IMG/VR virus record: IMGVR_UViG_2562617096_000005
Length of the DNA: 64,000 nucleotides
From: a virus
Taxonomy: Duplodnaviria; Caudoviricetes
Strand: one strand, 5' to 3'
Shown: positions 1 through 64,000 of the stretch, in pieces
Layout: each line of letters opens with the position of its first letter
How positions within the stretch are numbered: the stretch's first letter is position 1
Position numbers and translations under genes: made by a program
Notes under the pieces: model-generated
Database searches by the model: none
What the model saw: the letters and a program-made list of their open reading frames with translations, nothing else
Told to the model about the DNA's origin: nothing

Positions 1-5
1 ACGTA

Positions 6-812
6 TTGGAAAAAAGATTAGGATTTAAAAAAGATACAGAACCTGTTATTAATCTTCTTAGAAGATATTATCATCAAGATTTATATTTCAACCTGCAAGG
101 TAAACTTGAAGCAAGGTATCAAGGGTTGAAGCAAGGATGTGCTGTAGCATCTTTTTTAGCTAACGCTTGCTTATATGAACTTGATGAATATATGGCAAAT
201 AAATATGAAATTTATTATAGATATAGTGATGATACAGTTGTCATTGATAATCATGTTGAAAATGTTATTACAGACATGAACAACATTATAAGTAAATATG
301 GAGTCACTTTAAATCCTAAGAAAGTAGAACCTTTGTATTCTGATAAATGGTTTAAATTCTTAGGATTTTTGATTAAGGGAAATCAAATAACTCTAAGTGG
401 AACAAGAGTGAAAAAATTTCAAAAGGAAGTTGAAAAAAGAAGCATTAAAAGACGAAAATGTTCTAGCAAACAAGCAAAAAATGCAATTACAAAATTCCTT
501 TACGAAGGAGAATTTAACTGGGCTACATCATGTTTAAGTATTATAAATGTAGAAAAAGATATCAATGAATTAAATGGTTTTATTATGGATTGTATTCGAG
601 CTTGCGAAACAGGGAAAAAGAAAATTGGCGGATTAGGAAGTGTAACTAATCTTCCTGATAAAACAATTCTTAGAGGTACAGGAAGAAATGTAAAAAGCAA
701 TAAGGCAAAAACAGGTTATATTGAAAAATATATATCTGTTGGATGTTTAGCTAAAGACGTAAAGCTGGCTCAACCAGTATTTGAAACTGTTGTAAGGAAT
801 ATGTGGAGGTAA
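6..812 (+). CDS. Reverse transcriptase, 3' part (gene begins upstream of the window), unclassified type
   Basis: QGLKQGCAVASFLAN (RT4), YYRYSDD (catalytic YxDD), LNPKK (RT6), FKFLGF (RT7). No group II domain V/VI follows; next ORF starts 4 nt after the stop. Confidence 0.9.
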   Translation: MEKRLGFKKDTEPVINLLRRYYHQDLYFNLQGKLEARYQGLKQGCAVASFLANACLYELDEYMANKYEIYYRYSDDTVVIDNHVENVITDMNNIISKYGVTLNPKKVEPLYSDKWFKFLGFLIKGNQITLSGTRVKKFQKEVEKRSIKRRKCSSKQAKNAITKFLYEGEFNWATSCLSIINVEKDINELNGFIMDCIRACETGKKKIGGLGSVTNLPDKTILRGTGRNVKSNKAKTGYIEKYISVGCLAKDVKLAQPVFETVVRNMWR

Positions 813-816
813 GAAT

Positions 817-2172
817 ATGAGCAATTATTGGGAATATAGAGATGTAAAAGTATTAATTGCAGAAAGACTCATGACAATGGACGGATGGAAAGTATATGGT
901 TATCATCCAGACAATAGTGATGCTATGATAGATTACTTTGATCCAGCTTATTGGGATGGAATTGCAGAAAAGAATGGGTATGTTCTTTGTGTAGATGTAT
1001 TCGGTGCTTCTGAAGCAAAGGAAATCAGAGAATATAATTATAATGGTACTGCAATTAATATGTCTATCCAAGCTAAAATTGAAAAACTAGAACAAATGAC
1101 TGTTGAAAGAGGAGCGAGTGAACAGGAAGAAGAATCTGCTAAGAAAATGATTGAAAATCTTCGCCAAAAGGCTGCAAAAGAAACTGAAACGGAAAAATAT
1201 ACAGTTGTTGGTATGATGCCGGGACACATGGCACATCCACCTAGAATGAACTGGCATATTGAAAAAGATGGCGTATATATTGCAAAAGGAAATGGATTAT
1301 TAAAATTTCATGGAATTGATAGTTATTATAAATATCGTCAATATATGGAAGATTTATCAGACTATAGAAAGCTGAGTAAAGAAAAATATAAAGAAAAATT
1401 TATGTTTGAACATAGAGATTCTTATAAGCCTGAAAGACTTAACGATGCTTTTGAATATCACTATAAAGAAATCTCAGAAAAGGCAAAGCTTTGCCAACAG
1501 TTTGATGCTCTTATAAATAAATTTGATACCACTTGCGGTGGACTGCTTGGAAGTGGAGATGGTTATATTTATGAAGAAAAAACTGTAACCGAGTACAAAA
1601 AGGAAATGAAACCTTTTGAAACAGAAACAGGAGTTTTAAAAGAAGGACAATGTTTTATTCTGAAAACTAGATTTAACTATGGTCATAACAAGGGACAAGT
1701 ATTCAGGATACATGAGACAGAATACAATGGACAGAAAAACTATCATGCATATAAGCTAAATGGTAAATGCACAAAAGAATGCACAGGTAGAGCAAATTCT
1801 TCTAACTCTTGGAATTGTTTTAATGAAAAATTCTTTAAATGGATTGAAGAAGGATTTATTTCTTGGTGCGAAATAAGAGAAGTTAAAACCCCTTACGAGG
1901 TGAAAAAGGTAGTGAAAACAAAGATTAGTAACGCTAAAAATAATGAGGAGTCAAATAATAAAAGAAGATATACATATGATATTTCCGAAGATGTGGATAC
2001 AAGAGATGGAAGTAAAATCTGGTTGGTAAAAGTGAAAGAGAAACTGTCTAAGGAAGAATATGTCAATGTCAATCACTGGATGAAAGAATTAGGTGGTTAT
2101 TATAGCAAATTTAAACACGCCTTTTTGTTTAAAGAAAATCCGGAAGCAAAGTTAAATATGGAGGCTGCATAA
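817..2172 (+). CDS. Hypothetical phage protein (451 aa), closely spaced after the RT
   Basis: Long ORF, GGAGG RBS inside the RT 3' end; no catalytic motif recognised. Confidence 0.75.
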   Translation: MSNYWEYRDVKVLIAERLMTMDGWKVYGYHPDNSDAMIDYFDPAYWDGIAEKNGYVLCVDVFGASEAKEIREYNYNGTAINMSIQAKIEKLEQMTVERGASEQEEESAKKMIENLRQKAAKETETEKYTVVGMMPGHMAHPPRMNWHIEKDGVYIAKGNGLLKFHGIDSYYKYRQYMEDLSDYRKLSKEKYKEKFMFEHRDSYKPERLNDAFEYHYKEISEKAKLCQQFDALINKFDTTCGGLLGSGDGYIYEEKTVTEYKKEMKPFETETGVLKEGQCFILKTRFNYGHNKGQVFRIHETEYNGQKNYHAYKLNGKCTKECTGRANSSNSWNCFNEKFFKWIEEGFISWCEIREVKTPYEVKKVVKTKISNAKNNEESNNKRRYTYDISEDVDTRDGSKIWLVKVKEKLSKEEYVNVNHWMKELGGYYSKFKHAFLFKENPEAKLNMEAA

Positions 2173-2774
2173 TGAATGTAAAGATTAGTAATGGGAATTC
2201 AAAGATGGGAAAAATACCAAGCGTATCTTTTCCATCTTTATTGACTTGTATTAAATGTGATTGTAATAAAATCTGTTATGCTCATAAATTGGAAAAACTA
2301 CGACCTTCTGTGAGACAGTCTTATTTACATAATTGGAATTTATATAAATCAGATAGAGAAACTTACTGGAGAGAAATCGAGGCAACGATTATGTTGTCTC
2401 GATTTTTTAGATTTCATGTATCTGGTGATATTCCAGATCAAGATTATATCCACAGAATGATAGACGTTGCAAACAGACATCAGCATTGCGAAATCTTATG
2501 TTTCACTAAGAAGTTTGATATGTGCAATAAAGAAATATCTGAAAGAAAAGGCGAACTACCTAATAATTTACATCTTATTTATAGTGGTTGGAAGAATTTA
2601 AAAATGAAAAATCCATACAATCTTCCAGAAGCTCATGTGAGATATAGAGATGGTACTACAACAGCAATGGAAGAAGCTATTGAGTGTGACGGAGATTGTA
2701 CTGAATGTGCAATTACGGATAGTGGTTGCTGGGTATTGAAAAAGGGAGAACAAGTTGTGTTCACTCAACATTGA
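2172..2774 (+). CDS. GP88-like (radical-SAM-related) phage protein
   Basis: GNSKMGK, Cys cluster ending CYA, FRFHVSGD, FTK and a Cys-rich C-terminus. Confidence 0.65.
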   Translation: MNVKISNGNSKMGKIPSVSFPSLLTCIKCDCNKICYAHKLEKLRPSVRQSYLHNWNLYKSDRETYWREIEATIMLSRFFRFHVSGDIPDQDYIHRMIDVANRHQHCEILCFTKKFDMCNKEISERKGELPNNLHLIYSGWKNLKMKNPYNLPEAHVRYRDGTTTAMEEAIECDGDCTECAITDSGCWVLKKGEQVVFTQH

Positions 2775-2788
2775 AAGGAGAGTTAAAA

Positions 2789-3449
2789 ATGAAATATATG
2801 ATGATTTGTTATTCAGAGCATGACAACGAAATTGTAGAACATAAGTTGTTTGACTCTCTTAAAGAAGCTGTTGAATACATGACACATGATATAAATAAAA
2901 CATACAGAACAGAAAAATTCATGATTGAATCAGATAGTTGTCACAAGGTAATTGAGGAGATGACTGGAATGGTTGAGTCCTGTGCAGGAGAATATAGATG
3001 GACATGGACAATTTTTAAAGTGGAGGTATAAACAATCAAATGTCAATTAGAGATTTTTTAGAAATGTGTACAACGCAAGATAATGTTAATATAAGCATCT
3101 TTGATTGTGATGCAGAAGAGAGTACATTCAGAGGAACTATTGAAGATGCACTAAATTGTGAAGAAGATTGGCTTTTAGAAATCTTAGAGGAGTATATAAC
3201 CTCATGGGATTTTGATCATTTCACAAGAGAAATCGGAATCAATTATTAGGAGAATACAAAATGGAAAGAAGTATTACAAAAGCAAAGGAATTATGGAAAG
3301 ATTTTGGAAATGTGCCGATGAATCCAGAAACAGAATGTATTGAAGAAGAATGGAACGGGTTTCCGGCGGGAACACATAGAGAAGAAATCTGGCATTGGTT
3401 TGAAGAAGAGTTTGATTTAAGTGTTGCAGAAGATTTAATGGGATTGTAG
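2789..3449 (+). CDS. Three small hypothetical proteins (2789-3031, 3040-3249, 3261-3449)
   Basis: Tandem ORFs, each with an RBS; the third has FPAGTHREEIWHWFEE, common in Firmicute phages. Confidence 0.65.
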
Positions 3450-3466
3450 AAAGAGAGGAATATATT

Positions 3467-4124
3467 ATGGGATTAGATATGTATTTAAATAAAGCGAAAA
3501 GATTTAATGATGCAAATATTAAAGAAATTATTAGTATAAATTGTTATTTACAATGGAAAGAACAAGATAACGAATATTCGTTATTAGAATGGTGTGGTGT
3601 TAAAGAAGAAAAAAATAAATAAAGACTTGCTGCCTTTATATGAAAGTGAATTTAATACAAGGTATTATTCATGGGATGATGAGAAAAAATATGGTAGAAA
3701 GAGTATTATATCTTATCTTGCAGACTGGAGGAAGGCAAATCAAATTCACAGATGGTTCGTTGAAAATGTACAAGATGGAAATGACGATTGTGAAATTTAT
3801 GAAGTGTCTAAAGAACAACTGGAAGAATTACTTACATTATGTAAGATTGTTTTGGAGAATTCAAAATTGATTGATGCACAAGTTAAGAATGGTCAAACCT
3901 ATGTTGATGGAGAATGGGTAGATAATTATGAAGATGGTCAAGTTATTGAAAATAATGTTATAGCAAGGAAATTATTACCTACAGCTTCTGGATTTTTCTT
4001 TGGAAGTACAGAGTATGACCAATGGTATTTAGAAGATATTAAACATACTATTGCTGTTCTTGAAGACTGTTTAAGAGATACTGATTTTGAACACGAAGTT
4101 GTTATGTATAGCAGTAGTTGGTAA
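3467..4124 (+). pseudogene. MGLDMYL/WRKANQIH-family phage protein, frameshifted at an A7 run
   Basis: ATG 3467 reads MGLDMYL...WCGVKEEKNK*; the +1 frame continues INKDLL...WRKANQIHRWF...GFFFGST. Removing one A from 3609-3615 joins them. Confidence 0.75.
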
Positions 4125-4166
4125 TAAGTATTTGCATAGTTGGAGATTGCAAGAAAGGATAAATAT

Positions 4167-6136
4167 ATGAGTTTTAGTAGAGAAGAGACAATATGTGAAT
4201 TAAATAAATTCTGGGAAACCGAAATTAAATACTGGGAACATAAACTAGGTGTTACTTCCGATGAATCGAAAGAACCATACATTAAGTCACTGGAAGAAAT
4301 GGGGAATATGGAATTAAAGTATTCCCCAATGTATCCTTTTCCAGAAGAAAAATACAGACTTGATGTAGAGGGTGTAAAAGATTTCTTTAGGTACAAGAAA
4401 ATGAATATCTATGGAAAAGATTGGAAAACAAAAACAACTGGTGGACGTAATTGGAAATAAGGGGGAAGAGCTATGACATTATATGAATATTTATCATTAG
4501 TAGAGTATAATGATGAAATTACTGTATGGGATAAAGGGTATTATGTAGAAATGTATTTTTATGGCGGCATTGAAGAAAGAGATAAGTGGTGGGATAAATC
4601 AATAAGTGAATTATCTAAATTATTAACAATAACTACTATTCATCCTACAGGTGTAACAGTTAATTATTCAGAGGTTATAGAAAAACATTTGGAAGACTTG
4701 AAAAGAGCGAACCTGTTTGATGTAACCGAAACTGATTATATCATGGATATTATAGAGTCAATTATGTCAGGTAATGTTTCAGAAGAATGGATGAAAAAGT
4801 TTGTAAATATATTGAAAAGTAATTAATAGGAGATGATAAATAATGGATTATGAAATGATTTTAGATGAAATTATTAGATTTGAGAATTTAACTTCACAGG
4901 AAATACAGGATGAGTTAGTACCTATCATTAAAAGCTACGATATAAATTTCTTATCCAAGCTCGTTAATGTATCTAAGGACAATATTCATAGAATATGCAA
5001 AAGTTTATTTGTAAATAAAAATCAAAGAGTTTCTTTTAAGCTCTATATTAAGCTCTTAGCTCTTGGTAAAGCAAAGCAAAGTAATTAGGAGGAAACAAAA
5101 ATGGAAGAACTTAAAAAGCTAAATGGAAAGAAAGTATCTTTGAAAACACTAGAAGAAGTTGAATGTTCAATGCACGTTTTAAGTATGGAATGTTTAGGGA
5201 CTTCCGGAATGTATATCGGATTTAATTGGTATTCAATCGGTTTGGATGATGGAACAGAAATTGATGTTTATTGTAGATATTAAGGAGGGAAGAAAAATGT
5301 TGGAATTATTAAATGAATTTTATATTGGAAGCGAAAAATATTGTACTGTACAAATTGGGAAAAAACAAGAATGTGTCAGTTGTTCCAGAAAAGGAATATA
5401 AACTAATTTGGGGAAAATATAATCCAAACAGATGGGGAAACAAGGAAATAGCGTAGTAAGAATTGTTCTAGTAGGAGAATAGAGATGAATAAAATGGAAT
5501 TTAAAAAATCAAAGGAATATAAAGATATATTTAAAAAAATTAAAAACTATCATGAAGGCTTCAAATTTACGTTGCCCTACTACAAAATGACACAAGGACA
5601 GAAAAATGCAATAAATATTATCACAAGCGATTGTATTAAGGAAAGAATAATTGACTCTGTATCTATTGGGTTAAATTTATCAGGCGAAATTACAGAAGAA
5701 ACATTTATTAGATTGTAAAAGTAAGGGGAAATAACCTATGAAAAAATACAAAATTGATGATTTAACAATGGAAAATATTGCTACATACATGAATGATGAA
5801 GTGAGAGAAAAAGTACATTTAAAAGAAGCACCATGTTCAAATGAACATTTTCTTGTCGCATATTATGAAGAACTTCAATCAGGAGAATTTGAGAAACAAA
5901 GTGAATTTTATGATTTGTTGCTAAATGAATTCAATATTGATATTGAAGAATTACAGAATATTGAAAGAGTGACTACCTACAATAACCACGAAATCTCTTT
6001 AGAGTGTTTGCGAGACTTAGAAAAAGAGTATGTTGTTAAAGCATGTATAAAGAACGGGTTTAGTGGCTGTAAGATAGGAAAGATATGGTATACGCTGTGT
6101 TTAATAAATGGTACTGATGTGGAAGTATATGTGTAA
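4167..6136 (+). CDS. Cluster of small hypothetical proteins (4167-4460, 4473-4826, 4843-5088, 5101-5283, 5485-5718, 5738-6136)
   Basis: Closely packed ORFs with SD sequences. Confidence 0.65.
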
Positions 6137-6161
6137 TGTTAGGGAAAGGACAGGTAATATT

Positions 6162-6821
6162 ATGAATTTAAATATCAGTAAAGAAAATGTAAAAATTGAA
6201 GGAAATACCATTGTAATTAAGATTACGGATGAATTAAAGGAAAGCTTAAAAGGGATTTTAAATACCTCTGAAAAGCTTTTAAAAGATTGTAAAATCGGTG
6301 AAGTTGTCACTGACAATATTGGAGTCAAATGGATTGTAATAAGGCATGATGAGGATGAAACAACAAAGCTGTGGAGAAAAGAGTTGTTACCAGAAACTCG
6401 CAGGTTTGATAAGGAAAGTAATAATTTTTATGGGAGTGAAATTCAGAAATTTTTAAACGCCGAATATATTAAATATGTAGAAGAAGGTTTCGGAAAAGAA
6501 AATCTTTGTATACAGGAGGTTGATTTAACATCTCTTGATGGACTTACAACATACGGAGTTTGTAAATGTCCGATAAGATTAGGTGGAATTGACGATTATA
6601 GAGCTGCAAGAAGGCAAGGATTATATAGAGAGAAAAACAACAACCCATTTTGGCTTGATACACCAGATAGTACAAATGAAGGTCATAATGCTTCCAATGT
6701 TCAGTTTGTCTGCTGCAATGGTTGCGTGGGCTGCGGCGGTTGCGGCTGGGCTGACTTCTCTGTTCGCCCGTTTATCTCTTTGAAATCTGATATCTTTGTA
6801 TCTGTAGAAAACGAGAACTAG
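6162..6821 (+). CDS. DUF6273-like protein, probable DGR target (C-type lectin-like C-terminus)
   Basis: VDLTSLDG, FWLDTP and terminal SVRPF motifs; A-depleted 3' region. Confidence 0.75.
   Translation: MNLNISKENVKIEGNTIVIKITDELKESLKGILNTSEKLLKDCKIGEVVTDNIGVKWIVIRHDEDETTKLWRKELLPETRRFDKESNNFYGSEIQKFLNAEYIKYVEEGFGKENLCIQEVDLTSLDGLTTYGVCKCPIRLGGIDDYRAARRQGLYREKNNNPFWLDTPDSTNEGHNASNVQFVCCNGCVGCGGCGWADFSVRPFISLKSDIFVSVENEN
6690..6775 (+). repeat. Putative DGR variable region (VR)
   Basis: Only 3 A in 6704-6773; codons TGC TGC AAT GGT TGC GTG GGC TGC GGC GGT TGC GGC, mostly NNY, end in GTTCGCCCG. Confidence 0.7.
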
Positions 6822-6832
6822 TCCAATAAACA

Positions 6833-6852
6833 GGACTAGCACAAGCTAGTCC
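6833..6852 (+). promoter_or_regulatory. Perfect hairpin downstream of the VR (candidate DGR target-recognition hairpin)
   Basis: GGACTAGC-ACAA-GCTAGTCC, 8-bp stem and 4-nt loop. Confidence 0.55.
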
Positions 6853-6873
6853 GTGAAGTATAGGAGAAAGAAA

Positions 6874-9091
6874 ATGGATGGTTTTTATATTGTAAACACA
6901 GAAAAGTTTTTTAATACAATTACAAAAGATTTGAAAAGTTCAGGATATGAATGGATTGGGGTTAATAAAAATCCTACGTTTTTAGAATGTAAAAAGCAGA
7001 TTCATGGTAATGCAAAACTTATTATTCATGCTTTTTATAATGATATTACTGGAAAAAATGAAATTCAATTTGGAACAAAAAGAATATATAGATCATATCA
7101 ACAATTTAAGAGAATAAAATACATAAATGACTTAACTGAAATAAGGAATAATGCAAAAAGTGTTGCGAAAAGAGATGGATATAATCAAGTAATAATTGAA
7201 GATAAAGATGGTTATTACTCGTTTAGTAGAAAATATGACGGATGTTGTCCATTGTGGTATGGGAGAATTATAGAAGAAATAACGATATAAAAAGATAATT
7301 TCAAACGGAGGAAATAATTATGGAAATTAAAAATTTATCACAGCTGAAAAAAGCAATCAAAGAAGGTCATAAATTTATTATCAGAAAACATTATATTAAA
7401 CCAGAATATGAAGGGCAGATTAGAAAACCTAACTGGGTACTAACAAACGGATTCTATAGTATTGAAAATGAAAAACCTGACAGTGAAGTGACATTAGCAA
7501 ATAATGGAAAAGGAAGTTGGATTGAGTATGGAAAAGCTTCAGATTGGGAGTTTGAAAATGGTGTTTGTAAACAATCTTTTCGTGGTAATAATGTGTGGGA
7601 AATTGAAATCATTTAATAATGAAAGAACGCTTTTATAAGGTGAGAGTGAATATGAATACAAGTGCAAGAAAGAGCCCAAAAACAGATAAGATGCTGCTAA
7701 GAAATAATGAACGCAAAATGGCTGGATTACCATTACATAGAAAGAAATGCAAAGGTCGTAGATGCTTGACAAGATGTGAAGCAGAGGAAAGTATAGAAGC
7801 ATTTTTAGACTACTGTAACAGAGATTAAATTATGATTTTTAGGAGGAATACTATGAACTCAGATGATAGATTTGAAATTTTAAATGAAATTGATAGTTGG
7901 GAAAAGGAATTAAAAAAATTGAAAAACTCAGATGAAGACGAGGCAGAACAGATTAGAGAAATTGAAGAAAGGATTTCTGATTTATATGAAGCTTTAGCAG
8001 ATTGTGAGTAAGGGAGTGTCGAGGATGAAAGAATATATTGTTGTAATTACATATAATTTTGATACAGATTTTGTTGCAATAAAATGTAAGACATACGAAG
8101 AAGCAGTTGAAAAGTTAAATGAACTGTTGAATGAAGAAATCGAAACAGTTAAAAGAGAAAATGAATATGCACCTTCTGTTCTTAGATTTGCAGATGATGA
8201 TGTAACCCTTGTTTATGGAAGCGGATATACTCTTGATTTGAAAAATGTATCTACAAGAGAATATTTGCTACAAGACTGTGCTTTTTATAAAATTATTGAA
8301 GTATAGAAAGAAGAGAGAACATGATGAAGGAATTAAAACAAAAATACATAGATATTTTAGAAGAAAATGATTGGAGTGTTTCTTCTTATACAGATGATGG
8401 TAGAGTTGAGCTTCAAAAGTATTCACCAGCAGGAGAAGATTTTTCTATCATTGTAGAAGTAGAAGATTTTACAGAATCGGTAAGAAAGTACGCAAATGAT
8501 TTTGATGCGGATGAACACGCAGAAATGTGGATTGAGGCAAGAGGTGAGGTAAACGGAGTGCCTGAAAGCATTAGAGAACTTATTGAGGACGCAGAAGCTA
8601 TTCAAGAAATGCTTGATGGTTTGGCTGATGCGTTGGAAGCGGTATGAAGGAAAACAATTAGAAGAGTTAAAATTTTATAACGAAAGGTGTTCTATATGAT
8701 AGAAGTTAAAAATGGTTTTGAGTGTACTGACGATGATTGTATGCAATGTCGTAAATATATAGGAGATAGAAAGTATATGTTCATTCAGGCACTTTGGTTA
8801 GATGCAATAGATGATGAAGGTATATATAGTGTAGTTGCAGGTACTATAGACGTATCTAAGATGACAACAGAGGATATTGAATGTGCCATCTATGGATATT
8901 ATGATAGTATTAAAAACATGGAACAGAAATATGAAGCAGCATTAGAGGATTTAGACTGGCTTGTTGCGGAATGTGAGTTTGAAAGTAAGATTACTTGGGA
9001 ATATGGAAGCAGGGTTGTCACTGAGAAAAGGGCAGAGGAAATTATTCAGAAATTCATTGATAGTGATGGAGAGGTGTTTTTGAATGAATAA
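6874..9091 (+). CDS. Cluster of small hypothetical proteins (6874-7290, 7320-7616, 7619-7828, 8025-8306, 8321-8647, 8687-9091)
   Basis: Tandem ORFs, most with an SD. Confidence 0.65.
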
Positions 9092-9122
9092 AATATTGTG
9101 TAAAAATTGTGTACAAATCATA

Positions 9123-9150
9123 TTGACGTTACACAATAAATGTGTATAAT
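9123..9150 (+). promoter_or_regulatory. SigA promoter with overlapping palindromic HicB-type operator
   Basis: TTGACG-N16-TATAAT with extended TG; TACACA-N5-TGTGTA inverted repeat overlapping the spacer and -10. Confidence 0.7.
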
Positions 9151-9176
9151 ATAATTGTAAGGAGGTGCAATTATAT

Positions 9177-9350
9177 TTGAAGCAACGTGAGTTGATAAAG
9201 AGATTAGAAGATGGTGGGTTTGTTTTTGAAAGACATGGTGGAAATCACGATATATACAAACGAGGCAATGATGAAGAGAAGATACCACGTCATCGAGAAG
9301 TCAATGAACGGTTGGCAAAAGCAATATTAAGAAAATGGGGATTATTATAA
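9177..9350 (+). CDS. hicA: HicA toxin (TTG start)
   Basis: LIKRLEDGGFVFERHGGNHDIY...IPRHREV, dsRBD-fold HicA signature. Confidence 0.9.
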   Translation: MKQRELIKRLEDGGFVFERHGGNHDIYKRGNDEEKIPRHREVNERLAKAILRKWGLL

Positions 9351-9386
9351 TCCCCTACCCATCTTTATATATAAGGAGGCAATAAA

Positions 9387-9827
9387 ATGAAAGTAGCATA
9401 TCCAGTAATATTTACAGATGTTGATACGAATATTTTAATTGAAGTGCCAGATTTGGAAATATTAACGGAAGCAAATGAGGAAGGAAAACCAAAAGGTACA
9501 CTGGCAGATGCAATTATGATGGCAAGAGATGCCATTGGAATTGCTTGTATTGAAAAGGAAGATAAAGGAGATGAGATAAAAGAACCTTCTTTGCTAGAAA
9601 ATATTGACATTACACAGTCTACTTTTGCAGGAGAAGGAAAGAATATAATTTCAATAGTTGATGTGGATTTAGTAGAATATAGAAGAAAGATTGACACAAA
9701 AGTTGTAAGAAAAAATGTTTCATTACCTAGTTGGTTGAATTATGAAGCAGATAAAGCAGGAATTAATGTGTCAAGAGTATTACAAGAAGCACTTATTAGT
9801 GTTTTAGGTGTTTCACGTAGAGTATAA
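9387..9827 (+). CDS. hicB: HicB antitoxin
   Basis: YPVIF...VPDL...AIMMARDAI and C-terminal ribbon-helix-helix VRKNVSLPSWL...NVSRVLQEAL. Confidence 0.9.
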   Translation: MKVAYPVIFTDVDTNILIEVPDLEILTEANEEGKPKGTLADAIMMARDAIGIACIEKEDKGDEIKEPSLLENIDITQSTFAGEGKNIISIVDVDLVEYRRKIDTKVVRKNVSLPSWLNYEADKAGINVSRVLQEALISVLGVSRRV

Positions 9828-9847
9828 AACAAAATAGAAAACATACG

Positions 9848-9885
9848 AAAAGCATTCAGAGAATATATATCTGAGTGCTTTTTTG
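9848..9885 (+). terminator. Intrinsic terminator after hicAB
   Basis: AAAAGCATTCAGA...TCTGAGTGCTTTTTT. Confidence 0.75.
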
Positions 9886-9923
9886 ATATTAAAAAAATAA
9901 AATTATAGAAGAAAGGCGTTGTT

Positions 9924-12408
9924 ATGGCAGTGAAAGAAAAAATTGAAATAGCTAAAAATACAAATGAGCTATTAGACCACTTAATAAAAATTGTAGAAAA
10001 TAATAGTGAAAGGTTTTCTTTTGAGTGGGTTACAGGTGGCGAAGCTGCAAAAATGGAAATTTACGATAAGGAAAAGAAAATAGGGTATGTAGTTAAACTT
10101 GAACCTATTGAGTATAATGAAAGTCACATTTCATAGAAAGGGAATTTATTATGAAAAATGTTAAACGGTGGTTTGAGAATGATAATGAGGCTTATGAAAT
10201 ATCAGAAGGAAATGGGTTTTTAGATGCTAGAACAGATATAGTGCATTATTTGATTGTAGAGCCGCATAGTGGAACAAATAATAGATGGATGCTTAGAATT
10301 ACGACAAGAGTAGCTTTTGATAGATGGGCTAATTCAACAGGGTTTGAAAAATTTTTTACAACAGAAATAGAACTGTGTGAATTTTTGCAGGCAGCGCAAC
10401 TTGATATTTACAAGGAATTATTAAGATATCTTTCTAAGGAATACGAAGAATTAGAAGAAGCGTTTAATATAGAGTGTAATTAGGAGGAAACAAACCATGA
10501 AACCAGACGGAAAATGTATATGGATATATTACAGAGGAAAATGTGAATACAGCGATTGTAGGAAATGTCTTCATTATAGACCAGATTATAAAGGAGAGGA
10601 ATAATAGTTATGAATAAGAATATTTTTTTAATTGACAAGGATACAAAAGAAAATTTAGGTAATATTGATTTTATTCCTAAAAGAGAAGATAGAATGATTA
10701 TTACAAGAAGCTGGAAAAGATTAGAATACAAAGTGAAATGCATTGTTCATTGTCCTGATGAAAATGGTGTTATAGTATTTGTAGAATTGTCAGACAACTA
10801 TTATGATAAAATAATTGAAAATATTAAATGGAAATAATCTGGCAAGAAACATAGGGACATGGTATACTATATATTACAGGAGACGAAAAGGATTATCTTG
10901 TGTTCCTATTACATACACTTGTCCGGTATGCAGAAAAGAGTTTCAAAGTTTAAGAGAAAAATACTGCCCAGATGAGTGCAGAAAGGTGGCAAGAAAAGAA
11001 ATTCTACATGAAAATAATAAATGGTATTATGAGAATAGGAAGAAAGGCTGGAATTGATCCAGCATAAATAGCAGAATACTTGGATGCAATACGTATTTCT
11101 GCAATGTTACATTGCAAAGATATTTATCCAGATGAAGCAAAAGTTGATGCTGTAAATTTTATAGGGAGGCAAGCAATGGCAAAGCATAATGAAACAAAAA
11201 AAGCATTAATGGAAATTTTTAAAGAACGAGAAGAAAAATGGTATTCAATAAGCGAATTAGAGGAAATATGCAAAGAAGATTATGGGCTTAATTTTGATGA
11301 TAAAAAAGAGAAAAACAACTTATATAATCAGTTATATAGGTTTAAACAAGATGGGATAGTCATATGTAATAGAAGCCTTTATCGAATAAATGACAGAAAA
11401 ATTGACAATGCACTACAAATTATAGAAGATAAAATTGAAAGTTATAAGAATTTCAAATGGTATAGTTGTTCAGATGAAGAGTTGGAAGAAGCTAGAAATA
11501 CCTTGCAACGAATAACGGACTTATCCAGTAAAGTACAAAATTTAATAAACCAGATGAATGATGATACGATAAAAGTGACAGAAGATATTAAAGCAATGTG
11601 AATATGCTGAAGAAATATAGGTTTATTAGGATACAAAATTATTTCAAGGGAAATTATTGTAATAGACAATGAAACAAGCAATGAGCTTGCGTTGTTAGAA
11701 TATTTACCTAAGAAGGATGAACGTATTATATTGGGAAGAATGGAAGTGAAAGAAAAATCATTAAATTGGATATTTTAATATAGTAATATTGTAGATATCA
11801 GGTTAAACTAACTACTGTTTATAAGGAGGCTTAAAAAAGTGAGATGGAAATGCCCTGTTTGTGGTAAAGAGTTTGAGAATTTTGGATTTAAAGAATTTTC
11901 ACAGTGTCCTAAAACAACATTGTTTGGAAATTTTAAGAAAAAAACAGTGGATGGAGAATTTCAAATAGTTAATAGATTGATAAATAAACCAGTGTGTTCT
12001 GAAGAATGTAAGAAAAGAAACGAGGATAAATATTTTGTAGAGGAATACAAGGGAAATAAAATCTATTGTGTATATGGTGTATATTTACCATATCTTGAAT
12101 GTGGCGATTGGTACAATAGTATCGAAGATATAAAAGAAAAAATTGATAATGCACGTATGAAAGAATAGGAGTGTGCAATTATGAGGAATATATTTCATCG
12201 GCATAGATACAAAATTATTGGCACAGGTGATAGATTAAGTCTATTCACAAATGAAAAAGATGGTCTGGAAGTAGACATTATGTGCAAATGCGGAAAATGC
12301 GGTACAGTAATTGTTCCAGAGTCTCTTAGGGACAAGGTGCTTATACAAGCTGCTAAAGGGAAATATTTTAATGCTCCGTACATTGTTAGTGCAGATCGGT
12401 TAATGTAA
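9924..12408 (+). CDS. Cluster of small hypothetical proteins (9924-10136, 10151-10483, 10610-10837, 11176-11601, 11839-12168, 12181-12408)
   Basis: ORFs with RBS; several have CxxC zinc-ribbon motifs. Confidence 0.6.
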
Positions 12409-12433
12409 AAGATGATAAAATAAAACGAAACAG

Positions 12434-12463
12434 AAAGGTGATACTTAGGTATCATCTTTTTTT
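12434..12463 (+). terminator. Intrinsic terminator
   Basis: AAGGTGATAC-TTAG-GTATCATCTT followed by a T run. Confidence 0.75.
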
Positions 12464-12490
12464 ATTACAAATGAAAAAGGGGTTTTAAAT

Positions 12491-13070
12491 ATGTGTAAAG
12501 AAGCAAAATATAAATTACAGGTTGGACTATGGTGGGGCGTTGACGGTCATGATATTAAAGTTATATCCATTAACGGAAAAGAAGCGAGAGTCAGAGAAAA
12601 ATGGATTTCAGAAGATACGTTGGAAGTTGTTATTCAAACAGAAGTTTACGACATTGTTGTTATAGACGACTGTGAATATATACAAAGTAGGGATTATCCT
12701 AAGTTTAGATTGTGTGCTAATGCTGCATTTAATTATCCATTTGAAGAGGATACCTATATAACAACTTCTGATTCTGGTTATAATTGTCAAAAAGGTGAAA
12801 AGAATGAATAATGTAATCTTTGATCCAGATGAATATATAAAGAGTGGAGGTGTTATAGAAGATGTAGAATTTTTAGAAATAAGAGAGAATATGAGGAAAC
12901 ATAAGAAAATTGATTTGCGAGAGCAAAAACGCTATGGAATAATGCTTTTGTTCATTTCTTATGGTATAATGAAGTTAAGTAAAATAATACCTGAATTATT
13001 ATTTTGGGTATTTATTTTAGGTACATTAGGTATTACCGCTATTTTAAGTAAAGAAAAAATTATATTTTAA
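12491..13070 (+). CDS. Two hypothetical proteins (12491-12811; 12804-13070 membrane protein)
   Basis: ORFs with RBS; the second has two hydrophobic helices. Confidence 0.6.
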
Positions 13071-13196
13071 AGGAGGAGAAAGTTATGTCATTTTATCCGG
13101 TAGTTTTAGGCTTACCTTATGAGTTAGGTTTTTTGACTCCATTTATATTGGTGATTTATTTAATTTATAAGTGTACTAAGAAATAGAGATAAGGGA

Positions 13197-13311
13197 AAAT
13201 AAGACCTTAAATAAGAAAAATAAGGATTTTAAATAAGCTAATTAGCATTTCTTAAATAAGCTAATTAGCTTATTTTTATTTTGCTCAAATAAGAGAAATA
13301 AGAAAAATAAG
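13197..13311. repeat. AAATAAG repeat field with 22-bp palindrome (operator/iteron-like)
   Basis: Eight direct AAATAAG copies, several 9 bp apart; palindrome AAATAAGCTAATTAGCTTATTT at 13254-13275. Confidence 0.7.
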
Positions 13312-13323
13312 GAGATAAAGATA

Positions 13324-14259
13324 ATGGCAGCAAAAAGGATGTTCAATATTAAATTGATAAAATCTGATGCGTTTACATCTATGCCATTAAGCACTCAAGC
13401 TTTATATTTTCATTTGAATTTAGAAGCTGATGATGATGGATTTATTGGTAATCCAAAAGGAGTACAGAGATTTGTAGGTGCTTCGGATGATGACCTGAAT
13501 TTGCTTATATATAAAGGGTTTTTGATTAAATTTGACTCTGGTGTTGTGGTCGTAAAACATTGGAGAATGCACAATACATTGAAAGGTGATAGATATGTAG
13601 AGACGGCTTATCAGGAAGAAGGAAGTATGCTGTATTTGAAAAAGAATGGAGCATATACTTTTGATGCAGAGCAAGCTGTTACTAGATTAGAAAATAAGTG
13701 GAACCAAAATGTTTCCAAAATGTTTCCACAGTCGAGTACAGTACAGTGTAGTGTAGTAGAGAGTAGTAAAGAGTTGTTGTTACCAAATAAGGAAAATAAG
13801 GGTGAGGCTTTGCCTCCACCTATAGCAACAGCAACAATAGAAACTGTTAAACAACAGCATACATATATACCTCCATCTGGAATATACGTTGAGATACAAA
13901 ATTTATATAACAATATTTGTATAAAACTTCAGCCAGTAGAGAGGATGACAAACAAGAGAAAGCGTTTTATCAATACATTGTTAGATAATGGGTTTATAAT
14001 ATCAGATTTTGAAAAAGCTTTCCGTAGAGTTGATGAGTCTGAATATTTTAACAGTCTGAAAGACGGTCAATGGAAACCAACGTTTGACTGGATCATTCAG
14101 GAAGATAACATGAGTGCGGTACTGGAAGGGAAATACGACAAAAGCTTTGATTTTAAAGGGGGAAATGCTGAAAAGAAGAACAAATTTAACAACTTCAAAG
14201 GGAGAGGATATTCTTCTGACGAAATGCAGAACTTAGAGAGGAAGTTATTAAGTCAGTAA
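13324..14259 (+). CDS. Phage replisome organizer / replication initiator
   Basis: KRMF...SDAFTSMPLSTQALYFHL...ADDDGFI N-terminus; FDWII...VLEGKY C-terminus. Confidence 0.85.
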   Translation: MAAKRMFNIKLIKSDAFTSMPLSTQALYFHLNLEADDDGFIGNPKGVQRFVGASDDDLNLLIYKGFLIKFDSGVVVVKHWRMHNTLKGDRYVETAYQEEGSMLYLKKNGAYTFDAEQAVTRLENKWNQNVSKMFPQSSTVQCSVVESSKELLLPNKENKGEALPPPIATATIETVKQQHTYIPPSGIYVEIQNLYNNICIKLQPVERMTNKRKRFINTLLDNGFIISDFEKAFRRVDESEYFNSLKDGQWKPTFDWIIQEDNMSAVLEGKYDKSFDFKGGNAEKKNKFNNFKGRGYSSDEMQNLERKLLSQ

Positions 14260-14306
14260 AAAGCGTTCCTATGTGAGCGTTTAAATAAAAACATTAAAAA
14301 GGAGAA

Positions 14307-14972
14307 ATGAACATGAGTGAATTAAAAATTTTTGAAAACAAAGAATTTGGACAAGTGAGAATAGTGATGATTGATGGAGAACCTTGGTTTGTTGGAAAGG
14401 ATGTAGCAAGAGCACTTGGATATGGTGAAGGAAAATCCCTTAACAATGCGATTGCGAATCATGTAGATGATGAAGATAAAGGTGTCACTGAAATGATGAC
14501 TCCCGGTGGAAAACAAAATATGACTATTATTAACGAGTCAGGTCTATATGCTCTTATCTTCGGCAGCAAGCTAAAATCTGCTAAAGAGTTTAAACACTGG
14601 GTAACGAGCGAGGTACTTCCATCAGTCCACAAAACAGGAAAATACGAAGCTAATAAAAATAACACTATTATTCCAACTGTAGTCGGTAGTGTAACCCAAA
14701 TTCCTCCTCTTGGTAACTGGTACGATAAAATGAAACTTCGTATTGATGCTTTATGTGAGATATATGATACAAGCAGAAAACAGTTATATCACTTAATCCT
14801 TACTCAAGTACAAGGAAAATACAGTTGGGATTATGCAGTGATGGCATATATCAATGAGACTGGTTCTGCTCCGAGATATCCTATGGATGTTGTCGCTCAT
14901 TTCCAGCAGCTTCAAACAGAAGCAGAGAATATAATTAATATTCTTTTAGAACATGCAGGATACAATATTTAA
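14307..14972 (+). CDS. BRO-N domain antirepressor-like protein
   Basis: FENKEFGQVR...GEPWFVGKDVA...INESGLYALI...FKHWVTSEVLPS. Confidence 0.9.
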   Translation: MNMSELKIFENKEFGQVRIVMIDGEPWFVGKDVARALGYGEGKSLNNAIANHVDDEDKGVTEMMTPGGKQNMTIINESGLYALIFGSKLKSAKEFKHWVTSEVLPSVHKTGKYEANKNNTIIPTVVGSVTQIPPLGNWYDKMKLRIDALCEIYDTSRKQLYHLILTQVQGKYSWDYAVMAYINETGSAPRYPMDVVAHFQQLQTEAENIINILLEHAGYNI

Positions 14973-15037
14973 ATTTAATACTTACAGTGGAACAAAGAGT
15001 GAAAATACATAGTAAATAGAATTTAGGAGGATATATT

Positions 15038-16090
15038 ATGAGTTTAAGAAAAGCAAATATTACATGGAACAGTAAACAAATATCAAAGATGATTGATAAT
15101 GAAAAAGTTACTTTTGACAATGTTGTGCAAAGAGGAGATGTATGGGAAACAGCAAGGAGGTCTTATCTTATCGACTCTATGATTACGGGATATCCTGTAC
15201 CTCCAATTTACGCCAAGAGAGGAGATGAAAAAATCTATGATATTCTGGAAGGACAACAAAGATTATTGACTATCAATAAGCTTCTTCATGATGAATTTGC
15301 TCTTACTGGATTAAATGATATTGTTATCATTGATGAAGTAACAGGAGAAATGAAAACTTATCAATTGAATGGTCTTCGATTTTCAGAATTGCCTGAAGAA
15401 ATTCAAGAGATAATAAATACATTTAACTTTACAATTTATTATTTCGATGATATTACGCCGGAAGAAGTGAGAGAAATGTTCAAGCGTTTAAATAACGGAA
15501 AACCATTGTCAACTAAAGAAAGAAATATTGCTAATTGTGAAGATATTGAGAATATTATGGAAATTGGTGAACACGAAATTTTTCATGAAATGATGAATAA
15601 GAAAGCTTATCATGCAAAGAAGTATGTTCCAATTATCGTGAAAATGTATTTAATGATTTACGAGCCATTAGATGAAGTTTCTTTTGAAGGAAAACATTTT
15701 AATCCAGTAATTGAAAAGCTTAGAATTACTGAGGAAGAGAAAAAGAAATTGATAGATGTATTTGATTTAATAGAATATGTACACGATTCTATTGCCAGTG
15801 ATACGGATAAGGCTAGTGCAAAGATTGCTAAGAAGATATATAAAGAAACACATTTAGTATCACTTATACCATTTGTGAAAAAGGCAGTAGAAGAAAATCT
15901 AAATGCAGACATATTTACGGATTGGATAATGAAGTTCTTTTCTTCAACTGACGGAGCTAGTATTTCAGATGAATATAATCTTGCATCTCAAGCTGGTTCG
16001 GCAAAAAATGAAAATATCCAGAAAAGACATAGAGCTTTAGAGAAAAACTTTGAAGAGTTTTTCGACAAAATTGAAAACATTGAAATGTAA
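15038..16090 (+). CDS. DUF262 (ParB-like) domain protein
   Basis: QRGDVW, LIDSM...YPVP, EGQQRL (DGQQR variant), FKRLNNGKPL. Confidence 0.8.
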   Translation: MSLRKANITWNSKQISKMIDNEKVTFDNVVQRGDVWETARRSYLIDSMITGYPVPPIYAKRGDEKIYDILEGQQRLLTINKLLHDEFALTGLNDIVIIDEVTGEMKTYQLNGLRFSELPEEIQEIINTFNFTIYYFDDITPEEVREMFKRLNNGKPLSTKERNIANCEDIENIMEIGEHEIFHEMMNKKAYHAKKYVPIIVKMYLMIYEPLDEVSFEGKHFNPVIEKLRITEEEKKKLIDVFDLIEYVHDSIASDTDKASAKIAKKIYKETHLVSLIPFVKKAVEENLNADIFTDWIMKFFSSTDGASISDEYNLASQAGSAKNENIQKRHRALEKNFEEFFDKIENIEM

Positions 16091-16129
16091 TTAACGCAGC
16101 TTAGGCTGCTATTTTTTATGGAGGAAAAT

Positions 16130-17484
16130 ATGTGTCAGAATAATTTTAATCCTTTGGAAGAATTTGCAAAAAGAGGAACAGGTTTTGTAAACGGAGAAAA
16201 GAGAATTCTAAAATTCTTTCAGGAAAACAAAAATAAAAAAGATAGGGTGGATTTTCTGAAAAATGAATTTGGAGTAGGAGGATTTAGTTTTTCTTCAACA
16301 GAAGCAAATTTGCTAACAAGAGGAGATACAAATGCTAAAGGAATCACGTTGAGATACAACAATGATACAGATTTTGGCATTGAGAAAAAGTACACATGGA
16401 AGGAATTGGTTGATTGTATTGATGCAATGATTGAGAAGGAGGAATATGTAAATGAAAAAATTTAACTGGGAAGAATTTAAATATAAAAATAACAAGATTG
16501 CAGTGCATTGTAAAACAGAGGAGGAAGCAAAAGATTTCTGTAATCAGATGCATGAGCATGGGATGAAGTGGGGTGATGGTGATAGTTATTTGGAAAATAT
16601 AAACTATAATAAATATCTTGGTAAAACGTGCTACAGCAATAGTTGTTTGTATGGCGGATATGATTTTTATGAACAAATAGGTTATAGAATTTTAGAGTGG
16701 AGTGATTACATGGGAGTTGGAAATAAAGAATTTACAAAGGCAGATTTAAAAGACGGTATGGTTGTTGAATACAAAAATGGAAAAAGAAGGCTTGTTATTG
16801 CAAATATGTTGATAGGTGAAGACGGATTTTTAACGTTAGACTCATTCCGGGAAAATTTAGAAAATATTAAATTTATGGACCATACAATTGTAAAAATTTT
16901 CAAAATAAAAGAAGCTATGACATTTAATTATATTCTTGATGATGATAACCTTAAACTCATCTGGGAACGTATTGAAGTCAAACACATGACTGTTGATGAA
17001 ATGCAAAAGAAGTTGGAAGAGCTGACTGGAGAGAGGGTTGAGTTTGAGCCGAGTGTGGAAGAAATGATTGGAGTTATTTGCAAATATTGTAGAAAAGCTA
17101 AATGCAATACGTGTGTTATACCAAGTGGAATGAGTTGTAATTTTGCTAACTATAGCAAAGACGAAGTAAAGAAAGCGTATGAGAAGGTGATGGAAGATGG
17201 ACGAAAAGAAAGTTAGAGAAGTGATAGAAGATTTTAAGGAAATAGTTTTAATGTCTTCTGCAATGGGATTTGATATTACTTCTGGACAGTGTGATTTAAT
17301 AATCGAAGCACTTGAAAAGCAGTTGCCGAGGAAACCTAACTTTGAAGGAGATGGATACGCTCCTAATGGAACATTTGTGTATGACACGTGGATATGTCCG
17401 AGTTGTGAGGGATACTATGAAGTTGACTATGATGATTACGTTTATTGCCCGCAGTGCGGACAGAAACTTGATTGGTCGGAATAA
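16130..17484 (+). CDS. Three hypothetical phage proteins (16130-16465, 16452-17216, 17197-17484 with a zinc ribbon)
   Basis: Overlapping ORFs; CPSC...YCPQCGQKLDW in the third. Confidence 0.65.
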
Positions 17485-17519
17485 ATGAGTTGAATTAGAC
17501 TTAGAAAGGTGAAAGAAAT

Positions 17520-17687
17520 ATAGACGAACCAAAGAAATACCCGTTTTGCGGTGGGGAAGCTAAAATATACAAATCGTTTAATTACATTAGCAAATACAGA
17601 GTGTAATGTGCAAAATGCGAGATGTGTTCACCAAATTACAACAAATCAGAAGAAGCAATCGAAGTATGGAATAGGAGAGTGAAATAA
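17520..17687 (+). pseudogene. Lar-family restriction-alleviation protein pseudogene
   Basis: Reads IDEPKKYPFCGGEAK...RV*CAKC...EEAIEVWNRR; ATA in place of ATG, first Cys replaced by Tyr, internal TAA at 17604. Confidence 0.75.
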
Positions 17688-19871
17688 ATGTCTATTTATA
17701 GAGAAGTAATAACAGAAGTTTACTGTGATGTATGCGGAGAAAAAGTTATAGGATGGAATAGCACAAGAAATGATGGAGTGAGTAAAATATGGGCGGGATA
17801 TTATGCAAGATTAATGGGTTGCACAGTAGGAAAAAAGGTAGTGTGCAAACAGTGTCGAATAAAGAAACGTATAGAAAAATGCAATCTACAAAAGAGGTAT
17901 GGATGCGTAGAAAAAGACAAGAACGGTGCTTGCTTGGGGATTGGTGAACAATGCAAACACTGTATTGCGTGCGCTGCTTTTGACTGGGAAGAAGAAAGGA
18001 AACGGTTGAGTAAATGAAAAAATATAAATGCAAGAAGTCTTTTTATGTAGATAAATACGACAATGATGGATTTTTGATAAACGATGGAATGGTAATTGAA
18101 GAAGGGAAAATTTACGAATTAAATGAAAGTGAGTACATGATAATTGGTGGGAAAGACCATGTTCATCTTGACGCTGTAGATGATGGCTCATGGTTAGAAA
18201 TCACAAAAGAGCATTTAGTAGAGTATTTTGAGTTCATGGAGGTAGAGTGATGGGTGATGCAATTTATAACCAAGCTGTAAAGGAAATGAGAAGCCTTGCA
18301 GAACATGTGATGCAAGATATTCAAGAATTTGCAGATGAACATGACTATGAAAAAACGTGGGTTGTTGAAAGATTTAGAGAGGAATTTAACAGGATATCAA
18401 GAAAAGAGGGATAACATGAACGTACTAGAGAAGATTTTGGAAGAGATAAAAGAAGCAACATTTCAAGAAGATGCGCCTATTTATATGGGTGATATGGAAG
18501 TGGATGGATATGTGCGAGCAAGCAGGATAGAAGAGATCATTCGTTCTCACATGGATGATGGTAGCAAAAGTGATTGGATACCATGCAGTGAGAGGTTGCC
18601 TGAAAAACCTGTATTTGGAGAAGATTCGTATATTGTTCAAACAAATAATATAATAACCCCATTCTCTGCTTTTTGGGATGGAGAAGAATGGACAGATGTA
18701 AGTGATGACAAAGTAAAAGGGGTAATTGCATGGCAGCCGCTTCCAAAAAGATATAAAGGAAAATAAGATTATGAGTAGTGATTTAATTAGTAGACAGGCG
18801 TTAATTCGATCAATTGTTAAAGAATATGATACACAATTTGGACAATATTCTCTCATGGAAATGATTGACGAAGTACAAAAAGAGCCGACTGCTTATGATG
18901 TAGATAAGGTTATAGAGCAGTTACAGAAAGCAAAAACCAGAATGTCGTGTTATCGGTTAAACAATATTGCAGACGATAGAATAAGTATTGATGAAGCAAT
19001 TGAAATTGTACGAAAGGGTGGTATTGAGAAATGAAAAGACTGACAATTAGTGGAACTGGTGAAGCAAGAACAGATGTTACGATTAAAGAAGTGCTAGATA
19101 GACTGAGATTTTATGAAGACTACGATGAACGAGAAGAATTGCTGATACACGCTTTTACCATCGAAACTACAGTTTTATGTTCAGAATGTGGACATTCGCG
19201 AAGTGCAGTGTCAGAAACATGGATTAGACCTGATTTGTTGAAGTGTGATAGATTTTACACAACAAAAGAAGAAGCAGAAAAAGCACTAGAGCAGATGAAG
19301 AAAGATGAGGAATAAAAACATGCATATAAGTTATCAGGGAATTTCTGAACCGAAAAAAGAGCCAAAAGATATGCTTATAGAGTGCTTGAAAGATGTAAGA
19401 GCTGATATCAGTCAAGCATGTAATAGGATTGAAGATAAAAATTTATATAAGGCAATGGGAAGGATTGATAATTTTCTTACAATCCTCAGCTATTTAAATA
19501 ACGCAGAGGAGGTTGAATAGATATGGGGTATGTAATAATGCTATTTCTTTTAATCGGTTGGGTATTCAGCAGAGGAACAAGTGATGTTGCTTTAGTGGCT
19601 GCTGGATTATTTGCAATTGCTGGAGCTATCAGTTTTCATGAGTAGAGGATGGTGATATAATATGAGTAAAGAAGCAAAAAGTCTTAGGTGGTTAGCAAAT
19701 ATGTTTCCGCTTACCAATGTTCCGTTAGATGAGACTGATAAAATATCAAATGCAATTCATATATATTGCACTGCTGGCGCAGAAAAAATTGACCAGCTTC
19801 AAAAAGAAAATGAAATACTTTTGGAATATTTAAAGAACAAAGGAGTTGATTTGAATGACCGGAAGATTTGA
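17688..19871 (+). CDS. Cluster of small phage ORFs including a DUF551 protein (18416-18766)
   Basis: WIPCSERLPE...VIAWQPLP marks DUF551; the others are short tandem ORFs. Confidence 0.65.
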
Positions 19872-20868
19872 GCATAAGCTTGCCATAGAAGAAAAGCTTG
19901 AAAACCATATAAAAGAGAAACCGATATGGTTAAGAGATTATTATTATAGTATGGCGAATAACACTGCTGCGACAAAAAGGAAATACCTTGGAGATGTAGA
20001 AATGTTTTTGAATAGTATTGCTGATGGAATGGGAGTTGAAATTGCAGAGCTTAAATTAGAAAACATCACTACATCTGTAATTAACCGCTATTTTACTAAA
20101 AGAAATCAGGAGTTAATTTCTGGAAAACCAATATCTAACGCAACAATCGCAACTCAAATCAGCAGCTTACATAATTTCTTTGATTTTCTTTATAGATTTG
20201 AGTATATATCAGAAAATCCAATGGAAAAAGCGATTAAAAGACCTTCTGTAAAGCTTAAAGACGAAATTTCATATTTGACAGAAGATGAGATTTCGATTAT
20301 TATAAAAAATCTCAATGAGGGAGTTGGGTCAAAACACGCCAGAACGTCTCAAAAGAAATATCAGGATAGAGATAGGTTGCTGTTCCTTATTCCTCTATCA
20401 ACTGGATGTAGAGTATCAGCATTGAGTGAAATCAATGTGAGTGATATTGATTTCGAAAATTGTTTAATACATACAATTGATAAGAGAGATAAAGAATTTG
20501 AGTACGAGGTCACAAAAGAACTTATGGATATCATTCGTAGATGGTGCGATAGGAGGAAACTAATTCCGGGAATAGAAGCAACAGATGCTTTATTTGTTTC
20601 TAAAAAATCTGATGGATGTAAAAGGCTCGGAGTTGGCGCAATTCAAAAAATTATTGCAAAATATTCTGAGGGGATAGATAGAAAAATAAGCCCACATGAG
20701 TTGCGTAGAACATTTGGTACAAATGTATATCGAATGAAGGGAGATATATATTTGACATCAGAATTGCTCGGACACAGTAGTCCTACAACCACGAAAAGGT
20801 ACGCATCGGTAAACAAACAAGAAATGAAAGAAGTAAGAGGAGCGATAATCAATAACCTGCTAAAATAA
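19855..20868 (+). CDS. Tyrosine recombinase/integrase
   Basis: Catalytic set present: TGCR, K, HELRR, LGH, C-terminal Y (TTKRY). Confidence 0.9.
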   Translation: MTGRFEHKLAIEEKLENHIKEKPIWLRDYYYSMANNTAATKRKYLGDVEMFLNSIADGMGVEIAELKLENITTSVINRYFTKRNQELISGKPISNATIATQISSLHNFFDFLYRFEYISENPMEKAIKRPSVKLKDEISYLTEDEISIIIKNLNEGVGSKHARTSQKKYQDRDRLLFLIPLSTGCRVSALSEINVSDIDFENCLIHTIDKRDKEFEYEVTKELMDIIRRWCDRRKLIPGIEATDALFVSKKSDGCKRLGVGAIQKIIAKYSEGIDRKISPHELRRTFGTNVYRMKGDIYLTSELLGHSSPTTTKRYASVNKQEMKEVRGAIINNLLK

Positions 20869-20947
20869 GTTTATTTACATTTACTGGAAAAAATTTCCAA
20901 AAGATGATAATATACTACTGTACATAACAGAAAGTTGAGGAAAGCCT

Positions 20948-21946
20948 ATGTATAATGAGGATGTGAAAAATAGCTATGTAAAAAAATTAAAATATAAGGT
21001 CGATACGAAAGAAATGATGGATGTACTTACATTGTTCCAAAAATCTTCTATATTGGAAGAAAAATACAATTGTGATTTAGCGTACTTTAATAGAGAACAG
21101 TTAATAGAGTTGATAAAAATGTTCAACTTTACATCTATTTATAGGGTGAGGGAAATCCAAAGAAGAATAAACCGTTATGTTGTATATTGTTCAGAAGAAT
21201 ATGACAAATCAATCAAAAAAACGACCATAAGCCAAGATAAAATAAGAGAAATAGCAAATAGCGGAAATAGCAAATTGGCAGTAATTAGTAAGGAAATGTT
21301 TGAAATGCTTGTAGATAAAATGCTTAAAAATAACAATGCTCAAGGAGCATTTGCGCTCGTAGCTGCATGGTCTGGATTGTCTGGCTATGGACTTTCGGAA
21401 ATTACTCTTGTCAAATTGTCTAATATAGATTTTAGCAATAAAAAGTTGAAAATATACGAATACGACCCCGTGAGCGATAAAATCATTTTTACCAGAACGA
21501 CAGTAGTCTCTGACTTATTTATTAAAGTAGCTGAGTTGGCTGATAAAGAGATAGAGTACATAGATAATATTGGTAGAGCAATAGGTATATACGAAAATAG
21601 CGAATATGTTATTAAAACAAGGATTACAAGCAGAAATTTAGATACCAGCGAAACTAAAGATTTGAGATTATTTATCGAAAGAAGAAGAAAAAATATCCAA
21701 GATAGATTGATGAGGTTGAGAAATAGTGATGATTTTTATTTTCCAAACCTTAATTTTGAAAGCATAAGGCGTTCCGGTATAGCTTCTGTAACAATAGATG
21801 TAGCAAACGCTTTAGGCGTTCCGTTAAGCAAACTTGAAGAAGATGATAGTAATTTTGTTATCAAACCGATACTGGACAAATTTAATATTGACATGACTTA
21901 TATGCGTAGTATAATTAGTACACATATTTTAAAATATAGCCAATAG
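20948..21946 (+). CDS. MrpR/YopR-like repressor with degenerate recombinase fold
   Basis: MYNEDVK start, SIRRSG near the C-terminus, no HxxR or catalytic Tyr context; follows a recombinase as in SPbeta. Confidence 0.6.
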   Translation: MYNEDVKNSYVKKLKYKVDTKEMMDVLTLFQKSSILEEKYNCDLAYFNREQLIELIKMFNFTSIYRVREIQRRINRYVVYCSEEYDKSIKKTTISQDKIREIANSGNSKLAVISKEMFEMLVDKMLKNNNAQGAFALVAAWSGLSGYGLSEITLVKLSNIDFSNKKLKIYEYDPVSDKIIFTRTTVVSDLFIKVAELADKEIEYIDNIGRAIGIYENSEYVIKTRITSRNLDTSETKDLRLFIERRRKNIQDRLMRLRNSDDFYFPNLNFESIRRSGIASVTIDVANALGVPLSKLEEDDSNFVIKPILDKFNIDMTYMRSIISTHILKYSQ

Positions 21947-21960
21947 GCTATATTTTTTTA
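21932..21960 (+). terminator. Intrinsic terminator
   Basis: AAATATAGCC-AATA-GGCTATATTT followed by a T run. Confidence 0.65.
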
Positions 21961-22064
21961 CCATATCACAAGTTTGACAAAAAGGTTATATATCAGGTTG
22001 ATATTCTAAAAGTGTTATGGTACAATAATTAAACAGAACATATATTCGATTAAAGGAGATAACC

Positions 22065-22319
22065 ATGTTTAAATTGATAACTTTATTAAAAGAACACAAA
22101 ATGTCTTGCGTAAATGTAGAATTTATTGGAAATTGGATAAAATATTGTAAAGATAGTTGCTTGATTGATGTATTTGACAATGAAACTAATATTGCACTAG
22201 TAATTTCAGGAGCAGGCGTGATATTGGATAAAGAGAAAATCGAGGATGTTACTTATGAGAACGACTGTATAAACATAGTATCAAATACAAATGAAAAAAT
22301 AATTTTAAAAAAGTGTTGA
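22065..22319 (+). CDS. Hypothetical protein
   Basis: AAGGAG RBS, 84 aa. Confidence 0.6.
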   Translation: MFKLITLLKEHKMSCVNVEFIGNWIKYCKDSCLIDVFDNETNIALVISGAGVILDKEKIEDVTYENDCINIVSNTNEKIILKKC

Positions 22320-22344
22320 CATTTCGGCGAGAGTGTGATAAATT
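22316..22344 (+). promoter_or_regulatory. SigA-type promoter upstream of ligA
   Basis: TTGACA-N17-TAAATT with extended TG. Confidence 0.5.
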
Positions 22345-22373
22345 ATACCCATAGCAACGGAGGACATTAGAAA

Positions 22374-24308
22374 ATGAATGAAATGAGAGCTATCATAGAA
22401 CAATTAAAAGCAGCTAACGTTGCTTACTATCAGGAAAGTAGAGAAATCATGTCTAACTATGATTATGACAAACTCTACGATAAGCTGGTAGATATGGAGA
22501 AAGAAACAGGAGTTATTTATTCCGATTCTCCAACACAATCTGTAGCAAACGATTTTTTAGACTTCTTGCCAAAAGAAAAGCATGAAAAGAAGATGCTTTC
22601 TTTAGACAAAACAAAAAGTGTTGAAACTTTAAAAAGCTGGATAAGCGATAAAGATGGAATTTTGTCATGGAAATTAGATGGACTAACTGTTGTTCTTACT
22701 TACGACAATGGCGAGCTGCAAAAAGCCGTGACAAGAGGAAACGGTACAACAGGTGAAATTATCACTCAAAATGTATCAAGATGTAAAGGAGTACCATTGA
22801 AAATTCCATATAAAGAGAAACTAATTCTTAGAGGTGAAGCAGTTATTTCATATACTGATTTTGACAGAATTAATTCTCAGATAGAAGATGTTGGAGCAAG
22901 ATATAAAAACCCAAGAAATCTTGCTTCAGGAAGTATTCGCTTACTTGATGCATCCGAAAGTCAAAAAAGAAATGTCCAAGTCATTATATTTAGACTAATC
23001 TCTGGTAGTAAATTTAAGACAATGGACAAACAATTTAATTGGCTTTCTGAAATAGGATTTAATGTTGTAGAACATTATCCTGTAAATAAAGACAATATAG
23101 AAGAATGTGTAAAATTTTTTAAAAGAAAAATCGAAAATAATGACATTCCGACAGACGGTCTTGTAGTTTCATATAACAATACTGATTATGGCAATTCTCT
23201 TGGCAATACTTCGAAATTTGAAAGACATTCGTTTGCTTTCAAATGGAAAGATGAAGTTGCGGAAACTACTTTAAAAAAGATTGAATGGAGTCCTTCACGA
23301 ACAGGCTTACTTAATCCGGTAGCAATTTTTGAGCCGGTAGAGCTGGAAGGGACTACGGTAAGTCGTGCCAGTGTGCATAATATCAGTATTATTAAAGAAT
23401 TGAAACTCGGCATAGGAGATACAATCAAAGTTATCAAGTCTAATATGATAATCCCCCAAATTGTTGAAAACAGCACAAAGAGCAACAATTTAGATATCCC
23501 AAAACAATGTCCTATATGTGGAGGAGACACTAATATAATTTGCTCTAATGATACAGAGGTTCTAATGTGCATGAATACACACTGTCCAGAAAAGCTTATT
23601 GGAAAATTTGTACATTTTTGTGAAAGAGACGCAATGAATATTGAGGGAATGTCAGAGGCTACTGTTGATTTTCTCGTGAAAAAAGGATGGTTAAAGACAT
23701 TTAAAGATTTTTACAATTTATCTCAGTATAAGGCAACTTGGATGTCAATACCGGGATTTGGTAAAAAATCTGTTGAAAAATTATTCCTGTCAATAGAGAA
23801 AAGTAAACAAGTAAGTCCTGAAAGATTGTTGTATGCATTAGGAATACCTAAAATTGGAAGAAGTCAATCAAGAGAGATATTTAATCATTTTGATACATGG
23901 GATGATTTGATAAAATCCATGAAAGAGAAATTTGATTTTAGTAAATTAGACGGTTTTGGAGATGTATTAAATAAATCTATATACGATTGGTTTAAAGAAG
24001 ATTATAAATCAGAAGAAATTGAGCAACTTGTTAAAATTCTTGTGTTTGAAGAAAAAATAAAAACGGAGGAACTCCTTTCATTAACCAACAAAACATTTGT
24101 GATTACAGGAAGTTTGAATAAGTTCTCAAATAGAAATGATTTAAAATCTACAATTGAAACTCACGGAGGCAAAGTAACAGGGAGTGTGACTTCAAAGACA
24201 CATTATCTGATTAACAATGATACAACGTCAAATTCTTCTAAAAATAAAAAAGCAAAAGAGCTTGGTATTCCAATTATAAGCGAAGAAGAATTTCTAACAC
24301 TTTTGTAA
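22374..24308 (+). CDS. ligA: NAD-dependent DNA ligase
   Basis: KLDGL adenylation motif, TRGNG, NPRN, Zn finger, HhH and BRCT domains. Confidence 0.97.
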   Translation: MNEMRAIIEQLKAANVAYYQESREIMSNYDYDKLYDKLVDMEKETGVIYSDSPTQSVANDFLDFLPKEKHEKKMLSLDKTKSVETLKSWISDKDGILSWKLDGLTVVLTYDNGELQKAVTRGNGTTGEIITQNVSRCKGVPLKIPYKEKLILRGEAVISYTDFDRINSQIEDVGARYKNPRNLASGSIRLLDASESQKRNVQVIIFRLISGSKFKTMDKQFNWLSEIGFNVVEHYPVNKDNIEECVKFFKRKIENNDIPTDGLVVSYNNTDYGNSLGNTSKFERHSFAFKWKDEVAETTLKKIEWSPSRTGLLNPVAIFEPVELEGTTVSRASVHNISIIKELKLGIGDTIKVIKSNMIIPQIVENSTKSNNLDIPKQCPICGGDTNIICSNDTEVLMCMNTHCPEKLIGKFVHFCERDAMNIEGMSEATVDFLVKKGWLKTFKDFYNLSQYKATWMSIPGFGKKSVEKLFLSIEKSKQVSPERLLYALGIPKIGRSQSREIFNHFDTWDDLIKSMKEKFDFSKLDGFGDVLNKSIYDWFKEDYKSEEIEQLVKILVFEEKIKTEELLSLTNKTFVITGSLNKFSNRNDLKSTIETHGGKVTGSVTSKTHYLINNDTTSNSSKNKKAKELGIPIISEEEFLTLL

Positions 24309-24341
24309 AATAAAACCATCGTAGCATAAGCTGCGATGTAA

Positions 24342-24415
24342 GGGGCTTTAGTTCAGTTGGTTAGAACGCTCGGCTCATAACCGAGAAGTCATAGGTTCGA
24401 GTCCTATAAGCCCCA
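24342..24415 (+). tRNA. tRNA with CAT anticodon, most like tRNA-Ile2 (lysidine)
   Basis: Full cloverleaf GGGGCTT/AAGCCCC, CTCGG-CTCATAA-CCGAG, TTCGAGT T-loop; no encoded CCA. Confidence 0.9.
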
Positions 24416-24559
24416 TTAGGCTGATAGATTAAATCAATTGCCATAAAAACAGAGTAGATATAGTTTTTACTGTAATGCGTACCTGTACAAGTAACAGTTT
24501 TTACTAAGGTTTTATCCCTTACTCATGAGAGGTAATGAGCCTTTGAGTCTACTAATTTT

Positions 24560-24707
24560 GATAAGCATACTCAACAGAAATCTTTGGAACGTGCACGAAC
24601 TAAGGAAAGTATGATATGGAACGAGTAAAATATGATGCGATGAATGTGGAATGTGCACATGAAACAGACTTTACATTATAGAGATGGTTCAAATCCATTG
24701 CTTATCT
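24560..24707 (+). ncRNA. tRNA-like RNA: acceptor stem and T-arm enclosing about 115 nt of non-tRNA sequence
   Basis: GATAAGC/GCTTATC stem next to a GATGG-TTCAAAT-CCATT T-arm; 18 nt identical to 25455-25472. Confidence 0.55.
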
Positions 24708-24754
24708 CTCTACTATTTGCTTTATGATTTTTTTCAAATAGTAGACTCCTTTCT

Positions 24755-24826
24755 TGGGGTATCGCCAAGCGGTAAGGCACAGGACTTTGACTCCTGTATT
24801 CGCTGGTTCGAATCCAGCTATCCCAG
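24755..24826 (+). tRNA. tRNA-Gln(TTG)
   Basis: Canonical cloverleaf, CAGGA-CTTTGAC-TCCTG. Confidence 0.95.
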
Positions 24827-24904
24827 TTTTATCTTTACTCTGTATTTTTAAACACCCCTAACACACCCCCAAAAATGCAATACTCTACAGGGTAAAGGTA
24901 AAAA
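24827..24904 (+). ncRNA. Long hairpin with C-rich loop (candidate sRNA)
   Basis: TTTTATCTTTACTCTGTA pairs with TACAGGGTAAAGGTAAAA; loop contains CACCCC and CACACCCCC. Confidence 0.45.
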
Positions 24905-24909
24905 TAAAT

Positions 24910-25019
24910 GCAATGATAGTTCAGTTGGGAGAACGGCTGGCAAAAACAATGTTGTTAAAAATACATTGTAGACAGCAAAACAAACCAGCAGGTCGCAAGT
25001 TCGACTCTTGCTCATTGCA
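24910..25019 (+). ncRNA. tRNA-like RNA 1: anticodon loop replaced by a 44-nt hairpin+ACAGCAA module
   Basis: Acceptor GCAATGA/TCATTGC, D-arm GTTC/GAAC, stem GCTGG/CCAGC, T-arm GCAAG-TTCGACT-CTTGC; insert 24941-24984. Confidence 0.85.
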
Positions 25020-25090
25020 AGCTCCTTTGTTGGAGAGGTTATCTTTTTTATTTACTTTTAAATGAGTTGCAGGAATAACTGCAATTCTGA

Positions 25091-25164
25091 TGCGGAGTAG
25101 AGCAGTCTGGAAGCTCGTTAGCCTCATCAGCTAAAGATCAGTGGTTCAAATCCACTCTCCGCAA
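25091..25164 (+). tRNA. Atypical initiator-like tRNA-Met(CAT)
   Basis: fMet-type D-arm (A11:T24) and TTCAAAT T-loop, but anticodon stem TTAGC/GCTAA and C37. Confidence 0.85.
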
Positions 25165-25392
25165 TTCCTTGAGCTATAACTTTAAAATTTTGAAATATAT
25201 TTTCAAACATATAAATCACTTCCAAATAAATTTACTCAAGGACATGCCCCAATCGTAAAAGGAAACAATATTTCTAATTCGTAGCACTCTAAGTAGAGGT
25301 AAAGAGAATAGGGTAAAACTGCATTGTGAAATGCAGAAGTTCATAAGAGAACTGCAATAAAGTAACGATTTATTGTGAATGAAAAATTCAAA

Positions 25393-25491
25393 TCAGTTAC
25401 ATACAGCAAAATATAAAACAAATGGTTAAAGAAAGTATTATGACAAAATATTTCGAGATGGTTCAAATCCATCACAATTAAATGTAGCTGA
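25393..25491 (+). ncRNA. tRNA-like RNA 2: helix+ACAGCAA module replaces the acceptor stem (Y-RNA-like topology)
   Basis: TCAGTTACAT/ATGTAGCTGA closing helix, ACAGCAA 25403-25409, D-loop remnant, anticodon arm with ATGACAA loop (GAC), T-arm GATGG-TTCAAAT-CCATC. Confidence 0.75.
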
Positions 25492-25503
25492 GAAAATTTA
25501 ATA

Positions 25504-25632
25504 TGCAGGACATAGCTCAATTGGCTAGAGCACGTAAACTTTGTAGTATTGTTATAAATATGTTACATACAGCAATTATTTCTAATGCGCTTTTAACGCC
25601 GTGGTTATCGGTTCGAGTCCGGTTGTCCTGCA
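25504..25632 (+). ncRNA. tRNA-like RNA 3: tRNA-Lys(TTT) body with a 52-nt insert in the anticodon-stem 5' strand
   Basis: CG[25535-25586]GCG-CTTTTAA-CGCCG; insert holds a TGTAG...GTTACA hairpin and TACAGCAA. Confidence 0.85.
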
Positions 25633-25637
25633 AAATA

Positions 25638-25765
25638 TGCGGAGAATAGCTCAGATGGATAGAGCACTGTTAAAATTGTAGCGATGTAAAATATTCGTTA
25701 CATGCAGCAACATACATATTGCTTAGGGAGCCAGATGTCGCAGGTTCGAGTCTTGCTTCTCCGCA
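25638..25765 (+). ncRNA. tRNA-like RNA 4: tRNA-Pro(AGG) body with a 51-nt insert in the anticodon-stem 5' strand
   Basis: CTG[25670-25720]GC-TTAGGGA-GCCAG; insert holds a TGTAGCGA/TCGTTACA hairpin and TGCAGCAA. Confidence 0.85.
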
Positions 25766-25768
25766 CAA

Positions 25769-25842
25769 CAGAATATGAGAGTAATGGGTAACTCGGTTAG
25801 TGTTGGAAGCTTTCGTTCTAGGTTCGAGTCCTAGTGTTCTGA
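25769..25842 (+). tRNA. Degenerate tRNA (possible Pro TGG pseudo-tRNA)
   Basis: Acceptor CAGAATA/TGTTCTG and perfect T-arm CTAGG-TTCGAGT-CCTAG; anticodon stem only 3 bp. Confidence 0.55.
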
Positions 25843-25882
25843 TAGGTGTAAAATCTAAAATACAAAGAAAGGGAAATTAAAA

Positions 25883-27502
25883 ATGCAAAACAATTTTATA
25901 AAAGATTTTGTAGCAGATGGCGAATTATATTTGAAACCAAAAGGATTAAATTTTGCAGAAGCTGTAAAAGAAACACTAAATGAATTGCCATATAATGTGT
26001 CCATAAGTGAAAACGGTGCAATTGGATATAAGTCTTCAGGTCATGTTTTGGTAGATATTAACTATATGACAAGTTCGCTACGAAAGAAAACAGACAAAGA
26101 ATTAATCAACTTGTTCCAAGCTGCTTATTATGAAAACCCAATGTATGCATGGAAATGGCTATTCTTCTTACGTGATATTAGAGGTGGGATGGGTGAAAGA
26201 GATACTTTTCACAGAATTATCAAGTATATGGCTGACTTTAGACCACATGAGATGACACTATTTATTCCATATATAGCAGAATATGGACGATATGATGATA
26301 CATGGGTATTGCTTGATACACAACTTAACAGTATAGTAATTAAAATGATAAACGCACAGCTTCAAGAAGATATTAAAAATTATACTGAAGATAAACCAAT
26401 ATCATTGCTTGCGAAGTGGCTACCAAAACGTAATGCAGAAAGTCATATATCAAGACATTATGCAAGACTTATTATTGAAGGGTTAGAACTCGATGATAAG
26501 ACATACAATCGTATGTTGGTGAAATTGCGTAAGAAACTCAATTTGGTAGAAACTTTTATGTGTGCAAATCAATGGTCAGCAATTGACTACAATTCAGTAC
26601 CTTCTAAAGCAAATCTATTATATCGAAACGCTTTTCTTAAACACGATCCAGAAAGAAGACAACAGTATCTTGAAGATTTGGCTAACGGAAAAGAAGGAGT
26701 AAAAATCAATGCTTCTACTAACTTTCCTCACGATATTGTGCATCAGTATGTTACTGTAGATGGATATGGTTGGAGTTATAAATTAAAAAAATATGATGAG
26801 ACATTAGAACAACTTTGGAAAAATCAAAAAGATACTATTCAGTCAGCAGAAAATATTATGGTTATTCAAGATGGTTCTGGAAGTATGTATCAACCAATAG
26901 ATAGAAATTCTTCAGTGCAAGCAGAAGAAGTTGCAACAGCACTTTCTATTTACTTTGCTGAGAGATGTTCTGGTCAATTCAATAATAAGTTTATGACATT
27001 TGGAAATAGACCAAGGTTTGTTGATATTAGCAACTGTCAAAATCTTAAAGAAAAAATTCAGATTACTTTAAAAAATACAGATTGCAGTAATACGAATATT
27101 GAAAGAGTATTCCAGTTATTATTAGACACGGCTGTAAAAAACAACATGAAACAATCTGATTTGCCAAACACGCTATTGATGATTTCGGATATGGAATTTG
27201 ACTGTATGACTTCAGGAAGAACAGATAAAGCAATGTTTGATGAATTTGCTAAAGAATATGAACGATACGGATATAAATTACCAAGACTGGTGTTTTGGAA
27301 TATTTGTTCAAGAACAGGAACAATCCCTGTTAGAGAAAATGCGAATGGAGTAGCACTTGTATCAGGATATTCTGTAAACATAATGAATATGGTATTAAGT
27401 AATGAATTAGACCCGTACAAATGCCTATTAAAACAGCTTAATACAGAAAGGTATCAGATTATTGAAGATAGATTTAAAGAACTGGAGGGAAAAAGCAAAT
27501 GA
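25883..27502 (+). CDS. DUF2828-family protein (Ro60/TROVE-like helical domain plus vWA)
   Basis: LRDIRGGMGER, YGRYDD, SLLAKWLP, IDYNSVPS...AFLKHD, MIDAS DGSGS, ISDMEFD, VFWN. Confidence 0.8.
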   Translation: MQNNFIKDFVADGELYLKPKGLNFAEAVKETLNELPYNVSISENGAIGYKSSGHVLVDINYMTSSLRKKTDKELINLFQAAYYENPMYAWKWLFFLRDIRGGMGERDTFHRIIKYMADFRPHEMTLFIPYIAEYGRYDDTWVLLDTQLNSIVIKMINAQLQEDIKNYTEDKPISLLAKWLPKRNAESHISRHYARLIIEGLELDDKTYNRMLVKLRKKLNLVETFMCANQWSAIDYNSVPSKANLLYRNAFLKHDPERRQQYLEDLANGKEGVKINASTNFPHDIVHQYVTVDGYGWSYKLKKYDETLEQLWKNQKDTIQSAENIMVIQDGSGSMYQPIDRNSSVQAEEVATALSIYFAERCSGQFNNKFMTFGNRPRFVDISNCQNLKEKIQITLKNTDCSNTNIERVFQLLLDTAVKNNMKQSDLPNTLLMISDMEFDCMTSGRTDKAMFDEFAKEYERYGYKLPRLVFWNICSRTGTIPVRENANGVALVSGYSVNIMNMVLSNELDPYKCLLKQLNTERYQIIEDRFKELEGKSK

Positions 27503-30117
27503 ATTTGAATGGTTTAAATGACCAGCAAGTAGAAAAAAGCAGACAAAAATATGGTAGCAATAAGCTGCCAGAACCAAAGCAAAAGACGTGGTTTAATTTT
27601 TTTACAGACGGATTAAAGGATAAAATCACAATTATTCTAATCATGATGGCTGGAGTTTTCTTTGCTCTTGCATTTCTAGGAGTAGAAAGTTTTAGTGAGC
27701 CTGTTATTATTTTAGCAGTGTTAGCAATTGTGAGTGGAATTAATGTTAGAACAAATCTATCAATACAGAAATCAAATAATAGTCTAAGAGCAAAAACGGC
27801 GGTTAGATATTGTAATGTAATTAGAAATGGTTCTGTTGTAAAAATCAATAAAGATGATATTGTAGTTGGCGATATTATATGTCTTGAAATGGGACAGGAA
27901 ATCTTTGCAGATGGTTACATTGTTGAAGGTGAAATTGCTGTAAGTAACGCTGCAATTAATGGTGAAACAAAAGAATGTAAAAAACATTACATTTCAGGAT
28001 TTAAATATCCAGAAGAAATAACTACAGACCATTATACAGATGAAACGTGCGTATTTGCCGGAACAACTGTTATGTCTGGTGAAGCAAAAATGTTAGTACA
28101 GACAGTTGGTATTAACACTGTCAATGGAGACACACTGGTAAAAATGCAAACATTAGAGCCTACTAAAACTGCTTTAGATATTGCATTAGATAAGTTAGCT
28201 GATTTTATTTCTAAATGGGGAACAGTGGCAGCCTTTGGAGGATTTTTAATCGCAACAGCAACAGGTATCTTAGAAGTTGGATTTAGAGAATACTTTTCAG
28301 GAGATGTGTTACAGATAATAAGAACAATCGCTGAAAACATTTCAGTAGCCCTGACAATTATTGTAGCTGCTGTACCAGAAGGATTACCAATGATTGTAAA
28401 ATTTGTTACTAAAATGAATGTTAAGACAATGGAAAAGGCAAATATTCTTACAAAAAATCCTTCAAAGATACCAGAATTGGCTTATGTGAATTACGTATGT
28501 ACAGATAAAACAGGAACATTGACAACAGGTGTTATGACACCAAAAGAAATTATTACTGGTGACATGAAATCTCAAAAAATAAATAAAGATAATCTACCAG
28601 AAATTCTTAAAGAAAATATAGCTTTAACAAGCGGAAGCTTATTTGATGAAAAAGGAAAAATTACTGGTGGCAATTCAATAGATAGAGCAATGCTTAGTCT
28701 TCTTAATCAATCTGAATTCAATTCTATTTTGACTCAAAACCCAAAATCTAAAAAACAGCCTTTCAATAGTCAATTTAAGTATTCAGCGTTTTCTACAAGC
28801 TGTGAGTTTGGAGATACTTCCTATTATAAGGGTGCTCCTGAAAAGATTTTATCCAATTGTAAATACAGACTAGAAAATGGGAAAATTGTCGAAATGACAG
28901 ATGAGGATAGAATAAATATCTTGAGTGAAATCTATGACCTTACCACGAAAGCAATGAGATGTATTGCATTTGCATACAATATGGAAGCTTTAGAGGAAAA
29001 TGTAATACCAGAAGATTTAGTATTCACAGCAGTAATTGGAGTACAAGATCCAGTTCGTAAAGAAGTTCCTGATGCTGTTAAGACAGCAAAAGAGGCTGGA
29101 ATTACAGTAGTAGAAATTACAGGAGACTGTATTGAAACAGCAGTTGCAGTAGCTCAAGAAGCTGGTATTTATGAAAAAGGTGATATGGCTTTAACTGATG
29201 CAGAGTTTTCTGGAATGACAGATGAAGAAATTAAAGACATTATTCCACGTTTAAGAGTTATTGCTAGATGTTCTCCTACAACAAAATTGAGACTTATTAC
29301 ATTAGCTCAGGAGCTTGGATATTCCACAGCAATGACAGGTGACGGTACAAATGATGCACCAGCATTAACAAAATCTGACGTTGGTTTCGCCATGAATAGT
29401 GGCACTGATGTGGCAAAAGAAGCTGGTGATATTATCCTTGTAGACGATAACTTTGCTTCTATTGTAAAAGGAGTAAAACTTGGAAGAACATTTATGCACA
29501 ATATTCTTATGTTCTTGAATTTCCAGTTGCCAATCAATTATTCACTTCTTGCTATGAACTTCTTATATCCAGTCTTTTTAACAGGCTCTTTCTTAACATC
29601 AGCTCTTATTCTTATTATCAACATTATTATGGACTCTTTGAACTCCTTATCATTTGGTGGTGAACCTCCAAAAGATGAATATATGAAAGAACAACCTTTA
29701 AAGAAAGGTGAAGGATTATTTGTAAATGGAAGTAAAAAACATATTGCTATTAACGCATGTATCTTCTCTTTAGCGTTTGGTTTAATGATTTTTAGTCCAA
29801 TTAAGCATTTATTTGCAACTGAAGCCGCTGGATTATCAGCGAGATTTGCTTTACTTTGCTTTATGGCGGTATTAAATGGCTTTACTCTTAGAACAGATAG
29901 TAGAAACCTGTTTAAAGGATTAAGCAAGAATAAATTATTCTATCGAATTGCTATTGGGATTTTCGTAGGAACTATTGCTCTTGTACAGTTTGGGGGAAGC
30001 GTATTACATACAGCTTCATTGAACTTAACTCAGTGGTTAGCAGTAACAGCATTATCCACAATCGTTCTGTTAGCAGATTTTATTAGAAAAACAATGAAGA
30101 AAAGGAGAAATAAATAA
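27499..30117 (+). CDS. P-type ATPase, Ca2+-transporting PMCA-like (P2)
   Basis: NGET, VAAVPEGLP, DKTGTLT, KGAPE, TGDGTNDAPAL, NIIMD; multiple TM helices; ATGA overlap with the DUF2828 gene. Confidence 0.92.
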   Translation: MNLNGLNDQQVEKSRQKYGSNKLPEPKQKTWFNFFTDGLKDKITIILIMMAGVFFALAFLGVESFSEPVIILAVLAIVSGINVRTNLSIQKSNNSLRAKTAVRYCNVIRNGSVVKINKDDIVVGDIICLEMGQEIFADGYIVEGEIAVSNAAINGETKECKKHYISGFKYPEEITTDHYTDETCVFAGTTVMSGEAKMLVQTVGINTVNGDTLVKMQTLEPTKTALDIALDKLADFISKWGTVAAFGGFLIATATGILEVGFREYFSGDVLQIIRTIAENISVALTIIVAAVPEGLPMIVKFVTKMNVKTMEKANILTKNPSKIPELAYVNYVCTDKTGTLTTGVMTPKEIITGDMKSQKINKDNLPEILKENIALTSGSLFDEKGKITGGNSIDRAMLSLLNQSEFNSILTQNPKSKKQPFNSQFKYSAFSTSCEFGDTSYYKGAPEKILSNCKYRLENGKIVEMTDEDRINILSEIYDLTTKAMRCIAFAYNMEALEENVIPEDLVFTAVIGVQDPVRKEVPDAVKTAKEAGITVVEITGDCIETAVAVAQEAGIYEKGDMALTDAEFSGMTDEEIKDIIPRLRVIARCSPTTKLRLITLAQELGYSTAMTGDGTNDAPALTKSDVGFAMNSGTDVAKEAGDIILVDDNFASIVKGVKLGRTFMHNILMFLNFQLPINYSLLAMNFLYPVFLTGSFLTSALILIINIIMDSLNSLSFGGEPPKDEYMKEQPLKKGEGLFVNGSKKHIAINACIFSLAFGLMIFSPIKHLFATEAAGLSARFALLCFMAVLNGFTLRTDSRNLFKGLSKNKLFYRIAIGIFVGTIALVQFGGSVLHTASLNLTQWLAVTALSTIVLLADFIRKTMKKRRNK

Positions 30118-30863
30118 TGGGATTTTTCAGTTTTTTAAATGGAAATAAAAATGAAACTGAGTCTGGGCACAATAGTGCACCAGCTCAGGAAACTAAAAAA
30201 GTATGTATTGATATGTCAAAAGAGAATTTGAATAAAGTTTTAATTAACATGTCAAAAGATAACAAGATTGATATGACAAAACATACGGCAAGAGTTGCAG
30301 TTGCAATGGATTATAGTGGAAGTATGAGCGATGAATTTAGAGAAGGAAAAGTACAGGATGTAATTACAAGACTTCTTCCTATTGCCTTGAGGTTTGATGA
30401 TAATAAAGAACTGGAATGTTGGCTATTTTCAAATGGAGAAGAAAGACTTGAAGTTATTACTGAAAAGAATTATGAAAACTATGTAGATAAAGTAATGTTG
30501 AAAGCACGTATGGGCATGGGAGGTACGGAATATGCACCTGTATTAACAAGTATGGTTCATCACTATAAAGATATTGAGCCTAGCACAATTCCTGCATTTA
30601 TCATGTTTATTACAGATGGAGATAACTGGGATAAAGAAAAAACAAATGACATTATCAGGGAATTATCCGCATACAACATATTTGTCCAGTTTGTAGGAAT
30701 TGGAAATGATAATTTTAAATATCTGAAATCTTTGGACGACATGAAAGGCAGAGAGAATGATAATACAGGGTTTATCTCTGTAAAAGATATTGCAAAATTA
30801 GATGATGAGCAGCTATATACAGAGCTTTTGAGACAATATAAAGATTGGTTAGCGAATAAATAG
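30117..30863 (+). CDS. vWA domain protein (Ter-associated, TerF-vWA-like)
   Basis: DYSGSM MIDAS, GGTEY, FITDG, FVQFVGIG. Confidence 0.85.
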   Translation: MGFFSFLNGNKNETESGHNSAPAQETKKVCIDMSKENLNKVLINMSKDNKIDMTKHTARVAVAMDYSGSMSDEFREGKVQDVITRLLPIALRFDDNKELECWLFSNGEERLEVITEKNYENYVDKVMLKARMGMGGTEYAPVLTSMVHHYKDIEPSTIPAFIMFITDGDNWDKEKTNDIIRELSAYNIFVQFVGIGNDNFKYLKSLDDMKGRENDNTGFISVKDIAKLDDEQLYTELLRQYKDWLANK

Positions 30864-30875
30864 GAGGAAGAAAAA

Positions 30876-31517
30876 ATGCCAGTAATTGATATGAGTAAAA
30901 ATCAAAAAATTAACATGACAAAAGAAGATGGAAGCAACATTAAAAATATTTTCATTGGTGTGCGTTGGGATATGAATAGATTTTCCGGCGAAGGAGATAT
31001 TGATTTTGATATACATGGGTTCTTAACAAACAGCGATAAAAAAGTTCAATATCCTTCAGATATCGTGAATTTTAGTACATACGGAGATGGAAAAAATTAT
31101 CCGTGGGTTGAATACTCTGGAGATAACAGAACAGGCGATGACTCACAGGGTATTGAATTTAATGGGAGACATTTTGATGAGTATTTTATTGTTCACGCTG
31201 ATAAGTTTCCAGCAAACAAAACAGACTTTACAATTTGCTTAACAATTTTCAGAGCAATTCAACGATTGCAGAATTTTGGCATGGTAAATAATGCAATGGT
31301 TACAGTATATGACTATGACAATCCGTCAGGTTTTGAAGCAAACTTTGATTTATCAGAAGATGAAAAGTTTGAAAAATTAAATGCTGTGGAGCTTGGAAGA
31401 TTATACAAGCATAACGGTGGATTTAAATTTCAGGCAATTGGTTCTGGTTATACAGGCGGTATGGTTGAATTATTTAAAACATTTGATTTAGACATTGATG
31501 AAGGTAGGGATGCTTAA
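30876..31517 (+). CDS. terD: TerD/TerZ family stress protein
   Basis: GVRWD, DFD, SGDNRTGD, ELGRLYKHNGGFKFQAIG. Confidence 0.85.
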   Translation: MPVIDMSKNQKINMTKEDGSNIKNIFIGVRWDMNRFSGEGDIDFDIHGFLTNSDKKVQYPSDIVNFSTYGDGKNYPWVEYSGDNRTGDDSQGIEFNGRHFDEYFIVHADKFPANKTDFTICLTIFRAIQRLQNFGMVNNAMVTVYDYDNPSGFEANFDLSEDEKFEKLNAVELGRLYKHNGGFKFQAIGSGYTGGMVELFKTFDLDIDEGRDA

Positions 31518-32260
31518 TGACTTTCGCAACGGTATTACTTTTATTAACTGTTGGTATTGTTGGAGGAATTCTTTTGTTTACAAAAATAGGCAAAAGAATT
31601 CGCCTTAGAGCAACAGGAACAATCAATGAAAAATTAAGTGAAGATGCATCTACTCCTGAAGGTGCAAAAGCATATTTTAATGCTGCTATTGAAAAGAAAG
31701 AAGAAGATTATTCTAAAGCAAGTGCTAACTATAGTCAAATTCTTGGAAAATTATCTGCATTTGAAAAAGATTTAAGAACACTCCAAAAAGATGAAATGAA
31801 AGTTAATATGGATATTGACTCTTGCGTATCTCGTGGTGATGATGAAGGGGCTAAAACATATTTGAAAATGCAGCAAGAAATTACAGATAAGATGGAAGTT
31901 CTCAAAGAAGGTATTAAGGATTTGAAAGAGAACGAAAGGTTGCAGAAAGAGACAGTTGATAAGCTCTATGATGATTTGGCACAGTTAAAAGCTGAAAAAG
32001 AAAAAACCGTATTCACTTTGGAAACAGTAGAAGCTACAAAATCTTTGAAAGCTGATACCACAGTGTCTTCAAATGAAGAAGATAAAATGTTAGAAAAAGT
32101 CAGAGATGGAGTCAGAAAAGCAAGAGAAGAGTCTGAAGGAAACAGAATAGCTTATGAAAATTCTGCTAGCGTGCAGAAAAAACGTCTGGATAAAAAAATG
32201 AAAGACGAAGAAATCAATAAGAAGTTAGCTGAACTGAAAGCAAAGAAAGGAATGAAATAA
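31517..32260 (+). CDS. Membrane-anchored PspA/IM30-like coiled-coil protein
   Basis: N-terminal TM helix, long coiled coil, C-terminal DEEINKKLAELKAK. Confidence 0.6.
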   Translation: MTFATVLLLLTVGIVGGILLFTKIGKRIRLRATGTINEKLSEDASTPEGAKAYFNAAIEKKEEDYSKASANYSQILGKLSAFEKDLRTLQKDEMKVNMDIDSCVSRGDDEGAKTYLKMQQEITDKMEVLKEGIKDLKENERLQKETVDKLYDDLAQLKAEKEKTVFTLETVEATKSLKADTTVSSNEEDKMLEKVRDGVRKAREESEGNRIAYENSASVQKKRLDKKMKDEEINKKLAELKAKKGMK

Positions 32261-32261
32261 T

Positions 32262-32398
32262 ATGTGGGTTCTATTTCTTTTAGCGGTTTTAGGATATGCA
32301 GTGTTGGGATTGATAATTGTATGGATTGGAAATAAAGTTATCAATTCAATCAAAAAAGATGACAAAAAGATAGAAAAAGAATTGGAGGAAGACCATAA
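32262..32398 (+). CDS. Small membrane protein
   Basis: MWVLFLLAVLGYAVLGLIIVW..., single TM segment. Confidence 0.55.
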
Positions 32399-32401
32399 GC
32401 C

Positions 32402-33292
32402 ATGAAGAAAAAAGTTATAGCTAGTATTGTTTTAGTAGTTGCATTGGCAGGCGGAGTTTTTACAGTGAGCCAGATGGAAAAAATTCCAACAGGAAGAGTA
32501 GGAGTTCAATATTCATTGAATGGTGGAGTAAAAGATGAAGTATTGGACATGGGAGTACATTTTGTTCTTCCTGGTATTCACGTAAAAGAATTTACAATTG
32601 GAAATGAACAGTTAATTCTATCAAAAGATAAGAGAGAAGGAAGTGAAGGGGACGACTCTTTCAAAGTTGCTACTTCTGATGATGCAAGTATTTCTATTAG
32701 TTTTCAGATGTCCTATAGATATATTCCTGAAACAGTAGTAGATACATATAAGAAATTCAAAGGTATGGATGGAGAAGATATTGTTGAACAGCGTGTGAAA
32801 ACAGTGTTAAAATCAAAGATTTCTGAAATTACAACAGATTACAGTATGATGCAGTTATATAGTGGAAATAGATCAGAAATCAACGACAAAATCACTGAAT
32901 ATTTAAATGAAGAATTTGGCGAAGCGTATGGCATTGAAGTTTTGGATGCATCCATTATTGACGTTCATCCTGACGATAAGTTAAAGGCAGCAATTGATGA
33001 TAGAGTGAAAGCTTTGCAGGAAAAACAGCAAGCGGAAGCAGAGCAGGAAAAAATTAAAGTTCAAAAAGAAACCGAAAAAATGCAAGCGGAAGCAGATGCT
33101 CAGATTGCAGTAACACAGGCTCAAGCAAAAGCAGAAAAAATGCGTATCGAAGCTCAGGCGGAGGCAGATGCAAATAATTTGAAATCTAACTCCATTACAC
33201 CAGAACTCATTCAGATGAAAGAGGCAGAGGCAAGATTACAGCATGGTTGGGTAACTGTTCAGGGTGCAAATGCAGTAGTTAAGGAGGAATAA
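32402..33292 (+). CDS. SPFH/Band-7 (prohibitin-like) protein
   Basis: IPTGRVGVQY...G, TSDD, AQAEADAN...SITPELI. Confidence 0.9.
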   Translation: MKKKVIASIVLVVALAGGVFTVSQMEKIPTGRVGVQYSLNGGVKDEVLDMGVHFVLPGIHVKEFTIGNEQLILSKDKREGSEGDDSFKVATSDDASISISFQMSYRYIPETVVDTYKKFKGMDGEDIVEQRVKTVLKSKISEITTDYSMMQLYSGNRSEINDKITEYLNEEFGEAYGIEVLDASIIDVHPDDKLKAAIDDRVKALQEKQQAEAEQEKIKVQKETEKMQAEADAQIAVTQAQAKAEKMRIEAQAEADANNLKSNSITPELIQMKEAEARLQHGWVTVQGANAVVKEE

Positions 33293-33426
33293 AGTGAAAG
33301 AAAAATTCGCAAAAGTATTTACGGATACAGTAATTGTATTGCTAGGAACAATGACCGCTACATTCGCTGTAGATAAAGGCATTGCTATATATAAAAAAAT
33401 CAAAGAGAAAAGAAAGGAATTAAAAA

Positions 33427-34401
33427 ATGTTGACAATGAAGAATACGAAACAGGAACTTTTTGATGCATATTCAGAAGCATTGAAAAAAGTAGAGGAAGT
33501 TCAGAAAATGAAAGAAACGCCAGCGGATATGGCTGAAAATAAAAGAAAAGTAGCGGTTGAAGAAAATGCTGCTCAGGCTGTAGAGAGCAATATTTTCAGT
33601 GATGAAATTACTCGACAGTACGAAGACTTAATGGAAACCATTGAAAATAAACAGAAAGAATTGCAAGAATTATATGATATTGAAGTAGAAGCATCTTCTC
33701 TGGCAGCTATTATTAATGCAGCTAAAGAAAAAGACTATCAATTAGAGGAAGAATTTAAAGCTAAAAGAGAAAAACTCATGGCTGAACACAAAGAGCTGAT
33801 TAAAGTATATGAAGCTGAGTTAGATGACTTGATTTCTCAAAAAGACTCCGTGCGAGAAGAAGTAAGAGCTGCGAGAGCAGAAGAAATTGCAAAAGTAAAA
33901 CAGGAACGTCAACGTGAAGAAGAAGAGTATGGATACAATCTGACACGTCAGCGTAAGATTGAAAATGATAAATGGGAAGATGAAAAAGCAGAACGTGAAA
34001 AAGTTTTAAATGCAAAGGAAGAGGCTGCTGACAATATGTTTGTAGAAGCAGAAAGCAAATTAGACGAACTGGAAAGATTGCGTGAAAAAGTTGCAGAAAT
34101 TCCAGAATTGATTGCAAATGCTGAGAAAGAAGCAAAAGAACTTGGTCAGAAAGAAGCTGCAAAAGAGTATGGTTATAAGAAAACCATGTATGAAAAAGAA
34201 AAAGAATATGAAATTGCAAAATTGGAAGACAAAGTTTCTATGCTTGAAGAAAAATTAGAACAGGAAGAAAGTAAAACAACTACATTACAGTCTAAGTTAG
34301 ATGATGCTTATACTAAAATGAACACACTAGCATCTGAAACAGTTAAAGCAAATGGTGCAGTTCGTATTGTATCATCTGGTACAACTCCAGCTTCTAAATA
34401 A
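33427..34401 (+). CDS. Coiled-coil hypothetical protein
   Basis: TMKNTKQELFDAY start; E/K-rich heptads. Confidence 0.7.
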   Translation: MLTMKNTKQELFDAYSEALKKVEEVQKMKETPADMAENKRKVAVEENAAQAVESNIFSDEITRQYEDLMETIENKQKELQELYDIEVEASSLAAIINAAKEKDYQLEEEFKAKREKLMAEHKELIKVYEAELDDLISQKDSVREEVRAARAEEIAKVKQERQREEEEYGYNLTRQRKIENDKWEDEKAEREKVLNAKEEAADNMFVEAESKLDELERLREKVAEIPELIANAEKEAKELGQKEAAKEYGYKKTMYEKEKEYEIAKLEDKVSMLEEKLEQEESKTTTLQSKLDDAYTKMNTLASETVKANGAVRIVSSGTTPASK

Positions 34402-34403
34402 TC

Positions 34404-34568
34404 ATGTCTTACAGAGAAATTCTAAAACAGTCTGAATATTCATTTCTTAGAGAAAACCCACATTTAGGAAATAACATCTGCTTGATTGGTATGGGAGGTT
34501 CTATTGCTTATGGAACTAACCTGCCAACAAGCGATGTGGATATTAACAGGGGTAAACATGCACATTGA
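34404..34568 (+). pseudogene. Truncated RlaP-type (Pol beta) nucleotidyltransferase, N-terminus only
   Basis: FLRENPHLGNNICLIGMGGSIAYGTNLPTSDVDI, then a stop just after the DxD motif. Confidence 0.8.
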
Positions 34569-35727
34569 TAGGATAAAAAATTTCATTTCTATGTATCCAC
34601 AAATATATTCAGATGAAAATACAGATAAAATAAATGAAATCAAAACAAACCGAAAATATATATGGATTTGCAACAAAGGACATAAATTTGAGGCATTGCC
34701 ATCGAACATTATAAAAGATGATGGATTTCATTGTACAGTATGTAGCAATCATACGGTTTTACAGGGGTATAACGACATGGCTACAACACATCCAGAATGT
34801 ATGAAATATCTTTTGAATTTAGAAGATGGATATAAATATACTTTTGGTTCTAATAAAAAAATCTATTGGAAATGTCCTGATTGTGGATATGTAATGTATA
34901 AAGCTCCAAACAAGTTTCTTACCAATAAGAATAAATGCAATAACTGTAATGATTTTATTAGCTACGGTGAAAAATATGTGTCAAAATTTTTAGATTTAAT
35001 GAATACTAATTACACTAAACATGTATCTTTTAAATGGTCTGGGAAAAAATCATACGATTTTTATTTAAAAGATTATATGTGTATTATTGAAGTTCACGGG
35101 AAACAACATTACATAGAGAGCGGTTTTACAGATTTAGGTGGAAGAACATTAAAACAAGAAAAAGCAAATGATGATTTCAAAAAAGATATTGCAAGTAAAA
35201 ATGGAATACAACACTATATAGAAATAAACGCTCGTAATTCAGATGCAGACTATATTAAAAACAGTATTTTACAAAGTAATATCGAAACAGTTTTAAACCA
35301 AAAAATAACATTATCAGATGAACAGTGGGAGCTATGTCATGTGGCTACCTGTAATAATATGTTAAAAACAGTGTGTGATATTTATGAAAATAAAACTAAA
35401 TCAATAAAAGAAATATCCAGAGAAGTGGGATATTGCAGAAATACTATTGTATCTTGGTTAAAAAAGGGAGCTAAAATTGGATGGTGTTCTTATGATTCTA
35501 AAGAAGCGGTTTTAAAGGCAAACAAGGAAACTTCAAAACGTACAGTAAAAACCATGTCAAAGCCGATTTTTCAGATGACGAAAGATTTAAAAATAATTGG
35601 TGAATATCCTAGCATTAACGAAGCACAACGAAAGTTGCATATTTCACATATATGGGATGTCATAGTTGGAAGAAGGCAATCAGCAGGAGGATATATATGG
35701 GGATATCAAGAGCTTGACATGAATTGA
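34558..35727 (+). mobile_element. Free-standing homing-endonuclease-like gene (Zn ribbons, PD-(D/E)XK/Vsr-like nuclease, NUMOD1)
   Basis: WICNKGH and WKCPDCG ribbons; YDFYL...IIEVHGKQHY; GEYPSINEA...AGGYIW. Confidence 0.75.
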
Positions 35728-35769
35728 CTTTAACTTAATTAAACATAGATGAAAAGAGGTGAGTGAAAA

Positions 35770-36684
35770 CTGAGTATATTACCCAAATTATTTATGATGA
35801 TTGGTATTCCCGGTAGTGGAAAATCACAAGAAGCAGAGATAATTGCAAAAGAACATAACGCAGTAATTCATGCTTCTGATAGATTGCGAGAAGAGTTGTT
35901 CCGAGATGTAAACCACATGGGAGATAATGGCTTTCTTTTTAATGAACTTCATAAAAGAATTCAGAGAGATTTAAAAGCTGGTAAAAACGTTATATATGAT
36001 GCAACAAATATCAATTCGAAAAAAAGAATATCATTTCTGAAATCTTTAAAAGATATTCCCTGTGAAAAAATTGCAATTCTCATAATGACTCCATACCAGC
36101 AATGTTTGAAAAATAATGCAGAGAGGGAAAGAAGTATTCCTGAAAGTGTTATAGAGAAAATGTATACGAACTTCCAAGTTCCTTATTATTATGAAGGATT
36201 TGATATTATTCAGGTAGTTTTATGGCAAGGGGCAGATTACAAAGAGCCAGAAGAAATTGTTACAAGTTATAATAATTTTAATCAAGAAAATGAGCACCAT
36301 ACTTTAACTCTTGGTCGGCACTTATATCATGCTTTTCATTACATAGGGCAACGATTTGTTAGACATGAAAGAGGATATACTTTCGAACTGTTGTGGGCTT
36401 CATATCTTCACGACATAGGGAAGCCATTTTGCAAGGAGTGCAAAGAAGGAGACAAAAATGCTCACTATTATAACCACATGAACGTAGGTGCATACGACTC
36501 ATTTTTTTATACCTCAAAAGTATTAGACGACTCATTATTAATAGCTTGGTTAATTAACTGGCACATGGAACCCTTCTTTTGGAAGAAAGATGAAAAATTA
36601 AAAGAAAACAGATTAAAACTATGGGGAAAAGATTTATTTGAAATGATAGAAAAATTACATAAAGCGGATTTATACGCTCATTAA
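35770..36684 (+). CDS. Polynucleotide kinase (AAA_33) fused to an HD phosphohydrolase; probable CTG start
   Basis: GIPGSGKS, DATN, HHTLTLGRH, LHDIGKPF, WHM. Confidence 0.85.
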   Translation: MSILPKLFMMIGIPGSGKSQEAEIIAKEHNAVIHASDRLREELFRDVNHMGDNGFLFNELHKRIQRDLKAGKNVIYDATNINSKKRISFLKSLKDIPCEKIAILIMTPYQQCLKNNAERERSIPESVIEKMYTNFQVPYYYEGFDIIQVVLWQGADYKEPEEIVTSYNNFNQENEHHTLTLGRHLYHAFHYIGQRFVRHERGYTFELLWASYLHDIGKPFCKECKEGDKNAHYYNHMNVGAYDSFFYTSKVLDDSLLIAWLINWHMEPFFWKKDEKLKENRLKLWGKDLFEMIEKLHKADLYAH

Positions 36685-36860
36685 AAAGGAGAATAAGAAT
36701 GTTAAAAGAGAAACAGTTTATTGAAGATGTATGTAAGGTATTGGTACATGAAGATTCCGAAACAGTATTTGCTTTATTAAATAAAGCAGGTATTGAAATT
36801 GATGTAGAGAAAGATAATGTTTTTGATGTAATCCGTAAAATCAGAGGTTTAAAAGCTTAA

Positions 36861-38147
36861 TTGTATTGTGGATATATTGTACAGCTACAGAACCTGCGTA
36901 AGCACTCAAATGCAGACAGATTGCAATGTGTAAATATTTTTGGAAACAATGTAATTGTAGATATGTCTTATTACGAAGGACAAATAGTAGTCTTCTTTCC
37001 TGTAGATGGAAGATTGAGTGATGAATACGCATTAGCAAATAATTTAGTTAGAAAAAAAGATGAGACAGGTAAAAATATTGGAGGATATTTAGAGCCTGAG
37101 AAAAATAACATCAGAGCATTGAAGCTTAGAGGAGAAAAGTCCGAAGGTTTAGTAATGCCGGTAGAAACATTATTATCATACACAAGTATGGAAACATTAA
37201 AGGTCGGAGATAAAATTACGACATTAAATGGTCATTTGATTTGTGAGAAATATATCCCTAAAAGAAAAACCTTAAAAGGTGGAAACAGTTCAACAAAATC
37301 AAAAAACATTTCTAAGAAGGAAAAATATCCTATCTTTATAGAACATGTTGATACTGAACAGTTGATGTGCAATAAACAAGCATTTAAACCCGGAGATAAA
37401 TGCACAATTACATTAAAGATGCATGGAACAAGCAGTAGAGAAATGTATAGTATCAAACATGAACGATTCAAAAAAAATTTCATAGAAAAATTACTAAAAA
37501 AAGAACCTAGAACTAAAAAAGAATGGACGTATGTTTCAGGTACAAGGAGATGTATATTAGAAGATTTCGATGGAGGATTTTATGGTTCAAATGAATTTAG
37601 AAAACCGTGGCATGATTTCTTTGAAGGAAAATTAGAAAAAGGTGAAACAGTCTACGGAGAGATTGTAGGTTACGTTAATAATCAAACTCCTATTATGGGT
37701 AGTTGTTCTACTTCAAAATTACAGGATAAGGAAGCCAAAAAACTTTATGGAAAAGAAATGGTATTTTCCTATGGTTGTAATCCCGGAGAAAATCAATACT
37801 ATGTTTATCGTATGACGCTGACCAATGAGGACGGATACACTATTGAATATCCTGATTGGCTCATGAGATTAAGATGTGAGCAAATGGGAGTGGATTGTGT
37901 GCCACTTTTTGAAACATTTGAATATTCAACGTGGGAAGATTTAATGGAACGTGTTGAAAAATACTATGATGGAGTAGACCCTGTAGGAAAAACACACATT
38001 CGAGAAGGAGTTGTTGTACGAATTGAAAATAGACCTAAATTCACAGCATTTAAACATAAAAACTTCACTTTTAAATTAGTCAGCGGTATCATCTCAGAAA
38101 ATGCTGACATTGCAAATATGACAGACGATATGGTTGAGGAGCTTTAA
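36861..38147 (+). CDS. ATP-dependent RNA ligase (Rnl2/DRB0094-like) with N-terminal OB domain
   Basis: HSNADRL, LRGEKSEG, KMHGTS (motif I), YGEI, EGVVVR, FKHK. Confidence 0.85.
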   Translation: MYCGYIVQLQNLRKHSNADRLQCVNIFGNNVIVDMSYYEGQIVVFFPVDGRLSDEYALANNLVRKKDETGKNIGGYLEPEKNNIRALKLRGEKSEGLVMPVETLLSYTSMETLKVGDKITTLNGHLICEKYIPKRKTLKGGNSSTKSKNISKKEKYPIFIEHVDTEQLMCNKQAFKPGDKCTITLKMHGTSSREMYSIKHERFKKNFIEKLLKKEPRTKKEWTYVSGTRRCILEDFDGGFYGSNEFRKPWHDFFEGKLEKGETVYGEIVGYVNNQTPIMGSCSTSKLQDKEAKKLYGKEMVFSYGCNPGENQYYVYRMTLTNEDGYTIEYPDWLMRLRCEQMGVDCVPLFETFEYSTWEDLMERVEKYYDGVDPVGKTHIREGVVVRIENRPKFTAFKHKNFTFKLVSGIISENADIANMTDDMVEEL

Positions 38148-38359
38148 TGATTAGCAGCGAAACAAAATGTCAATGTCATAAATGTAAAGAAATCTTTTCA
38201 TATTCACAATTACCTGAAGACGTAAAAATGCGTCATCAAAGTCCATGCTGTAAAGCATCTTATTCAGTTCTTAATCGGTCACTCGACCAATTTTTCATGA
38301 AATTTTTAGATATAAACAACGATAAAAAATATTACAAGTATTAAAAGAAAGGACATTAA

Positions 38360-39283
38360 ATGGAAGAAAATACATTAAAACAAGCAGACGCAAGATTTGA
38401 AGTAATCGGCATTATCAGTGAAATGAACCTGAAAGTAGATACCGATACAGAAGGAAAAGAATATATTGGTGGAACAATCAAAATCAAGACAGATGAAACA
38501 AATACAGTTGTTACTGATGTAAGAGTAAATAAGGTAACAAAGGATGGAAAAGAAAATAAAACCTATGATGGTTGGCTTACACGCATGGCTGAATATGAGT
38601 CTATTGCGGATGAAGGTGTAGATGGAGCAACAATCGTTCACATTAAAAAAGGTCAGTTAAGACCGAGTAAATATATCAACAAAGAAACAGGTAGAGAAGT
38701 TCAGGGAGTTCGCTATTCTGCAAATTTCATGAATAAAGTTGATAGAACTTATACTGAGAATGGTGAATTAGATGTGCCTTTTAAAGCAGAATTTCATGTT
38801 ACTGGATATATTCAGTCTATCATTGACGAATTCGATAAAGAGGAGGAAACAGGAAGATTAATTCTTAATCTACAAGTACCTACTTTTAATTCTATTGAAC
38901 CATTAAAACTTATTGTTCCAGAAAATCTTGCAGATACAGTAAAAGATATATGGGAAATGGGCGCAACAGTAGACGTTGATGGAAAAATTGTCAATCGAGC
39001 TATTGTTACAGAAAAAGTAATTAAAAGAGCTATTGGAGACGATGTTCATGAAACAAGCACCGAATATGTGAATGAACTCTTAATGACAGGTGGTTCTGCT
39101 CCTTATGAAGAAGAATTTGCATACAAAGAAGAAGCTATTCGCAAAGCAATGGCAGACAAGCAGATTGCTCTTGACGAAGCAAAAGCAAAAGTGGAAGAAG
39201 ATAGAAAAAAAGGAAAGAACAATGGTGCTGTACCTAAAAATACTACAGCAACAAGCAGAAAATTACCAACAGCAGGATTTTAA
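38360..39283 (+). CDS. Probable single-stranded DNA-binding protein
   Basis: Beta-rich tandem OB-like sequence ending in F; lies just before the Sak4-like ATPase. Confidence 0.55.
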   Translation: MEENTLKQADARFEVIGIISEMNLKVDTDTEGKEYIGGTIKIKTDETNTVVTDVRVNKVTKDGKENKTYDGWLTRMAEYESIADEGVDGATIVHIKKGQLRPSKYINKETGREVQGVRYSANFMNKVDRTYTENGELDVPFKAEFHVTGYIQSIIDEFDKEEETGRLILNLQVPTFNSIEPLKLIVPENLADTVKDIWEMGATVDVDGKIVNRAIVTEKVIKRAIGDDVHETSTEYVNELLMTGGSAPYEEEFAYKEEAIRKAMADKQIALDEAKAKVEEDRKKGKNNGAVPKNTTATSRKLPTAGF

Positions 39284-39299
39284 TTTAGGAGGATAAACA

Positions 39300-40292
39300 A
39301 TGGCATATTCATTAGATGATTTATTAAACCCACAGGTATCAAAAGTAACACGTTCAACTGATAACTTAATTATTACTACATACGGCGCAAGAGGACAAGG
39401 AAAAACTCCAGTGGCTACAAAAATGGAAAAACCTTTTTACTTTGCATTTGGCAAGTCTGGTTTGAGTGGAATTAACAATGTAGATTTCCAGCCAGTAAAT
39501 TCATGGTCTGATTTTAAGAGTCTTGTTAAACTTTTTTCAAATAAGAAAAACTATGAGCAACTTCATGAAAAATATCACACATTAGTATTGGACGAAATGG
39601 AAATCTTATACAAATACTGTGAACAGTATGTTGCTTCTACAGAAGGTGTAAGAAAGATTAAAGAAGGAAATGGTGGATATGGTCTTTGGGGTGACTTGAA
39701 AGATGAATGGGAAAATGAAATTATGAAAATTATTGGCAGTGGTTTCTGTGTAATGTTTATTCTTCATGCTTGTGCAGATGATACAGGAAAGATTATGCCA
39801 GTTGGAGATTTAAAACGTATGCTTCCTATTATTTTAAATCACTCTGATATCATTGGATATGTAAGAGGAAATGGTTCTGATCCAGAAACAGGAAAGCCTA
39901 TCCACTCTTCTTTAATGCTTTCCGACACTGATGAATATTTTGCAAGAACACGTAACGAATATTTTGTTCCTTATATTGAAGATTATACTGCTGAGAATCT
40001 TGTCAATGCTTATTATGATGCCTTAGATAGACAGGAAAAAGCAGAGGGAACAAGCACTGTGACAAAAGAAGAGGGAGATAAAATGTACGAAAAGCAAAGA
40101 ATTACCTTTGATGAATTAATGGGAAAAGTTGCCGAGTGTATTGAGAAAATGTGTAATGCAAAACGAGATGAAGAAGTTGTTGATATTGTAGAAAAAACTC
40201 TTGGAAAAGGTGGGAAGGTATCTCAGTGTACAGCTAAACAGTATGAAGCTGTTGAAGTTATTTTAAATGATTTAGAAGAAGCGTTGGCTTAA
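39300..40292 (+). CDS. AAA_24 / Sak4-like ATPase
   Basis: GARGQGKT Walker A, LVLDE Walker B, GGYG. Confidence 0.8.
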   Translation: MAYSLDDLLNPQVSKVTRSTDNLIITTYGARGQGKTPVATKMEKPFYFAFGKSGLSGINNVDFQPVNSWSDFKSLVKLFSNKKNYEQLHEKYHTLVLDEMEILYKYCEQYVASTEGVRKIKEGNGGYGLWGDLKDEWENEIMKIIGSGFCVMFILHACADDTGKIMPVGDLKRMLPIILNHSDIIGYVRGNGSDPETGKPIHSSLMLSDTDEYFARTRNEYFVPYIEDYTAENLVNAYYDALDRQEKAEGTSTVTKEEGDKMYEKQRITFDELMGKVAECIEKMCNAKRDEEVVDIVEKTLGKGGKVSQCTAKQYEAVEVILNDLEEALA

Positions 40293-40870
40293 TGGCAAAA
40301 CGTAAATGCGCTATATGTGGCGAGTGGATTGAGGATAATAATGACAGTGTACCGTATAAAAAACGGTACGCTCACCTCAGTTGCTTTAATGTAGCAATGA
40401 AAGTTGTAACAACTGAGAAAAAGCCCAAAAGTACGAAAGTAGTACAGAAAAATACAAAGAAAGCTCCTCAAAAGGAAGTTAAAACAGGTTTAACTGAAGA
40501 GGAATATCAGGAAAAGAAACAACTATGTGACTTTATAAGAGAAAAGACAAAAGCAGATATAACCATTAAGATATATAAATTGATTGATGATTATATAAAA
40601 AAATACAAAGTAACTTATAAAGACATTTATGAAACATTGTACTGGTATTATTCGATTGAGAGCAATGAAGTAAAAGGCGATATGATTGGTATTTTCCCTT
40701 ATGTTTACAACGAAGCAAAAAATGCTATGGATAATATAAGGGGAGCACAAAAGAATTGCCAAGAGAAAATGAGTGAAATGATATCTATGTATCCAGAAAA
40801 GGTTTTAAAACTCCCTGACATAGAGAATAGAATTATTGACCAAATTGACATTAGTAAGATTGGAGAGTGA
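40292..40870 (+). CDS. Hypothetical replication-module protein with N-terminal Zn finger
   Basis: CAIC...HLSC; IGIFPYVY. Confidence 0.6.
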   Translation: MAKRKCAICGEWIEDNNDSVPYKKRYAHLSCFNVAMKVVTTEKKPKSTKVVQKNTKKAPQKEVKTGLTEEEYQEKKQLCDFIREKTKADITIKIYKLIDDYIKKYKVTYKDIYETLYWYYSIESNEVKGDMIGIFPYVYNEAKNAMDNIRGAQKNCQEKMSEMISMYPEKVLKLPDIENRIIDQIDISKIGE

Positions 40871-41018
40871 TAGAGTTGGAAATTCTTGCAATAATAATTG
40901 TATGTTCAATAGCAATCGGTATAGCAGTCTTAGTCATGAATAAAACAAACTATGACAGGGAAATAGATGATTTAGAACAAATAGAATATCTATCTGAATA
41001 TCGTAAAAGGAAGAAAAA

Positions 41019-42620
41019 ATGACAGGGTTATTTGATAGAAGGTCAGTATTCCAAGTAATCGGAGGATTGCTACAAAATCCTTCTTTACTCGATGAATATG
41101 TGCTGACACAGGAAGATTTTAATGGAGACAGTTTTCACCAAATTGTTTTCTCTTCTATATATAACCTACATAATCAGGGAGTGAGTATAATTGATTGTTT
41201 TGCTTTGGACTCATTTATCTCATCATACGAGAAACAATATCGTATCTTTACATCAAATAATGGTATTGATTACGTAAATGATGCTATTTCTATGTGCGAA
41301 CCTGAAAATTTTATTTATAACTATAACAGAGTTAAAAAATTTAGCCTGCTTCGTTATTATGTATCTCAAAATATGGATATAACTGCAATTTATAACCCTA
41401 ATTTGATAGACCCAGTAGAACAAGAAAGAGAGCAGAAAAAGTTTGATAGTTTAAGTATAGAAGATATTATTGAAACGGTAGAAATAAAATATGTTACCAC
41501 TGCAAAGGAAAGATTTAGTTCCGCACAAGAAAAACACGGACAACTTGCCGGAACAGGATTAATTGACCTAATCATGTCGTTTAAGGAAAATCCTGAACTC
41601 GGATTTCCAATGCAGAGTAAGTTCATGAACGCTTTACTTAGAGGCGCAAGACGCTCAACATTTTATTTAAGATCTGGTGGAACTGGTTCAGGTAAATCAA
41701 GACTCTCGTTTGCAGATACGTGTATGACCGCTGTTCCTTGGATATTCAATCTTGATGACAATAAATGGGAATACACTGGATTTAGCAGTCCCAGTTTAAT
41801 TATTACAACTGAATTATCTGTTCAGGAAGTTCAAACGATTATTGTAGCATTTGTTAGTGGAGTAAATGAAGACCACATTACTGAGAATGAATATAAAGAG
41901 GGTGAATTCGAAAGAGTGCTACAAGCTGCTGAATATATTGCTTCCAGTCCACTATATATAGAACCTATTCCAGATTTTGATATTGATGATATAAAAAATA
42001 CGATTAAAAAATATTATCGAGAAAAAGGTGTTCTTAATGTAAATTTTGATTATCTGCATACATCTCTTAAACTTATAAGTCAAATCTCAAACATTTCTAA
42101 AGGAATGAAAATAAGAGAAGACCAAGTATTATTTATGTTTTCGGACGCTCTTAAAACCATTGCTAATGATTATAAAATTCATATCGACTCAGCAACTCAG
42201 CTTTCAGGAGATTATAAAAATGCTCAGGAAAAAGACCAGACAATCCTAAGAGGTTCAAAAGCAATAGCAGACAGAATTGACGTAGGTTATATATTACTTC
42301 CACCTTCTAAAACAGAATTGGAAGCAGTAAAGCCAATTCTACAAAATGGTATATATGCAAAACCAAATATGATATATCACTTGTATAAATGTAGGAGAGG
42401 GAAAATAACCAGAGTTAAAGTATGGCTGCATGTTAATTTAGGTAATTGTCGGGCTAAGGATTTGTTTGTTACCACATTCGATAACGAACTTATTCCAGTG
42501 GATGCACTTACAATAGAAAGTGCTAATAAAATTCTGAAACAACATTCTGTTGATGAAAAAGATTTGGAAGCTACAGAAGAAGAAATGATAGAAGCAGCAA
42601 AAAGTTTTCTTAATTTCTGA
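41019..42620 (+). CDS. DnaB-like replicative helicase
   Basis: GGTGSGKS, TTEL, FDYLH, ATQL, RGSKAIADRID. Confidence 0.9.
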   Translation: MTGLFDRRSVFQVIGGLLQNPSLLDEYVLTQEDFNGDSFHQIVFSSIYNLHNQGVSIIDCFALDSFISSYEKQYRIFTSNNGIDYVNDAISMCEPENFIYNYNRVKKFSLLRYYVSQNMDITAIYNPNLIDPVEQEREQKKFDSLSIEDIIETVEIKYVTTAKERFSSAQEKHGQLAGTGLIDLIMSFKENPELGFPMQSKFMNALLRGARRSTFYLRSGGTGSGKSRLSFADTCMTAVPWIFNLDDNKWEYTGFSSPSLIITTELSVQEVQTIIVAFVSGVNEDHITENEYKEGEFERVLQAAEYIASSPLYIEPIPDFDIDDIKNTIKKYYREKGVLNVNFDYLHTSLKLISQISNISKGMKIREDQVLFMFSDALKTIANDYKIHIDSATQLSGDYKNAQEKDQTILRGSKAIADRIDVGYILLPPSKTELEAVKPILQNGIYAKPNMIYHLYKCRRGKITRVKVWLHVNLGNCRAKDLFVTTFDNELIPVDALTIESANKILKQHSVDEKDLEATEEEMIEAAKSFLNF

Positions 42621-42628
42621 GGTGTTAT

Positions 42629-43741
42629 ATGTATTTAGATGCACAGGAAATATCACAAAAATTAACTCAAGAAGATATTATTAAAATTTGTAGCGACCTA
42701 GGAAATGGAATGTACGAAAAAGATAATGAAGGACATCTCATATTTTGTACTGAGTTGTGCCATGAAGACGGAAACTCGATGAAATTATACTTGTATGAAA
42801 ATATAGACTCAAAAATGAGATGGATATTTCATTGTTATACATGTACAGACACTTATGATGTTTATGAATTAGTAATAAGAGCTAGAAGAAAACAAGGAAT
42901 TACAATTTCATTTCCTCAAGCAGTAAAATATGTTGCAAATATAAGTAATAATGTCTTTTACAAAAAAGACCATGTTATACAGGAAGAAAAAATTGATGAT
43001 TGGAATTGGATAAACCGATTAAAATCGTCTCAAAACAAAAAATCTATTCCTCAACTCAGCGAAATCAATGAGCATATCTTAGAAGTCTTTTGCCCTTATC
43101 CACATGAAGTATGGTTAGAAGAAGGCATTGGTAAAGACTCTATGAAGAAATATCAAATATCCTATTGGGGAGAACAAAATAAAATTATTATTCCTCACAG
43201 AGATATAGATGGAAGATTGATTGGAATAAGAGGGAGAGCCTTAAATCAATCAGATTTAGAAGCAAAAAGAAAATATATGCCAATAACAATACAGGGCAAA
43301 GTTTTGAAACATACGCTTGGGAATAACCTATATGGATTATGTCAGAACGAAGAAGCCATTAAAAGAATGGGAAAAATAATCATTTTCGAAAGTGAGAAAT
43401 CTGTATTATTGTGCGACACATATTATCAGCAAAATAATTTCAGTGTTGCAGTATGTGGTTCAAACATTACAGATACTCAATGTAGAATGATACGTTCTTT
43501 AGGTGTCAGTGAAGTAATGATTGCTTTTGATAAAGAGTACGAAAATGCTAAGAGCAAGCTTGCAGAAGCGTATTATAACAAGCTCCTGAAACTGGCATAT
43601 AAATTAACTCCATATTGTACAGTATATTTGCTTATGGATACTGAAGATTTGTTGAAACAAAAAGACTCTCCTGCTGATAGAGGAAAAGAAATATTAGAAA
43701 AGTTAATGAAAAGTAAAATTGAAGTACGAAAGGAAGAGTGA
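42629..43741 (+). CDS. DNA primase (Zn finger plus TOPRIM)
   Basis: CH...FHCYTC, GIRGR, FESEKS, AFDKE, KDSPAD. Confidence 0.88.
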   Translation: MYLDAQEISQKLTQEDIIKICSDLGNGMYEKDNEGHLIFCTELCHEDGNSMKLYLYENIDSKMRWIFHCYTCTDTYDVYELVIRARRKQGITISFPQAVKYVANISNNVFYKKDHVIQEEKIDDWNWINRLKSSQNKKSIPQLSEINEHILEVFCPYPHEVWLEEGIGKDSMKKYQISYWGEQNKIIIPHRDIDGRLIGIRGRALNQSDLEAKRKYMPITIQGKVLKHTLGNNLYGLCQNEEAIKRMGKIIIFESEKSVLLCDTYYQQNNFSVAVCGSNITDTQCRMIRSLGVSEVMIAFDKEYENAKSKLAEAYYNKLLKLAYKLTPYCTVYLLMDTEDLLKQKDSPADRGKEILEKLMKSKIEVRKEE

Positions 43742-44223
43742 GAATTATGACATCAGAATTAGATAATATAACTGACTTCTTTTGGAACCCCCCGTTTAAG
43801 TTTCAAGCATTTGATATCAAATCAATTAATTTAGATGCAATTGAAAGAGTAGAATTCTATCCTCCGGCAACAAAACTTATTTTGAAAGATGGTAGTGAAT
43901 TTGTTTCTGTTACTCAAGAAGGAGATGTATTCGATAAAGAACGTGGAGTGCAGGAATGTATCATGCAATATCTTTTTGGAGATAAAAGTTATCATACATA
44001 CATTCGTTCACTTATTAAAGCAGATGAGAAATTACAAAATGATAAAGAGAAAAAATTAGCAGAAGAAAAGGCAGCTAAAGAAGCTCAGATTAAGAAAGAA
44101 AAAGAAAATCGTGATAAGCGTATTGCTAGAGAACGAGCACGTAAAGAATATGAGATTGAAATTCAAAAAGAAGCTTATATCAGAGCAATGAAAGAAATGA
44201 ATAAAGGAAACGAAGGTTGTTAG
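43738..44223 (+). CDS. Hypothetical protein
   Basis: ORF overlapping both neighbours. Confidence 0.6.
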   Translation: MRIMTSELDNITDFFWNPPFKFQAFDIKSINLDAIERVEFYPPATKLILKDGSEFVSVTQEGDVFDKERGVQECIMQYLFGDKSYHTYIRSLIKADEKLQNDKEKKLAEEKAAKEAQIKKEKENRDKRIARERARKEYEIEIQKEAYIRAMKEMNKGNEGC

Positions 44224-45209
44224 AAACAATCTTAGAAAAAATTCGACCAGTAGAAGATACTGATAGAGGTAAGTTGCTTACGGTATCTTATTCAAAACTA
44301 AGCCTTTTTGAGAATTGTGCTTACCGTTATAAAATGAAATATATTGATGGTAATTATGCAAACTCTAAAACATTAGCATTAGAGTTAGGCACAATTCTTC
44401 ATAAAGGTTTAGAAATTAAAGGAAGAAATAAAATTGAAGGTCAAGATGTAGATTATGATTACATTAAAACATCCGTAGTCGAAGGATGTGAAGAAAAGAC
44501 TGATAAAAGTACAGCATTTCTTCCGGGAACAAATGACATTAAAAAAAGATATATGGAAGACTGGATGACAAAGGATGAGAATACAGGATTTAATTACAAC
44601 GACAAAATGGAAGTATATTTAAATTCTGTTATTCAATCCAGAATGGAAAATCCGGAATGGAACGTATTCGCCGTGGAAGACCATTTTGAATTTGTTTATG
44701 ATAATCGCTGCATAGTACATGGTTTTATAGACAGATTAGATCAAAACGAAGACGGAGAAATCAAAGTTATTGATTATAAATCTTCAAAACGAGTATTTAG
44801 AGATGCTGATATCAAAACACCTTTGCAGATGGTAATTTATGATATTGCATGTGTTTTTAAATATGGAAGGCTTCCAATGTATCATGAATATGATTTTATC
44901 CTCTTAGATAAAAAGCAGACAACAGAAGATGGTGTTTGTTCAAAAGGATATTTAAAAAGAGGTTTGAAAAAAATTGACAAATTACTTTCTCTAATTGATG
45001 AATTTGAGAAAAGTAATATTTATAAGCCAAGTCCAACACCATTATGTTATTGGTGCGATTTTGCAAGCAAGTCACATACGCCAAATGCTGATAGCAGATA
45101 TGGTGGGTTGTGTGTATATCATTCTCTCTGGAAGCCAGACAATAAAGTATTTAAAGTAAATAAGGAATGGATACCGGGAGAGGATGCAAAACCAAGACGT
45201 ATATTTTAG
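44217..45209 (+). CDS. PD-(D/E)XK RecB/Cas4-like exonuclease
   Basis: SYSKL, GTILH, GFIDRLD, IDYKS, Q...Y, CYWCDF. Confidence 0.85.
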   Translation: MLETILEKIRPVEDTDRGKLLTVSYSKLSLFENCAYRYKMKYIDGNYANSKTLALELGTILHKGLEIKGRNKIEGQDVDYDYIKTSVVEGCEEKTDKSTAFLPGTNDIKKRYMEDWMTKDENTGFNYNDKMEVYLNSVIQSRMENPEWNVFAVEDHFEFVYDNRCIVHGFIDRLDQNEDGEIKVIDYKSSKRVFRDADIKTPLQMVIYDIACVFKYGRLPMYHEYDFILLDKKQTTEDGVCSKGYLKRGLKKIDKLLSLIDEFEKSNIYKPSPTPLCYWCDFASKSHTPNADSRYGGLCVYHSLWKPDNKVFKVNKEWIPGEDAKPRRIF

Positions 45210-45224
45210 AAAGAGGTAGATAAT

Positions 45225-48200
45225 ATGTTACATTTGCATGTACATAGTGATTATTCAAATATTCGTCTGATTGACTCTATTAATAAGGTATCTAAATTGA
45301 TACAAAAAGCAGTAAATCTGAATAACTCTGGTATAGCAATAACAGACCATGAAAGTGTTTCTGGTCATGTTCAAGCTTTGCAGATTGTAGAAAAAGGAAA
45401 ATCTGAAGGTTCTATACCAGAAGATTTTAAGCTGATATTGGGAAATGAAATATATTTAGTAAATTCTTTAGAAGAAGTAAGAGACAATTATAAATCAGGT
45501 ATTACTAAATTTTGGCATTTCATACTATTGGCAAAAGATGAAATTGGACATAAACAATTAAGAATTTTAAGTTCTTTAGCTTGGGATAATAGTTTCAAGA
45601 CAGGAAAAATGGAAAGAACTCCAACTTTAAAATCAGATTTAGAAAAAATTGTAAAAGAAAACCCCGGACATTTAATTGCAAGCACTGCATGTCTTGGTGG
45701 CGAATGTTCACATTGGATATTAAATAAAGATGTAGAAAAATTTAATGAATTTGTGCAATACTGTTATGATTTATTTGGAGAAGATTTTTATTTTGAACTT
45801 CAACCAAACAATTCTGAAGAACAAGTCTTAGTAAATAAAACTCTGATAAGCATTTCTGAACAATTGGATATCCCATTTATCGTTACCTGTGATGCACACT
45901 ATGTAAATAAAGAAGATAGGGTATTTCATGAAGCATATTTAAATTCTCATGAAGAAGAAAGAGAAGTTGGTGATTTTTATGCAACCACTTACATGATGAA
46001 TGTGACAGAGATACATGAGTATTTAGATTGGCAAATTGGAGAAGAGAATGTTAATAAAGCAATTAGAAATACAGAAGTTATAGCAGACAAAGTAAGTAAT
46101 TATACACTTGCTCATTCAACCATTGTTCCAGAAGCAAATATACCGGAATATCAAGAAGAACACTATTTCAAAGATTTCTATGATACACATGAATATATTA
46201 GAAAATTTGCTTACAGCGACAATAAGTATGATAGATATTTACTTCATTTAATTTCTCAGGGTTTTAAAACAAAAGGATACTATGTTGGAATTAAAGACGA
46301 AGAACTTAAAATCTTGATTGATAGGATAGAAATAGAGCTTTCCGAGATGTGGAAAGTTACAGAGAAGATTAAAAACAGCATTTCTTCTTATTACATATCA
46401 ACATTGGAATTGATTGAGATTATGTGGAATGAAGGAGACTCTTTAGTTGGAGTAGCCAGAGGTTCAGTAACAGGTATGTATACCATGTATTTAATTGGAT
46501 TGATACAAATGAACCCTATACAATGGGGATTACCTCATTGGAGACATATATCTCATGAACGCCCAGAATTAGCGGATATAGATTTAGATTCACAAAGGAA
46601 TAGAAGAAAACAAATTGTAAATGCAATTAAAAAACGTAAAGGCGAACGTAGAGTTCTCAATAGCTGTACGTTTAAAACAGAAGGAAGTAAATCCGCAGTT
46701 ATTACAGCGGCTAGAGGATTAGGAGTTGATAATGACATTGCTCAACACATTGCAAATCTTATTCCTATTACAAGAGGTTTTACATGGTCTATACATGATT
46801 GCTTATATGGGAATGAGGAAGAGGAAAGAAAACCTGTTATCGAATTTGCAAATGAGATTAAAAAAATTCCTAATTTATTAGAAACTGCATTAAATATAGA
46901 AGGTCTTATAAGCGGACGAAGCATACATGCGTCAGCAGTGTATCTGTTCAATGATGATTTTATAGAACATAATGCTAGGATGAAAGCACCAAACGGTACT
47001 TATATAACGCAATTCAACATGCACGACTCAGATTGGTGTGGAGGTTTGAAACAAGATATGTTGACAATCTCATCTCTTGATATCGTTAGACATTGTATGG
47101 AGCTACTTATTGAAGCAGGGCACATGCAATGGCAAGGAACGTTAAGAGATACATATAACAAATACTTACATCCTGATGTTTTAGATTACGAAACAAAAGA
47201 AATGTGGGATTGGATAGCCGAGAATAAAGTAATGGATTTATTTCAGTGGATGTAATATCAGGCTGAATTAAAAGTCTTTTAATTGCGGGAAACTCTTTAG
47301 AGTCTGATGTACCAAATGTGTTCTGCAAAGAACACATGGCAAAGAGTAATGTCGGAGATAGGGTAAAAAGCATCAGAATTAGACAATCCGCAGCCAAGCT
47401 TAAATAACCAAAACTAGAATACACACGAGGAGGTGTGAATATGTGAAAGCAATATATGAATATGATACAAGAGTAATAGTAAAATTTAGCGATGATAATA
47501 AAGCAAGTTATTCTGTAAAAAGATATGGTGAACTTCTAAAAGCTGTTGTAGAACAAAGTTATAATCAAGATGAAAAAATATGGAACCCATATAAAATAGA
47601 CGGAAATGAAACGCATATATACTACTGGGAACAGAAAAATTCCAAGATAATTGATATTTTAATTGACACAGAAGATTTAGGAAAAGTTAAAAAATATTAT
47701 TGGCAACTTAATGTGAATGGTTATCCAATGTCTCGTACTCACGGAGAGAAAATCTATTTATATAATCTTGTCATGAATAAAACGGATACAAATACAGTTG
47801 TTGACCACATAAATAGAAATCCTCTAATCAATATAAAGTCAAATCTTAGAATTGTTACACCTCAAATCAATGCGAGAAATAAAACTACAGCAGAAAAAAA
47901 TAAAGAAATCCCTTTTAATGGTGTTCACTACAATAAAAAAAGAAGTGGAAAAACATACAGAATGAGAATAATTGACCTCGATGGTAATGTTATAGATGAA
48001 GATTTCGATACTCTTGAAGAGGCAAAGCAAAAAAGAATATTTTATGAACAAAAATTTGGTTATTTGAGAAGGTTCAACGACTAGTAAGACCTCATTAGTG
48101 AGGCGTAAGATACAAGTGTTTGGTGTCTGAAATGGAGATTGGAAAAGATATAGTCTGAACTTGCGTGAGAGCGCAAGCAGTCATGAAAGATGACGGTTTG

Positions 48201-50641
48201 TAGTGTAGCGACTACAAATGAACAAAATGTTGATACACAGGTTGGGTTACAGGCAGCTAAACGTATTCAACCTCACAGTTTAGTAGAATTGGCTACAGCA
48301 AATAGCATTATGCGACTCATGGTAACAGATGGGGAACAGCCTATTGATACTTATATCAGATATAAAAACGATATATCTGAATGGTATAAGTGCATGAGAG
48401 AAGAGTACCATCTTACAGAAGTAGAAATTAAGATTATCGAACCGTATTTACTACCTGTATATGGTGTTGGTGATACTCAGGAAATTGTAATGGAATTATC
48501 TATGGATGAGCATATTGCGAATTTTAGCGTAGCTGAGTCTAATAAGCTACGTAAGAGTATAGCCAAAAAAGATAAAGAATTACAGCAAAAAATGAAACAT
48601 ACATTTTTTGAAGCAGGTAGAGGAATAGGAACTTCAGACAATCTGCTGAACTACATCTGGAATGAAGTAGTAGGAAAGCAGCTTGGGTAAAATGAGTGCT
48701 CAAGTAAAACTCTGTGAACGCAAGCAAAAGCGGTGTACTACAAAAGTAGTGCTAACGGTGAAGGTTACGTAGAAACAGTAAATAATACCGTGCCAAGTTA
48801 AATCGGGTGTAACGACTATCGGAAAGGCGAAAGCATGAGTACGGGTACAGGTGAGATTAGCACATCTGGGAGCGCAGAGATAGGGTGAATGTGGTCTGAA
48901 GTTAGAAAGGAGATTAAGCATGACGCATTGTTTATCGTTCACAATATCAAATTTTAAAATTAATTATAAATTTCTAGGATTATGTAATAACATGTCTGAG
49001 AAAAATACAAAGTATTGTAATATATGTCTTGAAACTGAATGTGAATACAATAAGGCTAATTTTTTAGAATTGGAATCAGATGTTAAGTATAACAAAAATT
49101 AATATTTAATACTTATAATTTCAGATGATTTTGAATAAACACATTCACTCAAGAGATAGTCTACAAATGATTCATTTTCGAAAAATCATACTTTTCCTTA
49201 CTCCTGTATAGGAGTTCAGGAATTAAATCTAGCATATCATTATCCCATCATCTACTGGAATACAGCATGTCTTATTGTTGATGCAGGAGCAGATGAGGAA
49301 GTTGAAGAAAACAAATCTACAGATTATGGAAAAATTGCAACTGCAATATCTAATATGCAGAAAAGGAATATTCCTATTGCGCTTCCATATATCAATCAAG
49401 CCAATTTCGGTTTTTATCCAGATGAAGAGAACAATCGTATCATTTATGCCTTAAAAGCAATTAACGGTATAGGCGATGACGTTGTAAGAATTTTATTGGA
49501 AAACAGACCTTATAGAGATATGCAGGATTTTTATGAAAGAATGATCAAAACAAAGTTAGTTAAAAACTCTCAAATGATGCAACTTATCAAAGCAGGAGTT
49601 TTTGATGAAATAAGTAACACAGACAGAATAGAACTTATGAAAGAATATATTTCAGAATTTTTAGTAAGCAAATGTAATGCGCTGGGCATGCAGCAATTTA
49701 ACAAATTACTTGTTTTAAATGAAAAATATAACTTCATACCAGAAAAACTTCAATTAGCAATCAGACATGTAAATTTTAAGAAATATGTTTTGGATGATTA
49801 TTTCTTTTACAAGAACGTCATTATTGATGGAAAGAAAGTTCCTAAAGCTGGTTATCATGATAGATTGTTCAAATTGGATGAAACCTCTATGAGGTTTTTT
49901 ATTCAATATTATAGCGAAGATAGTGTCGAGGCAGTAATTGATGAATTCTATGTGATATCTGAGAAGAGATTCATAAAAGAGAACAAAACCCATATAGCAC
50001 CACTTAAAGAATGGTTGACTTTAGAGACTACATTAGAACAATACAATTATTACTTAGTTCAAGAAGCATTGGAAGAAAATGCGAGTGGAACTCTATCTAA
50101 ATGGGAAATGGACTCACTTTCAATTTATGCAACAACTGAGCATGAGTTGAAAAATATGAAAGATAACATGTATGGAATTGAAGATTTTTATGAAATGCCG
50201 GAAGAGCCTGAAATATATGACACATATACAAAACGTATAAAAATTAAAGAAGGTGACACTTGGAGAACTGAAGTAAAAAAATTCCCTAAATACAGGATAA
50301 AAAGAATTTCCGGTACAGTATTAGATAAAAACAAAGACAAACATCTTGTAACACTGCTTACTAAAACAGGAGTTGTTATGGTGAAATTTAGCAAAGGACA
50401 GTTTGTTCATTATGACCAGCAAATAAGCAGCATAGATGAGAATGGGAATAAAAAGGTACTGGAAAAATCATGGTTCAAAAGAGGTAATAAAATAGCCGTA
50501 TGCGGATATAGGCAAAATGATATATTTAGAGCTTATAAATATGCTGATAGTGCTTATAAGCACTCCTGTATGTTAATTAAAAAAGTAAATGATGATGGTT
50601 CTATTCTAGCTTCAGTTGAAAGGTTAAATATAAATGAATGA
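45225..50641 (+). CDS. dnaE: DNA polymerase III alpha, three exons (45225-47247, 48230-48688, 49170-50641)
   Basis: PHP domain HLHVHS, RGS, DIDLD; splicing restores DLFQ-F-DTQ and QLG-Y-SFSKNH in frame. Confidence 0.92.
47248..48229 (+). ncRNA. Group I intron 1 in dnaE
   Basis: P1 TTCAGT/GCTGAA with U-G at the splice site; P AATTGCGGGAAA, Q AATCCGCAGC, R GTTCAACGACTA, S AAGATATAGTCT; ends in G. Confidence 0.92.
47443..48084 (+). CDS. Intron-encoded HNH homing endonuclease with AP2-like C-terminus
   Basis: VVDHINRNPLINIKSNLRIVTPQINARN; FDTLEEAK. Confidence 0.85.
   Translation: MKAIYEYDTRVIVKFSDDNKASYSVKRYGELLKAVVEQSYNQDEKIWNPYKIDGNETHIYYWEQKNSKIIDILIDTEDLGKVKKYYWQLNVNGYPMSRTHGEKIYLYNLVMNKTDTNTVVDHINRNPLINIKSNLRIVTPQINARNKTTAEKNKEIPFNGVHYNKKRSGKTYRMRIIDLDGNVIDEDFDTLEEAKQKRIFYEQKFGYLRRFND
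48689..49169 (+). ncRNA. Group I intron 2 in dnaE, with a degenerate ORF remnant (48920-49102)
   Basis: P1 CTTGGGT/GCTCAAG with U-G; Q AATACCGTGCC, R GTGTAACGACTA, P8 GGGTGAATGTG/CACATTCACTC, S AAGAGATAGTCT; terminal G. Confidence 0.88.
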
Positions 50642-52928
50642 TAGAATATCAGCATTGATAAAAGTAAAAAAAATACGATATTACAACAATAGTAACAATT
50701 TTGGCATCATTTGTGCTGACATAGTTGAAACAACAGATGAAATACAAAAAGATAAATACGGGCAAATGATAGTGAAAGGAATTATGCCTGAATTAAAATC
50801 TAATGTAAAGTACACACTCAATGCTAAGTTGGTAGAAGACTCTAAATGGGGATATCAATATGAAGTAATTAGTATGTACACTAATCTTTGCGTAGACGTA
50901 TCAGACTTAAAAGGACAAAGAGAATTTCTCCATGTTTTATTCACTGACAAGCAAATTGATGCAATGTATGCAGCTTTAGAAAATCCTTATATGGCACTTT
51001 ATAATAAAGAGGCTTCTGACTTAGTAAAGGTTAAAGGTGTTGGGCTAAAAACTGCAAATAAATGGCTGGAACGTTTCCATGAAAATATTGATAAAAGTAG
51101 AGTTTTTGTAGAATTAAAAGAGTACAACCTTACAGCAAATATGGTAGAAAAGCTATATGAGCACTATAAATCTGCGGATGTGATTATTAAGAATGTAAAA
51201 CAAAATCCATATACCTTAATTGACATTCATGGAATTGGTTGGAAAAAATGTGACGAGTTAGCTCTAAAAGGTGGGATGGGAATATACTCTAAAGAAAGAG
51301 TAACAGCATTTGTAAAAAGATATTTATATGAGATGGCTGAGAAAGGTTGTACTTATGTATATGCAAATGAACAGCTTATGGATGCTATTGTTACTATGCT
51401 TGGAGAAGATATTCCTGACGAACCTATTTTAGAAGCCATGAAAGATTTAGATAAATTTCTATGGTGGAATGAAGATAGGAGTAAGGTAGCATTTAAAAAG
51501 AATATTGAGCTAGAAGAGAAAATTGCTCAAAAGCTTATTCAATTAAAAAAGGCAGAGAATACATTTAACTTTGATGGTTGGGAAGAAATCATTTCAGAAG
51601 TTGAAAAAGAACAAGGCTGGGAATATACAGACCAACAATATGAATGTATAAGAACTGCTTTAATAGAAAACGTCTTCATCGTTACAGGTGGCGGTGGAAC
51701 AGGAAAAACTTCTTTTGTGAGAGGTGTATTAAGAGTTCTATGGAGAAAGAGATTTGCTCAATGTGCTTTAGCTGGAAGGGCGGCTGCACGATTAGCTGAA
51801 GTCACAGGAGAAGAAGGATTTACAATTCACAGATTACTGGGATTTCCACTTGGCGATAAAGAGCATGGAGGGTTTGCTTTTTACGAAGGTAATTATCTTC
51901 CATACGACATTATAATTTGTGATGAAATTTCAATGGTTGACTCTAAGTTATTCTATAGATTGATAGATGCAATTAAGCCCGGTTCTAAGTTAATCATGCT
52001 AGGTGATACAGGTCAGTTGGAATGTATTGGTAGCGGAAATATTGCTCATGATTTAATTGAAAGTCAATATATTCCTTCTATAAACTTGACTAAAATTCAT
52101 AGGCAGGCAGAAGCCTCCGCAATTATTACAGATAGTTTAAAAATAAGAAAAAACATACAGGTAATTGATAAAGACTTTGTAGGACATTTAACGAAAGGTG
52201 ATTTACAAGACTTAGAATACAACTGTTACAGCGATGCAAATAACACATATTTTAATTTATGTAGAGATTTTGCAGAATGGATAAATAAAGTGGACTCTAT
52301 ATTAGATTTACAGGTAATTGTTCCAATTAGAGAGCGTCAGTCTGGGATACATCAATTAAATGCAGCATTTCAGGAATTATATAATCCTAGAGATGATGAA
52401 GAAGAAATCATTGTAAGATATTCTCCGAGCTATTCTGCAAATTTAAGAGTGGGAGATAAAGTAATGTATACTGCTAATACATATAAAGCCTTATTGTACG
52501 ACAATCAGTGGGAATATGACCAGAAAGAGTATGAAGAGATAAGTAATATAACTGGAGTTTTTAATGGCAGTATTGGGATAATTGAGGCAATAAATTTTGA
52601 GCGAAATGAGATAGTAGTGAATTTCCAATACATAGGTAAAATTTTGATATTATCGAAGCAGCTTTCTAGTGTGGAGTTAAGTTATGCAATTACAGTACAC
52701 AAGTCACAGGGCAGTCAATATCCTTATGTTTTAGTTGGGTTAGATTTTGGTTCATATTCTATGCTCACAAAAGAGCTAATATATACTGCAATTACAAGAG
52801 CTAGTAAGCATTGTAAATTAGAATGTCAAACCAATGCTTTGAGATATGCAGTGGGACAAAATGCCATAAGCAGTAAACAAACATATTTAGTTGAAGCAAT
52901 AGAAAAAGTAGAAAAACCAGTATTTTAA
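50634..52928 (+). CDS. recD2: RecD2-like SF1B helicase
   Basis: GGGGTGKT, TIHRLL, DEISMV, GDTGQL, IHRQ, YAITVHKSQG; HhH N-terminus. Confidence 0.92.
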   Translation: MNDRISALIKVKKIRYYNNSNNFGIICADIVETTDEIQKDKYGQMIVKGIMPELKSNVKYTLNAKLVEDSKWGYQYEVISMYTNLCVDVSDLKGQREFLHVLFTDKQIDAMYAALENPYMALYNKEASDLVKVKGVGLKTANKWLERFHENIDKSRVFVELKEYNLTANMVEKLYEHYKSADVIIKNVKQNPYTLIDIHGIGWKKCDELALKGGMGIYSKERVTAFVKRYLYEMAEKGCTYVYANEQLMDAIVTMLGEDIPDEPILEAMKDLDKFLWWNEDRSKVAFKKNIELEEKIAQKLIQLKKAENTFNFDGWEEIISEVEKEQGWEYTDQQYECIRTALIENVFIVTGGGGTGKTSFVRGVLRVLWRKRFAQCALAGRAAARLAEVTGEEGFTIHRLLGFPLGDKEHGGFAFYEGNYLPYDIIICDEISMVDSKLFYRLIDAIKPGSKLIMLGDTGQLECIGSGNIAHDLIESQYIPSINLTKIHRQAEASAIITDSLKIRKNIQVIDKDFVGHLTKGDLQDLEYNCYSDANNTYFNLCRDFAEWINKVDSILDLQVIVPIRERQSGIHQLNAAFQELYNPRDDEEEIIVRYSPSYSANLRVGDKVMYTANTYKALLYDNQWEYDQKEYEEISNITGVFNGSIGIIEAINFERNEIVVNFQYIGKILILSKQLSSVELSYAITVHKSQGSQYPYVLVGLDFGSYSMLTKELIYTAITRASKHCKLECQTNALRYAVGQNAISSKQTYLVEAIEKVEKPVF

Positions 52929-52942
52929 AAAGGAGATAAGAA

Positions 52943-55234
52943 ATGACAGTAGAACAATGGTTAGGAAAAGATAATACACTAGGTATTGATATATGGAATA
53001 AAAAATATCGTTATAACAATGAAAGCTTCGATGAATGGCTTGATAGAGTTAGTGGTGGAGATAGTGATTTAAGACAGTTGATTCTTGAGAAGAAGTTTTT
53101 GTTTGGTGGAAGGATTTTATCTAATAGAGGGTTAGACAAATTAGGTGAAAAAGTCACACTTTCAAATTGCTATGTGGTTGAACCACCTGAAGATAATATT
53201 GAATCAATCTTTGACTGTGCAAAAAAATTAGCACGTACCTATAGTTATGGTGGAGGCTGCGGTGTGGATATTTCAAAACTTGCACCGAAAGGAGCAAGAG
53301 TAACAAATACTGCAAAAGAAACCAGTGGTTCAGTTAGTTTTATGGATTTATATAGTTTGGTTACTGGTTTAATCGGTCAGAATGGGAGAAGGGGAGCATT
53401 GATGATTTCAATTGCTTGCGACCATCCTGATTTAGAAGAATTTATTGAAATTAAGTCTGATTTAGATAAAGTGACAAAAGCAAATATCTCAATACGAATT
53501 ACCGATAAGTTTATGTTGGCAGTAAAAATGAGAAAACCTTTTGTATTAAGTTTTACCAGAGAAGAAACTGGTGAAACAATTAGGAAAGAAATTGACGCAT
53601 ATTCAGTATTTCATAAACTATGTGAGATGAACTGGGATTATGCAGAACCTGGAATGCTTTTCTGGGATAGAATTGAAAATTGGAATTTACTTAGTGCAGA
53701 TAAAGAATTTTCTTATGCGGGCACGAATCCATGCGCTGAAGAACCCTTACCAGCCGGAGGTTCGTGTTTGCTTGGAAGTATTAATTTATCCGAATTCGTA
53801 ACAGAAAATAAAACTTTTAATTTTACAGATTTCAAAAAGACAGTTGATATTGCTGTCCGAGCATTAAATATTGTTTTAGATGAAGGATTACCATTGCATC
53901 CATTGAAAGAACAAAGAGAGTCAGTTAGAGATTGGAGACAGATAGGTTTAGGGATTTTTGGACTAGCAGACTTATTAATTAAAATAGGAATTAAATACGG
54001 CTCACCTGAGTCAATTGATTTATGCGATATGATTGGTCATGCAATGGCATATCAAGCTATTATGACTTCAAATTCAATCGCAATTGAAGTTGGTTCTTAC
54101 CCAAAGTATAAACCAGATGCAGTAAAACAGTCCCCATTTTTCACCGAACACATTGACGAATTATATCGTGAAAATATTTCTGAAATAGGACTTTGTAATT
54201 CCCAACTTTTAACCATTGCTCCTACAGGAAGCTTGTCAAGTATGTTAGGTGTATCAGGAGGAATTGAGCCTGTTTATGCAAATTACTATACAAGAAAAAC
54301 AGAGTCTCTGCATGGGCATGATGAATATTACAAAGTATATACGCCTATTGTTAAAAAATATATTGATGAATATGGATTAAAAGATGATTCTGAATTACCA
54401 GATTTCTTTGTAACAGCGCAAACGCTTAATTATAAAGAAAGAATAGATATGCAGTCTATCTGGCAGAGACATATTGATGCATCTATTAGTTCTACAGTAA
54501 ATGTACCAAATAATTTTACTGTTAAAGATACTGAAGACTTATACCTTTATGCGTGGGAAAAGGGATTGAAAGGTGTCACTATTTTTAGAGATGGATGTAA
54601 ACGTACAGGTATTTTAACGACAGATAATAAGAAAAAAGAAACAAAAGAAAATAACTCAGACAGCAATGTGCCTATTACATTGCAACGTGGAATGATTATT
54701 AAAGCAGATGATAATTGCATTGGAAAGAAACGCACATTACAAACAGGATGTGGAACATTGCATTGTGAAGCGTTTTTTGATCCAGATACAGGCGATTTAC
54801 TTGAAACATATTTAAGCAAAGGCTCGAAAGGTGGATGCCTAAATAGCCTTACAGGTCTTTCCAGATTGATTTCACTTTCTGCAAGAGCAGGAGTAGATAT
54901 TTACTCCATTGTAGACCAGTTAAAGTCTTCAGGTACTTGTCCTTCTTATGCAGTAAGAACAGCTACAAAGCATGACACTAGCATTGGAAGCAGTTGTCCT
55001 GTTGCAGTTGGAAATGCGCTCCTTAATATGTATAAAGAGTTACAAGGAGAGTTATTTGAAGATGTAGATGAAAAACCGATTAAAAACAAAGAGACTATTA
55101 AGCGTGGAAAAAGATTGGGAATTAAACCTGTTGACAAGAGTCAGATAGTTCCTTGCCCTGAATGTGGCTCTCCATTAGTGTTTGAAGGGGGATGCAATTC
55201 CTGTAAAAATTGTGGATTTAGCAAATGCGATTAA
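52943..55234 (+). CDS. nrdJ: Class II (B12-dependent) ribonucleotide reductase
   Basis: SNCY, GGGCG, TNPCAE, TIAPTG, KGVTIFRDG, C-terminal Zn ribbon. Confidence 0.93.
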   Translation: MTVEQWLGKDNTLGIDIWNKKYRYNNESFDEWLDRVSGGDSDLRQLILEKKFLFGGRILSNRGLDKLGEKVTLSNCYVVEPPEDNIESIFDCAKKLARTYSYGGGCGVDISKLAPKGARVTNTAKETSGSVSFMDLYSLVTGLIGQNGRRGALMISIACDHPDLEEFIEIKSDLDKVTKANISIRITDKFMLAVKMRKPFVLSFTREETGETIRKEIDAYSVFHKLCEMNWDYAEPGMLFWDRIENWNLLSADKEFSYAGTNPCAEEPLPAGGSCLLGSINLSEFVTENKTFNFTDFKKTVDIAVRALNIVLDEGLPLHPLKEQRESVRDWRQIGLGIFGLADLLIKIGIKYGSPESIDLCDMIGHAMAYQAIMTSNSIAIEVGSYPKYKPDAVKQSPFFTEHIDELYRENISEIGLCNSQLLTIAPTGSLSSMLGVSGGIEPVYANYYTRKTESLHGHDEYYKVYTPIVKKYIDEYGLKDDSELPDFFVTAQTLNYKERIDMQSIWQRHIDASISSTVNVPNNFTVKDTEDLYLYAWEKGLKGVTIFRDGCKRTGILTTDNKKKETKENNSDSNVPITLQRGMIIKADDNCIGKKRTLQTGCGTLHCEAFFDPDTGDLLETYLSKGSKGGCLNSLTGLSRLISLSARAGVDIYSIVDQLKSSGTCPSYAVRTATKHDTSIGSSCPVAVGNALLNMYKELQGELFEDVDEKPIKNKETIKRGKRLGIKPVDKSQIVPCPECGSPLVFEGGCNSCKNCGFSKCD

Positions 55235-55656
55235 AAAAGAAGGATAAAATCTTTTATCTCAGGAAACTTCCTAAACAGGATATTAACGAAGTTCTACGTT
55301 TAACAGTGAGAACTGTTGAAGAGGATTACTTTGTTGGTATTGAAGAGAAAGAACAACACGCTTTCCTGTTTCATTATTCAGATATAGGAAAGATAGTCTT
55401 TATCACTTATGGAGAAGCGTTGGAACGTAAATAGAGAAGGTGAATAATGAAATTAAATAAATATGAAAAGAAGATGTGCTTATTTAAAAGTATGCTTGCC
55501 TACGTTATATATGTAGGCATGTATGCTGGAATCGAAATATTAGAAACAGGAATATTTACAGCAGGAATTGCAGATATGTTGACTTCCTTTGTGCTGTTAG
55601 GATGTTTTTATTTGATATTTAAGAATGAACAAGAGAAATTTTATTTAAAATAATTA

Positions 55657-55709
55657 ATCAGAAAGGATAAAAGTTAGGGTAGCTACTAAGGACATGTCAC
55701 CTTTCTGGT
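55657..55709 (+). promoter_or_regulatory. Structured leader copy 1, upstream of an MTase
   Basis: ATCAGAAAGG/CCTTTCTGGT stem enclosing GTAGCTAC and GACATGTC palindromes. Confidence 0.6.
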
Positions 55710-55717
55710 GAGGGAAA

Positions 55718-56452
55718 ATTAAAGATATTGAATTATGGCATGGAGATTGTCTTGAGTTAATGAATAATATTTCTGATGAAAGTATTGACATGATTTTGTG
55801 TGATTTACCTTATGGGACAACAAAATGTAAATGGGACTCAATAATATCTCTTGAAGAACTATGGAAACAATATTGTCGTATTATTAAGGAAAATGGTGCG
55901 ATTGTATTATTTGCTCAAACACCGTTTGATAAAGTACTAGGAGCTTCAAATTTAAAAATGCTGAGATACGAATGGATATGGGAAAAAACACAAGCCACTG
56001 GACATTTAAATGCTAAAAAGATGCCTATGAAAGCCCATGAGAATTTATTAGTGTTTTATAAAAAATTACCAACATATAATCCTCAAATGACAGAGGGTCA
56101 TGAGCCAATACATTCATATACAAAATATATAACAACACAAAATAATACAGAAATTTATGGAAAGATGAATAAAGAGATTAGCGGCGGTGGAGAAACCATA
56201 CGCTATCCTCGAAGTGTATTAACATTTCCTAGCGATAAGCAAACTTGTTATTTACATCCTACACAAAAACCACTAGCATTATGTGAATATATGGTTAAAA
56301 CGTATACAAATGAGGGTGATTTGGTTTTAGATAATTGTATGGGGTCAGGTACAACAGGTTTATCATGTAAGAATTTAAATAGACGTTTTATTGGAATTGA
56401 AAAAGAAGAAAAATATTTTGAAATAGCGAAAGATAGAATAAACAATAATTAA
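55718..56452 (+). CDS. Orphan N4/N6 DNA methyltransferase (beta class); probable ATT start
   Basis: IKDIELWHGDCLELM aligns with the N-terminus of the next MTase; DLPY, HPTQKP, DNCMGSGTT. Confidence 0.9.
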   Translation: MKDIELWHGDCLELMNNISDESIDMILCDLPYGTTKCKWDSIISLEELWKQYCRIIKENGAIVLFAQTPFDKVLGASNLKMLRYEWIWEKTQATGHLNAKKMPMKAHENLLVFYKKLPTYNPQMTEGHEPIHSYTKYITTQNNTEIYGKMNKEISGGGETIRYPRSVLTFPSDKQTCYLHPTQKPLALCEYMVKTYTNEGDLVLDNCMGSGTTGLSCKNLNRRFIGIEKEEKYFEIAKDRINNN

Positions 56453-56502
56453 TCAGAAAGGACAATAAGTGTAGCTACTGTAAACCATGTGGGCTTTCTG
56501 GT
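56452..56502 (+). promoter_or_regulatory. Structured leader copy 2, upstream of an MTase
   Basis: ATCAGAAAG/CTTTCTGGT stem enclosing GTAGCTAC and CATG. Confidence 0.6.
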
Positions 56503-56508
56503 AAAAAG

Positions 56509-57225
56509 ATGAAAAAAGATATTGAATTATATCAAGCTGACTGTTTTGATGTCATGAATGACTTAATTAAACAGGATGTAAAAGTAGATGCAATTATCTG
56601 TGATCCGCCTTATCTAATAAAACAGGCAGATTGGGATAAAGAATTTAATATGCCATTAGCAATTAACTTATGTTATGACCTACTAAAAGATAATGGTAAT
56701 TTAATTCTATTTCAAGGATGGTCTAATGTATTGCAAACCAAAGAACTGTTGGATGAAAAATTTGAAATTCAGAACTGGATTGTGTGGGATAGAATTAAGG
56801 GACGTGGAGCCAAGAAGAATTTTGTATCTACGAGAGAAGACATCCTTTGGTATTGCAAAGGTGATAAACCTACATTTAATAAAATTTATTCCAATATTCC
56901 TAAGAAAACTGGAGGAATGGGAAAGAAAAATGGACAAGAATGCAGAGCATTAACAAATGTCTGGTATGATATTTCTCCAATTGTACCTTGGAGCAAGGAA
57001 AGAAATGGACATCCGACCCAAAAGCCATTGCAGCTTATGGAACGCTGCGTAACAATTTGGACAAATGAAGGAGATACTGTTTTAGACTTTACGATGGGGT
57101 CAGGAACGACTGGTGAAGCTTGTAAAAATCTCAATCGAAAATTCATCGGAATTGAGAAAGAAGAAGAATATTTTAATATTGCTAAAGACCGATTGAAAGA
57201 AGGTGATGTAAATGTCGGACAATAA
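56509..57225 (+). CDS. Orphan N4/N6 DNA methyltransferase (beta class)
   Basis: DPPY, HPTQKP, DFTMGSGTT. Confidence 0.92.
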   Translation: MKKDIELYQADCFDVMNDLIKQDVKVDAIICDPPYLIKQADWDKEFNMPLAINLCYDLLKDNGNLILFQGWSNVLQTKELLDEKFEIQNWIVWDRIKGRGAKKNFVSTREDILWYCKGDKPTFNKIYSNIPKKTGGMGKKNGQECRALTNVWYDISPIVPWSKERNGHPTQKPLQLMERCVTIWTNEGDTVLDFTMGSGTTGEACKNLNRKFIGIEKEEEYFNIAKDRLKEGDVNVGQ

Positions 57226-57820
57226 AACATTAAACGGCAGTAACATCACTGGAAGAAAACGTAATGATGAATTTGATTTTTACGAAACTCCGAAATGGGC
57301 TACTGAAAAAGTAATTGAAGCATTGCTCACAGATGGATTGATAAATAAATATGAAGAAATTTATGAACCTTGTGTGGGCGCAGGAGCAATCAGTGATGTA
57401 CTACAAATATACGGATTTGAAAACCTAAAATGTTCAGATATCCAAACAGAAGAATACATTAAAGGAAATAAAGGTGTAGATGTTTATGACATTGAAGATA
57501 ATGTTTGTGATGTAGTGTTTACTAATCCTCCATACAACTTAATGACCTTAAAAGAAAATAAAGGTGGAAGTTTGTTAAAGGAATTTTTAAGGATTTCAAG
57601 ACACAAAGTTATTCTGCTTTTAAATATTTTCTTTTTGTCAAGTAAAGAAAGAAAACAGTTATTAGAAGAAAGTCATTTAAGACATCTGTACATACATTCA
57701 GATAGAGTGACAATGTTTCCTTATGGAGAAGAAAAACCAAAAAATGGTGGAACAAAAATGTACGCTTGGTTTGTTTGGGATAAGGATTATGATGGAAAGC
57801 CAACACTGAGTTGGATTTAA
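57212..57820 (+). CDS. Short phage DNA methyltransferase (NPPY)
   Basis: DFYETP, EPCVGAG, TNPPY, YAWFVW. Confidence 0.85.
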   Translation: MSDNKTLNGSNITGRKRNDEFDFYETPKWATEKVIEALLTDGLINKYEEIYEPCVGAGAISDVLQIYGFENLKCSDIQTEEYIKGNKGVDVYDIEDNVCDVVFTNPPYNLMTLKENKGGSLLKEFLRISRHKVILLLNIFFLSSKERKQLLEESHLRHLYIHSDRVTMFPYGEEKPKNGGTKMYAWFVWDKDYDGKPTLSWI

Positions 57821-57834
57821 AGGAAGATATAGGT

Positions 57835-58555
57835 ATGTACAATTTTGAAAGCGAAAAACATTGTCCTAAATGTGGCGGAAAGATGATGGATTTGGTTCTT
57901 ACATCGTATCCGGGGCAAAGTATAAGTAAGTGTTGGAGCTGTGGATATGAAGAAAATAGGCGACATTATGAAGAAGGCAAATGCAAAGAAATATTTCCTC
58001 GCTTGTCTGAGGTACAAGAAGTACAAATTGAATTTACTTAATCACGCCAACCGAGCGAGGAGTAAAGAAAAGATGGAATTACATTGAGTCGTAGTGTGAT
58101 AAAACAATAAAACTCACGTTTTATAGGAGGTGAATAGAATGTCATGCAAGTTTGAATGTGCAAGATGTATGGATAGGAGATGTTGTTTTGAATGCGATGA
58201 TAGTAAATCATGTCTGTATAAATGTACGAAAATTTTTTCTGAGATGTTAAATGTAGATAATTACAAAAAATGCAAAGATTATATTAAGAATGAAGAAAAT
58301 GGTAAGAATTACCCAACAGTTAAAACAGAAACTGTAAAGAAGGATTTCACAGAGACTATCTATTTTGTAAAACTTAAAGAAAAATATGTTCAGGAATTAT
58401 ATAATTATAATACTAAAATAGCAAATGGATTTGCTGGAGTAATAGTAAATCAGACTATGAGTAATATATATTTTGAATTAAAAAATACAAAAGAGTTGGT
58501 GATTATACCTTATGAATATGTTTTATGGTTAGCACCTGTAAAGGAGAAAAATTGA
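57835..58555 (+). CDS. Two Cys-rich hypothetical proteins (57835-58041; ORF 58130-58555)
   Basis: CPKCGG...CWSC; CARC...CFEC. Confidence 0.55.
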
Positions 58556-58745
58556 AAGAGAATATTTGTAACAAGGAAATTCATGCTTATCAAAATGAAG
58601 ATGGTACATATAGAGTTGAAATAAATGAAGGTGATACTTTTGTGTCAATTGAAAAAGTAGATATAAATATAACTGTTTATGCAATAAAAAATGATAAAAA
58701 CTAATCTCGTTTACTATAAAAAAATAATATAGAAAGGATAGAAAT

Positions 58746-58790
58746 AGTCTCATGAGATAAGGTTGCAACCGCTATAAGGTAAGAGACTTG
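58746..58790 (+). promoter_or_regulatory. Structured leader upstream of the fourth MTase
   Basis: AGTCTC/GAGACT stem abutting the TTG start, enclosing TCATGA and GGTTGCAACC. Confidence 0.45.
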
Positions 58791-59453
58791 AGTAGTACAA
58801 ATAGAAGTAATGCAAGAGACAATCATATTTCAGATTATTATGTAACACCGATTTCTGATGTTGAATTATTTCTTAAAAATTTTAATGAACATGTAAAAAT
58901 AGAATGGAACGAAATAAACATTCTTGATCCATGTGCAGGAGGAAATAAAGAAGTAAAAGATGAACATGGAATAAAAGAAATATATCATGCAATGAGTTAT
59001 CCAACAGCCATTAGTAACATATATGGAAAATGTAATATTACAACTATGGATATAAGAGAAGATTCCTTAGCAGAGCACTGTGCAGACTATTTAGAAACAG
59101 AGTTAGAAAATAAACCTAATTTAATTATAACAAATCCTCCATTTGCATCTGCGATTAAGATTATTGAAAAAGCATTAAGCGATGTTGAGAATAATGGGTA
59201 TGTAATTATGCTTCTTAGGTTAAATTTTTTCGGCAGTAAGGATAGAAAGAAATTTTTTGAAAAATATATGCCTGAATGGTGTTTCGTGCATCATGTTAGA
59301 ATAGGATTTTGTGATAAAAAAGATAAGGATGGATATGTTATGTTTGATAAAAATGGAAATGTTAAACATGGCTCTACAGATTCTATTGAATATGCACATT
59401 TTGTTTTTAGAAAAAACTATAACCCTGACTATACTAAATTGGTTTTAATTTAA
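58788..59453 (+). CDS. Short phage DNA methyltransferase (NPPF), TTG start
   Basis: DYYVTP, DPCAGG, TNPPF, LLRLNF, TDSIEYAHFVF. Confidence 0.85.
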   Translation: MSSTNRSNARDNHISDYYVTPISDVELFLKNFNEHVKIEWNEINILDPCAGGNKEVKDEHGIKEIYHAMSYPTAISNIYGKCNITTMDIREDSLAEHCADYLETELENKPNLIITNPPFASAIKIIEKALSDVENNGYVIMLLRLNFFGSKDRKKFFEKYMPEWCFVHHVRIGFCDKKDKDGYVMFDKNGNVKHGSTDSIEYAHFVFRKNYNPDYTKLVLI

Positions 59454-59656
59454 AGCGTAAGCGATGGGAGGCAATATATTAAATATTGAATAAATGAGCA
59501 AGTCTAAGAAAAGAAAAGCTCCTGAAATGCCACATTGGTTCTGGTTGGACAATGATAATTGTTGGAAGTGTAAAAATAGAAATGGATGCAATCATTGTAG
59601 ATATATTTTGAAAGAGCGTAAAAGATTATTTGGTTATAAGAAAAGGAGAAAATAAT

Positions 59657-59926
59657 ATGATTATTACAGGAATGAAACATTTTGAAAGTGTATGTCAGAA
59701 GAAATTAGTTGAATGGTATAACAAAAACAGATCGGAAACACCGATTGATTTAGGAGATGTATTTATTGTGTGGAGCTGTAAGACATTGCAAAACTATAAA
59801 TGTTTGGTATCTACTGCTGTGTCAGGAGATGGTATTTATGCAGAATACACATTTAATGGAGACAAGCAGGAACTCTATGAGGATGTTTATAAAAAACTCA
59901 CTAACACATGCCATAAAGACGAGTAA
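59657..59926 (+). CDS. DUF6275-like protein
   Basis: VFIVWSCKTLQNYKCL...YAEYTFNGDKQELYEDVYKK. Confidence 0.7.
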   Translation: MIITGMKHFESVCQKKLVEWYNKNRSETPIDLGDVFIVWSCKTLQNYKCLVSTAVSGDGIYAEYTFNGDKQELYEDVYKKLTNTCHKDE

Positions 59927-60188
59927 AGTAAGGAAAATTACCATGACAAAACACGATAAGGAAGTATTACAGGAACTATCAAAAGAGCAGCTAATCTATT
60001 TAATAGAACAGATGAAAAGCAGTTTATGCAAAATTGGAGAAGCTTGTGTTGAAGAGTCAAAGGGGCGTAGACCACCTGAAAAAGCAGTTGAAGATATTAG
60101 AGGATATATTTTTAATATGCCAAGTTTAGTAGATGCTGAAAAGACTAAAAGAGCAATTGATTTAATGATGGAAAAGGAGAAATAAATA

Positions 60189-60737
60189 ATGAATAATGCT
60201 GAGTATATAGTAAACAGAAGAATAGCAAAATTTGAGAAAGTAACTTATGAACAGTTTTTTAAGGATATGATGGATACGTTTACATTACCAGATAATATTA
60301 AAGAGAAATATGTAAAAGACATGTACGATAATATCAAACTTCCTAAGAGAGCAACAGCAGGAAGTGCCGGATACGATTTTTTCAGTCCGGTAGACTTTGT
60401 TGGATTAAAACCCGGAGAAACAATCAAAATTCCTACAGGAATTAGATGTGAAATGAATAATGATTGGGTATTGCAGATTTTTCCTAGAAGTGGATTAGGA
60501 TTTAAGTATCAGGTAAATCTTTGTAATGGAACAGGGATAGTGGACGCAGATTACGCTTACAGTGACAACGAAGGACATATTTTTGTGAAGTTGGTCAATA
60601 GAGGTGACAAAACAGTAAAAATCAAACGAGGAGAAGGTTTTGCACAAGGCATTTTCTTGCCTTATGGATTGACAGTTGATGATGATTGTACAGGAGTGCG
60701 TAACGGAGGGTTTGGAAGTACCGACAAGAAGGAGTAA
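60189..60737 (+). CDS. dut: Trimeric dUTPase
   Basis: SAGYD, PRSGLG, GIVDADY, AQGIF, RNGGFGST. Confidence 0.93.
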   Translation: MNNAEYIVNRRIAKFEKVTYEQFFKDMMDTFTLPDNIKEKYVKDMYDNIKLPKRATAGSAGYDFFSPVDFVGLKPGETIKIPTGIRCEMNNDWVLQIFPRSGLGFKYQVNLCNGTGIVDADYAYSDNEGHIFVKLVNRGDKTVKIKRGEGFAQGIFLPYGLTVDDDCTGVRNGGFGSTDKKE

Positions 60738-60739
60738 GA

Positions 60740-61126
60740 ATGGCTTACATAATTATAATTCCATTAGCTTTATTACTATTGACAAGTTTTTGTAGACTCT
60801 CATCACTAACGGGACAAATAAAAAAGCAAGAACGTCAAAAAGACGATTGGCAAATGTTGGCAGAAGACGCAGAACGTGAAGCAGCACGTCTTCGTAGTGG
60901 TTACAATTTTTATTATGATAATTATGCTAGGTTGTCAAAACAACTAGAACAATTAAAAGAACAAATGAACAGACAAAACGATACATACAATTCTTGCAAT
61001 AGTCAGATAAACAATCAAGAAATCATCGAGGCGGTCAAATATGCAATGAAAAAATCACATCCTGATAATGGTGGAAATGCAGAAGATTTTAAAAAATATA
61101 GAGAATTATACAATAGGATTAAGTAA
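60740..61126 (+). CDS. Membrane-anchored protein with truncated J-domain
   Basis: N-terminal TM helix, coiled coil, KKSHPDNGG. Confidence 0.6.
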   Translation: MAYIIIIPLALLLLTSFCRLSSLTGQIKKQERQKDDWQMLAEDAEREAARLRSGYNFYYDNYARLSKQLEQLKEQMNRQNDTYNSCNSQINNQEIIEAVKYAMKKSHPDNGGNAEDFKKYRELYNRIK

Positions 61127-61141
61127 AAGGGAGAAAGTGTA

Positions 61142-61387
61142 ATGAATAACATATTTAAAATTAAATTAAATAGCGTAAATAATGCTGCTCTATTCGTTAA
61201 AAAATGCGGTGAATTTGAAGAAGATATAGATTACATACATGGAAGATATGTTATTGATGCAAAATCTATCATGGGTATTATGTCTACAGATTTAGGTGAG
61301 AGTGCAAAAGTTGAAATACACACAGATAATATAGAAACCATTACTAAGTTCAAAGAAGAAATTTCATTATGGATGGAGGATAAGTAG
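61142..61387 (+). CDS. HPr-family protein lacking His15
   Basis: IDAKSIMGIMS (Ser46 motif); no GLHARP. Confidence 0.8.
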   Translation: MNNIFKIKLNSVNNAALFVKKCGEFEEDIDYIHGRYVIDAKSIMGIMSTDLGESAKVEIHTDNIETITKFKEEISLWMEDK

Positions 61388-61636
61388 ATGGAAACTAAAA
61401 TTCAATTAAATTATATTAGTGACATGAATGCTTTTGTTAATGCTTGTTCAACAGTGTTTGAGGAAGAAATTTATGTTAAGCAGGGAAGACAAGTTATCAA
61501 TGCTAAAAGTCTTTTGGGAATGTACAGCTTAGATTGGTCAAAGCCTGTAACAGTAGAAATTGTAACTGATAATGAAAATGTAAAAGATAACTTTTATAAA
61601 TATGTAAAAGAGTGGGAGGTTCAAGAAAATGATTAA
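61388..61636 (+). CDS. Second HPr-family protein lacking His15
   Basis: INAKSLLGMYSL. Confidence 0.8.
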   Translation: METKIQLNYISDMNAFVNACSTVFEEEIYVKQGRQVINAKSLLGMYSLDWSKPVTVEIVTDNENVKDNFYKYVKEWEVQEND

Positions 61637-62336
61637 AATTGAAAATGTTGTATTACCACACGAAAAACAGTGGGAAACTGTTATAAGAGGTATGAGAAAT
61701 CCCCTAAACAGTTGGGATAAAAGTGATAGTGAGGAATGTAGAAATATATTTTGTGGAGACTGTGATGGAGAATGCTTACCTCATACAAATGGTTTTATTA
61801 TTGGCTCAAATGATTTAGACCTCATGAAAAGACTTGATAAAGCAGGAACAGAACATCGCAAATTCATGAGGATGATTACAGTATATGTTGATATTACTGC
61901 TCCTTTATACTGGTGGAAGGAATTTGATACATATAAAGTTGGCACAGTTGCGAACAGTTGTAGTACAATGCACAAGATTGCGGCGAAAGAATTCACATTA
62001 GAAGATTTCAGTTGTGAACATTTGGAAACCATCTCAAGATTAGATGAAGATGGTGAAGAATATAAACCATATATGTTAATGAAAGAAATGATTAAGTGCT
62101 TGAATGCTTGTAGAAAAACATTTATGGAAACTAAAAATAAAACCGATTGGTGGCAGTTAATTCAGCTTCTTCCATCATCATACAATCAGAAACGCACGGT
62201 CATGCTCAATTATGAAGTTCTGGCAAATATGTATCATCAGAGAAAGAAACATAAGTTAGATGAATGGCGAACATTCTGCGAATGGATTAAAACTCTCCCT
62301 TGTTCAGAATTGATTACAGGTGAAGAGAATGAGTAA
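61629..62336 (+). CDS. ThyX-like protein
   Basis: GMRNP, HRKFMR, APLYWWKEFDTY, STMH, LPSSY...R, QRKKHKLDEW. Confidence 0.6.
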   Translation: MIKIENVVLPHEKQWETVIRGMRNPLNSWDKSDSEECRNIFCGDCDGECLPHTNGFIIGSNDLDLMKRLDKAGTEHRKFMRMITVYVDITAPLYWWKEFDTYKVGTVANSCSTMHKIAAKEFTLEDFSCEHLETISRLDEDGEEYKPYMLMKEMIKCLNACRKTFMETKNKTDWWQLIQLLPSSYNQKRTVMLNYEVLANMYHQRKKHKLDEWRTFCEWIKTLPCSELITGEENE

Positions 62337-63102
62337 TAATAACATTTCTAATTATTCTTCTTACATTTCTGGAATGAACAAATCTTATTTAGATAAATTA
62401 TTTTTCCTTGATAAAATTGAAAATGTTGATGCAATCTTAGATTTTGGTTGTGCTCAGGGAGATATGTTGAGACATATTCATGACATATCTCCTGAGATTG
62501 ACCTATATGGCTACGACAACAGCTCTGAAATGATAGCAAAAGCAAATGATTGTCATTCAGATATTGCCATATTCGATGAAGATTTTAATGTTATATGTAA
62601 AAAAATTGATACAGACACAGCGTTACTAAATCTTTCCAGTGTTATCCACGAAGTTTATTCTTATAGCAAACCAAATGAAATAAAAGAATTTTGGAAAAGA
62701 GTATTTGATTCTGGATTTCAATACATTTCTATAAGAGATTTATGCTTGAGTAAAACTGCTGATAGAGAAACAGATATGAATGATTATGTGAAAGCAGTTA
62801 TTAAAAGTACACCTACGGCTTTGAAAGAGTTTGAAAGTATCTGGGGAAAAGTCAGAAACAATAAACAGTTAATTCATTATCTCATGAAATACCGCTACAT
62901 AGACAATTGGCAGAGAGAAGTGCGAGAAAACTACTTTCCCATAACCACTGAAGAGTTGTTGAGTAAAATTCCTATAGATAAATACGAAATCATCTACTTT
63001 GAAGATTATGTGCTGCCTTATACATATCAAAAAGTTAAAGAAGATTTTAATATTGAGATTAAAGATAATACACATGTAAAAATTTTACTAAGAAAGAGGT
63101 AA
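62329..63102 (+). CDS. Class I SAM-dependent methyltransferase
   Basis: ILDFGCAQG, GYD, SSVIHEVYSY, IRD. Confidence 0.75.
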   Translation: MSNNNISNYSSYISGMNKSYLDKLFFLDKIENVDAILDFGCAQGDMLRHIHDISPEIDLYGYDNSSEMIAKANDCHSDIAIFDEDFNVICKKIDTDTALLNLSSVIHEVYSYSKPNEIKEFWKRVFDSGFQYISIRDLCLSKTADRETDMNDYVKAVIKSTPTALKEFESIWGKVRNNKQLIHYLMKYRYIDNWQREVRENYFPITTEELLSKIPIDKYEIIYFEDYVLPYTYQKVKEDFNIEIKDNTHVKILLRKR

Positions 63103-63285
63103 AACTGATTTATGGAGTTCGATGAAGATTTAGAAGATAAATATGATTATTGTTATGAGTGTTCAGGATATGGTGATGATTATTTTATGAATGATGAGGG
63201 AGAATATGAGAGTTATTGTCCATATTGTCACAACAATCCCAATCGAGATGACTGGGATGATTAAATAATATAGGTAGGTGATGAA

Positions 63286-63836
63286 GTGATTAAAATTTCA
63301 ATTTCAGAAAGTGATAATTTGACCGTAAATTATAATGAAAAGAATAACACATATAATATTGAGATATCCAAAGATGACAATGATTACATTAAAAGAGAAG
63401 ATATAGTTAATCTCATAGAACACTATCGGAAAGGCTGGCAAAAAATTTTCGCTGAGGAAAATTGTGCTGTCACTAGGGATGGAATGGAACGCTTTTTAAA
63501 TATTTTTACAAACAAAGTGAACACTATTGGCAGTAAAGAGGAAGTAAAGACATGAAAATATTTCTTTTTTTATTTACATGGATATTGTGTGGCATTCTAA
63601 GTTTCAGAATGATAATAAGAAAAGATGCTTTATATGACAATGAGAAAGTGTTTGACGCTTCTGATTTTGACTTCTGTTTTTTATTTTTTACCATAGGAGG
63701 CTATATAACATTTACATTGGTTTGTATTCCATGTCTTTTAGCTTTTATTAAGTACAAATTTAATACGCATGGATATCTAAGAGAGGTAAGACAAAAATTT
63801 TATAGATTTATATTAGGAAAGGATATAGTTGAATAA
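63286..63836 (+). CDS. Two hypothetical proteins (the second a membrane protein)
   Basis: ORFs 63286-63555 and 63552-63836. Confidence 0.55.
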
Positions 63837-64000
63837 TGGTTTTTATACTTCATTTATTAACTGGATTTTTAGCATACTTACTGTATATGAAAAAGCAGGT
63901 AAGTAGAACTGAAATATCAGTACACACAAATGAGCTTGTGTTTTGTCTTTTAGCAGGCTGGTTTGGATTGGGATATGTATTTGGAAAATATTACAGATAG

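What the first reader, a model, noticed from the sequence alone, without database searches (positions are those of the whole stretch)
24910..27502. Candidate new system: tRNA-mimic RNAs sharing a helix+ACAGCAA module next to a Ro60/TROVE-like DUF2828 gene
Seen: four tRNA-derived RNAs with different bodies carry the same foreign module, a helix immediately followed by unpaired (A/G)CAGCAA and A/T-rich linkers: 24972 (ACAATGT/ACATTGT-AG-ACAGCAA), 25403, 25569 and 25704 (TGTAG.../GTTACA-T-RCAGCAA). T-arms are intact in all four and D-arms in three, while the decoding or aminoacylation parts are disrupted. They sit directly upstream of a helical-repeat plus vWA protein. Known: Ro60/Rsr has that architecture, binds Y RNAs, bacterial YrlA RNAs mimic tRNA, and such loci associate with RNA-repair genes. 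Inference: the module is the DUF2828 binding site, making these a distinct Y-RNA analog class that tethers tRNA-shaped decoys or scaffolds, for example to absorb host anticodon nucleases or recruit the phage kinase and ligase. The module does not resemble the canonical Ro-binding stem.
Basis: partly seen in the sequence, partly recalled or inferred. Interest (0 to 1): 0.9.

Follow-up and report, generated by a model that had tools for sequence, protein, structure and literature searches.

The report
Ro60-like protein with handle-tagged tRNA mimics
A prophage encodes a ring protein predicted to fold like the RNA-surveillance protein Ro60, preceded by four tRNA-shaped RNAs that share one short "handle" (a helix plus ACAGCAA). 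The same pairing recurs beside this protein family in many bacteria and phages, so it looks like an uncatalogued relative of the Ro60/Y-RNA particle.

Summary
RCAGCAA sits 0-2 nt 3' of a 7-9 bp helix at 24972, 25403, 25569 and 25704, inside tRNA-shaped RNAs directly upstream of a DUF2828+DUF7788 gene (25883-27502).

- **Correction:** at 25403 the helix is a long-range closing stem (25394-25402 with 25482-25490), not a local hairpin.
- **Protein:** the AlphaFold model matches Ro60/TROVE over its whole length (Foldseek E 1.6e-9; Z 12-16). Pfam TROVE itself does not hit.
- **Recurrence:** in 40 DUF2828 loci, 39 of them from other genomes of the same order, handle units occur at 1.2 per kb next to the gene on its strand, against 0.07-0.10 per kb in controls. 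The capped helix covaries (6 of 7 pairs).
- **Neighbours elsewhere:** RtcB lies in 24 loci, a WYL regulator in 17-21 and RlaP in 7. This mirrors the known rsr-yrlBA-rtcBA operon.
- **This prophage:** it carries a Pnk-HD kinase and an RNA ligase instead.
- **RNA2 and RNA3:** deleting the handle restores perfect anticodon arms (Lys-UUU; loop UUAGGGA).
- **Catalogues:** no Rfam family or paper describes the RNA.
- **Caveat:** a covariance model trained on other loci does not score the window's divergent handles significantly.

Best reading: Y-RNA-like partners of a Ro60-like protein. Binding is inferred, not shown. Earlier notes of this scan report the same system on other DNA, and I borrow their word "handle".

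The parts
24910..25019 (+). RNA1: a tRNA body (acceptor, D-arm, intact 5-bp anticodon stem, T-arm) whose anticodon loop is replaced by a capped handle. Helix 24946-24952/24963-24969, cap loop 24953-24962, ACAGCAA at 24972-24978.
   Evidence: Rfam tRNA 52.3 bits with a 43-nt insert. Found by the split-tRNA scanner and the hairpin scan. The fold has a z-score of -3.1.
25394..25490 (+). RNA-B: a linear handle unit. The 5' strand 25394-25402 is followed by ACAGCAA at 25403-25409. The payload holds an anticodon-like hairpin (25435-25451, loop AUGACAA) and a T-arm (25457-25473). The 3' strand 25482-25490 closes a 9-bp stem.
   Evidence: The MFE fold pairs these two strands. The unit scanner calls it linear with a 72-nt payload.
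25505..25632 (+). RNA2: a tRNA body with a 52-nt handle insertion (25535-25586) in the 5' strand of the anticodon stem, between positions 28 and 29. Helix 25542-25549/25560-25567, ACAGCAA at 25569-25575. Anticodon loop CUUUUAA at 25590-25596 (Lys UUU). A possible eighth acceptor pair G-1:C73.
   Evidence: Rfam tRNA 37.3 bits. Deleting the insertion gives a perfect stem CGGCG/CGCCG with U33 and A37; 2.7% of shuffled controls do as well. Flanks.
25639..25765 (+). RNA3: a tRNA body with a 51-nt handle insertion (25670-25720) between anticodon-stem positions 29 and 30. Helix 25677-25684/25695-25702, GCAGCAA at 25704-25710. Loop UUAGGGA at 25723-25729. A possible G-1:C73 pair.
   Evidence: Split-tRNA scanner. 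Deleting the insertion gives a perfect stem CTGGC/GCCAG; 1.7% of shuffled controls do as well. Flanks.
25769..25842 (+). A tRNA-like gene of normal length without a handle. Two pairs of its anticodon stem are mispaired; loop GUUGGAA (UGG).
   Evidence: Rfam tRNA 36.2 bits against a gathering score of 29. ARAGORN does not call it.
25883..27502 (+). A 539-aa DUF2828 + DUF7788 protein, Ro60-like: a helical TROVE-like domain plus a vWA domain with MIDAS residues D330, S332, S334, T404 and D436.
   Evidence: Pfam and phrog_850. PDB phmmer hits only TROVE proteins, E = 0.004. AlphaFold2 pLDDT 84. The Foldseek top 12 are Ro60. VIA Z 12.3-15.9 over residues ~37-530. Invariant columns.
24342..25164 (+). 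Ordinary tRNA genes of the same cluster: Met 24342-24415, Gln 24754-24827, Met 25091-25164. RNA1 is interleaved with them.
   Evidence: ARAGORN; Rfam.
35794..38147 (+). RNA end-healing and sealing genes of the prophage: a polynucleotide kinase with an HD domain (35794-36684) and an ATP-dependent RNA ligase (36861-38147). Their link to the handle RNAs is contextual only.
   Evidence: Pfam AAA_33 and RNA_ligase; PHROG polynucleotide kinase and RNA ligase; NCBIfam Pnkp, HDIG and RNA_lig_DRB0094 below their cut-offs.

Best explanation
The four RNAs are non-coding, tRNA-shaped RNAs that carry a common protein-binding 'handle'. The handle is a 7-9 bp helix whose base is flanked by single-stranded ACAGCAA on one strand and an A-rich stretch on the other, with UG just 3' of the opposite strand.

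The handle is most likely the docking site for the adjacent DUF2828 protein, a Ro60-like ring with a vWA domain. Together they would form a ribonucleoprotein analogous to Ro60 with its Y RNAs (YrlA type).

The handle comes in two topologies:
- capped by a loop and grafted into the anticodon arm of a tRNA body (RNA1-3);
- formed by the two ends of the RNA, closing a payload that carries tRNA arms (the 25403 unit).

The tRNA-shaped part would then display an anticodon loop or a tRNA elbow to tRNA-handling enzymes, while the ring protein holds it. In cellular loci the partners are RtcB, RlaP and a WYL regulator (an RNA-repair operon). In this prophage the nearest equivalents are a Pnk-HD kinase and an RNA ligase.

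Shown here: the RNA anatomy, helix covariation, co-location with DUF2828 across genomes, and the Ro60-like predicted fold.

Inferred: physical binding, expression as stable RNAs, and the repair or counter-defence role.
For: **Anatomy:**

**Helix:** in 13 capped handles from 7 other genomes, 100% of cells are paired and 6 of 7 pairs show compensatory changes. None of 500 shuffles reaches the covariation score, and slid controls give 37-56% paired.

**Linkage to DUF2828:**
- 27 of 27 new covariance-model hits lie on the DUF2828 strand, 25 within 330 nt upstream.
- There are 90 units in 35 of 40 loci, at 1.21 per kb. The reverse strand of the same zone gives 0.067 per kb and the rest of the loci 0.10 per kb.
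- A genome that the protein search (E <= 1e-20) did not list as positive, yet which gave a covariance-model hit, has a broken DUF2828 gene beside intact handles, RtcB and WYL.
- The constant partner is DUF2828, not RtcB or WYL. The window's own genome has no RtcB, WYL or RlaP homologue by tblastn.

**Protein:** Ro60/TROVE are the only full-length structural matches, and the MIDAS residues are invariant.

**Context:**
- RtcB lies in 24 of 40 loci (mostly adjacent to the gene on its strand), WYL in 17-21 and RlaP in 7. This parallels Ro60-YrlA-RtcB as described in PMC4201824 and PMC7790460.
- DUF2828 sits in or after tRNA clusters in cultured phages, with unannotated handle units in the gaps between tRNAs.
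Against: - No binding or expression data exist.
- A covariance model trained without the window (R2) gives the window's handles only 14.6, 11.7 and 10.5 bits (E 0.1-1.4). That is no better than a chance hit inside a coding region. Family membership of this divergent subtype therefore rests on the shared ACAGCAA, the helix adjacency, the A-rich and UG flanks and the gene context.
- Pfam's TROVE model does not match the protein, and the handle does not resemble the canonical Ro-binding helix.
- Five of 40 loci showed no unit with my scanner.
- Close relatives of this prophage (proteins 72-99% identical) could not be fetched, so covariation of the window-type helix is seen only among its four paralogues.
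Confidence: 0.7

Rival explanations
1. The handles of RNA2 and RNA3 are intervening sequences. An endonuclease would cut them out, and the prophage's kinase and RNA ligase would heal and seal the ends. The products would be working tRNA-Lys(UUU) and a tRNA with the loop UUAGGGA.
For: Deleting 25535-25586 or 25670-25720 restores perfect 5-bp anticodon stems with 7-nt loops and U33. Shuffled controls do this 1.7-2.7% of the time. Two further embedded RNAs in other genomes behave the same way, 4 of 15 in all. A Pnk-HD kinase and an RNA ligase lie about 10 kb downstream.
Against: The same element forms the terminal closing stem of units that have no exons to join: the 25403 unit and 69 linear units elsewhere. 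Eleven of 15 embedded RNAs leave no canonical anticodon arm, including RNA1. The inserts lie at different stem positions. The unspliced RNA can still form the anticodon stem, with the handle as a side branch. No group I intron or self-cleaving ribozyme family matches. I found no splicing endonuclease, although I did not search for one systematically.
Confidence: 0.1
2. The handles act in cis: as processing signals or autoregulatory sites in the leader of the DUF2828 transcript, or as punctuation of the tRNA array. They would not be stable partner RNAs acting in trans.
For: Most hits lie within 330 nt upstream of the gene on its strand. No convincing promoter or terminator separates them from the gene in the window.
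Against: Many units are complete tRNA-like bodies with acceptor stems, which are RNase P and RNase Z substrates and would be released. Arrays reach six or more units, some sit downstream of the gene, and in a cultured phage they are spread over 3 kb of a tRNA cluster. Autoregulation and partner RNAs are not mutually exclusive.
Confidence: 0.12
3. The handle is recognised by another factor, such as a host ribonuclease, a tRNA-modifying enzyme or an RNA ligase. Its association with DUF2828 would then be only an operon neighbourhood.
For: Binding is untested. RtcB, WYL and RlaP co-occur in many loci.
Against: DUF2828 is the only neighbour present in all loci, including this prophage, whose host genome lacks RtcB, WYL and RlaP homologues, and including the cultured phages. 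Its fold is that of a dedicated RNA-binding ring.
Confidence: 0.08

Closest known systems
Ro60/Rsr with YrlA-type Y RNAs of bacteria and phages (Rfam RF02553; Chen et al. 2014, PMC4201824), including the rsr-yrlBA-rtcBA operon (PMC7790460)
   Same: The protein has a ring-shaped helical domain plus a vWA/MIDAS domain. The partner RNA genes lie directly beside the protein gene. The RNAs are closed by a stem formed from their two ends, and their payloads mimic tRNA (T- and D-arms). RtcB is a frequent neighbour.
   Different: The protein belongs to Pfam DUF2828/DUF7788, not TROVE, and is 10-17% identical to solved Ro60 structures. The binding module is a different motif (helix plus ACAGCAA, an A-rich strand and UG). 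The RNAs come in arrays, and many are whole tRNA bodies with the module grafted into the anticodon arm. YrlA model scores stay at about half the gathering threshold.
Ro60 homologue of Thermus phage phiLo (PDB 9l5y, 9kop; PMC12135203)
   Same: It is the best structural and sequence match (Foldseek E 1.6e-9, Z 14.6-15.9; phmmer E 0.004 in the MIDAS region). It is also phage-encoded.
   Different: It is a TROVE-family member, and I know of no handle RNAs described for it.
Phage tRNA gene clusters with tRNA repair enzymes (T4 Pnkp and Rnl1, which counter the PrrC anticodon nuclease; from established knowledge)
   Same: This is a phage tRNA cluster with a polynucleotide kinase and an RNA ligase in the same genome, and RNA2 displays a Lys-UUU anticodon loop.
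   Different: Here the tRNA bodies carry a 50-nt side branch and are unlikely to decode. No anticodon nuclease was identified.
tRNA introns (bacterial group I introns; archaeal bulge-helix-bulge introns at non-canonical positions)
   Same: An insertion in the anticodon arm whose removal restores a canonical tRNA (RNA2, RNA3).
   Different: The inserts are 51-52 nt, far too small for group I, and no ribozyme family matches. The same element also occurs as the terminal stem of RNAs that have no exons.

Membership tests
Ro60/TROVE proteins | Full-length architecture: a helical-repeat ring followed by a vWA domain | tested here: met
   The Foldseek top 12 hits are all Ro60/TROVE, with 510-575 aligned columns. 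VIA Z is 12.3-15.9 with 359-417 residues aligned over model residues ~37-530. Hits to vWA domains alone follow at Z <= 10.4.
Ro60/TROVE proteins | MIDAS metal site in the vWA domain (DxSxS ... T ... D) | tested here: met
   D330, T404 invariant, and S332, S334 and D436 at least 90% conserved, in 37 homologues. phmmer aligns this stretch to 9l5y.
Ro60/TROVE proteins | Match to the Pfam TROVE model | tested here: not met
   Pfam reports only DUF7788 (7.5e-41) and DUF2828 (2.9e-32). NCBIfam reports nothing.
Ro60/TROVE proteins | Binds a Y RNA stem on the outer surface of the ring | not testable with these tools
   Needs biochemistry or a solved structure of the complex.
YrlA (Rfam RF02553) | Reaches the family's gathering score (69 bits) | tested here: not met
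   The window scores 32.5 bits, on a chimera that spans RNA2 and RNA3. Other loci score 34-39 bits.
YrlA (Rfam RF02553) | Closing stem formed by the 5' and 3' ends, enclosing a tRNA-like T-arm and D-arm | tested here: inconclusive
   The 25403 unit has the closing stem and a T-arm but no D-arm. Some units in other loci show the full YrlA order: T-arm, capped stem, D-arm.
Handle-RNA family next to DUF2828 (undescribed; defined here from other loci) | A 7-9 bp helix with ACAGCAA 0-2 nt 3' of one strand, an A-rich stretch 5' of the other strand and UG 3' of it | tested here: met
   All four window units have these features. Across the 90 units found at the 40 loci (window included), ACAGCAA occurs in 73. 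The 8 nt 5' of the opposite strand are 43-48% A. Most cap loops begin with G or UG.
Handle-RNA family next to DUF2828 (undescribed; defined here from other loci) | Lies on the strand of a DUF2828 gene, mostly just upstream | tested here: met
   The window units lie 179-911 nt upstream on the same strand.
Handle-RNA family next to DUF2828 (undescribed; defined here from other loci) | Significant score with a covariance model trained on other members | tested here: inconclusive
   R1 gives 12.7 bits. R2 gives 14.6, 11.7 and 10.5 bits, E 0.1-1.4, which matches chance hits. The window's helix sequence and its 10-nt cap differ from the GYGYCUU/GNNA type that dominates the training set.
tRNA (RF00005) | Cloverleaf with a continuous anticodon arm, called by tRNA finders | tested here: not met
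   Rfam scores RNA1 and RNA2 above the gathering score only by skipping inserts of 43 and 65 nt. ARAGORN calls none of RNA1-3.
Self-splicing or self-cleaving introns | Match to a group I or group II intron, or to a small ribozyme family | tested here: not met
   No such Rfam family matches at E <= 10 in 24000-26000.

The most novel reading that the evidence does not exclude
The handle-tagged tRNA bodies are bait or sensors in the phage-host fight over tRNA. RNA2 shows a Lys-UUU anticodon loop and RNA3 and the 25403 unit show other anticodon-like loops. They would offer these loops to host anticodon nucleases while the Ro60-like ring holds the RNA by its handle. Cleaved halves would then stay together and be re-sealed by the phage kinase and ligase (or by RtcB in cellular loci), or the particle would titrate the nuclease. 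That would be a protein-RNA counter-defence particle of a new kind.
Probability: 0.2. Interest if true: 0.85.

Novelty: new variant of a known kind. Interest (0 to 1): 0.72.

Why it matters
**Scale of the protein family.** Ro60 and Y RNAs are a classic RNA-surveillance particle. Bacterial partners are known only for TROVE-family proteins. DUF2828 is a very large family: at least 7,981 proteins at E <= 1e-50 among the 8,000 candidates scored, 710 phage records, and about 10% of sampled genomes of this order. It has no described function or RNA partner in the literature I could search.

**What the finding offers.**
- A conserved, easily mutated handle next to the gene gives a directly testable RNP.
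- It explains unannotated gaps in phage tRNA clusters.
- It links tRNA-shaped RNAs to RtcB, RlaP and WYL repair operons and to phage tRNA repair genes.
- The clean grafts into tRNA-Lys and a second tRNA in this prophage give a natural experiment on whether the anticodon loop is the business end.

Tried and rejected
- **Exact-pattern scans of IMG/VR.** Patterns built from the window-type handle gave only chance hits in coding DNA. One ambiguous case (L025) has no DUF2828 within 10 kb.
- **Blastn of the region against phages and relatives' genomes.** It found only the ordinary tRNAs.
- **The search for related loci with the protein.** Nothing was found in genome contigs or viral contigs.
The contigs of homologues 72-99% identical could not be read, so covariation of the window-type helix in close relatives is untested.
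- **My first generic scanner for linear units.** It was far too permissive on the whole genome, giving 762 hits that included cell-wall repeat genes. I dropped it. A stricter version with controls replaced it.
- **The YrlA hit.** It is an artefact of adjacent T- and D-arms from two different RNAs.
- **Promoter and terminator scan.** Uninformative.
- **Model R2.** It does not detect the window's handles significantly.
- **Genome-level specificity test with R1.** Low-powered: 3 hits in 151 genomes. One is a known locus, one is a locus with a broken DUF2828 gene, and one is a false positive with UCAGCAA.
- **Papers not held.** Burroughs & Aravind 2016 and the 2020 Ro60 review could not be read. 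Whether they place DUF2828 within ROT/TROVE is unverified.
Full report
**Setting.** The window is the minus strand of 1840155-1904154 in a single-contig 3.07 Mb bacterial genome. The region is a large prophage. It carries tyrosine recombinases, an NAD-dependent DNA ligase, a DnaB-like helicase, a PD-(D/E)XK nuclease, DNA polymerase III alpha, RecD2, ribonucleotide reductase, a Bro-N protein and GmrSD. Between the DNA ligase gene and a DUF2828 gene lies a 1.5 kb non-coding stretch. It holds three ordinary tRNAs (Met, Gln, Met) and the RNAs of the finding.

RCAGCAA lies at 24972, 25403, 25569 and 25704 on the + strand.
- RNA1 (24910-25019), RNA2 (25505-25632) and RNA3 (25639-25765) have a 7-bp acceptor stem, a D-arm and a T-arm.
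- Rfam's tRNA model scores RNA1 at 52.3 bits and RNA2 at 37.3 bits, but only by skipping inserts of 43 and 65 nt. ARAGORN calls none of them.
- In these three RNAs a 7-8 bp helix capped by a 10-nt loop (consensus UGUWAWAWAU) is followed after 1-2 nt by RCAGCAA.
- The unit at 25403 is different. Its strand 25394-25402 pairs with 25482-25490, 72 nt downstream (MFE fold). That stem closes a payload holding an anticodon-like hairpin and a T-arm.
- The three distal pairs of the helix differ by compensatory changes among RNA2, RNA3 and this unit, and RNA1 has a different helix altogether (read).
- Four motifs in 739 nt compares with about 0.27 expected from the + strand rate.
- The 13-mer TTACATRCAGCAA occurs three times in the whole genome, all here.

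**The element is not private to this genome.**
- DUF2828 homologues (E <= 1e-20) occur in 42 of 401 sampled genomes of the same order.
- A scanner for over-long tRNAs found tRNA bodies with a hairpin plus ACAGCAA next to the gene in several other genera.
- Thirteen capped hairpins from seven genomes align without gaps. All cells pair, and six of seven pairs show changes on both sides. No shuffle reaches the covariation score, and slid controls drop to 37-56% paired.
- A covariance model built from them (R1) was run over 579 kb of loci. All 27 new hits at E <= 0.12 in DUF2828 loci lie on the gene's strand, 25 within 330 nt upstream.

**One element, two topologies.** Reading the upstream regions showed this.
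- In the linear form, the strand followed by ACAGCAA opens the unit. Its partner strand, preceded by an A-rich run and followed by UG, closes it after a payload of 16-153 nt.
- In the capped form, the same helix is closed by a loop and sits in the anticodon arm of a tRNA body.
- A stricter scanner found 90 units (69 linear, 21 capped) in 35 of 40 loci in the zone from -1500 to the gene start and from the gene end to +400. That is 1.21 per kb. The reverse complement of the same zone gives 0.067 per kb, and the rest of the loci give 0.10 per kb.
- At least 19 linear payloads contain a T-arm. Some show the YrlA order of T-arm, capped stem, D-arm.
- Cultured phages carry the element unannotated. 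Bacillus phage vB_BcoS-136 has at least nine units in the gaps of its tRNA cluster, and Enterococcus phage VRE9_4 has one just upstream of its DUF2828 gene.

**The protein.**
- Pfam gives DUF7788 and DUF2828, and PHROGs gives phrog_850 'RNA-binding protein'.
- The only solved proteins found by sequence are TROVE proteins of Thermus phage phiLo (E = 0.004, aligned at the MIDAS motif).
- An AlphaFold2 model built from 37 homologues has mean pLDDT 84.4 and pTM 0.82.
- Its 12 best Foldseek matches in the PDB are all Ro60/TROVE, over essentially the full length (E 1.6e-9 to 7e-5).
- The second-look aligner gives Z 12.3-15.9 for ten Ro60 entries over residues ~37-530. Hits to vWA domains alone follow at Z <= 10.4.
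- The MIDAS residues and many arginines of the helical domain are invariant.
- The protein is therefore Ro60-like in fold and architecture, but it lies outside the Pfam TROVE family.

**Neighbours.**
- In the 40 loci, RtcB lies in 24, mostly directly adjacent to the gene on its strand. A WYL-domain regulator lies upstream in 17-21, and the RlaP nucleotidyltransferase in 7.
- This mirrors the Ro60-YrlA-RtcB arrangement known from Salmonella (PMC4201824, PMC7790460).
- One genome with a covariance-model hit, not listed as positive by the protein search, turned out to have intact handles, RtcB and WYL next to a fragmented DUF2828 gene.
- The window's own genome has no RtcB, WYL or RlaP homologue by tblastn. 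The prophage instead has a polynucleotide kinase fused to an HD domain and an ATP-dependent RNA ligase about 10 kb downstream.
- DUF2828 is thus the only constant companion of the handle.

**What is particular to this window.**
- In RNA2 and RNA3 the handle is a clean insertion in the 5' strand of the anticodon stem.
- Removing 25535-25586 gives stem CGGCG/CGCCG and loop CUUUUAA (Lys UUU).
- Removing 25670-25720 gives stem CTGGC/GCCAG and loop UUAGGGA.
- Shuffled controls reach such a result in 1.7-2.7% of trials. Across loci, 4 of 15 embedded RNAs behave this way, and one of the others is again Lys UUU.
- In the uncut RNA the anticodon stem can still form, with the handle as a side branch. 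These RNAs probably display a real anticodon loop.
- Both have a possible G-1:C73 eighth acceptor pair.
- The window's helix sequence and its long cap differ from the common GYGYCUU/GNNA type. A model trained only on other loci scores the window's handles at 10.5-14.6 bits, which is not significant.
- Their membership therefore rests on the shared motif, its flanks, the topology and the gene context.

**Interpretation.**
- The best-supported reading is a Ro60-like RNP. The ring protein docks on the handle, and the tRNA-shaped payload is presented to tRNA-handling or repair enzymes. This is analogous to Y RNAs that tether Ro60 to other factors.
- The intron reading explains RNA2 and RNA3. It does not explain the linear units, RNA1, or most embedded RNAs elsewhere.
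- A purely cis-regulatory role is hard to reconcile with complete tRNA bodies and with arrays spread through tRNA clusters.
- Binding, expression and function are all inferred.

**Novelty.**
- No Rfam 15 family other than tRNA reaches threshold on the window or on 15 other loci.
- Full-text searches for DUF2828, for the motif, and for Ro60/TROVE with phage tRNA clusters found no description of these RNAs.
- The jumbo-phage survey PMC7824862 mentions ROT/TROVE proteins with a tRNA-like partner in general terms only.
- Notes of this scan show that other agents reached the same reading on other genomes: 201 notes in at least 171 genomes. I had reached my reading before seeing them and tested it independently here. 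I borrow their word 'handle'.

Noticed in passing
window 27499-33292: The DUF2828 stop overlaps the start of a P-type cation ATPase gene (27499-30117). It is followed by vWA-TerF-like (30117-30863), TerD (30876-31517), PspA-like (31517-32260) and SPFH/Band-7 (32402-33292) genes. This is a Ter-type membrane-stress module inside a prophage, possibly co-transcribed with the Ro60-like gene.
   Followed up: partly
window 25505/25631 and 25639/25764: RNA2 and RNA3 have a G at position -1 that can pair with C73, giving an 8-bp acceptor stem like that of tRNA-His. The same is seen in embedded RNAs of L091 and L094. No tRNA or tRNA-like RNA of the cluster encodes CCA.
   Followed up: partly
window 24600-24715: A degenerate relative of the 25403 unit. 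It has the same T-arm sequence (GAUGGUUCAAAUCCAU) preceded by ACAGAC instead of ACAGCAA, and I found no closing stem.
   Followed up: no
L064:9388-9661 (G347): One tRNA body of 274 nt carries three tandem capped handles in its anticodon arm. The same locus has three further handle-bearing tRNA bodies, and the genome has two DUF2828 genes on one contig.
   Followed up: partly
L106 (G052:C1:390800-398900): A DUF2828 gene broken into at least three out-of-frame fragments still has intact handle units upstream, RtcB downstream and a WYL regulator.
   Followed up: partly
L021 (Bacillus phage vB_BcoS-136, MH884508.1 53346-62833): At least nine unannotated handle units fill the gaps between annotated tRNA genes upstream of the phage's DUF2828 gene. 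Some carry D- and T-arms.
   Followed up: partly
L025:2620-2700 minus strand (IMG/VR contig 3300010885_062053): The 5' half of a tRNA (acceptor strand, D-arm, start of the anticodon stem) runs into a capped hairpin followed directly by ACAGCAA, and then into a normal tRNA-Arg. No DUF2828 lies within the 10 kb held.
   Followed up: partly
window 45225-50641: The DNA polymerase III alpha domains are split between two ORFs (45225-47255 and 49355-50641). About 2 kb holding small ORFs lies between them, which may be an intervening mobile element.
   Followed up: no
L023 (MT837221.1, human faecal phage scaffold): The closest phage-collection homologue of the protein (38.6% identity) lies 68 nt after an RtcB gene. 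No tRNA or handle was detected in the 7.4 kb scaffold.
   Followed up: partly

What the first reader, a model, noticed from the sequence alone, without database searches (positions are those of the whole stretch)
25393..25491. Permuted member: the module replaces the acceptor stem instead of interrupting the anticodon arm
Seen: strand order is reversed (GTTACAT-ACAGCAA first, ATGTAGC last), so the helix closes the RNA ends and encloses a D-loop remnant, an anticodon arm (ATGACAA loop, GAC) and a T-arm. Inference: the same element grafted at two positions and in two permutations argues for a portable protein-binding tag under selection rather than an intron relic. This topology parallels Y RNAs.
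Basis: partly seen in the sequence, partly recalled or inferred. Interest (0 to 1): 0.75.

Follow-up and report, generated by a model that had tools for sequence, protein, structure and literature searches.

The report
Y-RNA-like handle RNA beside Ro60-like gene
This 99-base stretch is a real small structured RNA gene: a tRNA body without its acceptor stem, closed by a conserved "handle", and it belongs to a widespread phage RNA family, absent from Rfam and from my paper searches, that sits beside a Ro60-shaped protein gene much as Y RNAs sit beside Ro60.

Summary
Bases 25393-25402 pair with 25482-25491 in a 10-bp helix. ACAGCAA follows the 5' strand. Inside lie a GGTTAAAG D-loop remnant, a 7-bp arm with loop AUGACAA, and a T arm.

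The same architecture recurs in 58 of 240 loci found through homologues of the downstream DUF2828 protein. It always lies on the gene strand and occurs with about 14 different helix sequences. The seven core pairs are always paired, and four of them show compensatory changes.

A covariance model built without the window's sequence finds this element at 55 bits (E 2e-10). It is the only hit in the 3.07-Mb genome. The same model, run on 150 other genomes of the family, hit twice. Both hits lie directly upstream of a DUF2828 gene.

The protein's predicted fold matches Ro60 structures and little else.

The end-closing form is the family's usual form. The hairpin inserted into neighbouring tRNAs is the unusual permutation. 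The closest known topology is Deinococcus Yrn1.

Protein binding and a discrete transcript remain untested. This scan has already noted the same system on other DNA, in at least 170 genomes. I found no paper or Rfam family for it.

The parts
25393..25402 (+). Handle, 5' strand of the closing helix (TCAGTTACAT)
   Evidence: Pairs with 25482-25491 over 10 bp. The homologous columns covary in 25 related RNAs.
25403..25409 (+). Conserved single-stranded ACAGCAA motif of the handle
   Evidence: [A/G]CAGCAA is invariant in all aligned relatives. On the gene strand it occurs 368 times in the 500 nt before the DUF2828 gene across 160 loci, against 1-45 per 500-nt bin within and after the gene on that strand and 3-23 per bin on the opposite strand.
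25424..25431 (+). D-loop remnant GGTTAAAG (G18-G19-like, no D stem)
   Evidence: A GG(A/U)(U)AAA block is present in every sequence read by eye in A4; one (L190, GGATTAAAA) fell outside the regex. Its role in a tRNA-type elbow with the T loop is inferred.
25433..25453 (+). Anticodon-like arm: 7-bp stem, 7-nt loop AUGACAA
   Evidence: Present in the MFE fold. A hairpin occupies this position in most relatives, but its loop size and sequence vary.
25457..25473 (+). T arm (GATGG / TTCAAAT / CCATC)
   Evidence: GGTTC.A.TCC is invariant, and two stem pairs covary (8-15 double changes each).
25482..25491 (+). Handle, 3' strand of the closing helix (ATGTAGCTGA)
25541..25575 (+). The same handle as a closed hairpin inside tRNA-Lys(UUU) 25506-25633
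   Evidence: TGTAGT ... GTTACAT-ACAGCAA. Rfam tRNA hit with a 65-nt insert.
25677..25710 (+).
   Evidence: TGTAGCGA ... TCGTTACAT-GCAGCAA.
24946..24978 (+). Divergent handle hairpin replacing the anticodon loop of tRNA-like gene 24910-25019
   Evidence: ACAATGT ... ACATTGT-AG-ACAGCAA. Rfam tRNA at 52 bits with a 43-nt insert.
25883..27502 (+). DUF2828 + DUF7788 protein, Ro60-fold (HEAT-repeat ring plus vWA with DGSGS MIDAS motif): proposed partner
   Evidence: Pfam. AlphaFold2 pLDDT 83. The top 11 Foldseek PDB hits are all Ro60/TROVE, E 1e-10 to 7e-6. DGSGSM is conserved.

Best explanation
The element is a small non-coding RNA gene of a phage 'ACAGCAA-handle' family, working like a Y RNA. Shown: its two ends pair into a roughly 10-bp helix followed by unpaired ACAGCAA (the handle). 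This helix stands where a tRNA acceptor stem would be. It encloses a tRNA-derived body: a D-loop remnant, an anticodon-like hairpin and a T arm. The helix and T stem covary, and the motif is invariant. The RNA lies on the same strand just upstream of a gene whose product is predicted to fold like Ro60. Inferred: the Ro60-like ring binds the handle, as Ro60 binds the terminal stem and internal-loop motif of Y RNAs. The GG of the D-loop remnant and the T loop form a tRNA-type elbow that the particle presents to a tRNA-recognising host or phage factor. In this window the same handle is also built as a side arm into two tRNA-type genes and into the anticodon-loop position of a third. One protein could therefore be loaded onto differently shaped tRNA-like cargo. 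The array has no internal promoter or terminator signal. The RNA is probably cut from a polycistronic transcript, with RNase P cleavage at the tRNA-Lys 5' end, about 15 nt downstream, helping to define its 3' end. A kinase-like gene and an RNA ligase gene lie 8-11 kb downstream. The most likely role is therefore in tRNA/RNA damage, repair or decoy conflicts during infection. That last step is the weakest.
For: Structure. Family membership without circularity: the leave-one-out model R2 gives 55 bits, E 2.3e-10, as the single hit in the window and in the genome. Recurrence: 58 of 240 loci hold the same architecture at 55 bits or more, and all 244 model hits are on the gene strand with none on the other strand. 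Covariation: the score is 0.508 against 0.135 in shuffles (0 of 500 reach it), and slid controls give 0.02-0.19. RNAalifold recovers the helix on its own, with 7 of 7 core pairs always paired and 4 showing double changes. Selection that ignored the 3' strand still gives a closing helix of 7 bp or more in 24 of 29 elements. Reciprocal link to the protein: scanning 150 other family genomes with the RNA model alone gave 2 hits, each 68-280 nt upstream of, and co-directional with, a 35%-identical DUF2828 gene. Protein fold: the top Foldseek hits are Ro60 from phage phiLo, Xenopus, human and Deinococcus. Precedent: phage Ro60 with two Y-like RNAs directly upstream (PMC12135203), and the Yrn1 topology (PMC4201824). 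Context: AAA_33 kinase-like and RNA ligase genes.
Against: There is no expression, end-mapping or binding data. The element matches no Rfam Y-RNA family, and the nearest YrlA hit (32.5 bits against a threshold of 69) lies elsewhere in the array. The handle motif ACAGCAA differs from the GNCGAA / GGUCCGA Ro-binding motifs. The protein is not recognised by the Pfam TROVE model, and its only sequence-level link is E 0.004 to phiLo Ro60. Orthologous loci at 72-99% protein identity could not be fetched, so covariation rests on distant relatives aligned by structure. The three GTTACAT handles in this window are nearly identical in sequence, so they give no covariation among themselves. The alignments behind the covariation counts came from seed sequences chosen for having a helix; reduce this bias but do not remove it.
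Confidence: 0.8

Rival explanations
1. The handle is a processing or splicing signal. An endonuclease-ligase pair (for example the nearby kinase and RNA ligase) would excise handle-bearing inserts from the tRNAs. This element would then be a by-product or a processing-site mimic, not a stable RNP RNA.
For: tRNA-Lys and the neighbouring tRNA-like gene keep complete anticodon arms, and a 51-52-nt insert might need removal. A kinase-like gene and an RNA ligase gene are nearby.
Against: Terminal-handle units have no exons to join, yet they are the commonest form next to the gene. The family-wide association is with the Ro60-fold gene. No bulge-helix-bulge or group I features were seen by eye, and Rfam reported no intron family here.
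Confidence: 0.08
2. The handle units are cis-regulatory leader elements of the DUF2828 mRNA, acting as autoregulatory protein-binding operators rather than as independent small RNAs.
For: Same strand, directly upstream, with no promoter or terminator signal between the array and the gene. In many loci the last unit ends under 100 nt from the start codon.
Against: Here three tRNA-type genes, which RNase P and RNase Z would be expected to cut out, lie between the element and the gene. Units also occur more than 1.5 kb upstream among tRNAs and just downstream of the gene. The conserved T arm and GG elbow have no obvious use in a leader. This rival is not exclusive of the main reading.
Confidence: 0.08
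3. It is a decayed tRNA pseudogene (a former tRNA-Val) whose flanks pair by chance.
For: It has a T arm, an anticodon-like loop with GAC and a D-loop remnant. The genome is AT-rich, so short helices are common, and my simple stem-length control was noisy.
Against: The same acceptor-less architecture occurs with about 14 different, compensated helices in 58 loci. The leave-one-out model gives E 2e-10. ACAGCAA is invariant.
Confidence: 0.02

Closest known systems
Deinococcus radiodurans Yrn1 (Y RNA bound by Rsr/Ro60)
   Same: A terminal 5'-3' helix carries the Ro-binding site and stands in the position of a tRNA acceptor stem. Inside are D-loop-like features without a full D arm, an anticodon-like arm and a conserved T stem-loop. 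It is encoded next to the Ro60 gene (PMC4201824).
   Different: Its partner is a bona fide TROVE protein. The binding motif overlaps GNCGAA-type sequence, not ACAGCAA. No sequence or Rfam-level similarity was detected here.
YrlA (Rfam RF02553), bacterial and mycobacteriophage tRNA-like Y RNAs
   Same: A terminal stem, a conserved unpaired motif, and a tRNA-like domain with a T arm. It lies within 4 kb of, and co-directional with, the Ro60 gene.
   Different: In YrlA the order is T arm, closed acceptor-like stem, then D arm, so the Ro helix extends the anticodon stem. Here the order is D remnant, anticodon-like arm, T arm, and the helix replaces the acceptor stem. The element does not score with the YrlA model.
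Thermus phage phiLo Ro60 with Yrl1/Yrl2
   Same: A phage-encoded Ro60-fold protein (the best structural match, 9kop/9l5y) with Y-like RNAs directly upstream. These have a 5'-3' stem flanking an internal loop with a short conserved motif (PMC12135203).
   Different: The motif is CGAA, not ACAGCAA. No tRNA-embedded copies are reported. The protein is only 16% identical in the structural alignment.
Permuted or split tRNA genes (red alga Cyanidioschyzon merolae, some archaea; recalled from my own knowledge, not checked in a paper here)
   Same: The word 'permuted', and a tRNA-derived body with unusual ends.
   Different: Those genes place the 3' half before the 5' half and restore a normal tRNA through bulge-helix-bulge processing. 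Here the arm order is normal, no acceptor stem exists, and no mature tRNA can result.

Membership tests
Y RNA / YrlA (Rfam RF02553, RF00019) | Scores at or above the Rfam gathering threshold | tested here: not met
   No Rfam hit up to E = 10 overlaps 25393-25491. The only YrlA hit (32.5 bits against 69) spans 25578-25688, which is the 3' half of tRNA-Lys plus the 5' half of the next tRNA-like gene.
Y RNA / YrlA | Encoded within about 4 kb of, and on the same strand as, a Ro60 orthologue | tested here: inconclusive
   The element is 392 nt upstream of, and co-directional with, a protein whose predicted fold matches Ro60. That protein is DUF2828/DUF7788 rather than Pfam TROVE, so orthology is not shown.
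Y RNA / YrlA | Terminal helix formed by the 5' and 3' ends, supported by covariation | tested here: met
Y RNA / YrlA | Ro-binding motif GNCGAA(N)G, or GGUCCGA / CGAA, in or beside the 5' strand | tested here: not met
   The conserved motif is [A/G]CAGCAA, preceded by an AG.C..C-type strand. No CGAA is present.
Y RNA / YrlA | tRNA-like domain with T and D arms | tested here: inconclusive
   The T arm is present and covaries. The D arm is reduced to a GG(A/U)UAAA loop remnant. This resembles Yrn1 more than YrlA.
Y RNA / YrlA | Physically bound by the Ro60 protein | not testable with these tools
   Needs RIP, EMSA or cryo-EM.
tRNA | Cloverleaf with acceptor stem and D stem, detectable by tRNA models | tested here: not met
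   Not called by ARAGORN or by Rfam tRNA even at E = 10. No acceptor stem or D stem is present.
Permuted tRNA gene | 3' half encoded upstream of the 5' half, with a processing motif joining them | tested here: not met
   The arm order is D remnant, anticodon-like arm, T arm, which is the normal order.
Ro60 / TROVE protein (the partner) | HEAT-repeat ring plus C-terminal vWA domain with a MIDAS motif | tested here: met
   The AF2 model is helical from about residue 55 to 290, followed by an alpha/beta domain. Foldseek aligns the full length to Ro60 structures, TM 0.5-0.58. DGSGSM is conserved.
Ro60 / TROVE protein (the partner) | Match to the Pfam TROVE model by sequence | tested here: not met
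   Only DUF2828 and DUF7788 are reported at E <= 0.001. phmmer against the PDB gives E 0.004 to phiLo Ro60 over 74 residues.

The most novel reading that the evidence does not exclude
ACAGCAA plus its helix is a topology-independent loading tag. One Ro60-like ring would capture any tRNA-shaped cargo. Whole tRNAs would be held through a side arm in the anticodon stem, and acceptor-less tRNA elbows or bare anticodon hairpins through an end-closing helix. This would build a second, phage-borne kind of Ro/Y-RNA particle that shields, repairs or decoys tRNAs in the conflict with host anticodon nucleases.
Probability: 0.3. Interest if true: 0.85.

Novelty: new variant of a known kind. Interest (0 to 1): 0.62.

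Why it matters
Ro60 and its Y RNAs are conserved from bacteria to humans, yet what the tRNA-like parts of bacterial Y RNAs do is still unknown. This family offers many natural variants of one handle joined to different tRNA-derived cargo. In this single locus the same handle appears in both circular permutations. That makes the modular 'handle plus cargo' idea directly testable with one protein and a few transcripts. It also shows that DUF2828/DUF7788 proteins are probably RNA-binding Ro60 relatives. And it flags a class of long 'tRNA' genes in phage arrays that standard tRNA finders miss or mis-annotate.

Tried and rejected
1. My first idea was an intron-like mini-insertion in tRNAs. I dropped it for this element because it has no exons and belongs to a large class of end-closed units.

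2. Simple stem-length statistics against random positions were uninformative. AT-rich, tRNA-dense flanks give many 7-9-bp stems by chance. I replaced them with covariance models, a selection that ignored the 3' strand, and a leave-one-out model.

Single-protein scans of viral and genome contigs found nothing. Profile scans of all three collections returned only relatives at 58% identity or less. A DNA search of 300 family genomes matched only ordinary tRNA segments.

4. A blastn search against GenBank phages matched only the canonical tRNAs.

5. The YrlA sub-threshold hit is not this element. It comes from a T arm followed by a D arm across two neighbouring tRNA-type genes. Their acceptor strands do not pair with each other by my manual check.

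6. The permuted-tRNA-gene reading was rejected because the arm order is normal.

7. Coding potential was rejected. Only trivial ORFs of 59 aa or less overlap the element.

8. Paper searches for DUF2828, TROVE with tRNA-like and prophage, and ACAGCAA with tRNA found nothing relevant.

Full report
**What is there.** The window holds a co-directional array of tRNA and tRNA-like genes (24342-25842). A 539-aa gene follows at 25883-27502. The flagged stretch reads as follows:

- 25393-25402 TCAGTTACAT
- 25403-25409 ACAGCAA
- 25424-25431 GGTTAAAG
- 25433-25453, a 7-bp hairpin with loop AUGACAA
- 25457-25473, a canonical T arm
- 25482-25491 ATGTAGCTGA

The two outer segments form 10 contiguous pairs. 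The unconstrained minimum-free-energy fold of 25390-25495 returns exactly the closing helix, the middle arm and the T arm (-17.7 kcal/mol, z = -3.25, 0 of 200 shuffles as stable). Neither ARAGORN nor the Rfam tRNA model calls it, even at E = 10. Only trivial ORFs overlap it.

**The same handle elsewhere in the window.** GTTACAT[A/G]CAGCAA occurs exactly three times in the window and in the whole 3.07-Mb genome. One copy is here. The other two are hairpins (TGTAG[T/C] - loop - GTTACAT - [A/G]CAGCAA) set into the anticodon stems of the next two tRNA-type genes. The first is tRNA-Lys, which Rfam calls as a tRNA with a 65-nt insert. A more divergent copy replaces the anticodon loop of the tRNA-like gene at 24910-25019. 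Laid side by side, the end-closed and hairpin forms are circular permutations of one module. The helix end away from ACAGCAA is either capped by an 8-10-nt loop or left open as the RNA's termini.

**The neighbouring protein.** Pfam sees DUF2828 plus DUF7788 and no TROVE domain. phmmer against PDB sequences gives only a weak hit (E 0.004) to the Ro60 of Thermus phage phiLo. An AlphaFold2 model built on 50 homologues has mean pLDDT 83 and pTM 0.79. Its 11 best Foldseek matches in the PDB are all Ro60/TROVE structures: phiLo 9kop/9l5y, Xenopus 1yvr/1yvp/2i91, human 9nen and related entries, and Deinococcus 2nvo. E-values run from 1e-10 to 7e-6 over about 520-570 aligned columns, with TM 0.5-0.58 for the best. 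Isolated vWA domains follow. A DGSGSM MIDAS-type motif is conserved. The protein is therefore Ro60-shaped but not demonstrably a Ro60 orthologue.

**Comparative evidence.** Profile scans with the protein returned 240 loci at 43-58% identity from genome, viral and metagenome contigs, mostly gut and rumen phages and prophages of Clostridia.

- In the first 160 loci, [A/G]CAGCAA occurs 368 times on the gene strand in the 500 nt before the start codon. Within and after the gene the same strand gives 1-45 per 500-nt bin, and the opposite strand gives 3-23 per bin.
- In the loci read by eye, one to three end-closed units (strand - ACAGCAA - body - complementary strand - (U)UG) lie directly before the gene. 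Handle-bearing long tRNAs lie further upstream.
- A subset shares this element's full architecture, including the GG(A/U)UAAA block and the T arm.
- A covariance model of that class (R1) found it at 55 bits or more in 58 of the 240 loci. Shorter handle units scored 28-47 bits in many more. All 244 reported hits are on the gene strand and none on the other strand.

**Covariation.**

- On a plain MAFFT alignment of 16 distinct members, the closing helix and T stem give 88% paired cells against 69% in shuffles. The covariation score is 0.508 against 0.135, and 0 of 500 shuffles reach it. Sliding the partner by 1-3 columns gives 0.02-0.19.
- On 25 model-aligned members, RNAalifold predicts the closing helix on its own. 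All seven core pairs are paired in all 25 sequences. Four carry double compensatory changes, for example AU/UA/GC/CG at one position and AU/GC/CG at another. Three are invariant (A-U, G-C, C-G).
- About 14 different helix sequences are represented, and the window's (AGUUACAU) is unique among them.
- My seed was chosen for having a helix, so I re-selected elements by motif, GG block and T arm only. Of 29 distinct elements, 24 then had a closing helix of 7 bp or more immediately after the T arm. Several of the five exceptions run straight into a tRNA D-arm sequence and are probably hairpin-type handles inside tRNAs.
- A model rebuilt without the window's sequence (R2) scores the element at 55 bits, E 2.3e-10. 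The next hit in the window is 16 bits, and the element is the only hit in the genome.

**Reciprocal link to the protein.** R2 alone, run over 150 other genomes of the host's family, hit twice. Both hits lie 68 and 280 nt upstream of, and co-directional with, a gene 35% identical to the DUF2828 protein (tblastn E 1e-90). The RNA predicts the protein as well as the protein predicts the RNA.

**What it most likely is.**

- Shown: a conserved, covarying, strand-specific RNA structure with an invariant unpaired heptamer, tied to a Ro60-fold gene.
- Established elsewhere: Ro60 binds the terminal stem and adjacent conserved bases of Y RNAs. Bacterial Y RNAs carry tRNA-like domains. Phage phiLo Ro60 binds two Y-like RNAs encoded directly upstream of its gene and assembles with host PNPase (PMC4201824; PMC12135203).
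- Inferred: the DUF2828 ring binds the helix-plus-ACAGCAA handle. The GG block and T loop form a tRNA elbow presented to some tRNA-recognising factor. The RNA is cut from a polycistronic transcript, since no promoter or terminator signal lies within the array, and the tRNA-Lys 5' end lies about 15 nt beyond the helix.
- Weakest step: a P-loop kinase-like gene (35794-36684) and an RNA ligase gene (36861-38147) lie downstream. This fits a role in RNA damage and repair conflicts, as in the Salmonella rsr-yrlBA-rtcBA operon (PMC7790460, listed; the operon's make-up is from my own knowledge, as I did not read the paper).

**Comparison with known systems.** The topology matches Deinococcus Yrn1 as Chen et al. 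describe it. In Yrn1 the Rsr-binding terminal helix stands in place of the acceptor stem, and the RNA has D-loop features, an anticodon-like arm and a T stem-loop. YrlA has the opposite arm order. Membership in the Rfam Y-RNA families fails on score and on motif (ACAGCAA against GNCGAA/CGAA). I therefore file the element as working like a Y RNA but belonging to a distinct handle class paired with a distinct Ro60-like protein family.

The word 'permuted' needs inverting. Within this family the end-closed form is the usual form, and the tRNA-embedded hairpin is the unusual permutation. The middle arm looks like an anticodon arm here and in the CUCAUAA-loop relatives. Other members have loops of 3-9 nt, so anticodon mimicry is not a family-wide constraint.

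**Novelty and limits.** No Rfam family covers the handle. My paper searches found nothing on DUF2828-linked RNAs. The scan's own notebook shows the same system noted on other DNA in at least 170 genomes, and the neighbouring tRNAs of this window have their own report. I re-tested the points I rely on.

The following remain untested: expression, RNA ends, protein binding and function. Compensatory change within this element's own lineage has therefore not been examined.

Noticed in passing
window 24560-24707: A tRNA-like RNA of about 148 nt has a 7-8-bp acceptor-type closing stem and a T arm. Its 18 nt GAGATGGTTCAAATCCAT are identical to 25455-25472 of the handle RNA. The interior holds a GTGCAC...GTGCAC helix and no ACAGCAA (ACAGAAA is the nearest match). 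This suggests T-arm exchange between array members.
   Followed up: partly
window 25578-25688: A sub-threshold Rfam YrlA hit (32.5 bits, E 9e-5) runs from the 3' half of tRNA-Lys across the spacer into the 5' half of the next tRNA-like gene. The handle strands of neighbouring genes are identical, so a handle 3' strand of one could in principle pair with the handle 5' strand of the next in an unprocessed transcript, giving a YrlA-like T-then-D order.
   Followed up: partly
window 25769-25842: A weak tRNA (Rfam 36 bits, missed by ARAGORN) with mismatches in the anticodon stem lies immediately before the DUF2828 gene.
   Followed up: no
window 25165-25392: A 228-nt spacer between tRNA-Met and the handle RNA has local hairpins (for example around 25320-25337 and 25355-25376). 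It matches no Rfam family and neither of my models.
   Followed up: no
L027:2731-2964, L028:2785-2928, L112 about 2850-2990: Short end-closed handle units (58-90 nt) directly before the gene carry only a hairpin with an anticodon-type 7-nt loop, for example CUUUUAA or CUGAUAA. These are handle plus anticodon stem-loop mimics without a T arm.
   Followed up: partly
L117, L118, L119, L124, L131, L137 and others at about 4606-4675: A handle unit (30-33 bits) also lies just downstream of the DUF2828 gene in one group of loci, so the units flank the gene on both sides.
   Followed up: no
L148:2642-2769, L194:6318-6445, L116:5502-5629: A 128-nt subclass has the end-closing handle replacing the acceptor stem of a body with a full D arm, anticodon arm and T arm, plus an extra hairpin after ACAGCAA.
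   Followed up: no
L038:6030-6370: Two tandem Clostridiales-1 RNAs (RF01699, 97 and 69 bits) lie about 1.5 kb downstream of a DUF2828 gene.
   Followed up: no
window 27499-33292 and 34486-38147: The DUF2828 stop overlaps the start of a P-type cation ATPase. After it come TerF-like vWA, TerD, PspA-like and SPFH genes, a NUMOD1/treble-clef (homing-endonuclease-like) gene, an AAA_33 kinase-like gene and an RNA ligase gene.
   Followed up: partly

What the first reader, a model, noticed from the sequence alone, without database searches (positions are those of the whole stretch)
25504..25765. tRNA-Lys(TTT) and tRNA-Pro(AGG) with 51-52-nt inserts at positions 28/29 and 29/30 and extended acceptor stems
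Seen: deleting 25535-25586 or 25670-25720 restores perfect 5-bp anticodon stems with 7-nt loops; both acceptor helices extend to 9 bp (TGC...GCA). Known: bacterial tRNA introns are large self-splicing introns, A34 Pro anticodons are rare in bacteria, and tRNA-Lys(UUU) is the target of PrrC. Alternative inference: these are protein-spliced mini-introns, cut and rejoined by the phage kinase/HD and RNA ligase to give conditionally activated tRNAs.
Basis: partly seen in the sequence, partly recalled or inferred. Interest (0 to 1): 0.7.

Follow-up and report, generated by a model that had tools for sequence, protein, structure and literature searches.

The report
Phage tRNAs carrying a Ro60-type handle
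Two otherwise perfect phage tRNA genes (Lys and Pro) each carry a conserved 51-52-base extra arm in the anticodon stem, and that arm is the "handle" shared by small RNAs that travel with a neighbouring Ro60-like protein, so these are probably tRNA-shaped partner RNAs, or just possibly the first enzyme-spliced bacterial tRNA introns.

Summary
Units 25504-25632 and 25638-25765 are complete tRNA bodies. Removing 25535-25586 or 25670-25720 gives a perfect 5-bp anticodon stem and a 7-nt loop (UUU Lys, AGG Pro). Only 2-3% of shuffled segments allow any such deletion.

Sixteen such interrupted tRNAs from nine related prophage loci keep every helix paired, with many compensatory changes. Their anticodons switch: UUU, GAU, GUU, GCU, GCA, AGG, GGG, GAG.

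The insert is not an anonymous intron. It is a 7-bp helix followed by unpaired NWA-CAGCAA. The same module, with the helix closing the RNA ends, fills the gaps beside the DUF2828 gene in phages of Bacillus, Enterococcus, Listeria, Staphylococcus, E. coli, Mycobacterium and Vibrio. The gene 120 nt downstream (25883-27502) is DUF2828, and its model matches Ro60/TROVE over its full length.

My best reading (about 0.5) is tRNA-shaped Y-RNA-like partner RNAs that keep the handle. Protein-mediated splicing (about 0.3) is neither shown nor excluded: RNA-library contigs show only unspliced forms, and the host has no EndA-type endonuclease.

This scan has noted the CAGCAA/DUF2828 system in at least 169 other genomes. 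I found no paper and no Rfam family covering these RNAs.

The parts
25504..25632 (+). Unit 1: tRNA body (Lys, UUU) with a 9-bp acceptor helix (nt 1 = 25506, nt 73 = 25631), interrupted after nt 28
   Evidence: Sequence. Rfam tRNA 37.3 bits. Unique deletion solution. Conserved in L129-L135, L140 and L142.
25535..25586 (+). Insert 1 (52 nt). Helix H1 is 25543-25549 with 25560-25566, closed by the 10-nt loop 25550-25559. Spacer AUA is 25567-25569 and motif CAGCAA is 25570-25575. An A/U-rich tail follows.
   Evidence: H1 is paired in 112/112 cells, with both-side changes at 6 of 7 positions.
25638..25765 (+). Unit 2: tRNA body (Pro, AGG) with a 9-bp acceptor helix (nt 1 = 25640, nt 73 = 25764), interrupted after nt 29
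   Evidence: Sequence. Rfam tRNA 37.7 bits. Unique deletion solution. The anticodon is GGG in L129-L131.
25670..25720 (+). Insert 2 (51 nt). Helix H1 is 25678-25684 with 25695-25701, closed by the loop 25685-25694. Spacer AUG is 25702-25704 and motif CAGCAA is 25705-25710.
24910..25019 (+). Sister tRNA-like RNA with the same module (H1 24946-24952 with 24963-24969; CAGCAA 24973-24978) in place of the anticodon loop. No deletion restores a canonical loop.
   Evidence: Rfam tRNA 52.3 bits with a 43-nt insertion..
25394..25490 (+). 'Open' version of the module. The strand CAGUUAC, spacer AUA and CAGCAA (25404-25409) sit at the 5' side and pair with GUAGCUG at 25484-25490. This encloses an anticodon-like arm and a T arm, giving a Y-RNA-like topology.
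   Evidence: and alignment A3.
25769..25842 (+). Third unit of the tandem: an uninterrupted tRNA-like gene (UGG loop) with two mismatches in its anticodon stem
   Evidence: Rfam tRNA 36.2 bits. The anticodon differs among relatives.
25883..27502 (+). DUF2828+DUF7788 protein (539 aa), a Ro60/TROVE-like ring with a vWA domain. It is the presumed binder of the helix+CAGCAA handle.
   Evidence: Pfam. phrog_850 'RNA-binding protein'. AlphaFold model with pLDDT 81.7. Best Foldseek matches are Ro60 proteins: 9kop E=5.7e-11, then 1yvp, 2nvo and 9nen.
35794..36684 (+). Polynucleotide-kinase-like P-loop domain plus a weak HD domain (a candidate RNA end-healing enzyme)
   Evidence: Pfam AAA_33, and HD at E=0.001. 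The N-terminus matches the kinase domain of PDB 4gp7 at E=2.6e-10.
36861..38147 (+). ATP-dependent RNA ligase with an N-terminal OB domain
   Evidence: Pfam RNA_ligase + PHA02142. phrog_968 'RNA ligase' at 4.6e-71.

Best explanation
Units 1 and 2 are tRNA-shaped partner RNAs of the phage's Ro60-like protein, a new form of Y RNA.

Anatomy:
- Each unit is a complete tRNA body: acceptor, D, T and anticodon arms, with the tertiary pairs.
- A side arm has been grafted onto the 5' strand of the anticodon stem.
- The arm is a weak A/U basal helix, then an unpaired NWA-CAGCAA bulge, then a 7-bp capped helix. This is the same stem-bulge-stem 'handle' that closes the free-standing small RNAs beside DUF2828 genes in many phages, circularly permuted so that the RNA ends lie at the tRNA acceptor stem.

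How I think it works:
- The RNA is made from the non-coding island upstream of the DUF2828 gene.
- It is trimmed like a tRNA and folds as an L-shaped tRNA with a three-way junction in the anticodon stem.
- The handle docks the Ro60-like ring, so that a genuine anticodon arm (Lys, Pro and others in relatives) is displayed on the protein.
- The likely role is in the conflict over tRNA damage: as bait or sensor for host anticodon-directed nucleases, or as a platform that brings damaged tRNA to the phage's kinase/HD and RNA ligase.

Shown: the anatomy, its conservation and covariation, the identity of the module, the Ro60-like fold of the neighbour, and their co-occurrence across phages.

Inferred: binding of the handle by DUF2828, retention of the handle in the mature RNA, end processing, and the role.
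For: (1) Sixteen interrupted tRNAs from nine loci keep all helices paired: acceptor 112/112 cells, D 64/64, anticodon stem joined across the insert 80/80, T 80/80 and insert helix 112/112. Both-side changes occur at 7/7, 0/4, 4/5, 4/5 and 6/7 positions (alignments).

(2) The insert matches one consensus, a 7/7 helix + 3 nt + CAGCAA + A/U. That consensus is found in 'closed' and 'open' topologies in the island and in relatives. The open form lies in the unannotated gaps directly beside DUF2828 in Bacillus Tsamsa and BcoS-136, Enterococcus VRE9_4, E. coli REP8, Mycobacterium Acquire49, Staphylococcus SEP9, Listeria LP-Mix_6.2 and Vibrio VH7D.

(3) Some open members fold as YrlA-type tRNA mimics: handle, T arm, capped acceptor-like hairpin, D arm.

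(4) The DUF2828 model's best full-length PDB matches are Ro60 proteins. A weak sequence hit to the phage Ro60 structures 9l5y and 9kop agrees.

(5) In the same island the handle sits in a tRNA body that cannot be spliced into a decoder (24910-25019). It also closes an RNA that has no acceptor stem yet keeps a canonical 5-bp/7-nt anticodon-like arm, whose triplet changes among relatives (25394-25490). So handle plus tRNA parts works without decoding.

(6) RNA-library contigs hold the unspliced units. In run X6, 25448-25840 is covered while both flanks are near zero depth.

(7) Ro60 with tRNA-like Y RNAs encoded next to it is established in bacteria and phages (PMC4201824, PMC12135203).
Against: - Every one of the 16 units gives an exact 5-bp stem and a 7-nt loop with U33 and R37 when the insert is removed. 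The loops look like those of real Lys, Asn, Ile, Cys and Pro tRNAs, and anticodons switch without other change. That is what one expects of decoders.
- A 50-nt branch at nt 28-30 should clash with the 30S P site (established structural knowledge, not tested here). If these RNAs decode, the arm must come off.
- Healing and sealing enzymes are encoded in the block.
- No binding data exist for any DUF2828 protein.
- The link between handle and protein rests on gene neighbourhood.
Confidence: 0.5

Rival explanations
1. The inserts are true protein-dependent mini-introns. They are cut out and the nick in the anticodon stem is resealed, by the phage kinase/HD and RNA ligase or by host enzymes, giving functional tRNA-Lys and tRNA-Pro. 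The handle may recruit the machinery.
For: - Exact restoration of a canonical anticodon arm in 16 of 16 units, against 2-3% expected by chance per unit.
- Canonical loop features and anticodon switching.
- In several units the two ends of the insert pair with each other, which brings the two junctions together: 7 bp in L141, 8 bp in L129 unit 2.
- Removal would leave a nick inside a duplex. A kinase/HD and an OB-fold RNA ligase lie 10 kb downstream.
- The spliced unit 2 is 90% identical over 41 nt to an uninterrupted tRNA-Pro of phage Tsamsa.
Against: - No endonuclease candidate was identified, and EndA/Sen (PF01974) is absent from the complete genome.
- The junctions lie at variable distances from the hairpin and share no motif beyond U-rich ends.
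- No spliced joint appears in four runs, though these are contigs and cannot show absence.
- Sister RNAs with the same module are unspliceable.
- Both halves of the stem would also be conserved in a three-way junction, so covariation cannot tell the two readings apart.
- The host already has tRNA-Lys(UUU) x3 and three tRNA-Pro genes.
Confidence: 0.3
2. The real RNA is a permuted YrlA-type Y RNA: the 3' half of unit 1 joined to the 5' half of unit 2, as the Rfam YrlA hit at 25578-25688 suggests.
For: The YrlA model matches at 32.5 bits, E=3.5e-05 on the small region. YrlA-like permuted RNAs do exist in Bacillus phages.
Against: - The score is far below the gathering score of 69.
- The authors of the model warn that tandem tRNAs give exactly this false positive (PMC4201824).
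- Each unit's own acceptor strands pair 9/9, and pair 1:72 covaries within units.
- The hairpin strands pair 7/7 within a unit but 6/7 between units (sequence).
Confidence: 0.04
3. These are tRNA genes disrupted by a small mobile DNA element and are now decaying pseudogenes.
For: The insert is a discrete hairpin-bearing element found in several tRNA bodies.
Against: - No other closed copy exists in the 3.07-Mb genome.
- Units at 76-90% identity, and more distant ones, keep all helices through compensatory changes.
- The inserts always lie after nt 28 or 29 on the same strand.
Confidence: 0.03
4. These are archaeal-type bulge-helix-bulge introns, or miniature self-splicing introns or ribozymes.
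For: Archaeal tRNA introns can lie in the anticodon stem.
Against: - No EndA is present.
- No Rfam intron or ribozyme family matches at E<=10 in the region.
- 51 nt is too short for a group I core.
- I saw no 3-4-3 bulge-helix-bulge by eye.
Confidence: 0.02

Closest known systems
Ro60 (Rsr/TROVE) with tRNA-like Y RNAs: YrlA, Yrn1 and phage Yrl1/Yrl2 (Rfam RF02553; PMC4201824; PMC12135203)
   Same: - A ring-shaped Ro60-fold protein is encoded next to, and on the same strand as, several small RNAs.
- Those RNAs combine a stem-bulge-stem handle with tRNA-like D and T arms.
- Some relatives of the window's RNAs have exactly the YrlA order of arms.
- M. smegmatis YrlA is cut by RNase P and receives CCA, which gives an open acceptor end as here.
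   Different: - The protein is DUF2828, not Pfam TROVE: 11-17% identity to solved Ro60s.
- The bulge motif is NWA-CAGCAA, not GNCGAAN0-1G.
- In units 1 and 2 the handle is a capped side arm in the anticodon stem of a complete tRNA that keeps a canonical anticodon loop. No described Y RNA does this.
- The Rfam YrlA score here is an artefact of tandem tRNAs.
Dictyostelium Class I RNAs (Rfam RF01414; PMC7919456)
   Same: - A short stem whose sequence varies but whose pairing is kept, followed at once by the conserved unpaired motif CCUUACAGCAA (model consensus).
- The free-standing phage modules match this model at 19-23 bits.
- Those matches are the best hits of whole phage records and lie beside DUF2828.
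   Different: - All phage matches fall below the gathering score of 41.5.
- Class I RNAs are ~60-nt eukaryotic cytoplasmic RNAs with no tRNA parts, and their known binder is an RRM protein.
- The window's two units are permuted and do not match the model.
Phage T4 tRNA-Lys repair by Pnkp and Rnl1 after PrrC cleavage, and phage tRNAs that counter anticodon nucleases
   Same: A phage-borne tRNA-Lys(UUU) together with kinase-type end healing and an RNA ligase in one genome block.
   Different: - The T4 tRNAs are uninterrupted.
- T4 repair acts on the anticodon loop, not on a stem insertion.
- No nuclease or cleavage is shown here.
Bacterial tRNA group I introns and archaeal/eukaryal tRNA introns
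   Same: An intervening sequence in the anticodon arm whose removal gives a canonical tRNA.
   Different: - Group I introns are over 200 nt, lie in the loop and match Rfam models.
- Archaeal and eukaryal introns need EndA/Sen and a bulge-helix-bulge.
- Neither condition is met.

Membership tests
tRNA (Rfam RF00005) | Cloverleaf with a 7-bp acceptor, a D arm with G18G19 and a T arm with UUCRA, scoring above the gathering score | tested here: met
   37.3 and 37.7 bits against 29. All arms are paired in 16 homologues.
tRNA (Rfam RF00005) | Contiguous 5-bp anticodon stem with a 7-nt loop in the gene | tested here: not met
   The stem is interrupted by 52 or 51 nt after nt 28 or 29. It becomes canonical only after deletion. 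ARAGORN does not call either unit.
tRNA (Rfam RF00005) | Aminoacylation and decoding | not testable with these tools
   Needs acid-gel northern blots or tRNA-seq.
Y RNA / YrlA (RF02553) | Encoded within 4 kb of, and on the same strand as, a Ro60 orthologue | tested here: met
   The units end 118 nt upstream of the DUF2828 gene. The protein model matches Ro60 structures over its full length.
Y RNA / YrlA (RF02553) | GNCGAAN0-1G motif on the 5' strand of the terminal stem | tested here: not met
   The motif here is NWA-CAGCAA.
Y RNA / YrlA (RF02553) | Covariance-model score at or above the gathering score | tested here: not met
   32.5 bits against 69. The hit spans two tandem tRNAs, which is a known false-positive class.
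Y RNA / YrlA (RF02553) | Bound by the Ro60-type protein | not testable with these tools
   Only gene neighbourhood across phages is available.
Dictyostelium Class I RNA (RF01414) | Terminal stem followed by the CCUUACAGCAA-type motif | tested here: inconclusive
   The motif and its position next to a helix are shared. The window units are permuted and give no hit. Open phage modules score 19-23 bits against 41.5.
Group I intron in a bacterial tRNA | An intron over 200 nt with a P1-P9 core, located in the anticodon loop | tested here: not met
   The inserts are 51-52 nt and lie in the stem. No Rfam intron hit appears at E<=10.
Archaeal/eukaryal enzyme-spliced tRNA intron | A splicing endonuclease of the EndA/Sen family is present | tested here: not met
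   PF01974 finds nothing in the complete 3.07-Mb genome, while the archaeal control genomes do match.
Archaeal/eukaryal enzyme-spliced tRNA intron | Bulge-helix-bulge at the two junctions | tested here: inconclusive
   None was seen by eye in the folds. No dedicated search was run.
Dispersed mobile mini-element (MITE-like) | Multiple copies scattered in the genome | tested here: not met
   The only closed module with the strict motif in the whole genome is unit 1.

The most novel reading that the evidence does not exclude
The inserts are genuine enzyme-removed tRNA introns of a phage, and the intron is itself a Y-RNA handle. It would recruit the Ro60-like ring and trimming nucleases to its own ends. 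A nick-sealing phage RNA ligase, with the kinase/HD if the ends need healing, would then close the anticodon stem. Phage tRNA-Lys and tRNA-Pro would thus be switched on only when the repair proteins are present. This would be the first protein-dependent tRNA splicing outside archaea and eukaryotes, and a first catalytic-pathway role for a Ro60-type particle.
Probability: 0.22. Interest if true: 0.92.

Novelty: new variant of a known kind. Interest (0 to 1): 0.68.

Why it matters
- Ro60 and its Y RNAs are conserved from bacteria to humans, yet what their tRNA-like domains do is unknown. Here the tRNA-like domain is a full tRNA with a working-looking, fast-changing anticodon. That points to the anticodon arm as the business end and ties the particle to conflicts over tRNA damage.
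- It gives the very large DUF2828 family a likely RNA ligand: 710 phage records in one collection, plus homologues in eukaryotes.
- It links that ligand to the unexplained Class I RNAs of social amoebae.
- If the arm is instead excised, it would overturn the rule that bacterial-world tRNA introns are self-splicing.
- Either outcome can be tested with one northern blot and one pull-down in a cultivable lysogen.

Tried and rejected
- ARAGORN finds neither unit.
- blastn of the island against 50,697 phage records matched only its ordinary tRNAs.
- A peptide-pattern scan of viral contigs with the single DUF2828 protein found no relative.
- An exact 14-mer scan of viral contigs gave 119+ matches that looked like chance. 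I did not follow them.
- Forty relatives of the host share only tRNA-Met with the island, so the island is phage-borne.
- Reads: four runs, all contigs, show no joint across either insert. This cannot show that a spliced form is absent. Two of the 'RNA' runs are probably DNA.
- The YrlA hit is rejected as a tandem-tRNA artefact.
- I looked for a promoter inside the insert (TTGTAG...TACATA). The match is poor and I dropped the idea.
- I considered pairing of CAGCAA with the upstream UUGU, as in the RNAfold result. It is not conserved in the distant units, so the motif is taken as unpaired.
- RNase III-type excision was considered and set aside, because the cut would leave stubs rather than a flush nick.
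- The RNA ligase has no sequence relative in the PDB, so its nick-sealing preference remains an inference from its Pfam domains.
- Pfam at E<=1 gives no nuclease domain for the unknown genes 33427-34401, 38360-39283 and 40292-40870.
- Searches for papers on DUF2828, 'Ro-like' phage Y RNAs and the motif string found nothing relevant.

Full report
**1. What is in the sequence.**

The window is part of a large prophage. It carries a DnaB-like helicase, a Pol III alpha-type polymerase, RecD2, a ribonucleotide reductase, an NAD-dependent ligase and integrases. It sits in a complete 3.07-Mb, ~32% G+C bacterial chromosome.

Between the NAD ligase gene (ends 24308) and a 539-aa gene (starts 25883) lies a 1.6-kb non-coding island.
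- ARAGORN calls three ordinary tRNAs there.
- Rfam's tRNA model at relaxed thresholds adds four more: 24910-25019, 25506-25631, 25640-25764 and 25769-25842.

The two units in the finding are exactly as described.
- Deleting 25535-25586 from unit 1 joins CG to GCG and gives CGGCG-CUUUUAA-CGCCG.
- Deleting 25670-25720 from unit 2 joins CUG to GC and gives CUGGC-UUAGGGA-GCCAG.
- Both have U8, G18G19, a UUCGAGU T loop and a 15:48 pair that differs between them in a compensatory way (A:U and G:C).
- Both acceptor helices run on for two more pairs (UGC...GCA).

An exhaustive scan of all single deletions finds one solution per unit. Only 2-3% of shuffles of the same segments allow any solution.

**2. 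The feature is conserved and under selection.**

Close homologues of the downstream protein led to metagenome contigs with the same island.

Both inserts are present at the same sites in all close relatives. I parsed sixteen interrupted tRNAs from nine loci:

| Helix | Cells paired | Positions with changes on both sides |
|---|---|---|
| Acceptor | 112/112 | 7/7 |
| D | 64/64 | 0/4 |
| Anticodon stem joined across the insert | 80/80 | 4/5 |
| T | 80/80 | 4/5 |
| Insert hairpin | 112/112 | 6/7 |

- The partner strands of the anticodon stem and the insert hairpin were chosen by optimisation in each sequence, which biases these two rows towards pairing.
- The insert always follows nt 28 or 29 on the 5' strand.
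- Loops keep U33 and a purine at 37, but the anticodon changes: UUU, GAU, GUU, GCU and GCA in the unit-1 type; AGG, GGG and GAG in the unit-2 type.
- The host genome holds no uninterrupted copy and no other closed module. This is therefore neither a dispersed mobile element nor a decaying pseudogene.

**3. What the insert is.**

The inserts are homologous to each other and to two further elements of the island. Their common plan is a 7-bp helix, three nucleotides (N-W-A), CAGCAA, then A/U-rich sequence. A census shows two topologies.
- In the 'closed' form the helix is a hairpin capped by 3-11 nt. This form sits inside tRNA bodies.
- In the 'open' form the strand before the motif pairs with a strand 30-130 nt downstream, so the helix closes the RNA. 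This is the form at 25394-25490.

In several units the first and last ~7 nt of the insert also pair, so the whole insert is a stem-bulge-stem arm.

**4. The neighbour is Ro60-like, and the handle travels with it.**

The 539-aa protein is DUF2828+DUF7788 and phrog_850 'RNA-binding protein'. An AlphaFold model built from 33 homologues has pLDDT 81.7. Its best PDB matches over the full length are Ro60 proteins:
- Thermus phage phiLo Ro60, 9kop: E=5.7e-11, TM 0.53/0.60.
- Then Xenopus, Deinococcus and human Ro60.

tblastn finds the family in 710 phage records. I opened eight records from seven host genera. In five the gene abuts or sits within the tRNA array, and one more has a single tRNA nearby. 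In all eight, the unannotated gap beside the gene holds one to four open modules with G+C-rich, fully paired helices. Two Bacillus phage members start just after sigma-70-like promoters. They fold as handle, T arm, capped acceptor-like hairpin, D arm, which is the YrlA plan.

The helix test alone has a noticeable false-positive rate in A/T-rich DNA: about a dozen of 54 sites in the window. The argument therefore rests on clustering beside the gene and on the extended motif.

Rfam has no family that reaches threshold. The nearest is RF01414, Dictyostelium Class I RNA, whose consensus is a stem followed by CCUUACAGCAA. Phage open modules score 19-23 bits, and these are the top hits of whole phage records, lying beside DUF2828.

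**5. Intron or permanent arm?**

For splicing:
- The restoration of the anticodon arm is exact.
- The anticodon loops look real.
- The insert's ends pair in some units, bringing the junctions together.
- A polynucleotide-kinase/HD protein and an OB-fold RNA ligase are encoded in the block.
- From established ribosome structures, a 50-nt branch at nt 28-30 should not fit the 30S P site. Decoding would therefore require removal.

Against splicing:
- There is no EndA-type endonuclease in the complete genome, and no nuclease domain among the unknown neighbours.
- The junctions lie at variable distance from the hairpin.
- The sister RNA 24910-25019 carries the module in place of its anticodon loop and has no deletion solution.
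- The open RNA 25394-25490 has no acceptor stem, yet keeps a 5-bp/7-nt anticodon-like arm whose triplet changes among relatives: GAC, UAC, GAA. Canonical, fast-changing anticodon loops are therefore maintained in this system even where decoding is impossible.
- Contigs of two metatranscriptome runs carry the unspliced units. In one run they are covered while the flanks are not. No joint skips an insert. Contigs cannot show that a spliced form is absent.
- Covariation cannot separate the models, because a three-way junction conserves the same pairs.

I weight the retained-handle model at about 0.5 and splicing at about 0.3.

**6. The YrlA hit.**

Rfam's YrlA model matches 25578-25688 at 32.5 bits. 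That stretch is the T arm of unit 1 plus the D arm of unit 2. The model's authors discarded exactly this class of hit as a false positive. Each unit's own acceptor strands pair 9/9, and the hairpin strands pair better within units than between them. The system is Y-RNA-like, but not through this hit.

**7. Relation to earlier notes of this scan.**

The scan's notes list the CAGCAA/DUF2828 pairing in at least 169 other genomes. They include one cyanophage with two tRNAs carrying the module in the anticodon stem.

I used these notes as leads only. The module census, the fold match, the phage survey and the Class I comparison were all redone here.

**8. Verdict.**

The insert's identity as a Ro60-type handle is the main new fact.

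I class it as a new variant of the Ro60/Y-RNA kind: complete tRNAs, anticodon included, fitted with the handle.

Noticed in passing
window 24561-24708: Another tRNA-like RNA. A 7-bp terminal stem (GAUAAGC/GCUUAUC) sits next to a T arm whose 18 nt are identical to 25455-25472, around ~110 nt of unknown structure. It shares short blocks with 25295-25441 (repeats D8, D14, D20).
   Followed up: no
window 25504-25765 and loci L129-L135, L140, L142: G-1:C73 is conserved in both unit types, giving an 8-9-bp acceptor helix. That pair is the hallmark of tRNA-His, and a long acceptor stem disfavours EF-Tu binding. This may bear on whether these RNAs are charged or used in translation.
   Followed up: partly
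window 25769-25842: An uninterrupted tRNA-like gene with two mismatches in its anticodon stem. Its anticodon is UGG here and CGG, AGG or UGU in relatives.
   Followed up: partly
window 27499-33292: The DUF2828 stop overlaps the start of a full P-type cation ATPase. It is followed by vWA-TerF, TerD, a PspA-like gene and an SPFH/Band-7 gene. The same order is kept in all related loci. A Band-7 gene also lies near the Ro-like gene of a mycobacteriophage.
   Followed up: no
L140:1763-2276; L142:3511-3819; L143:3323-3614: In more distant relatives the same non-coding island also holds a GOLLD RNA (159.8 bits, above threshold) and tmRNA genes.
   Followed up: no
L148:2763-2900, L149, L146 (phage records NC_023582.1, MT668624.1, OQ174507.1): The free-standing CAGCAA modules of bacterial phages resemble Dictyostelium Class I RNAs (RF01414 consensus CCUUACAGCAA), and DUF2828 also occurs in eukaryotes. 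This suggests DUF2828 proteins as candidate partners of Class I RNAs.
   Followed up: partly
window 34486-35727 and 45225-50641: An HNH/NUMOD homing-endonuclease-like gene lies between the membrane operon and the kinase. The Pol III alpha-type polymerase appears split into two ORFs (45225-47255 and 49355-50641) with small genes between them.
   Followed up: no
L139:1472-1600 (Bacillus phage vB_BcoS-136): An open-handle RNA that encloses a whole tRNA in normal arm order (D, anticodon, T) but with a non-canonical loop (A33). It looks like an intermediate between the window's units and classical tRNA-like Y RNAs.
   Followed up: partly
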